From Klebsormidium nitens (lineage: Eukaryota; Plantae; Klebsormidiophyceae), in the NCBI GenBank assembly GCA_000708835.1, contig DF237143.1, forward strand, positions 1-64,000: 64,000 nucleotides of DNA, read 5' to 3'. Positions 1-64,000 of this stretch are shown here, in pieces. The stretch's first letter is position 1. Each line of letters starts with the position of its first letter. The notes below the pieces were generated by a model. It made no database searches. It saw nothing but the letters and a program-made list of their open reading frames with translations, and was not told where the DNA came from. The position numbers and the translations under genes are program-made.

Positions 1-72
1 GGCAGCGTGTGACCCTGTCCAACCGTCACACATAAAATAACTCCAGACCGTAATGACACAAATGCGACCGTC

Positions 73-620
73 GTACCAGGATGATGTCACTTTTCTCTTT
101 AGACAATTTCATACACCATCCTGGTACAAGCCAAGAATGGTTGAGTTGTCCGGCTCGCGCCGGGGTTCACAGCTGTACCAGGATGATGTAAGTTCAAGCT
201 GGTCAAATTTTATACACCATCCTGGTACAATAGTGAAATCCGAGTCCGTACCAGCATGGTGCATGAAATCTCTATAGAAACAACTTACATCATCCTGGTA
301 CATCTGTGAACCCCGGCGCGAGCCGGACAACTCAACCATTCTGAGCTTATACCAGGATGGTGCATGAAATCTCTATAGAAAGAATTTACATCATCCTGGT
401 ACGGCTACCATGAACCCCTGCGCGCCTGAGCTTGTACCAGGATGGTGCGTGAACTTTGACCAGCCTGAACTTACATCATCCTGGTACAGCTGTGAACCCC
501 GGCGCTTCAAAATTCCCGGCTGACATTGGACTTTACACGTATATCGACACTCTTCAGCCTATCATAATACAGCTTGTTCAAGCCCCCTGATGTACCAATA
601 TGATGTCAACTCTTCTTTTA
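73..620. repeat. Array of 54-55 bp palindromic units (GTACCAGGATG...CATCCTGGTAC), five full units plus one half unit
   Basis: Seen directly. Units lie at 73-127, 175-228, 248-301, 349-402 and 434-487, with a half unit from 592. Each has near-perfect 11-bp terminal inverted repeats and a variable ~22-nt core. Linkers 128-174 and 302-348 are near reverse complements of each other. Confidence 0.92.
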
Positions 621-623
621 GGA

Positions 624-905
624 TCAATTCCGATCGCAAATCAAGCAGAATTCCATAAGAAACGTTCGTCCTCCAATAACATCAAACTTAACCGTTAAGT
701 TTGGACATGATAGCATGACAAACTTCCTGTCAATGACGCTGTTAAGGCGGGCCGAATCTGTAGACACTGCTCGCCCAGCGGCTACCTCGGCAAGCAGAGC
801 GGGAGTGCTGGCTGTGCGGTCACGCCCCAAGTACTCCATGTCAACGACGATTGCAGCAGACCGGAAAGTCAAATTGTCCTCGTACAGGTCCCCGATGTCT
901 AACAA
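624..905 (-). other. Unassigned 93-codon ORF, in the same frame as the last exon of the orphan gene; possible extra exon or decayed continuation
   Basis: The ORF is protein-like (DIGDLYEDNLTFRSAAIVVDMEYLG...). It has no ATG start and I found no phase-compatible splice junction. Three in-frame stops separate it from the ORF ending at 939. Confidence 0.25.
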
Positions 906-938
906 TCAATCTGCATCACATCAATTGTAGGGATTCTG

Positions 939-2454
939 CTAAAAACGGTTCAATGTCAAGAATGATTGGAATGCTTGTAAGTTCACCTTGTCCCACTCCG
1001 CTCTCCCCGGGAAGACCTTGACAACCAACTTTTGCAATGTTGGACAAGCAAGTACAAGCTCCAGGGCATCGTCATGAAGGTCCGTGTTGGTGCTGAAGCA
1101 CAGTGCGTAAATCTTGCCGTCAGATGCGAGATGGCATGTCAGGTTTTGGCGGCCGTCATGCACGCGTCCCGTGTAGCAGGGCTCAGACCGATCGGTGTAG
1201 TTGAACCGACCAGGGCCTTCCGGATAGGCCGTGGGATGAAGCTTCTCCCGCAACAAGGTCAACATACGCTCCCTCACGAACGCGCTGTTCTCAGGAGTGC
1301 GGTCATCGAAAGCTGTCAGCTGCTTTGGGTCAGATGGACCCTTGTACAACTTGGCCGGCAGCGTGAATGGGACCTTTGTTATCCGGCAATCCTGCAAAAA
1401 TACAACCTTGATTGGTCAAGCTCGACCAAGGTTCAACATACGAGGGCCGCTAAAAACCAAGAGACTGTTGTACCAGGATCATGTTGATACAGACTGGTCA
1501 AAATTCGTGCACCATCTTGGTACGAGCTTGGAATGCTTGAAGTTTTCGGCTGGCGCCGGGGTTCACATCTGTACCATGATAATGTCAGTTCCCTGGCCAT
1601 ATTCATGCACCATCGCTTCTGGCACTGATGGGCTTTACCCACGCTCGTACAACAATCAGATTCGAGTTCGTACCAAGATGGTGTATGACGTTTGACCACT
1701 TATAGTATACATCAGCATGGTACAACTTCACGAGGAGCATCCTCGAGCAAACACTCACCTCAGGCGACGGCAACCACGTCACCAATGCATCCTTCCACGT
1801 GTGGGCCGGATCGAGAAATTGAAGGACGCTCTCCGGCTTCTCAACTTTTGCACTCCCCGGGGTGCGCCACTCCCGGTCCCTCGTGTACACATCCAGGTCC
1901 AGAAGGTCGGCTACCTTGGGCTCCCAGAGCATCAGCCGCTTCTTTAAGCGGACAGCATAGTCCTTGGCCCCGTCCAACAGGTTTGACAAAAACACCAGCT
2001 GGGGCCCCGTCTGATTGATCGTCAAATGCATGCTGAACTTTGTCTGACCCCCACTCTGCATCCAGACAAAGTTGTCTGGGGCGAGTCTGATGCCGTACTC
2101 GGCTTCAAACACGATTGTCGTCCACTTCTCCTATCTTCTGCATATGATTGCCAAGTACTGGGCGACCGAATCTCCGATTTGCATTTGAGGATCAGTTTGT
2201 CCTTTACGTACGGGATATCCAGCATTGATAAGCTTCTCCAACGTTTCTGGCCGGGATTTCATGCCGGATTGATGGCGATTGAATGCTTTTGTTAGGAGTA
2301 TATCCTCTCGATTGCGATTATAGTAGTCTCTGGCGGTCTTTATATGGCGATCCGGGTGCCTTTTCCCATATTCTCGCATTGATTTACAAATAGAACACAA
2401 GCACGAGCGCAAATCGTCGCTGTACGAATTGATACCGGATACTTGAAGCGTCAT
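939..2454 (-). CDS. Orphan hypothetical protein, predicted 3 exons (2454-2212, 2130-1759, 1391-939)
   Basis: Three minus-strand ORFs join in phase 0 through a GTACGT donor (2211), a TAG acceptor (2131), a GTGAGT donor (1758) and a ttgtatttttgcag acceptor (1392). The first intron's acceptor is weak. No recognisable family. Confidence 0.45.
1470..1723. repeat. Second, diverged block of the same palindromic units (1470-1523, 1571-~1625, 1670-1723), inside the predicted intron 1392-1758
   Basis: It has the same arms and the same 54-bp unit length. It also repeats the linkers of block 73-301 (cggct.gcgccggggttcaca; gtacaa...cgagt.cgtacc) in the same orientation. Confidence 0.87.
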
Positions 2455-2778
2455 AAAGCCTCGTAGAATACATTCAGAAAAAAAAGTACAATCTCCGAAC
2501 GAGCGCGTTTTTCTCAAAAATAAAATGTTCGTCACACAGATCAGTGCCCCAGCCTCACAGCCCAGGCCCCACATCCCTCTGCTGTCTTTCTCTCGAACTA
2601 CTTTCAGTGCAAGAAGTTTCAGTGTTTCTGGCGGGAGTCAGAAGGTTTGGGCGTATAAAGGCACTACAAAGCATCGCCAAGTTACATAGGTTGTACGTTT
2701 GAAACAGGCGTGATTAATGAGCAGCTGTCTGGTACACGTTCTTTTTTCTCTGCCCTGCAAAGTAGGGTCAGCGGGCGC

Positions 2779-5281
2779 ATGGCACGGGTTACAGAAAGTC
2801 ACCTGCATGCAGAGAATGTTGCACCGGATAAAAGCTTCCGAGACCTGGTGCCCATGGGCCATAGGGAAGAGGGGCAGCACCCGAAAGAGGAGATCGTGCA
2901 CAAGAACCCGCTGCTGAGGGTGCTGAGCCTGCAGGCGTTCCGCTCAAAGTCGGCCAAGAAGGGCACTGTGGCAGAGGAGCATGAGGTGGCCCCGCGCCCG
3001 TCGAGAAGGAGCTTAACCCTGCTGCCGTTCAAGCGACGGGCCTCGTTGGACCGGAAACAAGTAGGGGATAAGAAGGAAGGGATCGAGCACAAACAAGTCG
3101 TGGACGAATCCCCTTCTTTGGACGCTGAGTTATCGGAAGAGGAGGGTGAACTCAGCGCCCCCAGTGATGACATCATGTGTACAGAGCCAGCGGGGGCGGC
3201 AGCGCATCCGGAAGGCAGTCAAAAGGGGCTGGTGCCACGAATGCTTGGGCTGTTGAGGAGTGGGTTAGCAGCAACCGGCGACTTGACCAAGCTGCAAGTG
3301 CCCCCCCAATTCAACATGCCCAAGAGCCAGCTGCAGCTGTATGGAGAGGCCATCTATGCTTGCAACCAGGTGAGAGGTCGCGGATATTGAAGCAGGCGCT
3401 AATCTGATTATTGAGCTGAAAACAAGGACAACTATGCATGCATTGATGTCACCTCACATTTGGTTTATGGAAGTAGAGGGTTCCTTCGTTGAAGAGTTAG
3501 GTGGTGAAGTCCCCCAATGTGCTTATTTCATGATCTATCTTGAGGAGTATTGACGAACGCTCCCCTTTATATATCAGCGGTGCACCAATGTAGCACAAGG
3601 CGTTCCCAAGGAATATTCTTCGTCTGACTGCCCCATGGCTGCCAGATTCTCTATGCTGCAATTTCCTGATCCTGCATGCTGATCACCTGTGAGGAAGGAT
3701 TCTTGTGTTGTAGATATCTAGGTACAATTGTACACCTGATACGGTTTTGGGCTTACGGGTTTATCACTCCTTCTCTTGCAGACATTCCTTGCTGCGTGTA
3801 CCGAGGGGGCTTCCCCGCTCGATCGCCTCCTCGCTGTCGTCCGGTGGCACCTGTCCACCGTGCGCTCTCCTCTCTTTGGGAAAGCCCCGTACAACCCCAT
3901 CGAGGGTGAGACCCACCACGTGTCTGCGGGGGGACTGCGCCTGCTAGCCGAGCAGGTCTCGCACCACCCCCCCGTTTCTGCCATTTATGCTTCCCACCCC
4001 TCCAAGCAGACTCGCGTGCTCTGGCAGCACCAGGCCGCGCCGCGATTCACGGGAAGTGCAGTGGAAGTCGCAATCAGGGGGCGGCGGCGCCTCTTCCTGG
4101 ATGCGCATGGGGAGGTCTACGAGCTGGACTCTCCGAACCTGAGCTTCCGGTTGCTGCCGACGCCCCTTGCGCAGTGGACAGGGCACACGCGGGTGGTGTG
4201 CGAGGCTTCGGGGCTGGTGGCGCTCGTGCATTTCAGGGCCAAGGGAGCGTTTGGGTGGGGGAAGGGCCAGGGCGTAAGCGGGAAGGTGGGCAGGCTGGGG
4301 GCCGACGGCGGAATAAAGAAGGGAGGGGAGATGCTGACCATCGAGGGCCACTGGGACGGGTGAGCAAGGCGTGCTCGTTCTCATGTCGGATATTTTCGAG
4401 CCCTGTTTGAAAACATTTTCGAAACATGGTCGAGATACCAAAGCAAAATCTGAATGGCCTGGCGCCCAGTATGTCGATCTTTTGGTACCATTATTTCAAG
4501 TCAACTGAAGGTATCACATGAGTTGAAGTCGCTTGGGCACTCGAGAGGTGATAACACGTAGTTCAGTAGAGAACTTGTTAAAGAGCCTGGAACAGTTATA
4601 ATATCTTAGCACTAATTGCATCACTGGTGGACCAAATGGTTCTCCAAGACGATAATGGGAGACGGATTTGCACGGGATTTCTACGTACAAAACGATGTGA
4701 AGAGGGCTTAGGAGAGGCGCGCCCAGTCGAAGTGAACAGGTCTTCGTGAGAAGATCGAACCTTCAAGAGAAACGAACTTGCTCTTGAGGCCTCTTTCGGG
4801 GTGTTGGTACTGGCACTCTGATAACATTTTGGTCATCAATTGCATGGGTAGCATTTGTACAGGCTTTCTGCTTATTAGATAGGGCCGCATTCAGATGCCG
4901 CCGTGCTGAACACGCTCTCTTCACTTCTTCAGGCTGGTCCACTACTCCGTGAAAGGAAGTAAGAAGTCGATGACCCTCCTGTACGACAGCGCCGCAGCGC
5001 TCCGCGGCATCCACGCTCCGCAAGTCGCTTCCAAGACCGACGTGGCACAGCTGGAGTCGTGCCGCGTGTGGGCGCCCCTCTCCAAGGCTCTTCTCGCCAG
5101 CGACTGGGAGACTGCGCGGAAGACGAAGAAGGGAATCGAAGACAGGCAGCGGCGGATCAGGCGGGAACGGAAACAAGGCGGCGGCGCTTTTGTGCCTGCC
5201 TATTTCAGAGAGAAGGAACCGGGGGAGTGGGTGTGGAAGGGGCCAGGAACGGAGGTGCAGGATGCTCCGCTGGTTTTCTGA
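2779..5281 (+). CDS. ORP4: Oxysterol-binding protein-related protein, plant ORP4 type; exons 2779-3369, 3782-4359, 4933-5281 (~505 aa)
   Basis: OSBP motifs DLTKLQVPPQFNMPKSQLQ, KAPYNPIEGETH, EQVSHHPPVS and WETARKTKKGIEDRQR are present. Splice phases 0 and 2 are consistent. The start codon is uncertain. Confidence 0.9.
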
Positions 5282-6982
5282 TTGTTTACATTTGTTACAA
5301 TTGCGGCACACGAAAATCTATAGGGGATTGTTGAGCATGCTTTTCCGACCAGCCCAGAATGCTTGATTGTTTGTTAGTTACCTGAGCCTCAGTTTGTACA
5401 GATTTGATAGAACGCTGTTTAGATACATCCGTTGAGTATGGAGAGTCGCAAATAATGGTCGGTACCACCTTCATTCTGGCTCGGAAATGAGCTTTGACGT
5501 TTGGAGAGTTCTAATCCAATTACAAAAGATCGCGAAATAAAACCAAGGTTTTTGTCCGGCAAAATGGAACACAATATATAGGACTAAATACACTAGAGCT
5601 CTTTACCAACACTTTTGCTAACATTGAACATGTTCGCCATGAGGAAAATAAGTTGTAGCTCGACATACACTGACTTTTTGGACCTTCTGACCGATCAGAT
5701 ACTTCAACCTTGCATGTGTCGGATTCGCCGTATACATAGTACACCATTTTTAGCCTGTGCTATTCAATCATCTGGTTACGGACGCGGTCGCACCAAATTA
5801 ATCTGGTACGTACGTCTCCATGACCAGGCTTGAGAACTACACCCGGTCGCGGGTGCCTGGGCTGCATGATGAGCCCTGATGTATGATCGGCTGCCTGGCC
5901 GCCGGCCGTGCGGTGGCAACATGCATGGTGCCTTGACTCTGAGTCCAATGGCTTGGCCGGACTGTTATAGTATGGAAGCTAGTCACTGAGTGACTTAATT
6001 ATCTGCACCTGCATGTTGGCAAATTATGCTGAACAGACTCTGAGGTTACAAAACATTCGAACAGCTATATGTATGTTGTAGTGACTTCAACTAGCTGGAT
6101 CGCGCACGGCGGGTCAAGTCGAAACGTACCTCAATCATAAGTTGAATGCGTATCAGTGTGTGGCCCGCGCGCGGGAGCTGGCATGACAGTGATCGACACG
6201 TACATATTTGCAATGCTGGCCGGAGCTAGCGCGCTTACCAACTTAGTGTCTGGCCAGGCGCGACCGGTCGGATGCATGATCCGGTCGCGCCCCATATTTA
6301 CATACGATTAGTTGACGCATGCATGGTGTCCACTGTGAATGATCGTGTCGATCGATCTCAAATTTCCATCGGTCGACTTTGTGCATAGACTTTATATTGA
6401 ACCGGATCGAACTGGCATATATAAGTGATGAAGCGACAGATGTGGCAGCAATCCGCATAACCAAGTACATCCTTCATAGGTTAGAATCATGCAGCGGCTG
6501 CGGCCGCCACAAAGTATATGACTGCATAACATCTCGTGTTTGTTTCAACGTCTTTTTTACGACTCGCAACCCAAGCCTGCTCGATGGCCTACTTCATAGT
6601 CGGATCACTATGCCGTGCAAGCGTGGGCCCTGCTAAGTTCCAAGCTGAAGTACTGCTGAAATACTTTGGACTCGAGGACAGCGTCTCTTCCAGCACCCGC
6701 TTGCCTTTCGGGCCCAGCTTCTCGTGAGGCCATCTTCATTTCGTTCTTAGTCTTGTCAAAACAACCAAGTGAGAATGCCCAACATCTCACAGCCCGACCC
6801 TAATCAACCTCTTAAGAGCTGGCTTCTTTTCGGCGGGTCTTGCTGTCCACTTTACCGCTTGAAAACGGGCGCCGTGGTTGGCGGATTAGTAGCCGTGTAT
6901 CGGATCAGTGGTTAGAGGGAGCCGCGCGTTAGTCGCCCGCTTGCTCCGAGACGGGGAAGCATCTTTGCGCAGGCTGGATCAC

Positions 6983-9900
6983 TCACAGCCGCACGGGGCC
7001 TCGCACCACGGCTTGTTTCCGGGTGTGCTCGAGCAAAGCCTGGACAAGAAACGAGAAGGCCCGGTTGCTCGACTCTATCGACCCGCTAAAGGACCACAAC
7101 TCAGACGTTCCATAAGATACAGCCAAAAATCTCGGGTTTACGCACGGCAAGAAGGCGGTCACCCGGCGCGGCTTGGGCTACCAGGAGGCAGGGCACGCAT
7201 CGGTAGTGGCGTCGCATGGAAAGGAAGATTGCGTCTCGACCCTCTCGACACATCCGAAGTCTGACCAAGTAAGAGGTTCCCGGAAGCGCCCAGTCCTGTC
7301 GAGGCCGTTCCGACATTGGGCATCCGGACAGAAGCAGCACTCAAAGCTCTACTTCTCTCTTGGAAGGATTCTGCGGCAGGGCTCGTCGGCCCTTTTCGAA
7401 GAACTTTCGACATCAGACAACATCGAAAAAGAATGGTCGAAATCAGTCCGGAAATCCATATTTAGGCAGTCCGCCATGCGTACCTGGCGCATGTGCGCTG
7501 CGATGGCCTTGCAGCCGTCCATGGCCAGGCCCAGCACCGCCTCGAACGTGTCCAACGGCAGCTTCGAGTCCATCTGCACGAGGGGAACACAAGCGACTTC
7601 ATCATTGCGTTCCTTCTTGTGCGTCTCTTGCTCAGTCTCTCTTGGGGCCCTTCACTTCACGAGTGCAGCGCAGGTTACTTTCAGACGGGTAGAATGGCCA
7701 GAGCGTGTCCGGTTACCCCGGCTTCGAGCCCTAACTATTGCTGCATCAGAAGGAGAACATACAAACGGGGCCCAAGGCAATCTCCTAAGCTCCAAGCCGC
7801 GGGGCTATTGTGAAGCAGTGGTGCCCTTTGACGAAGGCGAAAACAACTCCTCGAAGGACCGCCGCACGTTCGAACACGTAGTCCTTAACCAACACCCCGT
7901 CCAAGACATTTGAAACCAGTTGCTACTTCCCTTTGCGGCAGCTCGCTACCAGCGAGAATCTTTTAAATTCAAAAAGGTCCCGTTCTGTGCGTGCCTGCGA
8001 TCGACCTCGAAACAAGCGTTGAGCTCCCGTGGGGGTCCCCTTTTTCGCTGAGCGCTCCTCAAAAAGCAATGGTCACATGACTGTGAGAACGTTGCAAACG
8101 GACCTTCCGCTACCTACAAAGCAAGCTGCTTTAAGCAGAGCTGTGGGAAAAGCTGGCAGCTACGTCGATGCAGTTCACCTCACCTGCAGTAGCGTCACTT
8201 TCTCTGCTTTCGGAAGGAGGGCCACCGTGAGGTCGGGACCGCCGGCGCTATCTTCGACGTAGTTCAGATCTGGCAGAGAATTCAAGTAGGTGAGCGGAGA
8301 GGAGATGGGTGGCTACCCACATGGCCACCCTTCTTGTATTCTTCGAGCGCTTCAAGGCCGCTGAGAAGGCGGATGCATCACAATGCGCGTTTGTTGTGTC
8401 GGGTACCGGGACGGAACCTCTCTCATCAACGAAGAATCGGCGGTTTACAAGCTGAAGGGGGAGACGCGACTCGAGCATAGACAGAGTCCACCGGTCTGCC
8501 CACATCAACAGAGTTCGAAACTTGGATCTTGAAGAGGCCCTCGTCTAGACCAAAGTGCCGGCCAGAAAGGGGCGGAATACGATTCAATACCAACGTTTCA
8601 AGACGAAAAGCTCGCTCCTCATTGAAACGACCTTCCGAGTTCGCAGCAGTCTCGTTCCGTTCCAAAACCCACATTCCGCTGCTTTTCCAATCCTTGGAAA
8701 CGTGACGCAGCCTTGCATCCAACACCCATCAGATCCGCTGCCGACCGCTGGTCTACTGTGTCATCGTCGCCAGTGACGATACATGAGCCGTCCAATGACG
8801 AAGCCGTTCGATCAACCGAGTGCAACCATCGGCCGAATCAACCGGGCACAAGCGGATTCCAGGTCGGGCCGCAAATTTGATGAAGAGACTCGCCATTAAG
8901 TTACTCACCGAGGAGGGGCGTTCCGTTGAGGTAGCCCGCCGCGCAGGATGCGACCAAGTCCCGCATGGGCACCCCTGCATCCGCGAGCGCCAGCGTGGCT
9001 GCGTTGATGCACGCGGCGCGCGTGCCTGCGGACAAATCACGCGTATCATTATCTCTCGCCCAGCGACACTGTAGCGGTCAACACGTCCGCTTCTCCGCGA
9101 TTCGAACCCTCTGCGAGGGAACTGCGCGAAAGGTGGCTTTCTTTCACCACTTTTGATTGCGGAGGCCGTTCACTTGATTGCTTCCTGCTTTTGACCGAAC
9201 GAGAGAGTTGCTTCTCTTCTTCGTCTCCCCCTACTGATGCCTCTTTCGAATTTCTTCTCCGGGAACAGTTTGCAAGTCAGCGTCGTAGCTTTCTACTGCT
9301 TTGAAGGAAACGAGGGCCAAGATCGGCTTCCGGCCCAAACTGGAGCGGGACTTGCGAGAAATTTTCGATACGGGTTGCTCTCCGACTCCGCCAAAGATCG
9401 AAGGGCGTGATGGTATCCTTTCGAGAGTGCTCTTCTTTCGGCATACATACTACCCGGCGGGGTGAAAGGGACTGCTTACCTCCATCCGCCTGTAGTACTT
9501 GCACGTAGATGTCAATCTGCAGACAAAGCGCGGGAAGATCTCAGCAAATAATCGAATTGAACACGGACCTGAAACCCGATTGGTTTAACCCAATTGTCCT
9601 AAATCGCATCGCGATTCAATGATAAACGGGCAAGCTGAGCATCCAAACAAGCAAATCTGAGCATCCTTGCCATAACTCGTGGCAGCGATACGGTTCGAAC
9701 GTATGCAACATCTCCCTGCCACAACACCGAAAAGAAATTGTTTTTCAGCACTTGGTGAAGTCAACTAACTGACGGATGAAAGCGGTACTGGACACAGGCA
9801 GCACTGGCCGCAAATGCTTAATGCTTCTTCAATGTAATCGCCTAAAATGTGGCCCGAAACGTGTGGCTGGGGTGAAAGTAGGGGGGCGTCGCCCGAGTGT

Positions 9901-11457
9901 GCACCTGCGTCCTTGGCAGGAGGTGCGTGAGGATCGCGGCCTCCATGCTCTGACGGATCACCAAGGACAGCTCCACCGACCGCCTGCAGAACAGGCAGGA
10001 CTCATGCTCCATCCTCGGAAAATCTGCCTCAGGCGGATTTCAACCTTCTGCCGCTCTTCAGAGCGACTTGAATCGGATCCTTTTCAATGGATTTTGGAGG
10101 ACTGGAAGCTCATCTCAGCAACCGGACGTCCTGTTGTAGTCAGCACTTTTCAGATTCTCTATCTCAAGCACGTCTTAAAAAGCGTCATCAGTGTTCTCTA
10201 ATAGAACAGACCAACTTCTGTACCTGTCTCCTTTTGGCCGCCGCCGGCGCTCCCCCGTGCTGAACGTGGCCATGCTGTACTCGCAGTGGACCAAGGCGCG
10301 GTCATGGAGGGACTGCGACCGCTGGCTCACCTGCAACAACACCGGGTGTCAAATCGACCTCGAGAAGTGCTGAAGAAGCAAGGGCACCATCTTTTACTCA
10401 AGCCTCAGAATATAAATTGTACGATTTGGGTTGTACCTCTGTAGGCTCAAATCACGAAACGTTGAAACACGATTTTGTCAAAAGCATAAGTTTTGTCAGG
10501 CATCTGACGATGCTTCATATTTGTTCCTGCGCACTGAGTCCTTGTCACTGTTTCCAATGTTTAAGGGGACGATTGAAAACCCCCGCTTTTGACCTCGTGC
10601 TGCTGGGAAGGCCTCTAGATGCCAGACACGGAAAGGGTGCCTGTTTCAGCAGTTGCTCAGATCTCTTTGCTGAGGCCTCGATTCCAGCAAGAGAAGGGGA
10701 CTCGGACTAGTGTGTGGTGTCCCTCACTTCGTGTGGCCCATACACGGTTGCGAGGACTTTGGTGTTGCCCATCTCGAGGTAAGCGGATCTGCAGCACCAG
10801 CAGACATGTGAGACCTCCACATCGAAGTTCTCCTCAATGACCACAACTGCTCGCTGTCAGATGTCGGAGGTCATTCTAAAGAAAGCTCAATCACCCCAAG
10901 TGTCACAAGTGGTACAAAAGGCTCGATCTCTGTCACCGGCACCAGGGGCAATAATAATACTGACTGGCCAGAAAGTATAGGAAGAGCATATGTGAAATTG
11001 GCAATGCCAGCGTACTTCGGTTTATGGTGAGAAGCAGGCGTCTCCACGTTCACAAAGAAAACCGACCCAAAAAAGTCTCTGAAAGCTTTTTGAGTAAGCA
11101 TGGTCGGTTCGAAGATCATCAACAGCTGCGGCCGGAACACGGCGAGCTGCTATGGTGCTCATGAGAAGAGCTTGCACCGTACTCACCCGTCTGCTCTATG
11201 CAACACCGCCAGCTCACACTTGAGCTGACGGACCTGCACAAAGGGATCATCATGATCATCTTGATGGGGGAAGAAATCGAAATGCTGCATAGCATTGCAC
11301 ATGTGGACGAAATGCACTTCAAAACAGGGTCGACTTCCCAAACTTCCTAAGATCCATGAATGAGTGCGACGATGGGTGAGTCGCGCCAGCTGAAAGCGTT
11401 CACCTCTTTGGGCCTGCGGCCGTCCAGGCGGAGCCCCTCAGGGCTGACGTACTCCAT
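6983..11457 (-). CDS. RRP41: Exosome complex RNase PH subunit RRP41; 10 exons (11457-11404, 11233-11187, 10788-10728, 10330-10224, 9983-9905, 9516-9480, 9025-8909, 8269-8184, 7573-7484, 7039-6983), 244 aa
   Basis: The spliced product reads [18 protein letters not shown]...[11 protein letters not shown]...[14 protein letters not shown]...[36 protein letters not shown]...[14 protein letters not shown]...[11 protein letters not shown]. All junctions are GT-AG and in phase. Confidence 0.96.
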
Positions 11458-12981
11458 GGAGCTACCAAACCTTGTTCACCACTTCCCGCTTCGAATGGAA
11501 GATGCAGGTCCAGAACCTTTCGTGCCACAAACTTCACCAACAACTTTTTCATTCGCAACTTTCCAAAGAGTGGCACATCTTCAACCCCAGTTTGGAACAG
11601 GGCCGGCTCCTGTTCTCCCAAGGCAGATTCACGTGTAAGAAGGATGATGAGGTGGTCTTCAGAGAGCACGTAATGGGCAGTGGTGGAGACTGGAGTGGTG
11701 GTGGCAATGTTGACAATGGCGTCGCTGTTCCAACCAAATGTCTAGAGCTGGAAATGCACGGTGCACTGGCATGGCAGGGTGCATGGTGGTGGCATGGTCA
11801 ATGTAACCTACCAACGTTGACCCGTGGCTAGGAAGAGAAAGCGGCTGTCGCCAGTGCTTCAACTGGCTGGTCGCGAAGTTCTTGCCTGGCTTGACCAAAC
11901 CATTGGCACCGGGGTTTCCTGGAATTTGACAGACTTCGGCATTGCAAAAGTCATGCCTGGAATTTGGAAAAGAAGCCCCAGCAGTGAACAGGGGGGAGCT
12001 ATCAGGGCGCTTGCAGTTGTACGAACTGTTTGAGCCTTTCAGTGCCCTTGTTGGCTTTGATTCCCGCTGATTTGTTTTTCTTAGCTTGCCACTGTCTTTT
12101 CTTGCACGTGCGTTTGTCCTGGCCCAACATATTTCTGGTCTAATTGCTCAAAGTTGGGGCGCAAGGTTGGCCAGATGGGCGGTGTCAAGACCGCCTGCAC
12201 GGAGCGCTTTCAGTTTCTGGACCCAAGCAGCTTCTCTGGTAGTCGGCAGCATGTTTCTCATGACAGAAGACCTGCCGGGCTCAGTACTTTGCATTCATGG
12301 AGGGGTGAGATAAGTCTCTTAGCTAGGCTGCGGACGTTGCGGCGCTGTGGTACGCAAATTCGACCAGCTTTCAGGACCTCAAAACAAAGTCGTTGTCGCC
12401 CCCCGGTTGGTTCTCACATCCAACAGCGATGGCCAGCATTGTCAGCGGATCACAGCCTGGGCCACGCGGTGAGAGTCTCGGGGGGCGCTGAAACAATTAG
12501 GCCCTTTTGATGTATCAATGATCTGCTTTATGAACACACAGACCAGGCCAGGAGATTTTGAGGGTTTGGTCGTAAGTTCTTGATGATGTTGAAAGACTGC
12601 GACTGGTCGTGGGGCATGTTTTTCCTTTTGTGGATGCCCCTGTTCTCTGGTTCTTGTGGCCCATGCGGTCTCCAGACATATCATGTCTACGCGTGAACGT
12701 CTGCTCACCGCTCACAGCTGGCATGTCTATCTGCGCAGCCCCTCCCTACTCGCTTCTTTACCAGACAAACAACAGCTGACAGGACACCCGCTGTGCCTGG
12801 CCGCAGGTGATGCCCCTTCCTGCCATGCCTCCTCAATCCGTTAAATTGTTTAAGATCTTACAGTATGATGAAACGTTCTCCATAGGTCCCTTTTAACGGT
12901 TCAGAATTGTTAGATTACGCTCAAGTGTCACGTCAAGGGATGCAATCTCGGACTGCTATCAATGTCAACGAGTAGAGCCAA

Positions 12982-15168
12982 ATGTTCATATTCCGAAACC
13001 TCCTGTCATGTCTTCCTCTGGCTTGCACTGACACTGCCCCACTCTCTCTCACTAGGCAGAGACAGGCACGGCGAGTACGGTGTCAAGCAGCTCCAAAAAT
13101 TGCCAACCTCACAGCGTCCAGGACCATGGCGGTGCCCCTGCCAGTTCACACCGACAGCGAGGGCCGCCCCCGGAAGCTGAGCGAGTTTCTGAAGCTGCCG
13201 GTGGGGCGGGAGTCGATGCTCAAGGGGCAGTCGTGCAAAAAGAGGGAGCTCATTGGGGACAATACCTTCAGGTTGGCGCCGCGCCCCTGTGTCGTCTTTG
13301 TCGCATAGTTTGGGCCTTTGTTACAATTTCAAAGTCAAACCTGGCGCTTTCAACCCTGATTAGAGCAATCTGAGCAGCTTTTTCTCGCTCAGAAGTAGTT
13401 CGAGAAGATAAAAACTCGATGCCGCACGCCTAAAGATTGAAGAAGTTCTGGACAGGAACCAGACACCCCAAAGGCCGTTAAAGCTCATAGTGCCCTTCTT
13501 GAGGCAGCATGGTGTCTAGATCGTCCTTCAGATTCCTGAGTAGCTTCATGAAGCGAAAAACAGATCCTGAAAAGCATAGCCGTCAGGACCGGACGTTGGT
13601 ACGATGGGCCCTACTCAAGACGGTCAAGAAGCTGACAAGTCTCCGCTGCAGGGACTTCGTAAGAGAGCTGGCGTTCTCCAAACGTGTGAAGAACCGGAAT
13701 CCAGGTTGACGGCCAATGAGGAGAGGGGCGTGATCTTGATGAGCTTTTTGCACATTTATCCTGGTTTGTCGGGCAATACGAGTACAGGACCGTGCAGATT
13801 TGGAACCTGTATGAAGGGCTCCCCCTGTATGAAGGGCTTTTCAATGCTGCCGAAAACCACCATTCGAAATGGTATTGAAGAGCTTGGCTTCTTCATTCGA
13901 CAAGGCCAGGAAAGGTCCCGGGTTTCTGCATGCAGTCCGTTGCTTGCGCTCGTTTCAAACAGCCTTCGAAGGCACGTTTCTTTGGAAACTCTGAATTGTC
14001 TCTCCGTGAGGTAGACTAGTCAAGCAGAGGGTATAAGCTTCGGACTTCTTTCATGAAGCGTTTCAGAGCCCCTTCTTCGTACCCCTCCATAATTAGCGTG
14101 GCTTTCCGTCTCCTATTCTTTCCTATTGGCTTCCGGTTTCTACGGAGCCTCGAGGGCTCTCTCTTAGGCAGCTCACTCTCATGTGACTCAGCGCGTCAGG
14201 TCCTGCAACCTCGCTCGCTGCCCTGCACGCCAATTGCACCGGTTCTTCCGCTGCAGGTGCTACCTGCGGAGCATCGAAGCCTTCAAGTTTTCAGTCGCCC
14301 CGGTTATCGACGTCCGGGTGACATCCACAGACGACACGTGTACGGTCGAGATGCTGCAGTGCCGCTTCCTTGGTTCCGAAGCGGTCGAGCGGCAAAGCGA
14401 GCGGTTCTCGGCGACCTTTAAGAACCACATCGACTGGCGGGAAAGCGGGGAAGCCGAATCAGAGGAAGAAAGTGGAAAGTGTAGAAACGGAGAAGACGAA
14501 GATCTTGCCGGGAATGGGGCGGCGGAGCCATTGCTGCGGAATGACATACAGCTAGACCTCGCGCTTGAGGTTTTCACGCCGCCCTTTACGATGCTCCCAA
14601 TCGCGGCCGTCGAGCGTCCCGGGAGCGCGTGAGCTGCGCAATCCGTTCTCTGAAATGATTTATATTTCATCAAAGACGAGTGCACCTCCGACTGCTGCGA
14701 TCAGTGGAACTCTCCTGACGTGTCATAGAACTTCAGAGCTAATCTCGAGTGCCCAAACATGGGTGCCAAAATGCCTTCACGTGCGAAGCTTAGACTGTGG
14801 TCTTCGATCTCGGGTTTCTTTGACCTGTGCAAAATGCGGAATTTTGCTTCTACGTTTCCAAGCAAATATGAAGCAGATGTTTGGCCAGCACAACAGGCTT
14901 GCCTGTTGTACGCCCATCATGTGGTGCTTTGTACCTGTTTTGCGGCTCTCGGAACGAAGTTTCTCTACTGACCCCCTGATGGATGGACGATATTTCTTGC
15001 AGATTTTTGCAAGCTCTGTTGGATCGAGTTGCGCCCGCATTCGTAAGTTCACTGTTAGCAGATTACGAGGCCTGGGCAAAAGGGGAGCTGGAGGAGACGG
15101 ACACCTTGTCTACGGACCATTTAGAAAGACACGAAGAACATGATGCTGTGAATTCGAGAAAGCAATAA
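12982..15168 (+). CDS. DUF1997-family protein, probably plastid-targeted; exons ~12982-13271, 14257-14628, 15003-15168; 5' end uncertain
   Basis: The sequence DNTFR|CYLRSIEAFKFSVAPVIDVRV...VEMLQCRFLGSEAV...LDLALEV...PFTMLP...VERPGS|...LQALLDRVAPAFVSSLLADYEAW resembles plant DUF1997 proteins. Both phase-2 junctions are consistent. Confidence 0.75.
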
Positions 15169-16277
15169 CATTTGAAAGACGGAAGTTTCGAGGAGATCTA
15201 GGTGTGCCATTCGTAGTGCATTGCAACTGATTGGATGTGTTGATTGCAGTGGACAAGTCGTCATTCGTCTAGTTTGTAGTTGACTGGACAAGCAATTTCC
15301 ATGGGAAGTGCAGATATTGCGTGGTTCTGTTTTCGATAAGGATCAGCTATCGACTCGACTGATCGACAGTATTGATTGATGCATTATAAGAACAGCAAGT
15401 TTCATGACATCAAAAGCAATATACGCGCTTGCTGTGGCATCGTGGCGCGCAAAACAAGGCGGTTCGGTTGGTACATGTACGTGTTGGACGTAATTAAGTG
15501 TTTTCAATGTGTAAGCAATCTGGCGCATGTACCAAATCGACATGCGTTGGCCATCGCTGAGCGGAATTAATTGAATAATCCATGTGCACGTGAATAATTA
15601 CAGCTATACATGCATGTATACGTATAATTATGTGCACACATAGGTACCGGTATATGTGCGCGCCGCGATACACGATCGAGTACGTGACAATGACAAGGGC
15701 AGGTTTAAGGATTTGAGGGTCGAGTTGTGACACACGGGATCGTTAAAGTACACGCGTGACCCTATCGTTGCCCAGGCTATATACTATATCGCATAGGAGC
15801 CTTGCCTTGCTGCGCCTCGTACGCACACCACTGACTTCCATGCAAGAGCTCACGTGTGCTATGCCAAGCTTGCTTAGGAATTGATCGTGCCATATCCTCA
15901 GATCTACGGCCGCATCTTGATGATTTGACCTCTTGTTTCTTATACACATCGGTACTTCTGCCCGGCCGGGCCACGCCAGCCGACGCCTATAGTGGACTCA
16001 GATTGTAGTCTGATAGGCATACCGCTTTCAAGTTTCAGTTTGTACTACATGCTCTGGTACGTTCCAAGCTTGGAGGTCGGATCCAGGCCCGTGTGCGCTC
16101 GCTGTAGGTGGCCAGTTTGTTGATCGACCAACTTTGACAAAATCACTTTAGATCACAGGCTGACGGCTTGGAGCCAAGTGCCAATTGCCGTAACACCAGA
16201 GGATTAGCTAGCTCATGACATGTCATCAAGGAGCCTGAGGCTTGCCCGTACGGTGGTTTGACAACCAGTATAATACT

Positions 16278-19225
16278 TTATCGAATGTCAAATCCATCCC
16301 CTGTCCACTCACTTTTGGAATTCGCATCGGCTTCCAAGTTTCGTCGGCTTTTCACCAATGTCGCCGTGCTTTTCCCCCCTCGTGGCGCTTGCGTGGCTCG
16401 TACATTCGACAATCTTGGCTGTCCTTTGAGAGCCGTTGGTTGCTTTATCGATGGTTCTTCTTCTGAGGTTTTGGAACTTGGATTGGCTCTAATTGAATCT
16501 TGTACATGACTTGAATGATTGTGTACCGGACTCTCCCTACCTTTACTGGATTCTGTAGGTGTAGCTGTACTTCTATCTGAGGCTTTCGGTGGCAGTTCCG
16601 CCTGCTGGGTTTCCGAACTCTTATTGCCATCTTGCGATGAAGCTTGAAGAAGCGAGTGCGCTCCTCCGCTAAGGAGCTCCAAACGCCGGGTCAGTTGTTC
16701 AAGCCGTTCGAGCTGGGAGGAAGCTGTCTCCTGAACCTGCACCGCACCAAACAAGATATTGACAACCACCTCGAGCCTCCTACAGATCGAAGGCAACAAT
16801 TGTGTGGCAACAATAAGTGAAATAACCGCAGGTAAGTCATGACTTAAGCATCTCTCCAAGATGCGAATATTGGTTGGCAAAAGGTTTTAGGAGACCCTGC
16901 ATCAGGTCACCCTTGTCCTTGTACTAGTAGGAACTTGAGATTGGTAAAAACAAGGTGGCTTCTCTCCAAAATCGACCACTGTACTTCAAAGAGTGCGATC
17001 TGGTTCTGAGTAGGACAGTTGGCTCTCACTAGCGCTTGCAGCTCATTGGACAGCTTCTCCTTTTCTTGCTCCTCAGCACGCGCTATTTGTACGGCATCCT
17101 CGTAAGCCTGTGAAGGGGCACAGATTCAACCGACACATGAACGAGGATACAGGAAACTAGACGTCCCTAATCGTTGCTGTTGCGTATGACAGGCTTAATC
17201 CGAGTTGTGCCCCGAGAGTCTTAAGACATGTGGAAGAGGGCGCTGAAAGACACGCCCCACCTTCGGCACCCAAGAAAGCTGTAAACTGGTAATCCGCTCG
17301 TCCCACAGAGTCCACCAGAGTTTTGGCTTGCAATCTTGAAGCTAAATTTACTAAGTTGTTGATGCTTCACAGACCGGCAGGCTCCAAAAGAGGTCAAAGG
17401 GCTGACTGTTCACTCTCGCCTTATGCATCTGTGACATGATTCGAGAGTGCACATCGGAACACTCACCTTCTTTGTTTGTACTTCTTTTGCTTTTGCTTGC
17501 GAGGTCCTCTCGCCTTGTTGTTCGATCTTCTTGCGAAGAAACTCCAAAGCTGAACAAGGACCAAGAAGAAAGGTCAGAGGCAGGACTTGCAATTGCCAGT
17601 TACACTGCATGAATGAGCTAACAAAGAGCTGACTTCCAGTTTGATACAGATCTTTAACTTGGTATCGAAAGGGCAGAAGTGCTTACCTTGTTTTCTTGGG
17701 TTTACAGTCTGTTTGGCTTCCATCTAGCACACAAGAAACATGGGTCAAGCAGCAGACCTTTGCGAATGCGGCCTGAGAACGGGATGCAAGAAGGGCAGAA
17801 CATAAGGCCTAGTTCATACAGAGCAAACAGCCCCCAGTACAATCTGAAGCTGAATTCCGAACAAGGCCCCCCAATTAGTAGCGGTCCAAGGTAGTATGTA
17901 GGTGGGTGCCCCAATGCGATGCGTTCTTCGTACATGCAGTATCAAGTGAAGCTCCCTTTCTGGCTTCTCGATTTCAATCACTTCTACACAGGGGCGATGC
18001 TGTCAACATCTGTCCTACCACCAAAGAAAAAGTAGCTTCTTTGTCAGCCTTACCTGCAGAGCCGCCAATTCAGCCTCCACTTGTTGAATCTCTTTCTGTC
18101 GGTCAAGGATCTGCCCATAATTAGCCTCAATGAATTTCCGTATCTGCTCTTGCTTTGCCCTGAGAATCTGCATTTCAGCGGAGAGGATGTCAGGACACTT
18201 CTGAGATCTACGTGAACCTGAGATGCTCTGCAGGTGGGCGTGTCAGCATGGGTGGTGTAACAAAGGAGTAGTACTGGTGGAACAGGCACTGTTCAGAAGC
18301 AATTCAAAAACTTCTCTTAGCATTCTGCCAGCTTGTATGGACGTAACATCTCTGCTCACCTCTTCACTCTGCAGAATTCGAGACTCCATTGTGACTGCTT
18401 TTCCAGTGTTGGTCGCCATGGTCCCTCCTGCTATTTCTCAGATTAATTGGAGCTATGTCACAGCGGCTTGAACCAGCAGTTTTCCAGCAGGATGACAGCT
18501 CAATGGAAGAATTGACGATCTGAAGGCTTCCTTGAGAAGGTTATCTCATTCGTTTCACTGCGCGCCCCCCTTCTTTTTCAAAGCTAAGTATCTATTCTGC
18601 CAACCAGTCACAGATCATGTCCTGGCATTAAAGGAGCACTTCGTCGCATTCCTGTATCGATGAAAAGCTACAGAATGACAGGCGCTCTCCTCATCCCTAT
18701 TGTTAATGACGTGCTTTTTTGGATCGAGCAGTGCAAACACATCTGCTAGGACGTACCCTGAATCAGCTCACCCAACAAACTGGAGAACCTGTCATGGCTC
18801 ATACTCATAAGATGCAGCCTAACCAGTTGCTCGAATTTCAACCATTGCAAACACACAGGTGCTGCTGAGGTGCACAGTGCACACAGCTCTTCTGCATTGC
18901 AATGTTCAGGATCTCCTGCTGCTGCATCTGATGCGTTGGCGCCAGGGCCACAGCTTGTAGCCCTTGCACAATGTTTATGCCAATTTGCCGAACCAAAATG
19001 TGGCACTGAGTAGCGATGCTAGGCCCAGGGCCTACTGGTAAGATGTCCCAATAAATGTTGAATATTTGCCTTCCTGCTAAATAGCTTATGAGGTGCCTGA
19101 GTAGATAAGGGGTTAAATTTGCACTCCGGTTTTATATGCTCGATGCAAGCCGTCCGAGGAAACAAGGCTGTCTGAAAGAGGCGGCAGAGATTGTCACACG
19201 CATATGCGCACCTAGAAACAGACAT
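16278..19225 (-). CDS. Coiled-coil protein with a DUF662/RAB6-interacting-golgin-like segment; 8 exons (19225-19212, 18788-18772, 18427-18360, 18110-18054, 17723-17687, 17549-17467, 17107-17030, 16736-16278), ~270 aa
   Basis: The in-phase GT-AG chain gives ...ILDRQKEIQQVEAELAALQMEAKQTVNPRKQALEFLRKKIEQ...KAYEDAV...EKLSNELQALVQETASSQLERLEQLTRRLE, followed by a low-complexity tail. The family call is from memory. The two 5' mini-exons are less secure. Confidence 0.68.
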
Positions 19226-19593
19226 ATTCGTGCCGACTATGTGCGAGAACTTGAAGCGTTCCCCCTCAAGTTGTACGCTGGCCTTCAAATATGCCCTTCA
19301 GGGAGGCCTTCATAGATGTTTCAAAGATGGTTCAAAGGAACAGCTACTGAAGCAGCAGCAGCAGCAAACAGAGCGCTAGCTAGTTGCAACTGACTGCATC
19401 CAGGTGGAAAGCAGGGAGGGAGGTGATGCGGGAAGGCCCAGCTAGATCCATCACCGTTGATTCTAGAAAGTGCAGGCGAATGCCTAGGGCCTTCTGCTAA
19501 GAGTCAGACTTAATTAGGCTGAATCTTCAGATTGCTTTGCAAAGCTTGCAAAAAGACTAGTGCGCTGCGGGCTTGGGAGGGTTTTCTCCAACA

Positions 19594-22095
19594 ATGGGGT
19601 GCCGAAGTTGCTTGCAATGCATCCTGAAGCTCAACAATTTTCTGCTGGCAATTGTTGGGGCCTTGCTGATCGCCTACTCGCTGTGGTAGGTGAAGGCACT
19701 CTGGATTTCATGCTCTTTCTGCAGACTTGTGTTCGGTAGCTGCTGGGCAGAGTCTTGTGTGTGGAGGACTTCTGATGGAGACGCGCCTGCGCCTGCATGC
19801 TTCTGTCAGGATCATTCTCTATATTGGAAGGGGACAAGAAGCAGCTCGCTTGGGACGTATGCTGATAATAGGTATTGTGAGCATGCACCTGTGATTGTGG
19901 CAACCTTATTGGCGAAGGGGAACACTGATCGGAAGACTATCTAAGACCTGCTTGTCAAGAAACATCCTGAAGTGATTCAAATGCCATATCGTGATTTGTC
20001 AAATTCTCGTACGGGCCTGTAAGTTTATTTCGTGTGCTATCAATGGTGGCATTGCTCTGATGTCGCTCCTGCTAATCCCGCCTGTTCAGGATGCTCAACG
20101 AGTACTCCGCACACCATCCTGGCGCCCCAGCCCCTGCACCATACTATGCCTCTCTTGAGCTACCCCATGGGCAGGCCTCCGGTGTAGTTCTTGGCCGGGC
20201 CATTTTTGAGGAACCAGCTCTGGTCCACAGCCACTGGCATTGGCCAGACCTCTCCAAATGGCGCCTACCTGCACCATGGTAAGGCCGCTTGGTAGAGGAA
20301 ACTCATCATGGATATTGCGCTCGAGTACACCTTGCCTACAGGTCTTGCTATCATTCCGCACGCTTGAGTTGAGATGTGCATGCCATTGGGCTGGCCTCGA
20401 GCATGCGGACTGCTGTCGTTGTGGTTCACGACTGGTTGCGCAAACAGTTTCGGTTGCAAGTACCCGCAGCATTGGCACCAAGGAGGTAGCTTTATCAATC
20501 CTGAAGTCTGATTTCTCCAACAGGCTTATCTATCAAAGAGGTATTCATCCTTTGCCAAATGAGTAAAGAACATGCATCGCCCAGCTTGCAAATCCACGTC
20601 CGTCACAACAGGACAACACCTTTGAATTAGCAGCAATGGCAGTTCCCTCAGACCTTGCACGTTCAATCGGGCCTTCATGTGGTCCTCTCCCTGAAGCATG
20701 TGCTTGTTCCCCCAGGTTCATCTACGGCACACTGGCGCTCGGCATCTTCACTACCCTCACCTCATGCACGGGCCTGATCGGCGCCGAGTCGGGCAGCCGC
20801 GTGTGCCTCTCCTGCTACAACCTGGGCCTGCTGCTGCTCGTTGGCGGGCAGGTGATTGCGGGCGCGCTCATCTACTTTGACCGCAGCTGGGAGGAGGACA
20901 TCCCGCGCGACCCCACCGGCCAGCTGGACAAGGCGCGCCGCTTTGTGGGCACCAACCGCGACCTCGCCAAGATCGCCGGCTGCGCCGTGCTTGCCATTGA
21001 GGTGAGGGACACTGCTTTATGCGGCGCCCACGCCGATTGATGTCCTTCATTTCGTTGCTAGCACGTCTCATGTGTTCTTCTGCTTTATGTTCTTACCTGG
21101 GTCCGACCAATAACTCCCAAGAAACAGCCAGACGTGCTTCTGCATGAAGTCCTGCTTCACTACGGCCGTCCCACTTCTTACGTGCCGACAACTTCCAATC
21201 ATTGGGCCTTTCCCCCCAGGATCTTGCTGACAGGGAATGTTGCTGCAGGTGCAGGAGAACCCAACGTTTTGCTTGGAAGTACACCGTCCTCCGTCCTTTA
21301 TTCTGTCATGGTTCTACCGTCGTCACTTCGTATGACCATGTCAGCAGGGAGACGCTAATGATGTCAGCGTAAAGTAAAGCTTGCTGTAGAAAGGTTTCTT
21401 CAGGAACATCCGTCCCCCTGCCGCAGGTGGTGGGGTGGGTTCTTTCCATGGTCCTGCGCGCCCTGCTCCCCTCCCGCCGCCAGCCCTACTACGACTCGGA
21501 CGACGACTACGCCCCCGCAGCGCGCGCCCCGCTGCTGCCGCGCAACGCCGCGACGGGCCCAGCAGGTGCAGCTGGCGGTACTGCTGCTCCGGCTCGCAGG
21601 AACGACCAATGGAGCTCCCGCATGAAGGCCAAGGTGCGCGCACAGAGCGCCTTGATAGGGGATGACTGAAGCAATAGTCCGTCAGCATTGCACGATAGCC
21701 TATGTTGCACACAAGCTGCAGACTTGAGCCACTGCTCGCCCATCATCGGGGCGCTGGAAGATTCACTTCGATACTTACATTGTTCTTTAGAAGTCCGCCA
21801 CAGTGGAACCATCCGATATGACGATTCAACCTCGGTTTTTCGTCCATTGTATTGTCTCCACAAGAGGATTTTTAAGCATCAGATACACCACGGCGGCCGC
21901 ACAGCAGAAACGGTTCATCTAAATCGACGGCTGATGCTGGCTGACCCTGCTGTCGTCGTTGCGCAGTACGGCCTGGATACCGCCGAGCTTGCCAACGACC
22001 CCGCGCGGCCCCGCACCGCAGCCTCACAAAGCGGTGCCGCTGAGGGCGCGGCCGTAGAGGCGCCCGCGGCCGGCAGCCGGTGCAGCATCCTTTGA
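19594..22095 (+). CDS. TOM2A: TOM2A-like tetraspanin-family membrane protein; exons 19594-19685, 20090-20278, 20716-21001, 21427-21632, 21967-22095
   Basis: MGCRSCLQCILKLNNFLL, PWFIY, CLSCYN, FDRSWEEDIPRDPTG, YDSDDDY and WSSRMKAK|YGLDT match the plant TOM2A layout. The protein ends in the CaaX motif CSIL. Confidence 0.92.
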
Positions 22096-22815
22096 AGCGA
22101 GGCCGGACCCCACCCCGAAGCGGAGGAGACCCCCGAGGCCAAAAAGTTGCAGCTGCAGCCGCTGGTCGGGGAAGCGCGGCCGTGAGGGGGGCGAGCCCCA
22201 AGGGTTACGTAAGCTCTTTGATGAGGCAAGAGGGAGTTTGCGAGGGGCAGGGGTGGAGGTCCGGGCTTCTGCACTTTTGGAGCGAGGTCCACGTATCACC
22301 GCCAATCAGCAATGCGGCAGGTAGTGCTACAGGTAATACGAGCAGGTTATAGGACAATGTACAGACGGTTCCAGTCTATACCAGTCTAGTTTATGGTTTC
22401 TGTTTCAATCAGTTGCTGCTTTCATGTAAGACGTATATATGGTTAGAACTCTCTCTGCACCTGGATAATCAGACCATTGTAACACATATCTCTCAAGCCC
22501 GCATGTTTTGTTCGAACTTTTTCCATGCCCATTGCGCTTTCCTGTTGGAAAGCTAGCATGGAGTCCCTCGCCTTTTCCTGCAACTGGTTTGAGTCCTGGT
22601 TTGAGGCAGCGTGTTCCATGGGACGGTTGCATGCTGTGCAGTGATTTGACGTATATGTCATCTTATCTAGCCGACTCTCGATGTTGACGTTCTTCCGGAC
22701 ATTTGCATGGCGACGGCGCCACATGTACATGCAACCGCGGCCATGCGCCGCCCCGGATGACATGCACATGCCCAAAGAATGTGCATCAATATGTAACTTA
22801 GTATAGCGGCGCGGA

Positions 22816-22908
22816 GCATGGCTAGAGCTTATACACGCATTGCATGTGCATGGGCGCGGAGCCTGCGCATGGCTAGAGCTTATACGTATGCATTGCATGT
22901 GCATGGGC
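22816..22908. repeat. Short tandem duplication (~40 bp x2)
   Basis: gcatggctagagcttatac...gcattgcatgtgcatgggc occurs at 22816-22855 and 22867-22908. Confidence 0.85.
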
Positions 22909-24048
22909 AAGACGGAACGGTAATTGTCACGTTTATTTTTCGTAGATCGGTTGTATAGAGACCCGGCATGTATGAACGAGATCACAAATTAATCATTCAT
23001 GCAAGCCACATCATGGTGTCAGTGATCGACGGATATTGCTGCACTGAGCCTGCACGTTCCATGTAAGATTTCATAAGCTTAAGCGGGACACGCGTACGGG
23101 AGGGCCGTTGGATATACATGGCCCGGCCCGCGGCCAATATGGAAACTCGCAATATGCAGCATGCATGCCGCCGTGCTTAGTAAGTCGATCTTTACCATAC
23201 TACACCGGCTATAGTATATCATGCATAGCATTTGCTGCACTTGAACTTAATCAGTCAATGTATCTGAGCGTTATTTTGTTGACGGCGGTTTCACTTGTGA
23301 CGAGCCAGATCGTCCAGAACCAAGGTCGCGCAAAATTTTGACAATTGATCTTTGTGCCCAAGCAGATGTATAAGTACTCTCCCATTAGGTGGTTGGCGTG
23401 CGAGTGCCAGACACGCATGATGATCCAATCAACATGTTAAAAGGTGTCCAATGAGGCAAGCACCAGACTTTGGTTCTACATGTACCGCTGTCAACTGCAT
23501 GAATCTGATCAGGCGAACAGAATATCATTGGCCCAGCTTGCTGACAAGCGTTCAACACTGACAAGCAAATGCCACCTGGAGGATCGCATTCCTTGCAGCA
23601 TTTGAATTGCCCTCTCATGTTCGCCAGACACCACTAGCAATGTAGGATCATCGGAAAGGCATGTTCCGAACCTCCACAACTGGTCGATTGAATTGCTGGG
23701 CGATATCAGTTGGTGTTTGGATCTGCAAGGACCATACGGGTGAAGTGAAATATCAAGTAACAAAACCCTTTATAGCAAGAAAGCCTAATTGTTTGAATAG
23801 GAAAGCAGGCCCGGGCTTCAAACCTAAACCAATTTCTCAAAGTAGAATCTGACAAAGGAAAGTTTGGATATAGGAATCTTGACAAAGAAGCTCTGAGATT
23901 TGGAAATAAAAGTCCATCTCTGGAAGAGAAACCAGTATGCCGTACTGAGCTGCTCCCTCCTTTGATAATCGGTAAAAAAATTATCATCACGAGCGTCGCC
24001 TGGAAATTTCGCAACTTCCAAGCTGGGGAGACCATGACCACCCTATAC

Positions 24049-27000
24049 TTATGCATCTCGACTTGTTGCAAAACGAACAGGCCCGATCTGAAGACAGGTA
24101 CACTTTAGCAAAAGGGACAGGCTCGGTGAGAGCGTAGTTGTGCCAGGTGTCACGGTTTTCCGAGGCCACAGCAGGGTGGCGCAGCTCACCGATGCAAACG
24201 CTTTGAAGACGGCCTTCACCACGTTCTGGGGATGCCGGGACCCAATGATCTGGCAGGCAAGACCAGACGCTGAATCAACGCCTCTCAATCTCCATTATCC
24301 AGATCCTCCTTTAAAGAGGCAGGGATTGCCTGCCTTCGTACAAGCACAGTGAATCAGAAAGGAACCTTGCGCAGGATCACAAACATACCAAAAAAGGTAG
24401 ACGCTCGTCTTCACCAAAGCGTCCCAAGTCTCTAAGCGCACCGACAATCTGTCCTTGGGCAGAAAAAAATTGACGATGCCTACAAGCCGAGCTTGCGGAT
24501 CTCTTTCAAACGAGTGCCGCCTCCAGACTATCCATCCTTATCCTGATTCCGATTTCCGAACTTCGTTTCATAATGATAAGGTGCGTACTCTATGGGCAAG
24601 CTGCACTGAAGCAGCTTGTACTCTTCGCAGCCGTCGGACGGTTTGGATACGGCCTTCGACGACCAAAGCAATCACAACCGGAGCCACAAGTCAACGACAT
24701 GGACCGGGCAAAGAAGCGTTCGCAAAACAGAGCTGACTGCCAGGCCGAATTTGGGGACCGAAATCTGGACGCTTTCTGCTGTACCTCTCTTACTAGAAGC
24801 TTCAAATGCAGGTCAGAGCTTGGTAAAGCTATCGGAATCGGGACTTCTGGGTTATTATATGACTTCGGGAGGCAAGGGGAGTATCTCACCTTGCTCTTCA
24901 GGTTCCGAATGCCGGCCAGGTCCGCAATCCCGCCGAGAATCTTGCTCGCAATGATGTTCGTCCCGTCCTGCGCTGGCCACATGCGCACCTGCCAAGTGCG
25001 AAAAAGAAGTAAACCGTCATTTGCTTGGTGCGGATTGAAAGCATACCCACACAATATATCTCACTTTTGTGAAATGTAATTTTCAACTCTACTTTCTTCG
25101 CTTCTTTGAAAAGTCTATAAAGCGAGTGCCACGTGCTGCGCTTCATGCACAAGTTCGAACCCCCTGCAATCTCCGCACCAACAAATTGTCAAGAAACCGC
25201 AATTCGTGCTTTACGCGGCTTCTATCATGAAAGGGTACGATCGGGACGGGCATGTGGGCACCATCGTGAACCGTCGGCCCATGCCAGGTGGAGCAAACAG
25301 CTGTCAGAGGTGCCTCAGACGATCTCAGCCTGACGATCGACGCAGCACTGACGAGAGTAGTCAGCGCCGTTGAAGCAACCCGGAGGTCGCACAGTCAGGC
25401 TGGAGGATGCTTGAACAACTCACTAAAAACGATGCCACAGTTTTGCAAAATCTCACACCCGACGCGAGAAACGATCCCAAAGATGGCACTCGCGATTCCC
25501 CAGAATGATGGAAAGCTACGCAGTATCTCCTATCTTAGGACCTCGCATGTCCGGCTCGAGCTCAACAGAAACTTTGACCAAATAAAAGGGAGGGTGCGTA
25601 CCTTGGTCTGGCCGTACTTGACCTCTACGGGATGGTAGATGGTGTGCCCTCGGTAGCGCGGCACAAACAGCAGGTTCTTCACAGCACGGTGGTACGCCTG
25701 AGGAACACGACGCATTTCCGCGTCAGCAAAGGTAGCAAAAGCGGAAATGACACCAGCACTGATAGGATCTGGCAATCGCAGCAGAATGAAACCTCCAACG
25801 TCCGGACTCGTCTCAACGCCGGATTCTCGACTCCTTCGCTCCGAGTCCGATCTGCCTGCTCACGACGAGGGCTGACCAAAAGCAGGACCACAGCATCTAT
25901 GTGACTTACTTCAGTCACGACGAACAAGCACGCTGCATATGATCCTTGGCGTACATGTCTCTCATCACCTGAATTCAGATATATCAAAGCCTCAAGCTCC
26001 GACTCCCGAGACATCCAAAACCCAGAGACATAAAATACGAACCTGAAGCTTTCACTTCAAGCAACGGGTTCGACTACCTAACCGAAAAGCTTGTAGCGTG
26101 CAGCATACCTTGTCGACAGCGATCCCTGGCTCGAGCGCCTTGCCAGTACCGAATCCGATGACGCCATCCTGGTTGCCCACCACCACCATCGCTGTCATGC
26201 TCATCACGCGCCCGCCCTGCAAGTCGCGAGTGCGTACATGAGAATGCATATGGGCATGAAACCGTCAACATACAGCATCCTGAACGCACGACTGTGCTTC
26301 GTGGCCTCAAGAGCGAAGCAAACTTCCAGGGACAGCCGGGCTGCTCGAGAGTAGGCACCAGATGACGTCTCTCACGAATTGACGGTCTCAGCAAACCTCA
26401 AACCTCAACCCGAACTTGCAGGATTTATGCAGTCACGGACTGCCCGGTTGAGTGGCTCGAGCGTGACCCCGACGAGGGCCTGGCACAGGAGGCAGACGCA
26501 CCTTGGTAGCTTTGTTGGTCCGGTTGATGTCAATGATCTGCATCTCAAAGGCCTGCACAGAAATGAACGGAACTGGTCACTCCGGTGTCAAAAGCAAGCC
26601 GCTTGCGGGGTGGCATCACAATGGAGACAAGGCAGCGAGTCGTTAAGATTTAACCTTCAAGAAGCCAATCCCAGACACACGCCGGTCAGTCTCTCTACCA
26701 TAGAAACCAGTCCCTGCAAAGCAAAGCAGACAGTGTTCCCCGAGAAAGTGGCAGCAAGTCCACAGGTCAAGAGAGACACAAAACGGAGAGCAGCCAACCA
26801 ACATGTACTCGACTGATCAGATACACACACTCCCTGGAAACACTCAACATTCTCAGATCCCTAACCCTCACAACCCCAGCAAATCCAAATCCCTGAACCC
26901 TTACCCGCTCGACTTGCTCGTCCGGGTCCGCGTCGGGATCCAGGCGCCTCTCCTCCTTCCCTAGCGTCCGCTGGTCCTCCGCCTCCCCCTCCGCTGCCGC

Positions 27001-27327
27001 GGCCCACAGCAGATAGTTGCTCGACAGCGGGTTGTGCATCTCCTTGTACAGGTCCTCGAGCATGCCCTCCTGCTTGCGCCGCGGCGTGTTCACCAGCTCC
27101 CGCATCCACCGCAGCCCTTTCAGCCCGACCTTCGCCATGCCCTCCTCGTCCGCCAGGAGCGCTTCGTCGCCCTCGTCGGTCTTGTACTCGCGCCGCTTGA
27201 CCAGCTTCTTGCCGCGCCGGTTGAGGGTCGGGGCGACAGTGACCGGATCGCCGCTGCGGGTCTCGTAGTGGCGCCGCCAAGCTGCTTGCCAGGGGGGGGG
27301 GAGGGCGGGGCCAAAGGTTCCCTGCAT
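24049..27327 (-). CDS. RPS5: Mitochondrial-type ribosomal protein uS5; exons ~27327-26905, 26537-26502, 26216-26109, 25697-25602, 24988-24890, 24249-24190, 24087-24049; 5' end unresolved
   Basis: The S5 core IIDINRTNKATKGGRVMSMTAMVVVGNQDGVIGFGTGKA...AYHRAVKNL...HTIYHPVEVKYGQTKVRMWPA...LAGIRNLKSKIIGSRHPQNVVKAVFKAF is present, with all junctions in phase 0. The long charged N-terminal extension is typical of plant mitochondrial uS5. Confidence 0.87.
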
Positions 27328-28971
27328 GTGGGGTTGTAAATGCTTGTCAGTGAGCTTGAGACAAGAACAGCCACCGCACAAAAGGGTGGGGGTTTGGTTT
27401 GTGCGTCGTATGCTTTGCGTTGCTCATTCAGTGGCACCCACTGTGAATGATCATATTTTCCCGGGGCAAAAATGGGCAATAAGAAGGACCTCAATCTGCT
27501 CGCTGCAGGCCTCGTAAACGCTCCATATGCAAACGGTCTTCTTCTAGTTGTGTCACGATGTATTCGTAACGCTCACAAAGAGAAAAGCTCACCACTCAAG
27601 CAGGTCCCAATGACCTAGCATTTACCAAGCTTGTATTTCCCCTTGCATGTCCCTCTCTCCAATCCTTCCATCCGTCTAAAGAAACTGGCGCCATCCTTGC
27701 CAAGCTAATTCGAACGCTGTCCACCTTATTCCATGTTCTCAGGACAGCTCAACGTCCTTGCACAACGAGCGGACCAATGGCACCAGGCTTCGGCGAAAAC
27801 AAGCATAAATCTTCAGATCAGAAATCAGAAATCAGATGGCCCTTCACAAGGCAAAAGGCGCAGCGCATTCAGTCAGCTCTGCTCATTGAATAAGCTTTGC
27901 AGATAGAAACGACTGTGTTTATGAGGCCAAAAAAAGGGTCTTGAACCAGGCAACCCACTTTCATAAGGGTGGTACATGACGGCCATTGAGGTACAACAGC
28001 GGCGCCGCTCCTGTGGTGATCCTTCGCATCCCCACTTTTCAATCTGGCCGCTTGCGTCCCCTCATTGTTGCCAAGTAACGCCCCCAACGTGCTCAGACAC
28101 ACCGTTTTCTGAATCAGGTGTCGACCCAACGATGTCCCATTTATTGGGGCAGAGTAAGGACCTTCCCAAATCCCACTTCTGTCCTCGCTACTACAGCTCG
28201 CTTGACCGCCACTCTGTGTCCGCTCCGCGAAGCTACAATGCACTTCACCTATTTCGCTTCCCAGAGAAGAACTTCCCGGATCGTTGGCAATGGTGCGAGA
28301 AAGTATTGACTGCAATGCAACAGCACCACCCTGTGAAACTTTCGATAGACCATCTTGTGCTGGCCCAATGGGCACACGCAGGATCCGCGCACCCTCGATT
28401 ACACGATGCAAAACCATCCCGCCCAAATCACCACTACATCATTCACCACGCAGACTGATGTGCTGCGATGGCCGCTGATCGATTCTGCTTCTCGCTCCTT
28501 TTCTTCGTCGTCAGCAACCGAGACCAGAACTCCTGAACTTGCATCAACTGATCAAGGCAAGCCAAAGTGAGTGAACTGTGAAGATGTTCAGCCTGAGCTG
28601 GAGGAGGCAGCTGAACCGGGTTAGCTCTCTCCAGTAGGAATCTAGACCACCTGGAGGTCGGCGACGACACATACTTTTATTGAAGGAAAGCGGGGAGGAT
28701 CGGTCGCCACGAAATGGGTTTCAGGTGGCAGAGACCCAGCACTGCCAGCAGCTGAACTTCAGCAGAGATATGAGGGCTGGCAAGGCTGCATTGTCAGCAA
28801 TGCTGCAATTCGCAAAGGCGCCCTTGTCTGCTGGATGAATGATTCAACTTGAGCTTCAAAGGCTTGAAGTTAAAGGCGCTGCTCGCTGCTTAGAGGGGGC
28901 TTCTGCACTGGTGTGGCAGAGTTGCAGTCTACAGTCAAACTAGCTTCTAATACAAGTGTGAGCAAGCAAGG

Positions 28972-31693
28972 ATGGTGGACGACGTCGACATTTCTGGGGA
29001 TGGAGGTGTCACAAAGAGAATCCTGAGGAGAGCAAAGGATGGCGCGGCCGGTCCCTCTTCTGCAGAACCTCTAGTAGACGGTAAGACCAGGACTGCACCA
29101 ATTGAGCTGGCAGTATGCGGGCTTCTCATGCTTTGCAGCATTGATGAACAACACCGTTCAATGCTCCTGGCAAGACATACATAATCACAATAAGGACTGG
29201 AAGGATTATAGCATGATAAGGTAGCCTGTTAGAATCAGCTTTGAGGGCTTAATTTGAAGAGATTCTAGAATTGCCGGGGCAATCCACGTATTGCGAGGTT
29301 TGAAGTGATGCAGCTTATGGTAGGTTGTAGTTCTAGGAAGCCTTGCCCTCTGCACCAACGTACATCAGTCTTTGAGCAATGCTGAAGCGATTCTTCGGCG
29401 TCATGCAGTGCAGTACGAAGGAAAGCTCGAAGCAACGGGAGAGGTCTTTGACAGCAGCCGAGAAGACAATACTGTCTTCACATTCGAGGTCGGCCAAGGC
29501 AAGGTGCGATGCAATCCAAGCGAACGCCCACTTACCTTGCTTATCGCATGCCAGAGGTCAGTATTCCAGGATCTCTCTTGAAGCTGATGTCAGGTCCTCC
29601 TGGCTCCTTGCTGGCTGCCCTGATATCTACAGGCCCCGTTCATTCAACTGCATCACTCTGCTTTCTTCCCTTTATGTCTTTCTGGTTGTCTTCTCTCTGG
29701 TCATCCTCAGAGAAGTTGATGTCCAGTTTTCTGATCATATGCGATTCTATCGGTGAGTGCAGGTGATCAAGGCCTGGGATCTGGCTATCCCCACAATGAA
29801 GGTGTGTCTGCCCCCAGCCACCAATTTTGTCTCTCCAATCTGGAGTCCGCAACACTAGAACAATGATGCCAACATCAACCCATGCACGGTGCTTCTAAAA
29901 ACTCAGCCCTTATCTGGATTGAAACACTAGAGGTTCTGCGGTGTGCTCTAAAAATTTCGTTTCTTCTCTGATCACTGGCTTGCTTGGTGGCAATGAGTGC
30001 TTGATCAGTGTGCTGAGTGATTAGCTTCGCTCTCTTCAGATGCCCGAGTACGTTCCCCTTGACCTCAGAATGGTATGGGCAAATGTTCTTGACTCATTCC
30101 TGTTTTAGAATGTTGTGGAAGCACAAACGCTCATATAGAGACGCTTTGGGATCATAACGAAGTTGCTTTTCAACTGGGCCGTAGGTGGGCGAACTGGCTG
30201 CCATAACATGCCGGAGTGACTACGCCTATGGGGACAGCGGCGCTCCACCAGACATCCTGGGTGGGTAAGGAAAGCCAATCCACGTCATTGGGAGTGTCAG
30301 GCAGGGACCGCTCCATCTGCAACCCTGCTTCCTCCTTTGTATGCCTGTCCACTTTCAATCTTTCTGATCTTTTCTTCTCCGCTTTTCCTGATTTGCTTTC
30401 TTTCATCCTTCTTTCTTCATGTCTTCCCACCTCTCTTCCAAATTCTGTATCTTCTCTCCCCTCTCTGCCAGCAGTGCCCCTCTGCCTCGTTCTCGCTTCC
30501 AGCTTTTTTTGAACCTCACTCGACGGTGGCCATACGAGAAAGGCTCGGGCCAAAACTCAAAACAGTGAGGCCGGCAGAAGGCCAACAGGGGTCTTTTGAA
30601 AAGCTGCGCAGACTCCAGCTGCAAAGTGCGGGAAACTGTGAAACACTCCTCCAAGAGCCCTATCTGACAATTTGAGAGGCCTTTTGCGGATATAGAAATG
30701 TAGGCTCAACGAGTCAAGACTGCCGTTTGGGGGCCTTCACGAGCTTTACTTACGATCTCACGTCTGACTGGGCGGATGTTTTCGTTTCAGCGACGTGGAC
30801 AAAACCACAAGCAGCTTCTCGATCGAAAGCACAAAATGAAGGAGCTCACCTTGTTCACCTTTGACGCGCAGGGCCACGCTAGTGTTTGAGGTGGAGCTTG
30901 TGGCGGTGCGGCCACCAAAAGGAGCGTCCGCGGGGAGCCGCACAGAGGAACGGGACAAACTAGAGTGAGGGCCCGTTTCTCTACGTTCCGACCATTTTCA
31001 CATTCTCATCTGTATTGTCAACTTCCTCTCCTCTACCCAGTCTTCCCTCTTGCCTATGTCAAGGTAATTTCAAAACGACGTATACTCAAAAAAGGAGAAG
31101 GGTCCGCGCATCTTCTCGGTAGTGCCGAATAAGGCACTTCTTGTATCCGACTTAAGTGGACTGAATCGTAGAAAAGCACGGTTCTCCGCCCTCGATCATT
31201 CGTCCAAAGAGTTCTTCTTTTCTGACGAGCCTAGGACTATACACGTCGGGCTAGCGACCATTCCTGACTTTCAGAGTTAGTGAGAGTCGTGAAAAAAGTT
31301 TCAGCTCAGGCCGCGCAGATTGGCTTTCAAGAAATGTACTCGCTGCTTTTGACGGTTTTCACAGCCGCATTATCCCGTCTTCAGGACATGAGATTGAACG
31401 CATTGATCCAGTTGTTTATGAACAAAGATCAATTCGAAATGATGAGGCTGCAAGTCACGAGACGCAAAGCATTAAACAATACTTTGTTGATATCCATCGA
31501 ACACGTCAGATAAGCCGCGTCCTGAGGTTTCTGGTCTGGCTTGTTCAGGCAGCTTCGAAAAGAGCGCGAAGCGGCCGCTGCCGCCAAGGACGAAGAGAAG
31601 CGAAAACGAGAGGAGGCCAAGGCGGCTGCTGCAGAACGGATGAAAGCCAAGCTCGAGGGTAAGAAGGGCGGCAAGAAAGGGGGGAAGAAGTAG
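28972..31693 (+). CDS. FKBP20-1: FKBP-type peptidyl-prolyl isomerase, FKBP20-1 type; exons 28972-29080, 29409-29503, 29763-29801, 30185-30264, 30872-30964, 31549-31693
   Basis: Motifs [50 protein letters not shown] and [10 protein letters not shown] are present. The charged tail ends ...[27 protein letters not shown]. Phases are consistent. Confidence 0.94.
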
Positions 31694-33197
31694 TTAGTTG
31701 GAAGAGTAGGATTCAGTAGCGCATCCATATCGTGCCCCGACTGGTGCAGAGCCGGCTGCAGAGCTCGCGATGTCCAGACTTGCTCAGAGCCATCGACGAA
31801 AGAGCATGTGTCGACTCGAAGAGCCGTAATAAGTCGTCTCAGTCAAGCGTCGGAACCAATGCATGTCACTTCCATTCGACCTACAGGTTGCTGTCGAGCC
31901 ATGAGTACTTTCTGTAGTGTTGTGGCCCGGCCGCTGCAATAAATTTGGGCGGCGTTGAATGTGAAATGCAGTAAGTATCCAGTATGCTCCCATTGATCGA
32001 AGACCTATAGCTCTTTGTAGACACTGCGCGGCATCCTAACTTAGCCTTAGTATAGTATATGTCTATAGGTGTCCATATACCTTCGCATGTGATTGTATCA
32101 GCATGGCAAACTTTTATATCCCAGGCCGGCATACTAATGGCCCGGACTGAGGCGCACATGCTCGCGTACTGACTTACAATTAGTGAGTCTGCAGATTTGA
32201 CCAGCTCAATTCGCATCATTATCATTAAGAAGCGCACCATGTGCACTGAGCTATAGATGATCCTTTTGAGAATTGAGTACCGCGGACTATCTTGCATGTG
32301 CAGCGCGTCCGACGCGGCATACAATTATGCACAATTTATGCAATTACATAAGATGGAATGTAAATTCAACACGTTAAGGATCGCATGCAGAGCGCCATCA
32401 ATGGCCCGCACCATGTGCAAGATCCCATGCATATGCCTTCGTTAAACTATGAAATCAGTAAAGCTAGCGGGCCGTGACCGCGTCCGACACCCCACACTGG
32501 CCCCGGGCACTGCCAGAAAATCATGACTGCAACGGTTGAAAATGACAATAAGATTACAGTAGGGAGAGAATCCCTATGTCAATATAGCTTGTCTGTACAT
32601 TACACATCACGTACTGTCGCTTACAATCCAAACCTATCCCTACATTCGTCAGTACGAACGCAAATCAAGAGCCTTCGTATAGGCCGCCTGCGTCTATACG
32701 CGAGTGCATGCTTGCGGGCCTGCCTGCTGATTACTACATGCTCGCACTAACCTATCGAACCCGTTCTTCGTTGGGCTGGCCGTCTACGAAATCTATGATC
32801 CAAATCTTCCACTAGCTACAAGTATCATGCTGTTGCCGCATTGGCCCCTTCTCTGTACAATCGCTGCCAGAGAAGGAGAAGCGCAGTCATCAATCTCTGT
32901 TCGAAAGACAAGTATCTGGGGCAGCAAGACGGACCACCCAGCCTGCTGATATGCAACCTTTAGAGAAACGGAGTCAGAGCAGAACAGACAGAGAATCATG
33001 AAAATCACAATCGACCCCAGTATGACAAGCAAGGTCAAACGACTTGAACTCCGGGACAAGTAGGAAGGAAACTCTGGAAAACCAGGGAGCGTGCCTCAGT
33101 AAGCGTGTAAGGACACCTCAAGGTGTGGACAAAATCTCTAAACCTACCGACTAAGGTATCGACGAAGAGCAGACGAGATTGAACCTCACCTGTAGGA

Positions 33198-36100
33198 TCA
33201 AGTAATGGTAGATCGGTCGAGAGAGTACTTGAGGTACAACTTCTCCTCCACCGCTCGACGGAGCCGCTCGACCACGTGCCACACCTGCAAGGCGCAACGT
33301 GTCATTTATAACACAAAGGAGTTTCCGATGCATGTTCACAGGTCTTTTCATCCCATACACGGTACCTCTCGAAACAAGGCTTCCCTGTGGATGCCCTCCA
33401 AAATCGACAACAATATGATGGCTTGCTGTGTACTACCGCGCCTTCCTGTTTTATCGAAACCGCGGTCGGGAGAAGTTCTCGTCTGTCCAAGATGGGTCTA
33501 CGTCGCGCTTTTTTGAATTGGAAGAAACTACAACCGTGAAAGATAAAGCTCGCTAGATAAAGTAGGCCGACTTTGAACGTCAGAATAAATGTTGGTAACA
33601 TGAGCGAATCCACCCTTGTCAACAAGCATGAAAAGCTGTGGAGCTGCAACCTAGTCCCCAAACCTCTGAAACGAATAAAACCAAGAGAAAAGACAGAAAG
33701 GAGAGGGTAAAAAAGTTCTCGCGAAGAGGAACCCTGACCTCTGCAAACGTGGTATAGAGCGGCGTGAGCCCGATGCGGACGTTGTCCGGCTCTCGAAAGT
33801 CCGGGATGACGTGCAGCTCGTCGATGAGTGCCCGGTTGATGCGCCACCCCTCGGGGTGCTTCAGGCTCACGTGGCTGCCCCGCTGGGCAGGGTCGCGGGG
33901 AGTGCCAACCGAGTACCCCAACGGACTTAACCGCTACATAACGAAGAAGAGTTATGTTCATAGCCGGCCGCTAACTTTCGCTGATAGTGTTTTTCGATCG
34001 AACTAACTGAAAGAGTCACGTGGCTGCCCCGGTGGGCAGGGTCCCGGGAACTGCCCACCGAGTACCCCAACGGGCTCAACCGCTGCTAAAAGGAAGAGTC
34101 CATTCTCTACCATGCCGGCCGCTGATTCCGCCATAAGTCTATACAATTGAAGTGACTGAAAAGGTCACGTGGCAAACCCTCCGGGCAAGGTCTCGAGGGG
34201 TGCCCACCGAGTACCCCAGAGGACTTCAGCGCTACAAAAAGGAAGCTGAGAAGCCAGCCGCTGATTGTGTTACTGAATTTTATCAATGACACTAACTGAA
34301 AAGGGTCACGTGGCTGCCCCGCTGGGCGGGGGCCCGGGCGCGCCCACCGAGAACCCCAAGACTCATCCGCTACTCAATGGGAAATAAGGAAAAGGATCAG
34401 AAATCAAAGCCGGCCGCTCGCTTTGCTAAACCGTACTTAAAGCGAACTGGCTGACAAGAATATGAAAACAACCGGGAGAATGTTTCCGATGAGTAGTAAG
34501 TCCGGTACGCATCCGCTTAAATGAAAATCCGCTACGATTCTGGATGACGTGCTGGTCGCTAAGAAGGCGCTTCTATGAAGCATGCAACTTCGACTGGGTT
34601 TTACTCGCCCAGTGAACGAACATCTTATCTGGATTGTATCCGTAAAAAGCTGCAGTGGCCTCACCTCACGAGCAAGCATAATCAGGCATCCGCTCAACGG
34701 AACTCTGCCCTAATCTTGTCCATGCCCAAAATTTCTTGACCAGACTTTAACCTCTTCTTGGTCAACAGACGACCTCAAGAGGTGGCAAGACAGGAATACC
34801 GTCTGTCCGTGCAACCCCCCGCCTCATGAGCAACCTTGATCAGATACTCGTTCAGCTGCAACGACTTTGCTCTCGGAGCCCCCATGCCCACTACGGTGAC
34901 CAAGTCAACCCCTCAGCGCTCGACAGAGCATCTCAACACGTGGCGATTGGAATTGGATACTCGATCCCGCTGAATATAAAGAAACTCACCTCATCGGCAA
35001 GCTTGATCAGATACTCGCTCAGCTGCAGCGACTTCGCCCTCAGCGCCTCCATGCCCACTTCCTTGATGACGTCAACCCCCGCCTCGACGGCCGCCAGTTG
35101 CAGCAGCGGCGGCGATCCCGCCAGGAAGCGCGCCATGCCTTTGGCGGGAGTGTATGACGTGGCGAAGTCGAAGGGCCGGCTCTGGCCGAACCAGCCCCAG
35201 ATGGGGGACGAGCACTGGTCCTGCGGAACAGGAGGAGATGGTGACGTCAGAAGCAACGTCACTCGAATTGAACATATGAAATCTGGTGAAATGTAGGTGA
35301 CGTCAGAAGTGAAGTCAATGCATTGGTTGAGGCTCGACATGGCAAAGTCGAAGGGCCGGCTCTGGCCGAACCAGCCCCGTATGAGGGATGTGCACTGGTC
35401 CTGCGGAACAGGAGGAGATGGTGACGTCAGAAGTGAAGTGAGTGAGGACAATGAAGAATGATATGTGGATAGGAAGCTTGACGCGGATGGACGAGATGTG
35501 CGACCCGCCCAGATTGGGGACGGCACTGGTCCTGCGGAACAAAAGATGGTGGCGTAAGAAGTAAGTCAATGTCTCTGTGTCGAACATACAAGCCCAATGT
35601 GGGCCAGTTGAAGGGGCGGGCCTAGCCGAACCAGCCCCAGATGTGCCCGTGCACTGGCCTTGCCGAACAGAAAGATGGTGACGTCAGACTTGATCTCATT
35701 GATCTGCCGAGGAACGACACAAATCGTCGTGAGCGGGTTGGAGGGCGGGTGTGGGCAATCGGAGCCCCGACGGACGTGCACTGGTCCCGCGAAGAAAGGA
35801 ATCAGTCCGCAAGATGCACTGTGTCAGGAACATGAACGCCGTGAAAGGCGGGGGTTGCACTCTATGGCTTGAAAACGACAAATCGGGTACGCTTACGAAT
35901 CAAATTCAGAGGGCTAATACGACGAAGTCTATAGCCGTCCAGGTGGCGGACGTACAGAGAGGCTGCGCGAGGGGATGCTTACGAGGGGACGATTGCAAGG
36001 TGGCTTCGGAAACATGACTGGGGGGGAGTTGATCGCGGGGTCGCAAACAGAGCATCGGGCAAACGCGTGTCACCCGTCACGATCAGAGCTGCACGGGGGC

Positions 36101-38256
36101 TCTCTCAAACTTTTCAAAAGCAGGCGCCTCTATGATCCTTCTGACCAACGGCCGAGGCACCTTGACTTTATCCTATCGTGTGAACTCTCGCCAAGTCGAC
36201 AATATAGCTCAACTCCTTTTCATCGTGTGTGAATACCCAACAAATCGACAACAGTAGCTCCGAATGGCAAATCACTGTCAAACCACTTGCGAGAAGCCAA
36301 GTCCCAGGTCTGCCCACCTGGAGATCCTCTCGCACGTACAGAAACGCGGTGGCCCCCGGCCCGCCGTTGAGGTATTTGTAGCCACAGCCAACTGCGAAGT
36401 CGGCGTTCCACTCGTTCAAAGCGACCGGCACAGCCCCCGCGGCGTGGCTCAGATCCCACAGAACGAGCGCACCCGCCTGGCAAGGCGACGAAAAAGGTGA
36501 CGAGAAAGCACGGATCAATGACTTGGACGAAAGAGAGGGCGTATTGCACTTTATTGAGCTTCTTGAGAGCGAGGGCGTACTGCACTTTATTGAGCTTTTT
36601 GAAGCAAGAATCTACAAAATCTGACTGTACGGGCAAAATATGCTGATGCGAAACAGGCCGTCCGTCAATTCAGCGATCAAAATTCAGGTGAACCTTCAAA
36701 AACGCAAAGCTCGAACAGCACATGCAAGGTGCGGAGTGAGACTGAATGGACATCGCTTCCGGCAACGACATCTGCGTTCGGCCTTTCCATTTCGTCTAAA
36801 AAGCCTGGCAGAACTTTCAGAGTCGAGCGCACAAAGCCTGCGAAATTAGAACTGCCAGCTAACCTTGTGCGCCAACTCGGTGACTGCCCTCCCGTCGTAC
36901 ATAAACCCGCTCTTGAAAACCACGTGCGAGAGTAAAACCAATGCGGTTGTGTCGTCCACAGCAGCTTCAAGAGTTTCCATGTCTACCGTCAGATCGTTGT
37001 CATGGGAAGGGACGAGCTGTAACGCGTGCCTGTTGCCGAGGAGGTTTATGCAACCCTGCAAAATAGAGAGGGGCCAACTTTTGCGGAACCAAAGGCAAAC
37101 ACACGGATCGTTGATCAGCCAGCAATTACGGTCACATTCAGGAAGGTAGCAAATCAGGAGCCAAAGAATTGCTGGGGCCAAGCCAGCCGCAATGAGCTCC
37201 AACGTGTGTAGAGCAACAAAGCCCTGGTATATGGCCGCTGAAGCCCCTGACATCAGCGAAGACGTATTTTCCAAGCGCGCCTCTTCAAGCACCGCATTCA
37301 AGCGGTCACTAAAAAGTATGTCAGGACAGCGGTTGACTTAAAGGATGCAGACACTCATATAACTGACTCCAGAAGAGCCCAAAGACGGGGACACAATCAC
37401 ACCTCATCGACGGACCATCGACAAAAGGGACAAGGACCAAATTTAACTTTTACGAGAAAAGTATGGCCTTACCTCAATAACATAGATGTCAGACGGGAAA
37501 TTGAGCGTATCAGTCACGATCTTGGTGCGGCCGGGACGGAGTGCAAGCGCTGCCAGGATTAGCTTGAACAGATTGACCGACGTCGAGTCGCAGGCAATGA
37601 CTTCGTTAGAGCGCGCCCCGACCATTTGCGCTATTTTCCCGCCTACCCTGGTGGAAGTCTCGTACCAACCGCAAGAACCCCAGGAGCGAATCAACTTTTC
37701 TCCCCACTCTCGTTCCACGCGGTTCTGCGAAAACGGAAAGCAGCTTTAGAAAAACGTGTGAGGGCTGCCGTTGTGCATCATGGAAAAAACGCATCAATAC
37801 ACTCTTAATCAGCTCTCAAACAAGAATATCAGACACGAGTCTCGTTAGGAAAAAGGACACTTACGGTGTTTGTAATTTGCGCAAACACCGACTTCCCTGG
37901 CTGCTTACTCACCACGGCTGCTACTTACTTTAACAGGCATAGATTATCCCTCACACAATCCTTCACATTGAAGAAACATTTTCAGGCCTCGGAGCAAGCA
38001 GCTTCCCCATCGCAATTTGTCTGCACGAAAGGAACGCAGAAACAGACACTTCAGCGCTGCTTACCTGGATCACTGGCATGGTCCGCTTGGGCAGTCTCCC
38101 CAGCGAGTTTCCATCCACATAGATCAACTCTTCGCCGTTGATTGCAAACTCTTCCCGCTTGGCCGCCAGGCTGTCTTGCTTGTCTAAGCCCTCAGCATAT
38201 GCTTGGCTGGTGTCAAAGCTGTCACCCTCCTTTGGGGCTAGCTTCAGGTCGGCCAT
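33198..38256 (-). CDS. KYNU: Kynureninase (PLP-dependent), bacterial-type sequence; 7 exons (38256-38065, 37724-37473, 37055-36864, 36476-36318, 35220-34990, 33933-33739, 33284-33198), ~435 aa
   Basis: Motifs [76 protein letters not shown] and [23 protein letters not shown] are present. All introns are phase 0 and GT-AG. Confidence 0.93.
33860..34440 (-). repeat. Tandem ~140-150 bp repeat x4 of the intron-5 end plus exon-6 start of KYNU
   Basis: Copies of CGGTTAAGTCCGTTGGGGTACTCGG...GGCAGCCACGTG carry acceptor AGs at + positions 33934 (functional), 34083, 34232 and 34370. Confidence 0.9.
34826..34930 (-). repeat. Decayed copy of the 3' end of KYNU exon 5 inside intron 5
   Basis: gtgggcatgg...aagtcg.tgcagctga.cgagtatctgatcaag...atgag is repeated. 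The copy is followed by GC rather than the GT donor. Confidence 0.85.
35190..35800 (-). repeat. Tandem ~130-180 bp repeat x5 of the intron-4 end plus exon-5 start of KYNU
   Basis: tgttccgcag|GACCAGTGC...GGCTGGTTCGGC copies lie at + 35221 (functional), 35401, 35532, ~35659 and ~35787, with divergence increasing away from the exon. Confidence 0.88.
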
Positions 38257-38897
38257 GTTGAACACCACCATCGTGCCTTGAAAAAGTAATCACGTGCGTC
38301 AGCTTTTCCACTCTAACAAGCTGATGGTTTGAGTGAATTTCAAAGAGGTGAGACCAGACAGACGTTGCCTCACGTTCAGGGCTGATTTGATGAAAAGTCT
38401 TTGGCTCCTGGCACACGTATACAAATACATGCACAAAAGAGAAGAACTCCCTTACGAGGACCCTGTCAATAAAATCAAGCTCACGGTTGTTAACATGTGC
38501 TGCGAGGATTGTCAGCTTGTGAAACAACTAGCGCTCTCCCAATTACTAGACCTACCCACATGATACTGCTGAGAAAGGTAGAGAAAGACAACTTAAGGGA
38601 TGCTAAAAGGCTTAGCAGGAGACCTTATGTCAAGTACTGATAGGGGCGTAAGTAGAGAATCGTATCACTTCATTGTTACGAGGGCTCAGAAAGCAGTTAT
38701 CGCCACCGTCTCACCTAAAAGACGTGTAGTTGTATCCAACCTGCGCACCTCGAATCCAATGTCCAGCAAAGGAAGAGTTTACGTCTCGGTTGGGCGGTGA
38801 CCTTGAACTGTGCACTGGCAAGCACCGCAGTTGAGAATTGCGGCCGCTTCTGATTGAAAAAGCTTTTACAGAAGCTTGATCCAGCTGAGAAAGGTTC

Positions 38898-38926
38898 CTC
38901 AGCTCAGCTCAGCTCAGCTCAGCTCA
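38898..38926. repeat. (CTCAG)n pentanucleotide microsatellite in the KYNU/RELCH divergent spacer
   Basis: ctcagctcagctcagctcagctcagctca. Confidence 0.9.
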
Positions 38927-39455
38927 TGGGCCGCTCTAAGCCAGCTGTAGTAGGTAGGTAAGCTCCGGAGTCTGTCTCTCTGCATGGCGCGTTGAAATTC
39001 TCGAGATGGCGCACACATGGTGCAGAGTGCAGCGGCCAGCCTCCTGCAACACACCGAAACCGATGCTGGCGTGGACAAAGCAGATCCTGAGTGGGTAGCC
39101 ACGTGGACCCCGTGGTAACGATGACGCCAGCAAAAACTGGGTGTGCGTCAGCTCCGGGACCGTCACCATAGCCACTGTATCATTTCATAAGCTATCCGTA
39201 TAAACCAAAAGCGATCACTCTGCTCCGGAATTTATCGGCCAATTAAAACAAATATCGGCCTTTGCAAGTTTGCCCTTGCATTTTCATTCTCGACAGCTGA
39301 GCTGAAGTCTGCGCCCATGTGGCGCTTGAAGAAAGGACGGGCAAGGCGCTTGAAGCCCCTCAGCGTCCAAAGAATGCATCAACTTAGAGAGATCATTCAT
39401 TTGTGAGTGCCTCTGCCAGGCTGTAAGGTGATGCTCGTGTCCAATAAGCGCAGGA

Positions 39456-42400
39456 ATGGCAGCGGCTCCAGTAGACAAAGACGCCGTGTGTCATCAGGTC
39501 GTGAAGTTTCTACTCCAGGAAAACTATGTCCTCACAGCCTTTGAGCTGCTCCAAGAGCTGCTGGAAGATGGACAGGTCGGCGCGCCTGCAGAGTTGCTGC
39601 AGCAGTACTTTGCTGACGAGGCAAAGTTCTCGGCGGCGGAGATGCTGCGGCTGCAAACCCTGGAAAGTGAGTGCTCCTGAAAGACGCGTTAGAGAAGTCT
39701 TTGCATCTCAAGTGAAGCTCAGCTCTGCAGCTGCACATTGATTGGGCTCTGCATCTGACGATCCTTTCATCATCGTAGAGATTGTTTGCGGGTGTTAGCA
39801 ATGAGGCACTCGAGAATGTTCGACCCACAGCTTACCACCTCCTGTGACAATCTAATTTTCTTTTGCTGACTGCTTGCTTGGAGTGTGTCAAATCGTGAAG
39901 AAGGACATCAGGAAACTGCGACTAGATTGAGGTGTTGAGTAAAGTCGTGCAATGTGCAGCAATCTGTGCGTACTTCCAGTGAAGCGTCGTTTGCCCCAAC
40001 TCTCCATTCCCCAGAAGGTCACAGCAGCAGTGGTTGTCATTAGGAGGCAAATTTCCGCTGTGCTGGCCAAGGAATCAAGTGGCGGTCGTGTTTTCAGAAC
40101 ATTGCAAACCATGAATGTACAACGATAGCAGGCATTCTTGAGACTTTTCTTTGCTTCGATCCGCTGTAATCCGCGTTACAACTCTGCTAGCCCCATGCGA
40201 GTTCAGCTCAGTTGCGGGAACTCTTATCCAACTTCTGTTGTTTTTTTTCATGTTAAAAGATCCGATTTGCCCCTTTCAAGTCATTCCTTGTTGCTAAGTT
40301 TGTCGGGTTGCAATCCGCGATGTCACGCCAATCTATTTGCAGTGTCGCTTGGAAGAAACTGTAACGAGCTCTAAACTTGTTTTGTCTCGACGTCGTCTCA
40401 TCTCCACTGAATTTATTCAACAGAGTGCGCTCACAATATCCTCGAGTAGAATGCAAACTAGACTGAGTGTCAGGGAATGTCAAGCAACGACGAACTCCTT
40501 TGCCCGATCGATGCAGGTCTTGATCTCCAGAAATTGTCAGACGCAAAGGAAGCGGCGGACGAGGCTGCAGCCGTCAGCCAATACGAGCTGCGTATTGCGA
40601 AAGAGGACATCAAGAGCTTGCAAGAAAGTTTAGAGAGGCAGAAAGAAGAGGCCATCTCCGCACCACAGCAGGGCTTTCTCACCCCTGGCACCCCCCAAAA
40701 GCCGCAAGGCCACCGCAAGACTCTCTCAACATCACTAGAGAACCTGAGCGGGGCAGAGAAGCGGGACCTCAATGCAGCTGTGCAGGAGTACCTCAAGTCT
40801 CGCAGCTACAAGCTGACCGCCATGACCTTCTGTGATGAGGTGAGAAGTGCGCGGTGGTGTCATTCGCCAGATCGCATCATGGACAGTCTATGTATTTCAG
40901 CTCTGAGTCCTGCACTCGAAGTTGTGTGATTGCTTGCATTGCCATGGCGGTAGTTTTGTACCTGCAAAGTCAATTTCCTTGAGTCTTTAGTTCTTCCATC
41001 CGAAAAGTCAGATCCCATTGCTCCTGCTGGTCCAGGTATCGGACCAGGACTTGGATGATTGGCCTGCCGGGCCTGGCCATGTACCGGACGCCCTGCGCAG
41101 CTACTACGCCCATTTTATAGCGACTGGGACAGAGGACGTTGAGGTCAGATCTCAGCCAATCACTTCTGGGTTTGATAATTGGTTCACTGGTTCACAAGGG
41201 TCACAGGTCTAGCTTTGCACTTTTCAGCGAACCTCGGTTCAATCGTGGCCTAACCTGTCAAAGCTGGGCCGCAAAGCTTTGGATAGCAGACGTGTTGCTC
41301 TATGGTTTGTCTTATGCCGCAACCGACTCTTGCCTTTCAAGGTCCCAAATAGACCTTTGTTGGTCCGGCTCTCTACCATCCTCCTTGTTGAGTTCGACAG
41401 GTTCCTGAAGGTGACATGCCTTCTTCTATTTCACATAACCCATCCTCTGGTGAGCTGGGATCCGGGATCCTGACTGTGAGCTGGGATTACAAGCTGGTTC
41501 GCGGATTTTAGTAATCAAAAACAATCCAATCTTTGATCCAGGGGTTGAAGGCTGAGAACGAGCGGTTGGCCTCGGCAGCCGAGGAAGCGCGCAAGAGCTC
41601 GGAGGAACAAGCGCAGCAACTACTTCGGGTAAAGGAGGCTGCTGATGGGGCGCAGAAGGAGCTGTCCGAGCTCAGAGCGCAGTTGGCCTCAGCCAAGCAA
41701 GATCTGGAGAAGGAGCGGTTACGAGTCAGGGCGGCAGAACAACGAGCGGCTGGGGCGGAAGCACGGGCAACCAAAGCGACGGGGGCGGAAGCGGATAAGG
41801 TCAGAGAACCGAACGGCGCTCTGTCTAATGGGGAGTCGGAACAGGGCTCCTTGCGAGCTGAAGACGGAAGAGAAGGCGGTTCGACGGCAGCGGAGCGAGG
41901 GGGAAGCGAAGTAGCTAGTTTAGACGGCGCCGAAGCGGGGCGCAGTCTTGAAAACGGGTTTGCCAAACCGAGCGCGCCGGAACCCGATCTGGACACTGTA
42001 AGGACGGTCGCCGAGTCGCTGCCCCGGATTGTGCCTAATGTGTTGATCAACAAGCGGGAGGAGCTGCTGCCGCTGTTCATCGTCGCGATCGAGAAGTCGC
42101 CCGACGGCGAGACGCGCGCGAATCTCACGAACAGCCTCTTCAACCTGATAAAGAAACCGGACGACGCGCAGCGGAAGATGATCATGGACGCGTGCGTGGA
42201 GCTGGCTCAGAAGATCGGAGAGGCGAGAACGGAAGAGGAGTTGCTGCCGTGCTGCTGGGAGCAAATTAGTCACAAGACCCCCGAGCGGCGGCTCTTGGTT
42301 GCCAGCTCGTGCGGACAGCTGGCGCGGTACGTGCGTCCGGAGATGCGGACGTCGCTCATCCTGAGCATTGTGCAGCAGCTTGTGGAGGACAGCGCGGCGG

Positions 42401-45400
42401 CGGTGCGGGGCGCCGTTGTGCAGAACCTTGCGCGGTTGTTGCCGCTCTTCCCCGACTATGAAAAGTATGCCAAGGTGAGCCAAGAGAGTGGCATGCTGTT
42501 TCCTGCAAATGAAAGATTTGTTTGGTAGCACATCCTGCACGAGGCAGAGAATGTTCGTCTCAGAAGTTCAGTAGGTGGAAAAGCTACTCTTACAACCACT
42601 TCTCTGTCCAAGCTCTTATCGGGTTGTGTTTAACGTATCTGCTGAAGCGGACTCGGTCTCCACTGAAAGTCATCTTCCGCTTTAATCTGTATACCCAGCC
42701 GCGAGAGAGCTCCCAGCTCGCTAAACACCCGATTGCGAATATAAACAACATCCCTCGCGTTCTTGAGTCTGTTACGTACCCTTGAACAATTCCCCCCGGT
42801 CTCCTCTCCTAGGTGGAAGAGCTGACGTTGCGGCTCATTTTGGACCCCGAAGCTGAGGTCGTCGAGAGTGCGTTCACCGGGCTGCTGCCGGGCTTCCTGG
42901 CGTGGGCCAAGGCCGGGGACAAGCTTATGGCCAAGCTGCTGCCCAGCGTACTGGCGAGAGCGCTCACCACTGTGCAGGTTAGGCGCAAACGCTTGTGGTT
43001 GCTTGCGCTTCAGACACGACGATAATCTGGTTACGGGTAAATTTATCCGGAAAACACGGTATCCATTACTACTGGTGTCATCAATGTGTTTGAATGCATT
43101 AAGCGACACCTCTTGCCTCGTTGCCGGTTTCCTGCTTCTGTCTGGTGTCTGAAAGATTCGTGGGCCATGACCGATCTTCAGGGACGTTATGCCAGAGCTG
43201 ACGAAGTTCTGAAGCACCTTTGGACCACCTTGCTTCTTGTATATTCAAGCGATTGTTTGAATGGCAGATGCCGCACTTATCAGTCGGTTTCACATTTAAT
43301 CTTGTGCTTCGCGCATTTCCCTCTGATTTTACAATTGCGAAGTCCTGTGCAACCCTTTTAAACTCAACACCTCTCATTACTTCAGCCAGAAGGTCAGATT
43401 GCATCACTCCTCCATTCTCCCATCAGCGGTGCACCCCCCCTTCTGGCGCGGCTGACAAAAGCACAACCAGTGAATCCCGCAGAAGTTCCCACTTTCCGAT
43501 GTCCTTTGCCCTCGACTCAGATTCCCGTCAGATCCTGACGTCCATGCACTTCCAAAATTAGACCGGCGTCAGCCTCATCCCACAGCACCATGGGCAGTCT
43601 TTACGTTATTTCCGTGTCCAGAAACTGAGACTCGTTACTCCCTTCCCCCAGCGGTGCACTCCCGCTAGTGGCGTGGCTGACGCCGCGGAGGCACAGCTGC
43701 GCGTGTTGGGCGAGCGCGAGCGGTGGAACCTGGACGCGCTTCTGCGGCTGCTGCAATCGCACCTGCTGCCCGAGGCGCGGGCGGCCGTCGTGCGGGGGTG
43801 CCCCTTCCCCTGCAGCAAAGCGCTCGCGGAGGACGGTGCAGAAGCGGACGGCGCCGAGCCGGAGCACGTCTTCTCGGACGTCCGGCTGCTGGAGTACGCC
43901 AAGTGAGCGTCGGGAGCAGCCATAGGACCTTCTCGGAACAATCTTGAATGTAGGGTGTTATCGGGGTAGCAGCTCCTCAGAATTGGGCAGGGCCCTTCTT
44001 GACATAATGCGGACAACTTGCACGAACGCCAATATACACTTTGAAAGGAGACCGGTCCGCTGAAGCAGCGTTATGGAGTTTGGCCTGCGAACAAGGTCCT
44101 CAGCAACTTGTGCGTTGTGTTTCAATGAATTTGCTCCTGCTTGTGTCCTTGGGGGTGGCTCTAGGTCCCCGAATATGCATGCAGGAAAAGCTTCGCAGGG
44201 CGATTTCGCGGTATCAACTACGCTTAGCGCAAGCATCGTATGGCGTCAGAGTTGGCCTGTTTCTGTTTGGTCTGAGCTCGAATTCCCTCCGCGGTATTTC
44301 GCAGGTCGAGCCAGTCGTGGCCCACTTTCGACTGGCTGGTGAACGAGTGCCTGGCGGGGCTGCTCCAGCTGGCGTGCATGATCCAGCCCCGGGAAGAAGG
44401 CCTCCGCAAGGCGCTCAGCAACGTAAGTTCCGCTTTTCAAGCAAAGTGGAAGCGGTGCATAGATGTCGGGCGGCGCCTCTGACAGTCGCATGGGAAATGC
44501 AAAAAGCGCTCCGCTGTTGTGTGTTTGAATCTCCATCTGGCTGCTCTTGGGTCGGGAAAGAAACTCTTTTCTTGTATCTTCATTGTCAATGGCACTGGTT
44601 CCTTCATGGTTTATATTCTTGAATCACTGTACAGCGCTTGGCGGCTCTAGACAAGCAAGAATGCAAACCAACCCACTCGCTAGCCAAGGCTTTCTTAAGC
44701 CCCGTCATGGGTTTGGAGGCTACTTGAAGAACGAGACTGAACAAAATTTTGACCACAGCGAGAACGGATTCCTTGCCTCATTCCTTTGCCCCGTTCCTGT
44801 CGGTCTGTACTAAAGCCAAATTCCAACCACGCCCCCGCTGTGTCTGTGTGCAGCTGGTTCTGTCCGTGAGCGAGCTGTTTGGCAAGTTCTTCCTCCAACA
44901 CGTCATGCTGCCGATGTTCCTCACGGCCGCCGGCAACGAGGCCGACCTGTCCGGGCTGCCAGCATCAGCGCACGACAAAGTACAAGGTAAGGCGCTCCCG
45001 GAGCTTTTGCTGCTTCTCTTCCCCTACTGTCCTGCTGGAAGGACAATCGTTGTTTCCAGCCCTATGTTTCACTGTGCCTCACGTCTGAGCCCGCCACGCC
45101 GAGCGACAAGAAGCTTGCCTGGTTCGTTTAGTGCGGCCGCTGTGCTTCTCAACGCCACGTCCTCGTCTTTCCGGTCGCACTGTCGAACAATGATGGCACT
45201 TCCAACCTATCCCTGTAATCCTGATGTCTTTCCCTGTATCTCAAGCTATTTCCCGACCTTTTTCAGGCCTGAAGCCGGCCATGCCGAGCGGCGAGAAGCT
45301 GGCCCGGCTGTGCGTGGTGTCGCTATTGGTGGCATGCTTAACGCACCTGTGTACTCTAGCCTTTGTTTTATCGGCTATTTCCTGGCTGCATCCCCTTAAC

Positions 45401-48400
45401 TGAAGCCGTCTTCTCATCTGTTTTCATCTCTTTCCAGGCCTCAAGCCCGCCACGGCGAGCGGCGAGAAGCTGGCCCGGCTGTGCGTGGTGCCGCTGCTGC
45501 TGGCCGGGGTCCTGGGCGCGCCCGCCATGCGGGAGGGCGCGCTCGCGGAGTATGTGCGCGAGCTGGTGCTGCAGACCAGCCTCAAGGACGGCGCCTGGAG
45601 CACCGGCCACACGCCCGACCTCATCGACGCCCTGCGCTTCCTCTGGTGAGCGGAGAGCGATCAGATTCTCAGAGCGTTGGACTGTGAGCGACGAATCTAC
45701 CGCGTGAAAGCCTGAGGTCTTGGGTTTCGATTTCGAGATCTGCCGTGCTGTCGACGGTCGAGACACTGCCGGTTCTCTCGACGCCCTGTGCTTCCCCTGT
45801 TGAGCGGACAAGGACAAGGATCCGGCCTTTGAAGGAGTGCGGTTTGCGGGGTGGTTAAAGCCGGTGGATCTCCGTCAGGAACTTCTGCTTTTTGTTTTAT
45901 TCTCCATACCTGTTCTTGGCAGTACTCTGCTGCTTCACGGTCCCCTTGGCTAGCGGATGTGCACATTTGGAGATAACGAATGTGAGCGGAAAGGTTGAGA
46001 GCGGATGATTGATAAAAAGCGCTTGTTGATTTCGGTTTGCCTTCCCACCCCCTGCTTCAAGTGCAAAGCCCTCCGTCTGGCTCTTGCTGAAAGTGCGCCG
46101 ACGCTTGTTGGACGTGACCCTCTTTTAACACCAGCTATTGAGCTGACGCCAATCGTGTCGGAGTCAGCGTAAGTACGGCTTGACTTTTCGGAGGCTAGCC
46201 TTCGGTCCTGCTGACGTCAGCTTCTTTTTCCTTGCAGCACGTTCGAAGCCCAGCAGTCGGTGGTGCTGGGGGTGCTGTGGGAACTGGTGGTCAACCCCAG
46301 TGCGCAAGTCAAAGTCAGCGCCGCCGTTATTTTCAAAGCCATGGTGAGCCTTCGCGCTGCGAATCCCAGTTGGTAAAACTGCTGATTCGTGCTCTTTCAA
46401 TCTTGACTGCTTCGACGCATCTGCTAAATTGTAGCTTGACACTGTCGCTGTAATTTTTCCGATCAGACCCGCAGTTTGCAAACCAGTGTATTGTACTCGG
46501 GTGCGCACATGCGGAGATAATCTTTGATTGTGTGTGTAATCTGCTAAGATTCCCGGCGGCCTGACTCTTCGCTCTTGTAGTTTGTCAATCCATTGAACTT
46601 GCACTTTCTTGTGGTGACGATCACTACAAACGTTGGATTTGATGCTGTAGGTACCGTACGTGGACCTCGACAAAGTGACCCGGCAGGTGCTGCCCGCCCT
46701 AGTTACTCTGGGTTCCGATCCCAACGTGGAGGTCAAGCACGCCAGCATAGACGCGTTTGGGGCGGTCGCCCAAAACTTCAAAGACGACGGGGTGAGGATG
46801 CCCCCAGACCGCTTTGCTTATCGCATATATTTGAGCAAGTTAGCTCATTTGCTCTGGTTATTCTCGAACACTCTTGAGAATGCAGATGCATGATTACAGA
46901 AACAGGTGATCTTGCTGATCATATTTCGCAGTCAGGTGTCAATGTTGCCGAATGCCTTTCCGCCAAGTATTACGCGCCCCCTGGTCCTCACGACTGTTGG
47001 CCTCGCTTATCTTTGATAACGCCATGACAGCGTTCGTTTTGGCATCCGTTTATCAGACGCCCTCCACCCGTGGCTCGCTCCTTTTCATAGCCACGCTCCT
47101 TCTCGAGCATTGAAGAAGGACTGGCTTTCATGCCTCTCCTCAATCCTGGATGAGGGTCCGTGTTCGGCTGGTATCGAGCAAGCCTTCCACCTGGACGGCT
47201 GTCTGGGATCTACAAGTTCGTGCGACACGAAAGTCCGGAAGTCTGAAAATGGGGATGTTTTTTCCTACAGGGGCCGACAGAAAACCCGACAACCCGATAT
47301 CCCAGAGGTTACCCCTTTTGTCAGATCACGGGCGATCTCTGCGTTTAAGAGACTCCTGCCCAGCTTTCGAGAGCCTAGAAGCTGGCTGTCCCTCTTGTCG
47401 TCTCTGGTACTGACTGTCAGATCCGTTGACCACAGAGACCCTGCGCGCTTGACAATCTTTCACCGCCCGCAGATCGTGGACAAGATTCGCGTCCAGATGG
47501 ACTCGTTCTTAGACGACGGTTCCCACGAGGCATCTCTCGCCGTCATCAAAACCCTCTCGACAGCGGCGCCGCTTATGGCCACCCCACCGCGAGAGTACCT
47601 CGCCGCAAAAGTCCTGTCGCTGGCCAACACTAATGCGCAAAGCTCCGCCAGCATCACGCGGCGAGGCGCGATGGCCGAAGTGCTGTATGACGCCCTGTGC
47701 TCGCTCAATGGGTGCGGTGAGTGAACGCCGGTGGCTGACTCATCGGTCCTGGCTGGATATGAGAATGTGGGGTTTGTTCGGGTCCTGGAAATGACGATCA
47801 GCTTCGTTCGTTTTGTCGAAGTATTCTAGCTTAGTCGTTCCGTCTGTTCGGGCCGTCCGCAACGGTAAGTCTTTCCTTTTAAAAAGCTGAGACCGTTTAC
47901 CTTCTGTCCCCAAATGTCGCGCAGCCAGTTGCTTCGGCCCTGTGACAAGTACCCGCGGTTACCTGTGCGGCGTGATTCTCCTCGTTAAAAGGCGCTTTTC
48001 TTCTTTGCTGCAGAAAGCTGACCACGGATTGTGCCTCCAGTACCAATGCAAAGGCCCACTATTCTCCTGTCCCTTCTAACCTTCTGCAGCCCTCGCTGAC
48101 TTCCAGTATCTCTGTGTCACTGTTGCTACTTCTGCACGTCGGCCCTATCACTTTCCCGGACTCAAACTTGTCGAAAATTCTGATTCCCAGCCCACCCTCG
48201 ACTAATCTCACCCCGCCCTATTTGCCGGCGCAGAGCTGTCCCCGTCCGTCGTGAAAGACTCGTTCCTGCCGGCCATCCACGCCCTGCTAAAGGACCCCGA
48301 GATTCTAGAGGGCGCCCAAAAGGAGGGCCTCGAGGGGATGCTGAAAGAGCGCTCCGGAACCACCATCCAGACGGCGCTTTCTATGCTAGGGGGGATGCAC

Positions 48401-48832
48401 CTGCGGAAAGCGTCCATGGAGCGCGTTTTTGACAACGTGATGGGCAAGAAAGAGACGCAGACGGTGCCGATTACGCCCCCCCCTGCGGCGGCCGTATCCC
48501 CGGCCGCGGAGAAGCCCCCCGCGGAAGAAGGGCGCATCAAGAAGATGATGCGGCTGAAGTACGAGGTGAGAAGAGCGTGTGCAGGTGGTGAGAGTCGGCA
48601 GGGAGTGCGTCAAGGCGTGTGGATTGACCACTGCAGCCCAGTGCCTGCATTTGCGGACTTCAACGCTCACTCACCCGGCTTGAGCAGATGAATGTAACGG
48701 TATTTACCACCTGCCCGTGCATCAACCTCAAACCTTCCAACACGTGTCATGTGCGTGCAGGAGGTGATGCGGCAAAGAAGCAAGCCAACCGGCGCAGAGT
48801 CGCCTGGAGCCAACTCACCAAGCGCACGTTAG
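39456..48832 (+). CDS. RELCH: LisH- and HEAT-repeat protein RELCH/KIAA1468 homolog; 14 exons (39456-39665, 40518-40839, 41036-41143, 41541-42474, 42813-42977, 43651-43903, 44305-44422, 44854-44986, 45438-45645, 46238-46343, 46651-46791, 47472-47717, 48233-48566, 48761-48832; approximate)
   Basis: It has two LisH-like motifs (VVKFLLQENYVLTAFELLQELLE; AVQEYLKSRSYKLTAMTFCDE) and a coiled coil. These are followed by SLPRIVPNVLINKREELLPL, LFNLIKKPDDAQRKMIMDAC, ELLPCCWEQISHKTPERRLLVA and HEAT repeats, in an in-phase GT-AG chain. Confidence 0.92.
45060..45500 (+). repeat. Two decayed tandem copies (~175 bp period) of the RELCH intron-8/exon-9 junction
   Basis: Copies at ~45085 (gagcccgccacgccgagcgacaagaagct) and ~45267 (ttttcag|GCCTGAAGCCGGCCATGCCGAGCGGCGAGAAGCTGGCCCGGCTGTGCGTGGTG) precede the functional copy at 45438. 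Confidence 0.85.
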
Positions 48833-50217
48833 GCAGAGTGTAGACAATCTCCTTGTACTTTATTGCATCGGCAAGTCACAAATATGTCCAACAGAAATGT
48901 TCAGGCAGACCTTACAAATGATCTGCTGTCTTCCTTGCTGAGTGCCAATGTCACACCGTCTTTGTGCATACATACTAACTTCGGAGAGATGTCTATGACA
49001 CGGGTGTAACAACCATGCACGTAACCCAGCTTGCCCGACATTCACTGTCAGGATAGGCATCCGGCACACGCCCCAACATGTGCGTAGTATTGAGGCAAGA
49101 ACCTGACCTGTATGTGACGAACAGGAAAGTAACTGCAAAATGTAATATGGTTGAAAGAGTCAATTAATCTAAGCATACAATTCTCATTGATGTGAGCATA
49201 TGCGTGGTGTACACCGTACTAATCATGGATCGGTCGACAACCATAGGAATTATTCACATATAAACGCTATGCAATTGGTGCTTCAATTAATCAATCATGC
49301 GCACGAATGTGAGAGTCAATTGCATATATTCACGAACATACATTGACTGGTTTAGGTAGTAGTTGTTAACGGGTTTGCACCTTAGGTATAATCAATTTCA
49401 TGCAACTCATTCCGCAGGGCCCTATAAAAAAGTGGTTGAATATATGTACACGTTTAACCAGTTACGCGAGACGTTCATAGTTTATTGTTTCACATACATC
49501 GACCATTTGACTCAAAACATTCACTTATAGCATGTGATTCATAGGATTCGGAAAATTGAATCAGAATCGTCTAACAAATATGATTGTGTTTGAAACATGA
49601 AACATAGATTTCAGCGGTTAGTGTGCGATGCAATTTGGAGAATTTAATTTCAACCAAAGATGGTTTTGAATTGCGTGCATGCTTCATGTGCACGGCTTAG
49701 AATATGCAAACAATAAGATTAGATTAGCCAAAATTTTGGAACATTTATATGTTCCAAAATGTTCCATTATTTCAACAAAATTGTCACACCCAACTTTCCT
49801 ACATCGTCCATACAGCCTGCATGTTCCTACAGTTGCCACTCAACACGGATGCCTAGCTTGCTAATCCTGCTCGCCTAGATCAACGGCCATCACCGTTCCC
49901 GCGCAGATCAGTTTCGACACTCTTCGCAAATGATACACTACAAACGTTTTACCTGCACGGGGACACACAAACTCAATATTCCGCTCACAAGCTTAAGATT
50001 TTGCGTACAACGAAAGAGACATCAATAACCAATTTCGATCTTTAATTACATACGACTCCCGGAAATCCCGCATGTTTCTTAACGGCAGAGATGTCAAGGT
50101 GCGAAAGCACAAGAGGCATTTGGAAGCTTCGGTGACTGAACAACCTCGCACTGAACAAAGCTTGAACATTAGACAAGTACAGATTTGTGAATCAGGCAGC
50201 ACTTACCGTTCGGAGTT

Positions 50218-53200
50218 TTACTGGCCAGCCGAACGCTGGGAGATTTTCTCGCTCGAACCCTCAACCAGGTCAGGGGCAATGTCCTTGGCCCCCTTGTTCC
50301 CAGGGATCAACTGGTCAGCCTGTCAAAGAATGAAATGCAGATTGGAGAATCAGTACCTGGAATCCAAACCAAATCTTCGAAGCACCAGCTTGGCCACACT
50401 ACAACAGCGACCCCAAATTAACTCGACGTCTTGTCAAACCTGTTTTGACAGGGCAGCGGCAAGTTCAGAAGTGGAAGTCGTCGTCGACCAAAGCTCAGAA
50501 TTTCAAGCGCTAAAAGATACACAACCCTGTGGAGCAGATATTCATTGCACATAACAGCAAACCTCGATTATTTTCCAACAGATTGCCGCGTTTTTACCTT
50601 GGGGGGGCTGGGCAGCTTGGAGGCAATGGTCTCGGCGCGCTCCTTGATTCTTCCGGGGATGCTGGCGGGGTCGGTGATTCCACCAACCAGGTCATCCTTA
50701 ACAGTCGCGGGGTCAGCCGGGGTGCCCTTGGTGTCCACACCCACGAACTGGACGACGGGGGCGGAGGAGAAGCTCACGTTGGTGCGGTTGGTCTCCGCTC
50801 CTGCAAGAGAATTGGAGGGTAAAGTTAAATATGATCACTAATCCTGAATCACGCTTACCATGATGAACAGGGAAACAGGCGTGTATGGCATTTTTGATAC
50901 ATCCCCCGCAAATTTTGCTACAAAAAGAACGAGTTCCTGAATATCCAATAGATCGTTTCTCTTCGATGCGCTCCTTCGGCAAGAGAACAAGCATCAGTCT
51001 GTAAATCGAAACATGCTGCCTCAAAGAGAAGAAGCGAGGCGTAGCGGTTCGATGAAGAGATCACGATACACATCTAGTATTTTGTATCAGAAAGATAAGC
51101 AAGCGCAGCCATTTTCTCCAGAAACCCAGTTCTATGAAAACACAAGAAAACAGATTCTTTTTCTAGGACGTATGCCGCTTACCTTGGGAGCCATAGCTGG
51201 GGGCCGAGCGCTGCTGAATCTTCTCGCTGGAGCCTTCAACCAAGTCAGGAATAATGTCCTTGACGCCCTTGTCTCCAGGAATCACCTTGTCAGCCTGCAC
51301 AATGGAAACACTCGTAAGCTTACACACAGACTACTTCACACACCCTATCAGCCTGCTTCAAAGAGAACTATCGGCAGGATCTGTCAATGCCAGGAAACGA
51401 ACCGGGCAGGGCAGTATACAAGGCAGCTCTGCCATGAACCAAAACGAGATAATCCTTAGCGAGTAACAATCTTTGCCGAATGCATCTGTTCCAAGACGAC
51501 AAGGACAAGAGGCGGATGAAATCCAATATGCCTACGTGGCTATGAAAACCCAATGAAGTGGGGAACTCACGTTGGGCAGATCGGGCAGCTTTGAAGCAAT
51601 GGTGCCCGCGCGCTCCTTGATCCGTCCGGGGATGCTGGCGGGGTCGGTAACTCCGCCCACCAGGTCATCCTTAACGGTCTCGGGGTCAGCGGGGGTGCCC
51701 TTGGTGTCAACGCCAACAAATTGGAGTGCGGGGGCGGAGTCCAAGGAAACGTTCTTGCGGCTGAAGCCGTCTGCATCAGTGGTAATGAAGCTAGTTAAAA
51801 TTAAATTTATCGCTCGTCTGCTTCTGCCACACGCACGCAAAGATGTAATCTGTTGGCTAACTCGACGAATGTCGAAGACAGGAAGGCACAGCGAAAATCA
51901 CGTCGATAAACAGTTCATGCTACGCAAAGTAAACAAAGACATTCAGGTTCGAGTGAACAAATAAGACGTAACTTTTGAGAGATGTGCCCCTAGTAATTGT
52001 AGGTGGCAAGAGTGGCTTCATGCTTTCCTTCGCAATATCCGACGATTCTATTCTATCTTCAAAAGCTTACCAGCCCCGTAGTTGCCCAATCCAGGGGCGC
52101 CCCTCTGCCGAATCTTCTGGCTTGATCCCTCCACCACATCGGGGGCCACGTCCTTCAGACCCTTGTCGCTGGGAAGGATCTTGCTTGCCTGCACGCACAG
52201 AATTGATTTTGGTTGTGGAGATGGAAAACTATGGGTTAATGCTTGTACACAGAATGGCAGGACTATTCTATCTTATCACACGCTGCGGAGAGATATACAA
52301 AAAGAAAAAACACATTCATTGACTTTCTCACGACATGAACCTGACGTGACGCACAAAGAGCTCTGTAAGTGAGAGCCACAACCTGGCGTGTGTTGGACAA
52401 AAAGTTGGCCGAAACAGTTGGCCGGGGCGTGCGACTTACGCTGGGTGGGCTGGGCAGCTTGGAGGCGATGGTACCCGCACGCTCCTTGACCCGTCCGGGG
52501 ATGCTGGCGGGGTCGGTGACGCCACCGACGACGTCATCCTTGACGGTCTCGGGGTCAGCGGGGGTGCCCTTGGTGTCCAGGCCCACGAACTGAAGCGCGG
52601 GGGCGGCGTCCAAGGAAACGTTCGAGCGGCTGAAGCCATCTGCAGGTAGGAATATGTGTGAGCAGGAGATTGGAGAGATCGAAAAACGCCCCAGAGAGAA
52701 TGCACCGAAACCTAAGGACGGAATGGAGCTGCACTAGACGGCACATCAGTATCAACAAAAAAATTTACAATCGAAGATATCTCGGTGATCAGCTTGTAAA
52801 GACCAGACATGAAATATGAAAGACACAAGTTATCATTGTCAAGGGATCTGTATTGACAAGTGATATGTTTAGGCTACACGAACGATTCGCCACAAGCTGA
52901 CGTACCTCCGCCGTAGTTGCCAAGGCCGGGGGCGCGCCTCTGCTGGATCTTCTGGCTCGAGCCCTCAACCACGTCGGGAGCCACATCCTTCAAACCCTTG
53001 CCGCCGGGAAGGGCCTGGTCAATCTGCAAGCGGATCCCGCGAATTTTCGTAACACATTCAAGAGAAAAGTCGGTTCTAACATCTCATCTAACTTCTCAGT
53101 CGTGTCAGTTGTGCCCAAGAGAATTTTATTATAACTTCCCACACGTGTCAGTTATACCCAAGAGAAACTTAAGATAACGAAGTGTTTGTGCTGTGTGTGC

Positions 53201-56200
53201 CAAAACGGTCAGGTGATAACATGATGAAAAAATAGCCTTCTGAAGCTTCATACGACGAGAGATTTGTGCACAAGCCATGAGGAAGCAATGACAGGTGTGC
53301 CGCACACGTTTACAGTCACAACAATCCGAAAGTTTTCTGAAGAGGATTAAGACTTACGTTGGGAAGATCAGGCAACTTGGAAGCGATGGTACCCGCGCGC
53401 TCCTTGATCCTTCCGGGGATGCTGGCGGGGTCGGTGACACCACCGATGGCGTCATCCTTGACGGTGGCGGGGTCAGCGGGAGTGCCCTTGGTGTCCAGGC
53501 CCACGAACATCAGGGGAGCGGACTCGGTCATGCTCACACCCGTGCCCGCTGCGAGAGAAGAACTTTCGATTTGGAAAAAGAGAAAGCAAGAGAATTATGG
53601 ACAGACAAGGGATGTACACGTCGAGCCAAAACAGTATTTGAGTCATAACATTGTGGCCGCCAAGGTTGTGCGGCGTTCTGGCTGACGAAATCAACCGAAA
53701 CATATTCTCATTCTGTCCAACAAGATCGTGCATTATTCTGGCTGACGACATCGTCCAAAACATGAACGATAGCCCAGCGCTCAAAACGGCTAGATGACAG
53801 AGGACAATGCGTTTCGAAGCTCACATGCGTAACCTCCCTTTCTTTGCGGGATCTTCTCACTGGAGCCCTCAACCAGGTCGGGGGCCAGGTCCTTAACACC
53901 CTTGTCCCCGGGGATTGCCTGGTCAGCCTGCATTCAACGGATGAAATCGTAAGGGGTGTGAAAAGCTCTCGTAAAATGCAGTCTTTTAGTTTTAATACCT
54001 CCAACACGACGGCTGCCAACACTGTGCTCAGCGATCTTGATTACTGCGACATGCGGATGGGCTACTACGCTTCCAACGCAGACCTGTACGTATCTCTGAG
54101 TCCAAAGCGACAAGCAGAGGAATCTTCGTATAAAAGTTCCCTGTCTTAAAGTACATGAAATAAGTTTTCAATCTGCGAAACGTGTTGACAGATATCAACG
54201 CTACAAGGAATCTCACGTTGGGCAGGTTGGGCAGGTCGGGCTTCAGGTTGCCAATTTTGGAGGCGATGGTGTCGGCCCGCTCCTTGATACGTCCAGGGAT
54301 GCTGGCGGGGTCGGTGACGCCACCAACGACGTCTTCCTTCACAGTCTCGGGGTCGGCGGGAGTGCCCTTGGTGTCCAGGCCCACGAAGGTCAGGGAAGGA
54401 GCGGAGGTCATGCTCACGCCCGTGCCCGCTGATACAAAGATAATCCCGCTTTGAACGAGTGAACGAGTGCAACGCGAAGAAAAAGTGGGTCTTTTGAAGA
54501 CCTGAAGGACCTAAAGCGAATCCCGTACAATCAAAGAACACCAAGTCCATTGGTGGTGCGGGTTGTGAAGACTACGCCAACGTAGCAAGCTTCCCAAACA
54601 CTCAAATGTGCATAAAATGGCTGGCAGGTGAGAAGGGCTGTCCTGAAGCGACAGCTTCGCCTACGAGATATCATCACGAAGAAGAGGTGCCTCGTAGACT
54701 TACAAGCGTAGCCGCCCTTCTTTTGCGGGATCTTCTCGCTGGAGCCCTCGACCAGATCGGGGGCCAGATCCTTCACACCCTTGTCCCCGGGAATTGCCTT
54801 GTCAGCCTGCATCACAAAGAGTCATCCTTGTTACTAGGTCTGTCCAGAACAAGCGAACCCGTTGAATAACTTAACCATCTTCGGTACGATCCTGAAGCTC
54901 AAAAACGGTGATTCTCCGCACCCACAAGCTTTCTAAAGGCTCCTTGATCAGTTGAGCTTACAAACCGGTCAAGTCCTTGGTATTTTCAAGTGTCGGAAGG
55001 AAGCTTGACCTGTCTGCAGCGTACGAGATCTGGGACCACGATTGTGGACAACTGACAGAACGAGCATTTGCAGCTAGTGCTTCAAATCAACGTTAAACGC
55101 GTTCACTTTCGAAACTTCTTGAAACGGCGACTCACGTTGGGCAGCTCAGGCTTCAAGTTGCCAATCTTAGAGGCGATGGTGTCCGCACGCTCCTTGACAC
55201 GTCCGGGGATGCTGGCGGGGTCGGTGACGCCACCAACGACGTCATCCTTGACGGTAGCGGGGTCAGCGGGGGTGCCCTTGGTGTCCAGGCCCACGAAGGT
55301 CAGGGAAGGAGCGGAGGTCATGCTCACGCCCGTGCTCCCGCCCTCTACAAAAAACAATCGGGAACAAGTCAAAAGTCGTACCACTTCACGTATGGGCGAA
55401 ACATCAAGGTCAAGTCCCAAACCGATGCTGCGAAAACAACGAGGTCTCCATATCTGTCGCTTCATCCAATCTGGTTGGGAATGACCATCAAAATGCTGTT
55501 TTGAATTTTCAAAACAGCTGATAATCAGACCTCTCTTCTTTGCAATGGATAGAGCAAGAAGTTGAACAGACTTACTGGGATCGGTTCCCGCCCTTGGGCC
55601 AACTGTTACACTGCTGGAGCCCTCGCTTTGGCGGGGGGCCACGTTCTGAACTCCCCGGTCATTCCTGCCAACCTCCTGGTCAGCCTGTGAACGAAAATAA
55701 CGAAATCCGTCAAGCTGATTTTCATTCTGTGAGAAAACCGATTGAAATTGGACTTTTTAAGGCCCAAATGTTGCACAACGCCTGGTACACTCAAAGGCTA
55801 CTTCTAAACAAATCCTATTGGTCAACTTCTCGTACACAATAGTAGAAACAATATCGTCTGCGCAACATTCCACAGTTGAACCAGCTTAAGAAGCTCACTG
55901 GATAGAGAACGCTGCCATAATCTCATCGTGGCCTGTGCACGCCACACAGTAACTTCAGAGACGACCGAAGAGAAGATGCCGAAAACGAGGTAAGCCAAAG
56001 GCAAAGACGCACGCTGGCACCAGTCGGCAGGTCGGGCAACACTTGGCCAATCTTGGAGGCGATAGTGCCCGCCCGCTCCTTGATTCGTCCGGGGATGCTG
56101 GCGGGGTCTTTGACGCCACCGATGGCGTCATCCTTGACGGTCTCGGGGTCAGCCGGGGTGCCCTTGGTGTCGACCACGTAGGTGAGCTGAGGAGCAGCCG

Positions 56201-59200
56201 AGAAGCTCACGTTCTGACCGTCGCGCTCTGCACCAGACGAAATGGAAGAGAATGATACGCGTACTTCAGATAGACGTTGGCCGACTTGCGGTTTGCTGTT
56301 CACGTTTAACGGCAACTGAGCATGACATGAAAACCGGGTCAATAAATTGAATACAAACTTGGTTTTATTTAAAATCTATCGGATGATTCCTTGGAATGAC
56401 CAGACCGACAATCTCACTAAACCGACAAACAGAGGCAAGATAACGGAGCTGACACAATCTTCGACGTCGTTCGTTTCACTACGAGCCCTGAGTCTAAGAC
56501 AAGTCAACGGCGTTCAAGTTCGGGCAACAAGAGCAAGTAAAGTCGCGAAGGGCACAGACAAAAACGTTTTAACACCAATCGATGACACAATCCCCTGTAC
56601 GTACTTCCAGTGCCGTAGCTGGGGGCTGAGCGCTGCTGAATTTTCTCGCTGGAGCCTTCAACCAAGTCAGGGATCACGTCCTTGACGCCCTTGTCTCCAG
56701 GGATCACCTTGTCAGCCTGAAGGCAAAAACCGAGGAAGAACGTCAGATTGCGGTCTGCGAAGACGGCTTAGCGCACACGAACGACTGTACGGTTGTTTCC
56801 TTGTACCTTCCTCAAGGAAGAGTTCAACATTCGATTAGGAAGCTCAGTACCGGCCAAGGCCGTCCTACTTCATCTGGCCCTCGACAAATTGTGGGGGACA
56901 AAAATTTCGAGCTTCGTCATGCTCCTTCGCTTTAACGAAGAGAAGTTGCTATCAACGCAAGCAGTACCATGAGTTTTGGCATTTTGAGTTTCGACATTTG
57001 ACGTAACGTACATTCAGATCGGGGGTCAACTCGCCGATCTTGGAGGCGATAGTGCCCGCACGCTCCTTGATACGTCCAGGGATGCTGGCAGGGTCCTTGA
57101 CGCCACCGATGGCATCATCCTTGACGGTCTCGGGGTCAGCGGGCGTGCCCTTAGTGTCGACCACGTAGGTGAGCTGAGGAGCAGCCGAGAAGTTCACGTT
57201 CTGACCGTCGCGCTCTGGACCAGACCAATGAAAGGGATTGATACGTGACAGCCGGACAAAAGCTGACCTACTGACGGTTTGTTGTTCTCGTTTGCAACAA
57301 CGAAGGGAGCAAGATACGACAGTCAAATAGATAGGCAGATAACAACCCTGCTCCTTCTACGAAACGCGTTCAACTAATTCATTCAAGGGATACAGAATGA
57401 AATCTCCCTGGACCGTTCAAAAACCCGGTGCTAACGCAACCTTTGCCATCGCTCGTTTCACGAGCAAACCCGGAAGTGAGATCACACTAACTAAAAGCTT
57501 CAGTGAAAGGAGCAGCTTCGCCACACGCAAACATATATCGACCAACCAAGAGAGGGTCTCCCCTGCACTCACTTCCGGTGCCGTAGCTGGGAGCTGAGCG
57601 CTGCTGAATCTTCTCGCTGGAGCCTTCAACCAAGTCAGGAATGATGTCCTTGACGCCCTTGTCTCCGGGGATAACCTTGTCAGCCTAAAAGGCAAAAAAC
57701 CGAGGTGAAGCGTTAGGTTGCTGTAATTGTTTACGAACCGGCTTGACGGAAATTACTGCACACGAACAAACTGCGCAACTGTTTCTGTGCGATCATTTCA
57801 AGAGATAGAGCTCTAAATCTGGCTGGGAAGCTCAAAATTGTAGAAGGCCATCCCACTTCATTTGGTTCCAACGAATTTATTGCTGAGGAACCCGAAACTG
57901 TCAACACTTTGTCTGCTTCCTTCTGCTTTGAAGCGAATGAAGAGGCTGCTATCAGGAAGAGGCTGCTATCAAGAAAGTCACGAGCAATGCTATGAGTTCC
58001 GACATTTGAAAGTCAACAGATAGGAAACGTACATTCAGGTTAGGGGTCAACTGGCCAATCTTGGAGGCGATGGTGTCAGCACGATCCTTGATACGTCCAG
58101 GGATGCTGGCGGGATCGGTGACCCCACCGACGGCATCATCCTTAATGGTCGCGGGGTCAGCAGGGGTGCCCTTGGTGTCAACCACGTAGGTGAGCGGGGG
58201 AGCCTCCGTGAAGCTCACATTCTGGCGCTTGAAACCCTCACTCACTGTAAACATGGGAAATTGGATCAAGTAAATGTCTTGGCAAATCTTGTCCTCACAC
58301 GAGGTGTTTCAACATCACCTATCATCATTGCAGGTAGTGCTAAGCTAACTCAAAAGAGCGGGGCATGCCCGGCAGGCTCCACCCAATTGGAGAATATAAA
58401 TTGCAGCTCTCCAATGGGTGAAGCGAGGCAAAAACTAAGTCTATTGGGCACAGATGGCTTGCAGGATAAACGGTAAGGGGAAAGGATGAGTTCTCACAGC
58501 TCTTAGCTCCAAACTTGGGCGCGCTACGCTGAGGAATCTTGCCGGCAGTTGCCTCTGCCAGGGCGTTCTTCTTGTTAAGGGCATCCAGATTGGGGGTGAA
58601 CTGCATGGAAATCGACATGAAGATGTGTCAAGAAAGGCCGAATGAAATTGTAACGAAGATTGCACAGGGTTTGCATGTATGCAGTGCCAACTCACTAGAC
58701 CGTAATCGGACATTCTGATAGTTACGACCTGACTGCAAGGATGCTGACTCCCTCACCCAGACAAAACAAAAGAATGGCAAAGCAGCTTGCAAATGGACGC
58801 ATATGAAAATAGGCAAATAAGGGAGAGTGCTCAGAAACTCACTTCCTTAGCCTGCTTGCCAGCCTTCTCCACCTTCTGCGCAATTTGCCCCCACCGCTTC
58901 TCAACAACAGGGATGGTATCGGCATAGGCAGGCCCTGCAGATGTGGCGAGGGTCGCAGCCAGAAGCCCGGCGGCAAGACCTTTCCTCAGGGGGGCAGACA
59001 CCTGCAAGAAATAGTAGTTTGTATTAAGCTTAGTCACTTCTGGAAGTAAACTCAAACGGGACTCTAAAATCACCACCGCAGCAACCTGCCTGCGAGGAGG
59101 TCTGTGTTCAATTGCACCAGAACTCTTCCCAGATGCGGACCCGGCATTGGTTGATGCAATTGAGAAGAGGGACTTCAAGAAAGTAAATTACTTGGTTCTA

Positions 59201-59938
59201 GACTGTATCACTGTTTACGGGGGAACTGGAGAAAGGGGTTCCATCTTTCAATATGAGAACAGGCAAGCCTACGTGCAGAAAGCCGCCGTTTGCCAGAATG
59301 CGTCTTCACAGGATAGCTGGTGAGCTCGCTAGCGTTTCTGCAGGACTCCATGGCACATGGAGCGCTGTAGCACCAGCTCACCTAGTGGCTACCTTGCCCT
59401 ACATTTGAATCAGTGCCCGAGTAAGACGAAAAGCACAATGCCCCACGTTTTATCACTCAATTCAATGGAAAGCATTGCAGAGAGACAATCCTGAGTCTTC
59501 CGTCAGAGGCTGGAGGTTTCGTGACTTCCGCTTTCAGATTTGCATCCTGCAGTGCTGTGTGAGAAATCAAATCCTGCGGCACTAATCTCAATGCAGCTCA
59601 ACCACATTTTTCTGAACGCTCTGGCCTCCTTCTTCCATTTTCCTGAAACAACTTGATTGCCGAACTAAGTCGAACATGACTGCAATATTGTCTTAGACCT
59701 GATCAGAAAGGTTCCAGAGTTCTGCGAGTGAGCAGCATTCTCCTACCTTGTTCGTCTCATCCTTGGATGCTGACATGCACACCTTCCCCTCAGAGCGTCT
59801 GGACGACCTGACGCAAGGGACAGAGATGCGAGCTCCTGTGAAGGTGCTCTTTCCAAGAGTGCTGCCTGATGCGGCAACCCCCTGTCCCAGAGCAGCCTTG
59901 TTCAAGGTCGTAGCAGAAACCATGTTTGCAGAAGCCAT
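50218..59938 (-). CDS. Uncharacterised ~1,095-aa tandem-repeat protein with predicted chloroplast transit peptide and thylakoid-lumen signal; 21 exons
   Basis: Exons: 59938-59747, 59001-58843, 58600-58498, 58244-58033, 57684-57573, 57214-57012, 56716-56605, 56227-56013, 55684-55576, 55344-55136, 54806-54704, 54428-54217, 53927-53825, 53548-53358, 53023-52906, 52639-52440, 52188-52071, 51770-51571, 51294-51183, 50800-50598, 50319-50218. They total 3288 nt, all GT-AG and in frame to TAA. The N-terminus is Ser/Ala/Arg-rich, followed by LRKGLAAGLLAATLATSAGPAYA|DT. Confidence 0.87.
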
Positions 59939-61236
59939 TTTCGTACTGTACACTGTACAAGGAGCAACGCTGTGGAGGTTCGCTTGCTTTCGCGCTGATT
60001 GACGTTTTGCTAAACTGGTGAAGGCGGCCGTTCGCCTGCTTTACAATCGAAGCTGGGGGAGCGAAGTGAGATTCTTGGTTCGCCTCGAGATTCTTCCTCC
60101 GAGTATCTCCAGTGTCAGCTGCAATAAGGGGACCGTTGAAAGCGTTCTTCTTTGCAGAACAGGACTCGTGCGTCTGTGCCACGTAGGACTCCCCCTTCGC
60201 TTGCGCCTGCATGAGAATTGCTCAAACCTGCTAGGTACAGAGACGGAGGGCAACACTTGGCTCCCCCATTGGCCTCTGCTTGATGATGGATAATGCGTCC
60301 CGCCAGATTTTTGCTCCAGCGTTCTGCATGTTGGGCACGGCCTGCATGCAGAGAGGCTCTGCTTACAGCTCTGCATGAAGATACACGAGAAGCCGTCTCG
60401 ACCGCAGGATGATGCCGGCTGATCGGCATCGGACGGCTGCGAAGGCTGTTAGAATCGTGGCATGCACAGAGTTGCATGCACGCTTCCGAAGGTTTCCGTA
60501 CGGTACGATGCCGTCGGGGCCCAGGCGGCGCGCAAGGCGGCCGCGAAGTCAATGCGCGGCCGGCCGCGGCTGCCCTAGCCTAGCTAGATCTTCATGTTGA
60601 TGGAAATCCCACATCGACGGTTGAGGCTTGCGTCCAGTGATGGACGTCGATTTGCACCAGGTAATAGTAGTGTGTCGTCACGCCCTAACCGGGTGCCCTG
60701 GTTCGGAATAGCTTATACCCCGGGCTCCTGGTCGGAGTATTGGCAATTGCCAGCCTTGGTCTGCGCCTGGTAGGTGCCCGGGCTAATTGGGCGGAGGACC
60801 GGGTTGACCTGGTTGAAGTCCCCACACTGCCTGTTTCGAAATCTTCGGGTCAATCACCAAATTTGCGGAGCCCATGCATTTACTTCTGGGATTCTGTTGC
60901 ACAGCGGGATTAGGGAAACGGCTCTCCATCTCCACGGTTTAACCAGTCCACCAAAGCACTGCTTCTATACAGAGCACTGTCGGGCGAGGTAACCGCGCTA
61001 ACGAGCTCAATTTGGCAGCAGACAGCTTTGCAATGTGCACAGGGCGCCGGATGAAGCGGAGGCGGGACAAAACGATTGCATCATTTCAGAGCTCCATCCT
61101 CTGCTCTTCAATATCAAGTGCTGCGGCTAGGAAAAGGTGCTTCCAAGTTCCAGGGATTTCCAGCATTTCAAAAGATGCCGACTACGCTGACCAACTCCGG
61201 TCATTGATCTCCGGCCCTGTCGCCCTACGGCGAGTA

Positions 61237-61471
61237 CCTGACAGAGCGGGGTCAAGGAGAATCGGTAATTTCAGGACTGGGGCCGAAGACGCTGTTGGAA
61301 GCGGTGACGTGGCGAGGTTTAGGGGGCAAAACCCTGGGCTAGGCTCCATTTGGCCAATCATGAATAGGAAGGCCCCGGTCAAAACCTAAACCTCGCCACG
61401 TCAGCCTTTCCAGCAGCGTCCCCGGCCCCGGTTTTGAAATTACCGATTCTCCTTGACCCCGCTCTGACAGA
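61237..61471. mobile_element. MITE-like element, 235 bp, with ~87-bp imperfect terminal inverted repeats and putative TA target-site duplication (Tc1/mariner-Stowaway style)
   Basis: 61237-61323 is the imperfect reverse complement of 61385-61471 (e.g. cagagcggggtcaaggagaatcggtaatttca and tgacgtggcgaggtttagg). TA lies at 61235-61236 and 61472-61473. No coding capacity. Confidence 0.7.
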
Positions 61472-62189
61472 TAAACAGAGGCTGGGGGATATGACCAGTC
61501 GCTGCTTCCTCCTTCGCCTTCCTTGGCCGAAATGTGTGCGGCCAGCTGCGTGTCACCTTAAAGCCTCGATCTAGCTAGTGACAAAAAAATCTGCAACGCT
61601 CTTCAGTGTCGCTATGCGGAGTGCTATGCGGAGTGCGTACGTAAGGATGATATGGTCCGCTCAAAGGCCGGGTAAAAGAGGACAGCAGATGCTGGGTCGA
61701 CCTGCTGTTTGTCCGGTCTGCAGAGCGTGTGGGAGAGCTGACCAGTGATAGAGTTAGTCAACTTTCAGCTTAATCGCTGGGTATCTTGTTAGCTGATGCG
61801 GCCACAAAGGGGAGAGTTTTTGAGCTGACCATGAACCAGGGAGATTAGCTAGTACCGATTCGTAAGCACAGCTGGAGTGCAATATACCTAACGATCTTCG
61901 GGATACCCTGTGCGCGACCGTAGAAGAAAAACAATTTGCTTGTCTTCAGGGGCAGCCCTCGGACGAGTTTGCGGACGCGTCTGTCAAAGCTTCTGCCAGC
62001 TCAGTGGGGTAGGGGGTGGTGTTACTGTGACTGACGTGCATCTGCTTCATTGGGGGCAAGAAAAGGTTCTTGTAGGACTGACCAGCTTGTTGAAGTTGGC
62101 AGCAATAGCTGTGGGAACAGAAGCGGGGTAAGCAGAACCGATGATGTCATAAGTTGCACTCAGCTTGGGTACCCGCAAGGAGCGGCGCG

Positions 62190-64000
62190 ATGAAGCTCTG
62201 CAGTGCGCCGGCCCTGCTGCAGGCCCTGGTGTTCGCTGCTCTTTGCTGGGTAAGTTGGACGCTTGCTGTGCCACGCTCCATATGGCGGGTCTTTCCATGA
62301 CCACTGGACAGTGGTAGAGAACCTGACTTCAAGCGTAACTGCCAAGCTGACCCGTTGTTGCGTCCTCAGCCTTCTGATTTGATATGCTGGAGAAAGATAG
62401 CTTATTCTTTTGTTCTCTTATTCAGATGTTGTGTCTGGTAAGAAGCATACACGGAAGTCTGGTTCGCAGGCATAGTACTGTAGTAGGGTTGGTTTGGACA
62501 GCCCACCATTCACCGTCCTTGGGACATCTGTGCCAGTGTTGTCCAAGCTGGGTTTGCGCACTCATGTAACTAAAACGAGCTCTCTTTTATGGTCAACATG
62601 TTCAGGGATTTGGCCTTGCACAAGAGGCGGGTTGCCGCAAATAGCCGATGCGCAAGTAGGGCGTGTCTCACAAGAGAATCTTTCTATCCTGTAGCCCACA
62701 ATTCCTAGCCCTGTTTGAAAGCCACTGTAATGCGGCAGTTGGATAGCAGCAGCGTGTTGAGATCAAATTGTGGGTAAACTGATCAATATACCCCTCGCAC
62801 TCATCACAAGCTTCTCGAGCAGCTCTTCTATTCACAAGAATTCCAACAAACGTTCGCCGCCCATCTCCAAACTCAGCAACCTGCATCGGGGCAAGAAGAA
62901 ACGTTCAGACCGACACAGAACAAGACTATCATGGATCTCACCTGGATTTGCATCCGGTGACCTGGAACTGCTTTGATTTTGCAGACGGCTGCCGCAGGCC
63001 CCCGGGGTATTTCGGAGCCAAATACTGTCGTCGGTCCCGGGAGCAGCGACTTGCCCGTCGCAAGGCTGCGGCCTTTTGCTGCTCTGACTGGGCCTCCGAC
63101 TCCAAAGGGTATCACATACCAGTGAGCCTTTCAATTTTGTCCCCTTCTGAGACGAGTTTGGGGTTTAACTCAGCAAGGTAGAGAGTCCACCCATTTGCGG
63201 ACATTGTCTTTGTAAACAGGCAGCACGTGTTAACTTCAAGAACATCCTAAACTTCGGTTTAAAAATTAGTCCAGCGTCTTCCATCGTATTGAATTGAGGT
63301 ATAGTGCAATTCGGCCAGGGAGTATTGAGGCGAAGCTGCAGTTTGGCGTAAAGGGTGTTCCGGTGTGCAGTAGTGAACCGGCAGGTAACCCGCCTCTGAA
63401 TCAGACCCGCTGTTAACAGCTGTCGGCTGCTTCCTGACCAAGTGTCACGTGTCCCTTCTGCAGTGGTGGTCCTATTCTGAGCAAACCACTTACTGTCTAT
63501 TTCATCTGGTATGGGGCGGCGTTCACTGCAGCCCAGAAAAATATCTTCAAGGGGCTCGTCAGTTCTTTCTCGCCGAGCTCGAACACAGGCAACACTGGTG
63601 AGTCGAGCCGATCCATCCGGACTGGCACACTTGAAACCAGAATGGAGGTTGAAAACTGCAATTTCAAGCTTTGCATCAGAATTCAGAACACTTCGCAGTT
63701 TCCTACGTTCCGTATCAGGGGCGAACGAGAGCTCGATCGCGTTTGCGTGCTGCCGCAGAATGACTACTGACGGATCACATAGGCGCCCTCAAAGAAGACC
63801 ATCCGGTTTCTGACACTCCAAACAGCACGCAACCAGCGTGCGGTTGATCCCCGTAGGCGTAAACGTAAAGAAGACGATACAAGCAGCTATTTACGTCGCT
63901 GGTTCCTTTCCTGCAGCTCAATTGTGGTGGGCGAGCGTCAATGCTTACTACGACGGCAACCAGAACCACGTCTCCCCGACTGTGGCTCTGGGAGCCGATT
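62190..64000 (+). CDS. EXORDIUM/PHI-1-like secreted protein, 3' truncated by the window; exons 62190-62249, 62985-63121, 63464-63597, 63917-end
   Basis: A signal-peptide-like MKLCSAPALLQALVFAALCW is followed by ...GITY|HGGPILSKPLTVYFIWYGAAFTAAQKNIFKGLVSSF...|AQLWWASVNAYYD, matching the YH.G..L....V.LIWYG...WW.....YY pattern of the PHI-1 family. Phases are consistent. Confidence 0.77.

Follow-up and report, generated by a model that had tools for sequence, protein, structure and literature searches.

The minus strand of the window (the whole stretch of 64,000 nucleotides that was analysed) carries a genuine, transcribed, and lineage-restricted gene of a Klebsormidium-type streptophyte alga. 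Its product is built around nine copies of a 40-residue sequence, the B core, every copy of which is under strong purifying selection. As a tentative reading, which we favour while holding it somewhat doubtful, the product is an orphan, largely disordered, multivalent protein that would take the Sec route to the thylakoid lumen and act there as a LEA-like protectant or scaffold.

Gene structure and transcription

The gene runs from an ATG at 59938 to a stop codon whose last base is 50218, and its 21 exons give a coding sequence of 3,288 nt, corresponding to 1,095 aa (Table 1). Coordinates, strand, and length agree exactly with those in a preliminary description of this DNA. All 20 introns are of the GT..AG type, and the phases are consistent across the 3,288 nt. 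Splicing is backed from two sides. Eleven introns (54000-59990) are removed in contigs from four RNA-like public runs, which belong to four studies. At the 3′ exons, a relative's spliced mRNA contig (L002) breaks 1-4 nt from several of the predicted borders, matching the lower ends of B6-B9 and A8 and the upper ends of A8 and A9. In run X1, the depth of the exon contig is ~100x that of intron-retaining contigs. Assembled mRNA contigs are present in all 20 runs that contain this transcript, suggestive of constitutive expression of the repeat-protein gene. Exon B9 has a NAGNAG acceptor (50801/50798).

The main ATG has a strong context, with A at -3 and G at +4, and is the best among the ATGs compared; upstream ATGs are present at 60212 and 60269. 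Since exon 2 has no Met ahead of the signal, translation must start in exon 1. Exon 3 (E3) is a degenerate half-module with an A-like tail, and it is followed by nine B exons (63-72 aa), whose cores alternate with nine looser A modules (33-39 aa). The nine modules proposed earlier are thus present as nine A and nine B, but their order had to be revised to E3 followed by nine (B,A) pairs.

Table 1. Features of the repeat-protein gene, in window coordinates
Feature	Position	Strand	Evidence or remark
5′ UTR	59939..59990	-	RNA contigs run 279-324 nt past 59990
Exon 1, 64-aa transit-peptide-like (MASANM...KDETNK)	59747..59938	-	Spliced to exon 2 in four runs
Exon 2, first 27 codons, lumen-type signal	58921..59001	-	Near-identical in L001, L003
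Exon 2, remainder, mature N-terminus with candidate amphipathic helix	58843..58920	-	Conserved in orthologues
Exon 3, degenerate A-like tail (…AGKIPQRSAPKFGAKS)	58498..58600	-	RNA joints, translation, A alignment
Exon B1	58033..58244	-	RNA joints, translation, alignment
Exon A1	57573..57684	-	RNA joints, translation, A alignment
Exon B2	57012..57214	-	RNA joints, translation, alignment
Exon A2	56605..56716	-	RNA joints, translation, A alignment
Exon B3	56013..56227	-	RNA joints, translation; core peptide as in B2
Exon A3, degenerate A module, in-frame splicing	55576..55684	-	RNA joints; 38% identity to A1
Exon B4	55136..55344	-	RNA joints, translation, alignment
Exon A4	54704..54806	-	RNA joints, translation, A alignment
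Exon B5	54217..54428	-	Upper border, RNA joint; lower border, inferred from GT, phase, homology
Exon A5	53825..53927	-	GT..AG and phase
Exon B6	53358..53548	-	Gene model; L002 alignment stops at 53357/8
Exon A6	52906..53023	-	Gene model and L002 alignment
Exon B7	52440..52639	-	Gene model and L002 alignment
Exon A7	52071..52188	-	Gene model and L002 alignment
Exon B8	51571..51770	-	Gene model and L002 alignment
Exon A8	51183..51294	-	Gene model and L002 alignment
Exon B9	50598..50800	-	L002 aligns 50795-50598; junction peptides match P0003
Exon A9 with stop codon 50218-50220	50218..50319	-	L002 aligns 50316-50225

Presequence and predicted targeting

The first 54 residues encoded by exon 1 include 22 S+T+A, seven basic residues, and one acidic residue. 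Exon 2 then supplies a lumen-type signal, LRKGLAAGLLAATLATSAGPAYA followed by D (opening residues VSAPLRKGLAAGLLAATLATSAGPAYA), with a predicted cut after residue 91. The n-region (LRK), a 16-residue Ala/Gly/Leu h-region (Kyte-Doolittle 15-residue mean 1.5), and the c-region GPAYA follow one another ahead of D. By inspection, the transit peptide, the n-, h-, and c-regions, and the AxA together make up the bipartite presequence typical of lumen proteins. The preliminary description had recognised this presequence, and its reading is borne out: the presequence is part of the spliced mRNA, and exons 1-3 remain coding, with conserved sequence, at the orthologous loci L001 and L003. Both of these loci are JGI metagenome contigs. 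The n-region reads L-R-K-G here and in L001 and L003, without a twin-arginine motif. As the signal has R-K rather than twin arginine, the Sec route is favoured over Tat; the Sec pathway carries unfolded substrates and does not need a twin arginine.

From these features we infer a thylakoid-lumen location. The 64 N-terminal residues would drive import into the chloroplast. The second signal, with its single R-K, weak Ala/Gly/Leu h-region, and AYA before D, would pass the unfolded chain via thylakoid Sec, and the thylakoidal processing peptidase would cut between AYA and D in the lumen. The mature N-terminus has a candidate amphipathic helix, VEKRWGQIAQKVEKAGKQ, which holds the only Trp of the protein and has a hydrophobic moment of 0.60, a value reached by 0.3% of shuffles.

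Repeat modules and selection on the B core

The nine B cores share the 40-aa consensus DTKGTPADPxTVKDDxxGGVTDPASIPGRxKxRAxTIASK. For these cores, pN is 0.056 vs a pS of 0.35, and the core peptides of B2 and B3 are identical despite a pS of 0.30 (30% synonymous difference). Over 18 copies from two species, 24 columns of the core are invariant. Similarity between units is limited to exons, save for two older intron traces, and nearly all intron pairs have diverged.

Orthologous loci keep the bipartite presequence, while the number of A modules varies. Irrespective of the architecture, of which there are three, every complete orthologue retains 9-10 B cores, and the multivalency suggested in the preliminary description therefore holds in each of them. 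The B-core period is ~105 aa here and ~50 aa in the relatives. Because the relatives have back-to-back B cores without A, the functional unit is the 40-aa B core and not the 105-aa A+B module; the ~105-aa unit that had been taken as the module is accordingly given up. That A and B are diverged copies of one unit was considered and rejected: MAFFT overlaid the A exons on the B core, and hhalign gave a probability of 0.2%.

Relatives and database searches

An exhaustive search of 1.84 billion proteins with the B profile, which corresponds to the module-HMM search proposed in the preliminary description, returned seven fragments of the same gene, from close relatives only. Four weak profile matches (P0008-P0011; E 2.5e-9 to 2e-4) were taken as unrelated repeat proteins, as their composition and N-terminal sequence resemble those of such proteins. 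In the searches, joined modules were replaced by P0003, a natural spliced fragment of an orthologue, and the A module was covered by Pfam and by the B-profile search, whose matches include A. A related-locus search of metagenome contigs gave no return, though L001 and L003 are themselves such contigs, and this result is read as a blank of the method.

Pfam hmmscan (E<=10; seven exons and P0003) gave no family match above the curated cut-offs. The same search, with the same scope, gave no dehydrin model (PF00257, which requires a EKKGIMDKIKEKLPG-like K-segment), no LEA model (LEA_1-6, SMP), and no Pentapeptide repeat match. Sub-threshold matches to FokI_D3 (26.6 bits vs a cut-off of 29.2), TGT_C1, CBM_15, HMD_N, and DUF7234 were treated as chance, since each is a stretch of 18-45 residues under the curated cut-off. 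Against PDB sequences, P0003 and the B profile reach only E 0.09 and 1.2, and nothing usable came from a feature search of the ESM Atlas. Hence, no characterised family emerged from Pfam, PDB sequences, the ESM Atlas, or the 1.84-billion-protein search, as had been supposed when no family was recognised at the outset. Judged by titles and abstracts, the literature retrieved includes no description of a lumenal LEA, and no publication dealing with this repeat protein was found. Klebsormidium stress transcriptomes contain many unnamed "hypothetical proteins," which cannot be linked without a gene id.

Composition and predicted disorder

Minus the 91-aa presequence, the mature protein has ~1,004 aa and a mass of 103 kDa. 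It is a near-neutral polyampholyte (pI ~5.2) with 21% Pro+Gly, 2.6% aromatic residues, ~35% P+A+S+T, and 26% charged residues; its net charge is near zero and shifts by only ~2 units from pH 7.5 to 5.8, and a role as calcium buffer or pH switch was accordingly set aside. Both Cys map to exon 1 and the sole Trp to exon 2, so that the repeats lack Trp and Cys, as stated in the preliminary description; His is also absent from them, and the mature protein as a whole is free of Cys and His.

AlphaFold2 predicts coil (pLDDT 56 for B; 53, with pTM 0.11, for A-B-A) and no folded domain for a repeat, the outcome expected earlier. A helix is predicted only at RIKDRADTIASKI in the model of B alone and is absent from the A-B-A model, so that a B core has one short predicted helix at the most. 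The alignments behind these models were shallow (17-18 near-identical rows), and the low pLDDT is therefore weak evidence of disorder. Along the B core, the hydrophobic moment reaches its maximum of ~0.5 within the basic half and is <=0.3 throughout the acidic half; the B-helix moment is not significant, being reached by 11-13% of shuffles. Based on composition and low AlphaFold2 confidence, we infer that the protein is largely disordered. The earlier suggestion of disorder thus agrees with composition and pLDDT, but not with the charge-hydropathy plot, in which the mature protein falls in the folded region (H 0.446 vs a boundary of 0.416). The same division applies to the LEA-like functional class: composition and the AlphaFold2 coil agree with it, the charge-hydropathy plot disagrees, and the helix moment is modest.

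Proposed function and alternatives

As a LEA-like protectant or scaffold, the protein would remain largely disordered inside the lumen. Each B core is taken to join an extended, acidic half rich in Pro to a basic half that could fold into a short amphipathic helix of a class-A-like type (GRIKERAxTIASKL). With nine of these sites, one chain could attach to the anionic lumenal face of the membrane or to lumenal protein surfaces in a reversible, high-avidity manner. Anionic thylakoid lipids include SQDG and PG. In the role proposed, the protein would shield thylakoid membranes and lumenal proteins and keep them spaced, in the manner of LEA proteins and dehydrins, when this aeroterrestrial alga dries or freezes. 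Klebsormidium is tolerant of both desiccation and freezing.

A stretch of 40 contiguous conserved residues is, however, tighter than the usual LEA motifs and is more readily explained by a specific partner than by generic shielding of membranes. One alternative is a lumenal multivalent linker, where each B core would bind a specific folded partner, much as each EPYC1 repeat binds Rubisco, and thereby cluster or immobilise a lumenal protein. Candidate partners are a CAH3-type carbonic anhydrase or the PSII extrinsic subunits, possibly in pyrenoid-traversing thylakoids, and a gel or condensate would form inside the lumen. The tight conservation of the core between copies and across species is consistent with such a linker, as are the valency, which stays at 9-10 while the architecture shifts, and the disordered spacers with one short predicted helix per core. 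Known linkers are strongly basic, though, whereas the net charge here is near zero, and a 103-kDa chain would have little room in the narrow, crowded lumen; we consider a linker fairly unlikely. Near-identical units with purifying selection on each copy, and the direct concatenation of B cores in the relatives, would also suit a polyprotein precursor in which cuts between units release many peptides of ~40-50 aa. The linkers between the units, however, lack a conserved processing motif (neither dibasic nor AxA), and we know of no precedent in streptophyte plastids, so this reading is given very little weight.

Two further explanations place the protein elsewhere. If translation began at the in-frame Met55 (MSASKDETNK..., a residue also conserved in both L001 and L003), or if SRP captured the h-region, the second signal would serve as an ER signal peptide and the product would be a secreted or cell-wall Pro-rich glycoprotein. 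Sequons (N-x-S/T) ahead of six of the nine B cores, Pro-rich linkers (LPSPPS, LPDLPN), and the P+A+S+T content would be in keeping with this. Yet the first ATG has the strongest context, the sequence that it opens has a typical transit-peptide composition and is conserved as coding sequence, and the h-region is weakly hydrophobic. Moreover, sequons are absent at B4-B6 and in the core, and extensin and AGP repeats as well as a GPI signal are missing. The features of arabinogalactan and hydroxyproline-rich glycoproteins, namely an N-terminal ER signal, P+A+S+T well above 35-50%, and AP/SP/TP or SPPPP arrays, do not fit either, as the signal starts 64 aa from the N-terminus, P+A+S+T amounts to ~35% with 26% charged residues, and SPPPP arrays are lacking. 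A secretory fate is accordingly improbable. Less probable still is retention within the plastid but outside the lumen, with the h-region acting as an uncleaved anchor or being ignored and the repeats left in the stroma, for example as a Rubisco or starch linker of the pyrenoid. Klebsormidium possesses pyrenoids, and the tandem, disordered, lineage-specific architecture resembles that of EPYC1 or PYCO1. Nevertheless, an h-region of 16 Ala/Gly-rich residues has neither the length nor the strength to form a stable transmembrane helix, and a canonical helix-breaker and AxA come after it. In addition, the protein is non-basic (pI 5.2), and its repeats have neither the Trp nor the Arg motif of known Rubisco binders.

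Significance

The thylakoid lumen is thought to contain mostly small globular proteins, and an abundant ~100-kDa disordered lumenal repeat protein would, if real, be a new kind of lumenal component. That it is the first resident intrinsically disordered multivalent lumen scaffold, ~100 kDa with 9-10 cores and forming a lumenal gel or condensate, we regard as unlikely; to our knowledge, a gel or condensate layer of lumen organisation is known in no phototroph. In pyrenoid-traversing thylakoids, such a scaffold could give order to a lumenal enzyme, for instance CAH3; alternatively, it could set and protect the lumen width in drying. The protein could bear on the positioning of lumenal enzymes in pyrenoid-traversing thylakoids and on how aeroterrestrial streptophyte algae, which are models for plants' move onto land, keep photosynthetic membranes intact while drying or freezing. 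If it were secreted or stromal, it would be of no more interest than any other lineage-specific repeat protein. The locus is also a clear example of a repeat protein that is an orphan: selection holds each 40-aa unit, and the arrangement of exon modules turns over from one close relative to the next.

Comparison with known systems

PsbO, PsbP, PsbQ, and plastocyanin share the bipartite presequence (transit peptide, basic residue(s), hydrophobic core, AxA). These proteins are small and globular, whereas the repeat protein is ~100 kDa, repetitive, and predicted to be coil, and its signal, compared with those of classical lumenal proteins, has R-K and not twin arginine. The pentapeptide-repeat proteins TL15, TL17, and TL20.3 are likewise repeat proteins addressed to the lumen, but they form a folded beta-helix of 5-aa repeats that Pfam recognises, in contrast to the present protein.

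EPYC1 (Chlamydomonas) and PYCO1 (diatom) are strongly basic proteins of the stroma that bind Rubisco, and EPYC1-like linkers as a class are expected to be stromal with a high pI (>8). The protein discussed here, by contrast, has a lumen-type signal, a pI of ~5.2, and no sequence similarity to either. All three are lineage-specific and consist of tandem repeats along a disordered chain; multivalency comes from a single short helix or motif in each repeat, and the repeat architecture turns over fast. The linker screen of Mackinder et al. 2016 reportedly asked for at least three tandem repeats of ~40-80 aa in a disordered chain; the nine B cores recur with a period of ~105 aa (~50 aa in the relatives).

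Compared with dehydrins and the rest of the LEA proteins, among them the stromal COR15A/B, the protein differs in having no match to a Pfam LEA or dehydrin model at E<=10, a Pro-rich motif of 40 aa, a near-neutral charge, and a predicted lumen compartment. It resembles them in being hydrophilic, with few aromatics, predicted disorder, and repeated conserved segments, and its host organism tolerates drying and freezing. Moreover, the potential amphipathic helix of the B core ends in K-L-P, reminiscent of the ...KLPG of the dehydrin K-segment.

Gene structure and splicing

The A and B motifs lie in stop-free minus-strand frames that alternate over 50.2-58.3 kb. Assigning splice sites by phase and GT..AG gave a model of 21 exons and 20 GT..AG introns (231-745 nt), with a CDS of 3,288 nt. 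The model reproduces exactly the gene limits and protein length of the preliminary description and places the predicted cleavage at the same site. Exon 1 contains the protein's two Cys and exon 2 its only Trp. Hence, the repeats lack Cys and Trp, as had been stated, and also His. Plus-strand ORFs of 40-140 aa at 50000-58300 (e.g., …LEAMVPARSLIRPGMLAGSVTPP…) were rejected as genes because they are the repeated B exons read in antisense.

Features of the repeat-protein gene and its orthologues
Feature	Position	Strand	Description
Window gene	50218-59938	minus	1,095 aa; ATG at 59938, stop codon end at 50218
Exon 1			64 aa
Exon 2			starts with VSAPLRKGLAAGLLAATLATSAGPAYA, then D; predicted cut after residue 91
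Exon 3			degenerate A-like tail
Repeat region			nine (B, A) exon pairs after exon 3
Exon A3	55576-55684	minus	degenerate A copy, in frame
Exon B9 acceptor	50798-50801	minus	NAGNAG tandem; alternative site = +/- one residue
Upstream ATG	60269	minus	12-codon uORF in probable 5′ leader
Upstream ATG	60212	minus	other frame; 140-aa ORF overlapping main start
L001 orthologue	4792-12161		9 B cores, 5 A modules
L001 ORF	2497-3903	plus	468 aa, just upstream of orthologue; retroelement-derived by appearance
L003 orthologue	5353-13840		10 B cores, 6 A modules

Part of the gene's words occurs in 20 public runs from eight studies (share 0.24-0.49); in most of them the share is 0.24-0.26, matching exons only. 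The run type "RNA?" is a guessed label, and none of the 20 is recorded as RNA. For four of the runs, each from a different study, contigs were placed on 54000-59990. All 11 introns of this interval are spliced out in them (CT..AC on the plus strand), including the 745-nt intron between the transit-like and signal exons. In one of these runs, X1, a few intron-retaining contigs (depth 6-27) accompany exon contigs with depths of 1,400-6,800, a pattern that marks the run as RNA-like; as these are assembled contigs, expression levels are not rankable from them. Single-base differences at 55199 (A>C) and 55235 (A>G) in exon B4 of the RNA-run contigs may be alleles or reflect cross-assembly of near-identical B exons. 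The contigs also run 279-324 nt past 59990, putatively into the probable 5′ leader. Exon A3 has 38% identity to A1, yet each of the four runs shows it spliced in frame, which suggests that the A modules are less tightly constrained than the B cores.

In the 3′ half, exon borders are based on phase and GT..AG, on L002 (a natural spliced mRNA contig of 1,438 nt from a relative) and on junction peptides of P0003, the protein fragment that it encodes. The L002 blastn pieces stop within 1-4 nt of the predicted borders of several 3′ exons (lower ends of B6-B9 and A8; upper ends of A8 and A9). The P0003 junctions, …KLPSPPK joined to TDQLIPG… and …SYGSQ-G-PETNRTNVSF…, mirror the window joins B9-A9 and A8-B9, respectively.

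Orthologous loci and the conserved unit

The same gene lies on a 169-kb (L001) and a 51-kb (L003) contig, both from one JGI metagenome. In both, exon 1 is maintained as coding sequence (MASANMMSAT…KDETHK, then GT), the signal exon is almost identical (APLRKGLAAGLLAATIATSSGPAYA, followed by DD…VEQRWGQITQK) and exon 3 is retained. Both loci also have exons with two or four B cores in direct succession, with a period of ~50 aa in the orthologue fragment P0001. B valency is 9-10 in all three complete genes, despite their differing architecture. Because the number of B cores is steady while that of A varies, and because B is duplicated back to back, the conserved countable unit is the 40-aa B core. 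The 105-aa A+B module proposed as the unit in the preliminary description is thus set aside, as the core is repeated without A in L001 and L003. In this scheme A is the looser, spacer-like module. MAFFT superposes A and B, but hhalign finds no A-B homology, and the two were rejected as homologues.

The alignment of 18 B units has 24 invariant columns. The nine window cores have a mean pN of 0.056 and a mean pS of 0.35, and the B2 and B3 core peptides are identical at a pS of 0.30. In self-blastn, between-unit similarity ends at exon borders in nearly all pairs, the exception being a 74% trace across an intron, only between B1-A1 and B2-A2. Together, the low pN relative to pS and the loss of most intron similarity mean that the duplications are old and that selection at the protein level holds every copy.

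Relatives

The searches used individual exons, with P0003 as a natural substitute for the joined chain. Seven exons gave no Pfam match at E<=10, and P0003 and P0001 gave nothing beyond short sub-threshold stretches. PDB sequences and the ESM Atlas yielded no match, and no collection searched held a full-length model of the protein. A word search found two related proteins. Alignment A1, which comprises the 18 B units, supplied a profile that was run on the full set of 1.84 billion representatives and matched eleven proteins, with no second gene of this kind among them. Seven represent the same gene in fragments, found on JGI metagenome/metatranscriptome contigs and in Logan assemblies; the other four were rejected as relatives, since by composition and their first 400 residues they look like unrelated repeat proteins. 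The preliminary description recognised no family for the protein, and these searches support that. Literature searches found no paper on it, and among the papers retrieved on LEA proteins in relation to the thylakoid lumen and desiccation, no title or abstract concerned a lumenal LEA protein.

Targeting and predicted structure

Residues 1-54 have transit-peptide composition (S+T+A 22, acidic 1, basic 7). The sole hydrophobic stretch, a 16-residue Ala/Gly/Leu segment (Kyte-Doolittle mean 1.5), leads into a helix breaker and then AYA before D. Because exon 2 lacks a Met ahead of the signal, translation of every product has to begin in exon 1, where the first ATG is flanked by A at -3 and G at +4; both upstream ATGs are in weak context. 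The transit-like peptide and basic-hydrophobic-AxA signal noted earlier are thus present as predicted elements, their exons joined in RNA-like contigs and kept in both orthologous loci. The n-region has R-K, not R-R, which, with general knowledge of thylakoid import, points to a Sec route for the predicted lumen signal. The Sec route is suited to an unfolded chain.

The predicted mature protein (~1,004 aa, 103 kDa, pI ~5.2) has 26% charged residues, near-zero net charge, 21% Pro+Gly and 2.6% aromatic residues. AlphaFold2 modeled B alone (18-row alignment; pLDDT 56, pTM 0.16) as coil, interrupted by a helical turn of four residues (30-33) and by a single longer helix over RIKDRADTIASKI. This helix is absent from the model of the natural A-B-A segment of P0003 (17 rows; pLDDT 53, pTM 0.11), which is nearly all coil. 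These models, from shallow alignments, give a weak but consistent indication that the repeats have no folded domain each. In the Uversky charge-hydropathy plot, however, the mature protein falls slightly on the folded side because its net charge is nil, and this result is evidence against disorder. Hence, the largely disordered chain suggested in the preliminary description agrees with the predicted coil but not with the plot. Charge is distributed as a dipole in each B core, with an acidic, Pro-rich first half and a basic second half. The hydrophobic moment maximum (~0.5) lies in the basic half and is not significant (reached by 11-13% of shuffles); that of the N-terminal helix candidate of the mature protein, VEKRWGQIAQKVEKAGKQ, is (0.60; reached by 0.3%).

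Proposed role

Tentatively, we favor an orphan, largely disordered, multivalent lumenal protein acting as a LEA/dehydrin-like protectant or spacer in its host, an alga that tolerates drying as well as freezing. It would enter the thylakoid lumen by Sec import, and its nine cores would bind reversibly to the lumenal membrane face or to lumenal proteins. A scaffold or condensate for a specific lumenal partner, favored by the unusually tight 40-aa conservation, is unlikely.

A secreted glycoprotein is quite improbable. In its favor, Met55 is in frame and conserved, and a start there would expose a textbook ER signal peptide; N-x-S/T sequons precede six of the nine cores. A stromal or anchored linker is more improbable still, and a polyprotein precursor has the smallest probability of these readings.

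Among known systems, PsbO, PsbP, PsbQ and plastocyanin have only the presequence logic in common with the repeat protein. EPYC1-type linkers are alike in architecture, but the acidic pI and lumen-type signal contradict EPYC1 criteria, and the protein is not a member. No LEA or dehydrin model matches it, and it is not a member of those families; in its proposed way of working, LEA proteins and dehydrins would be closest.
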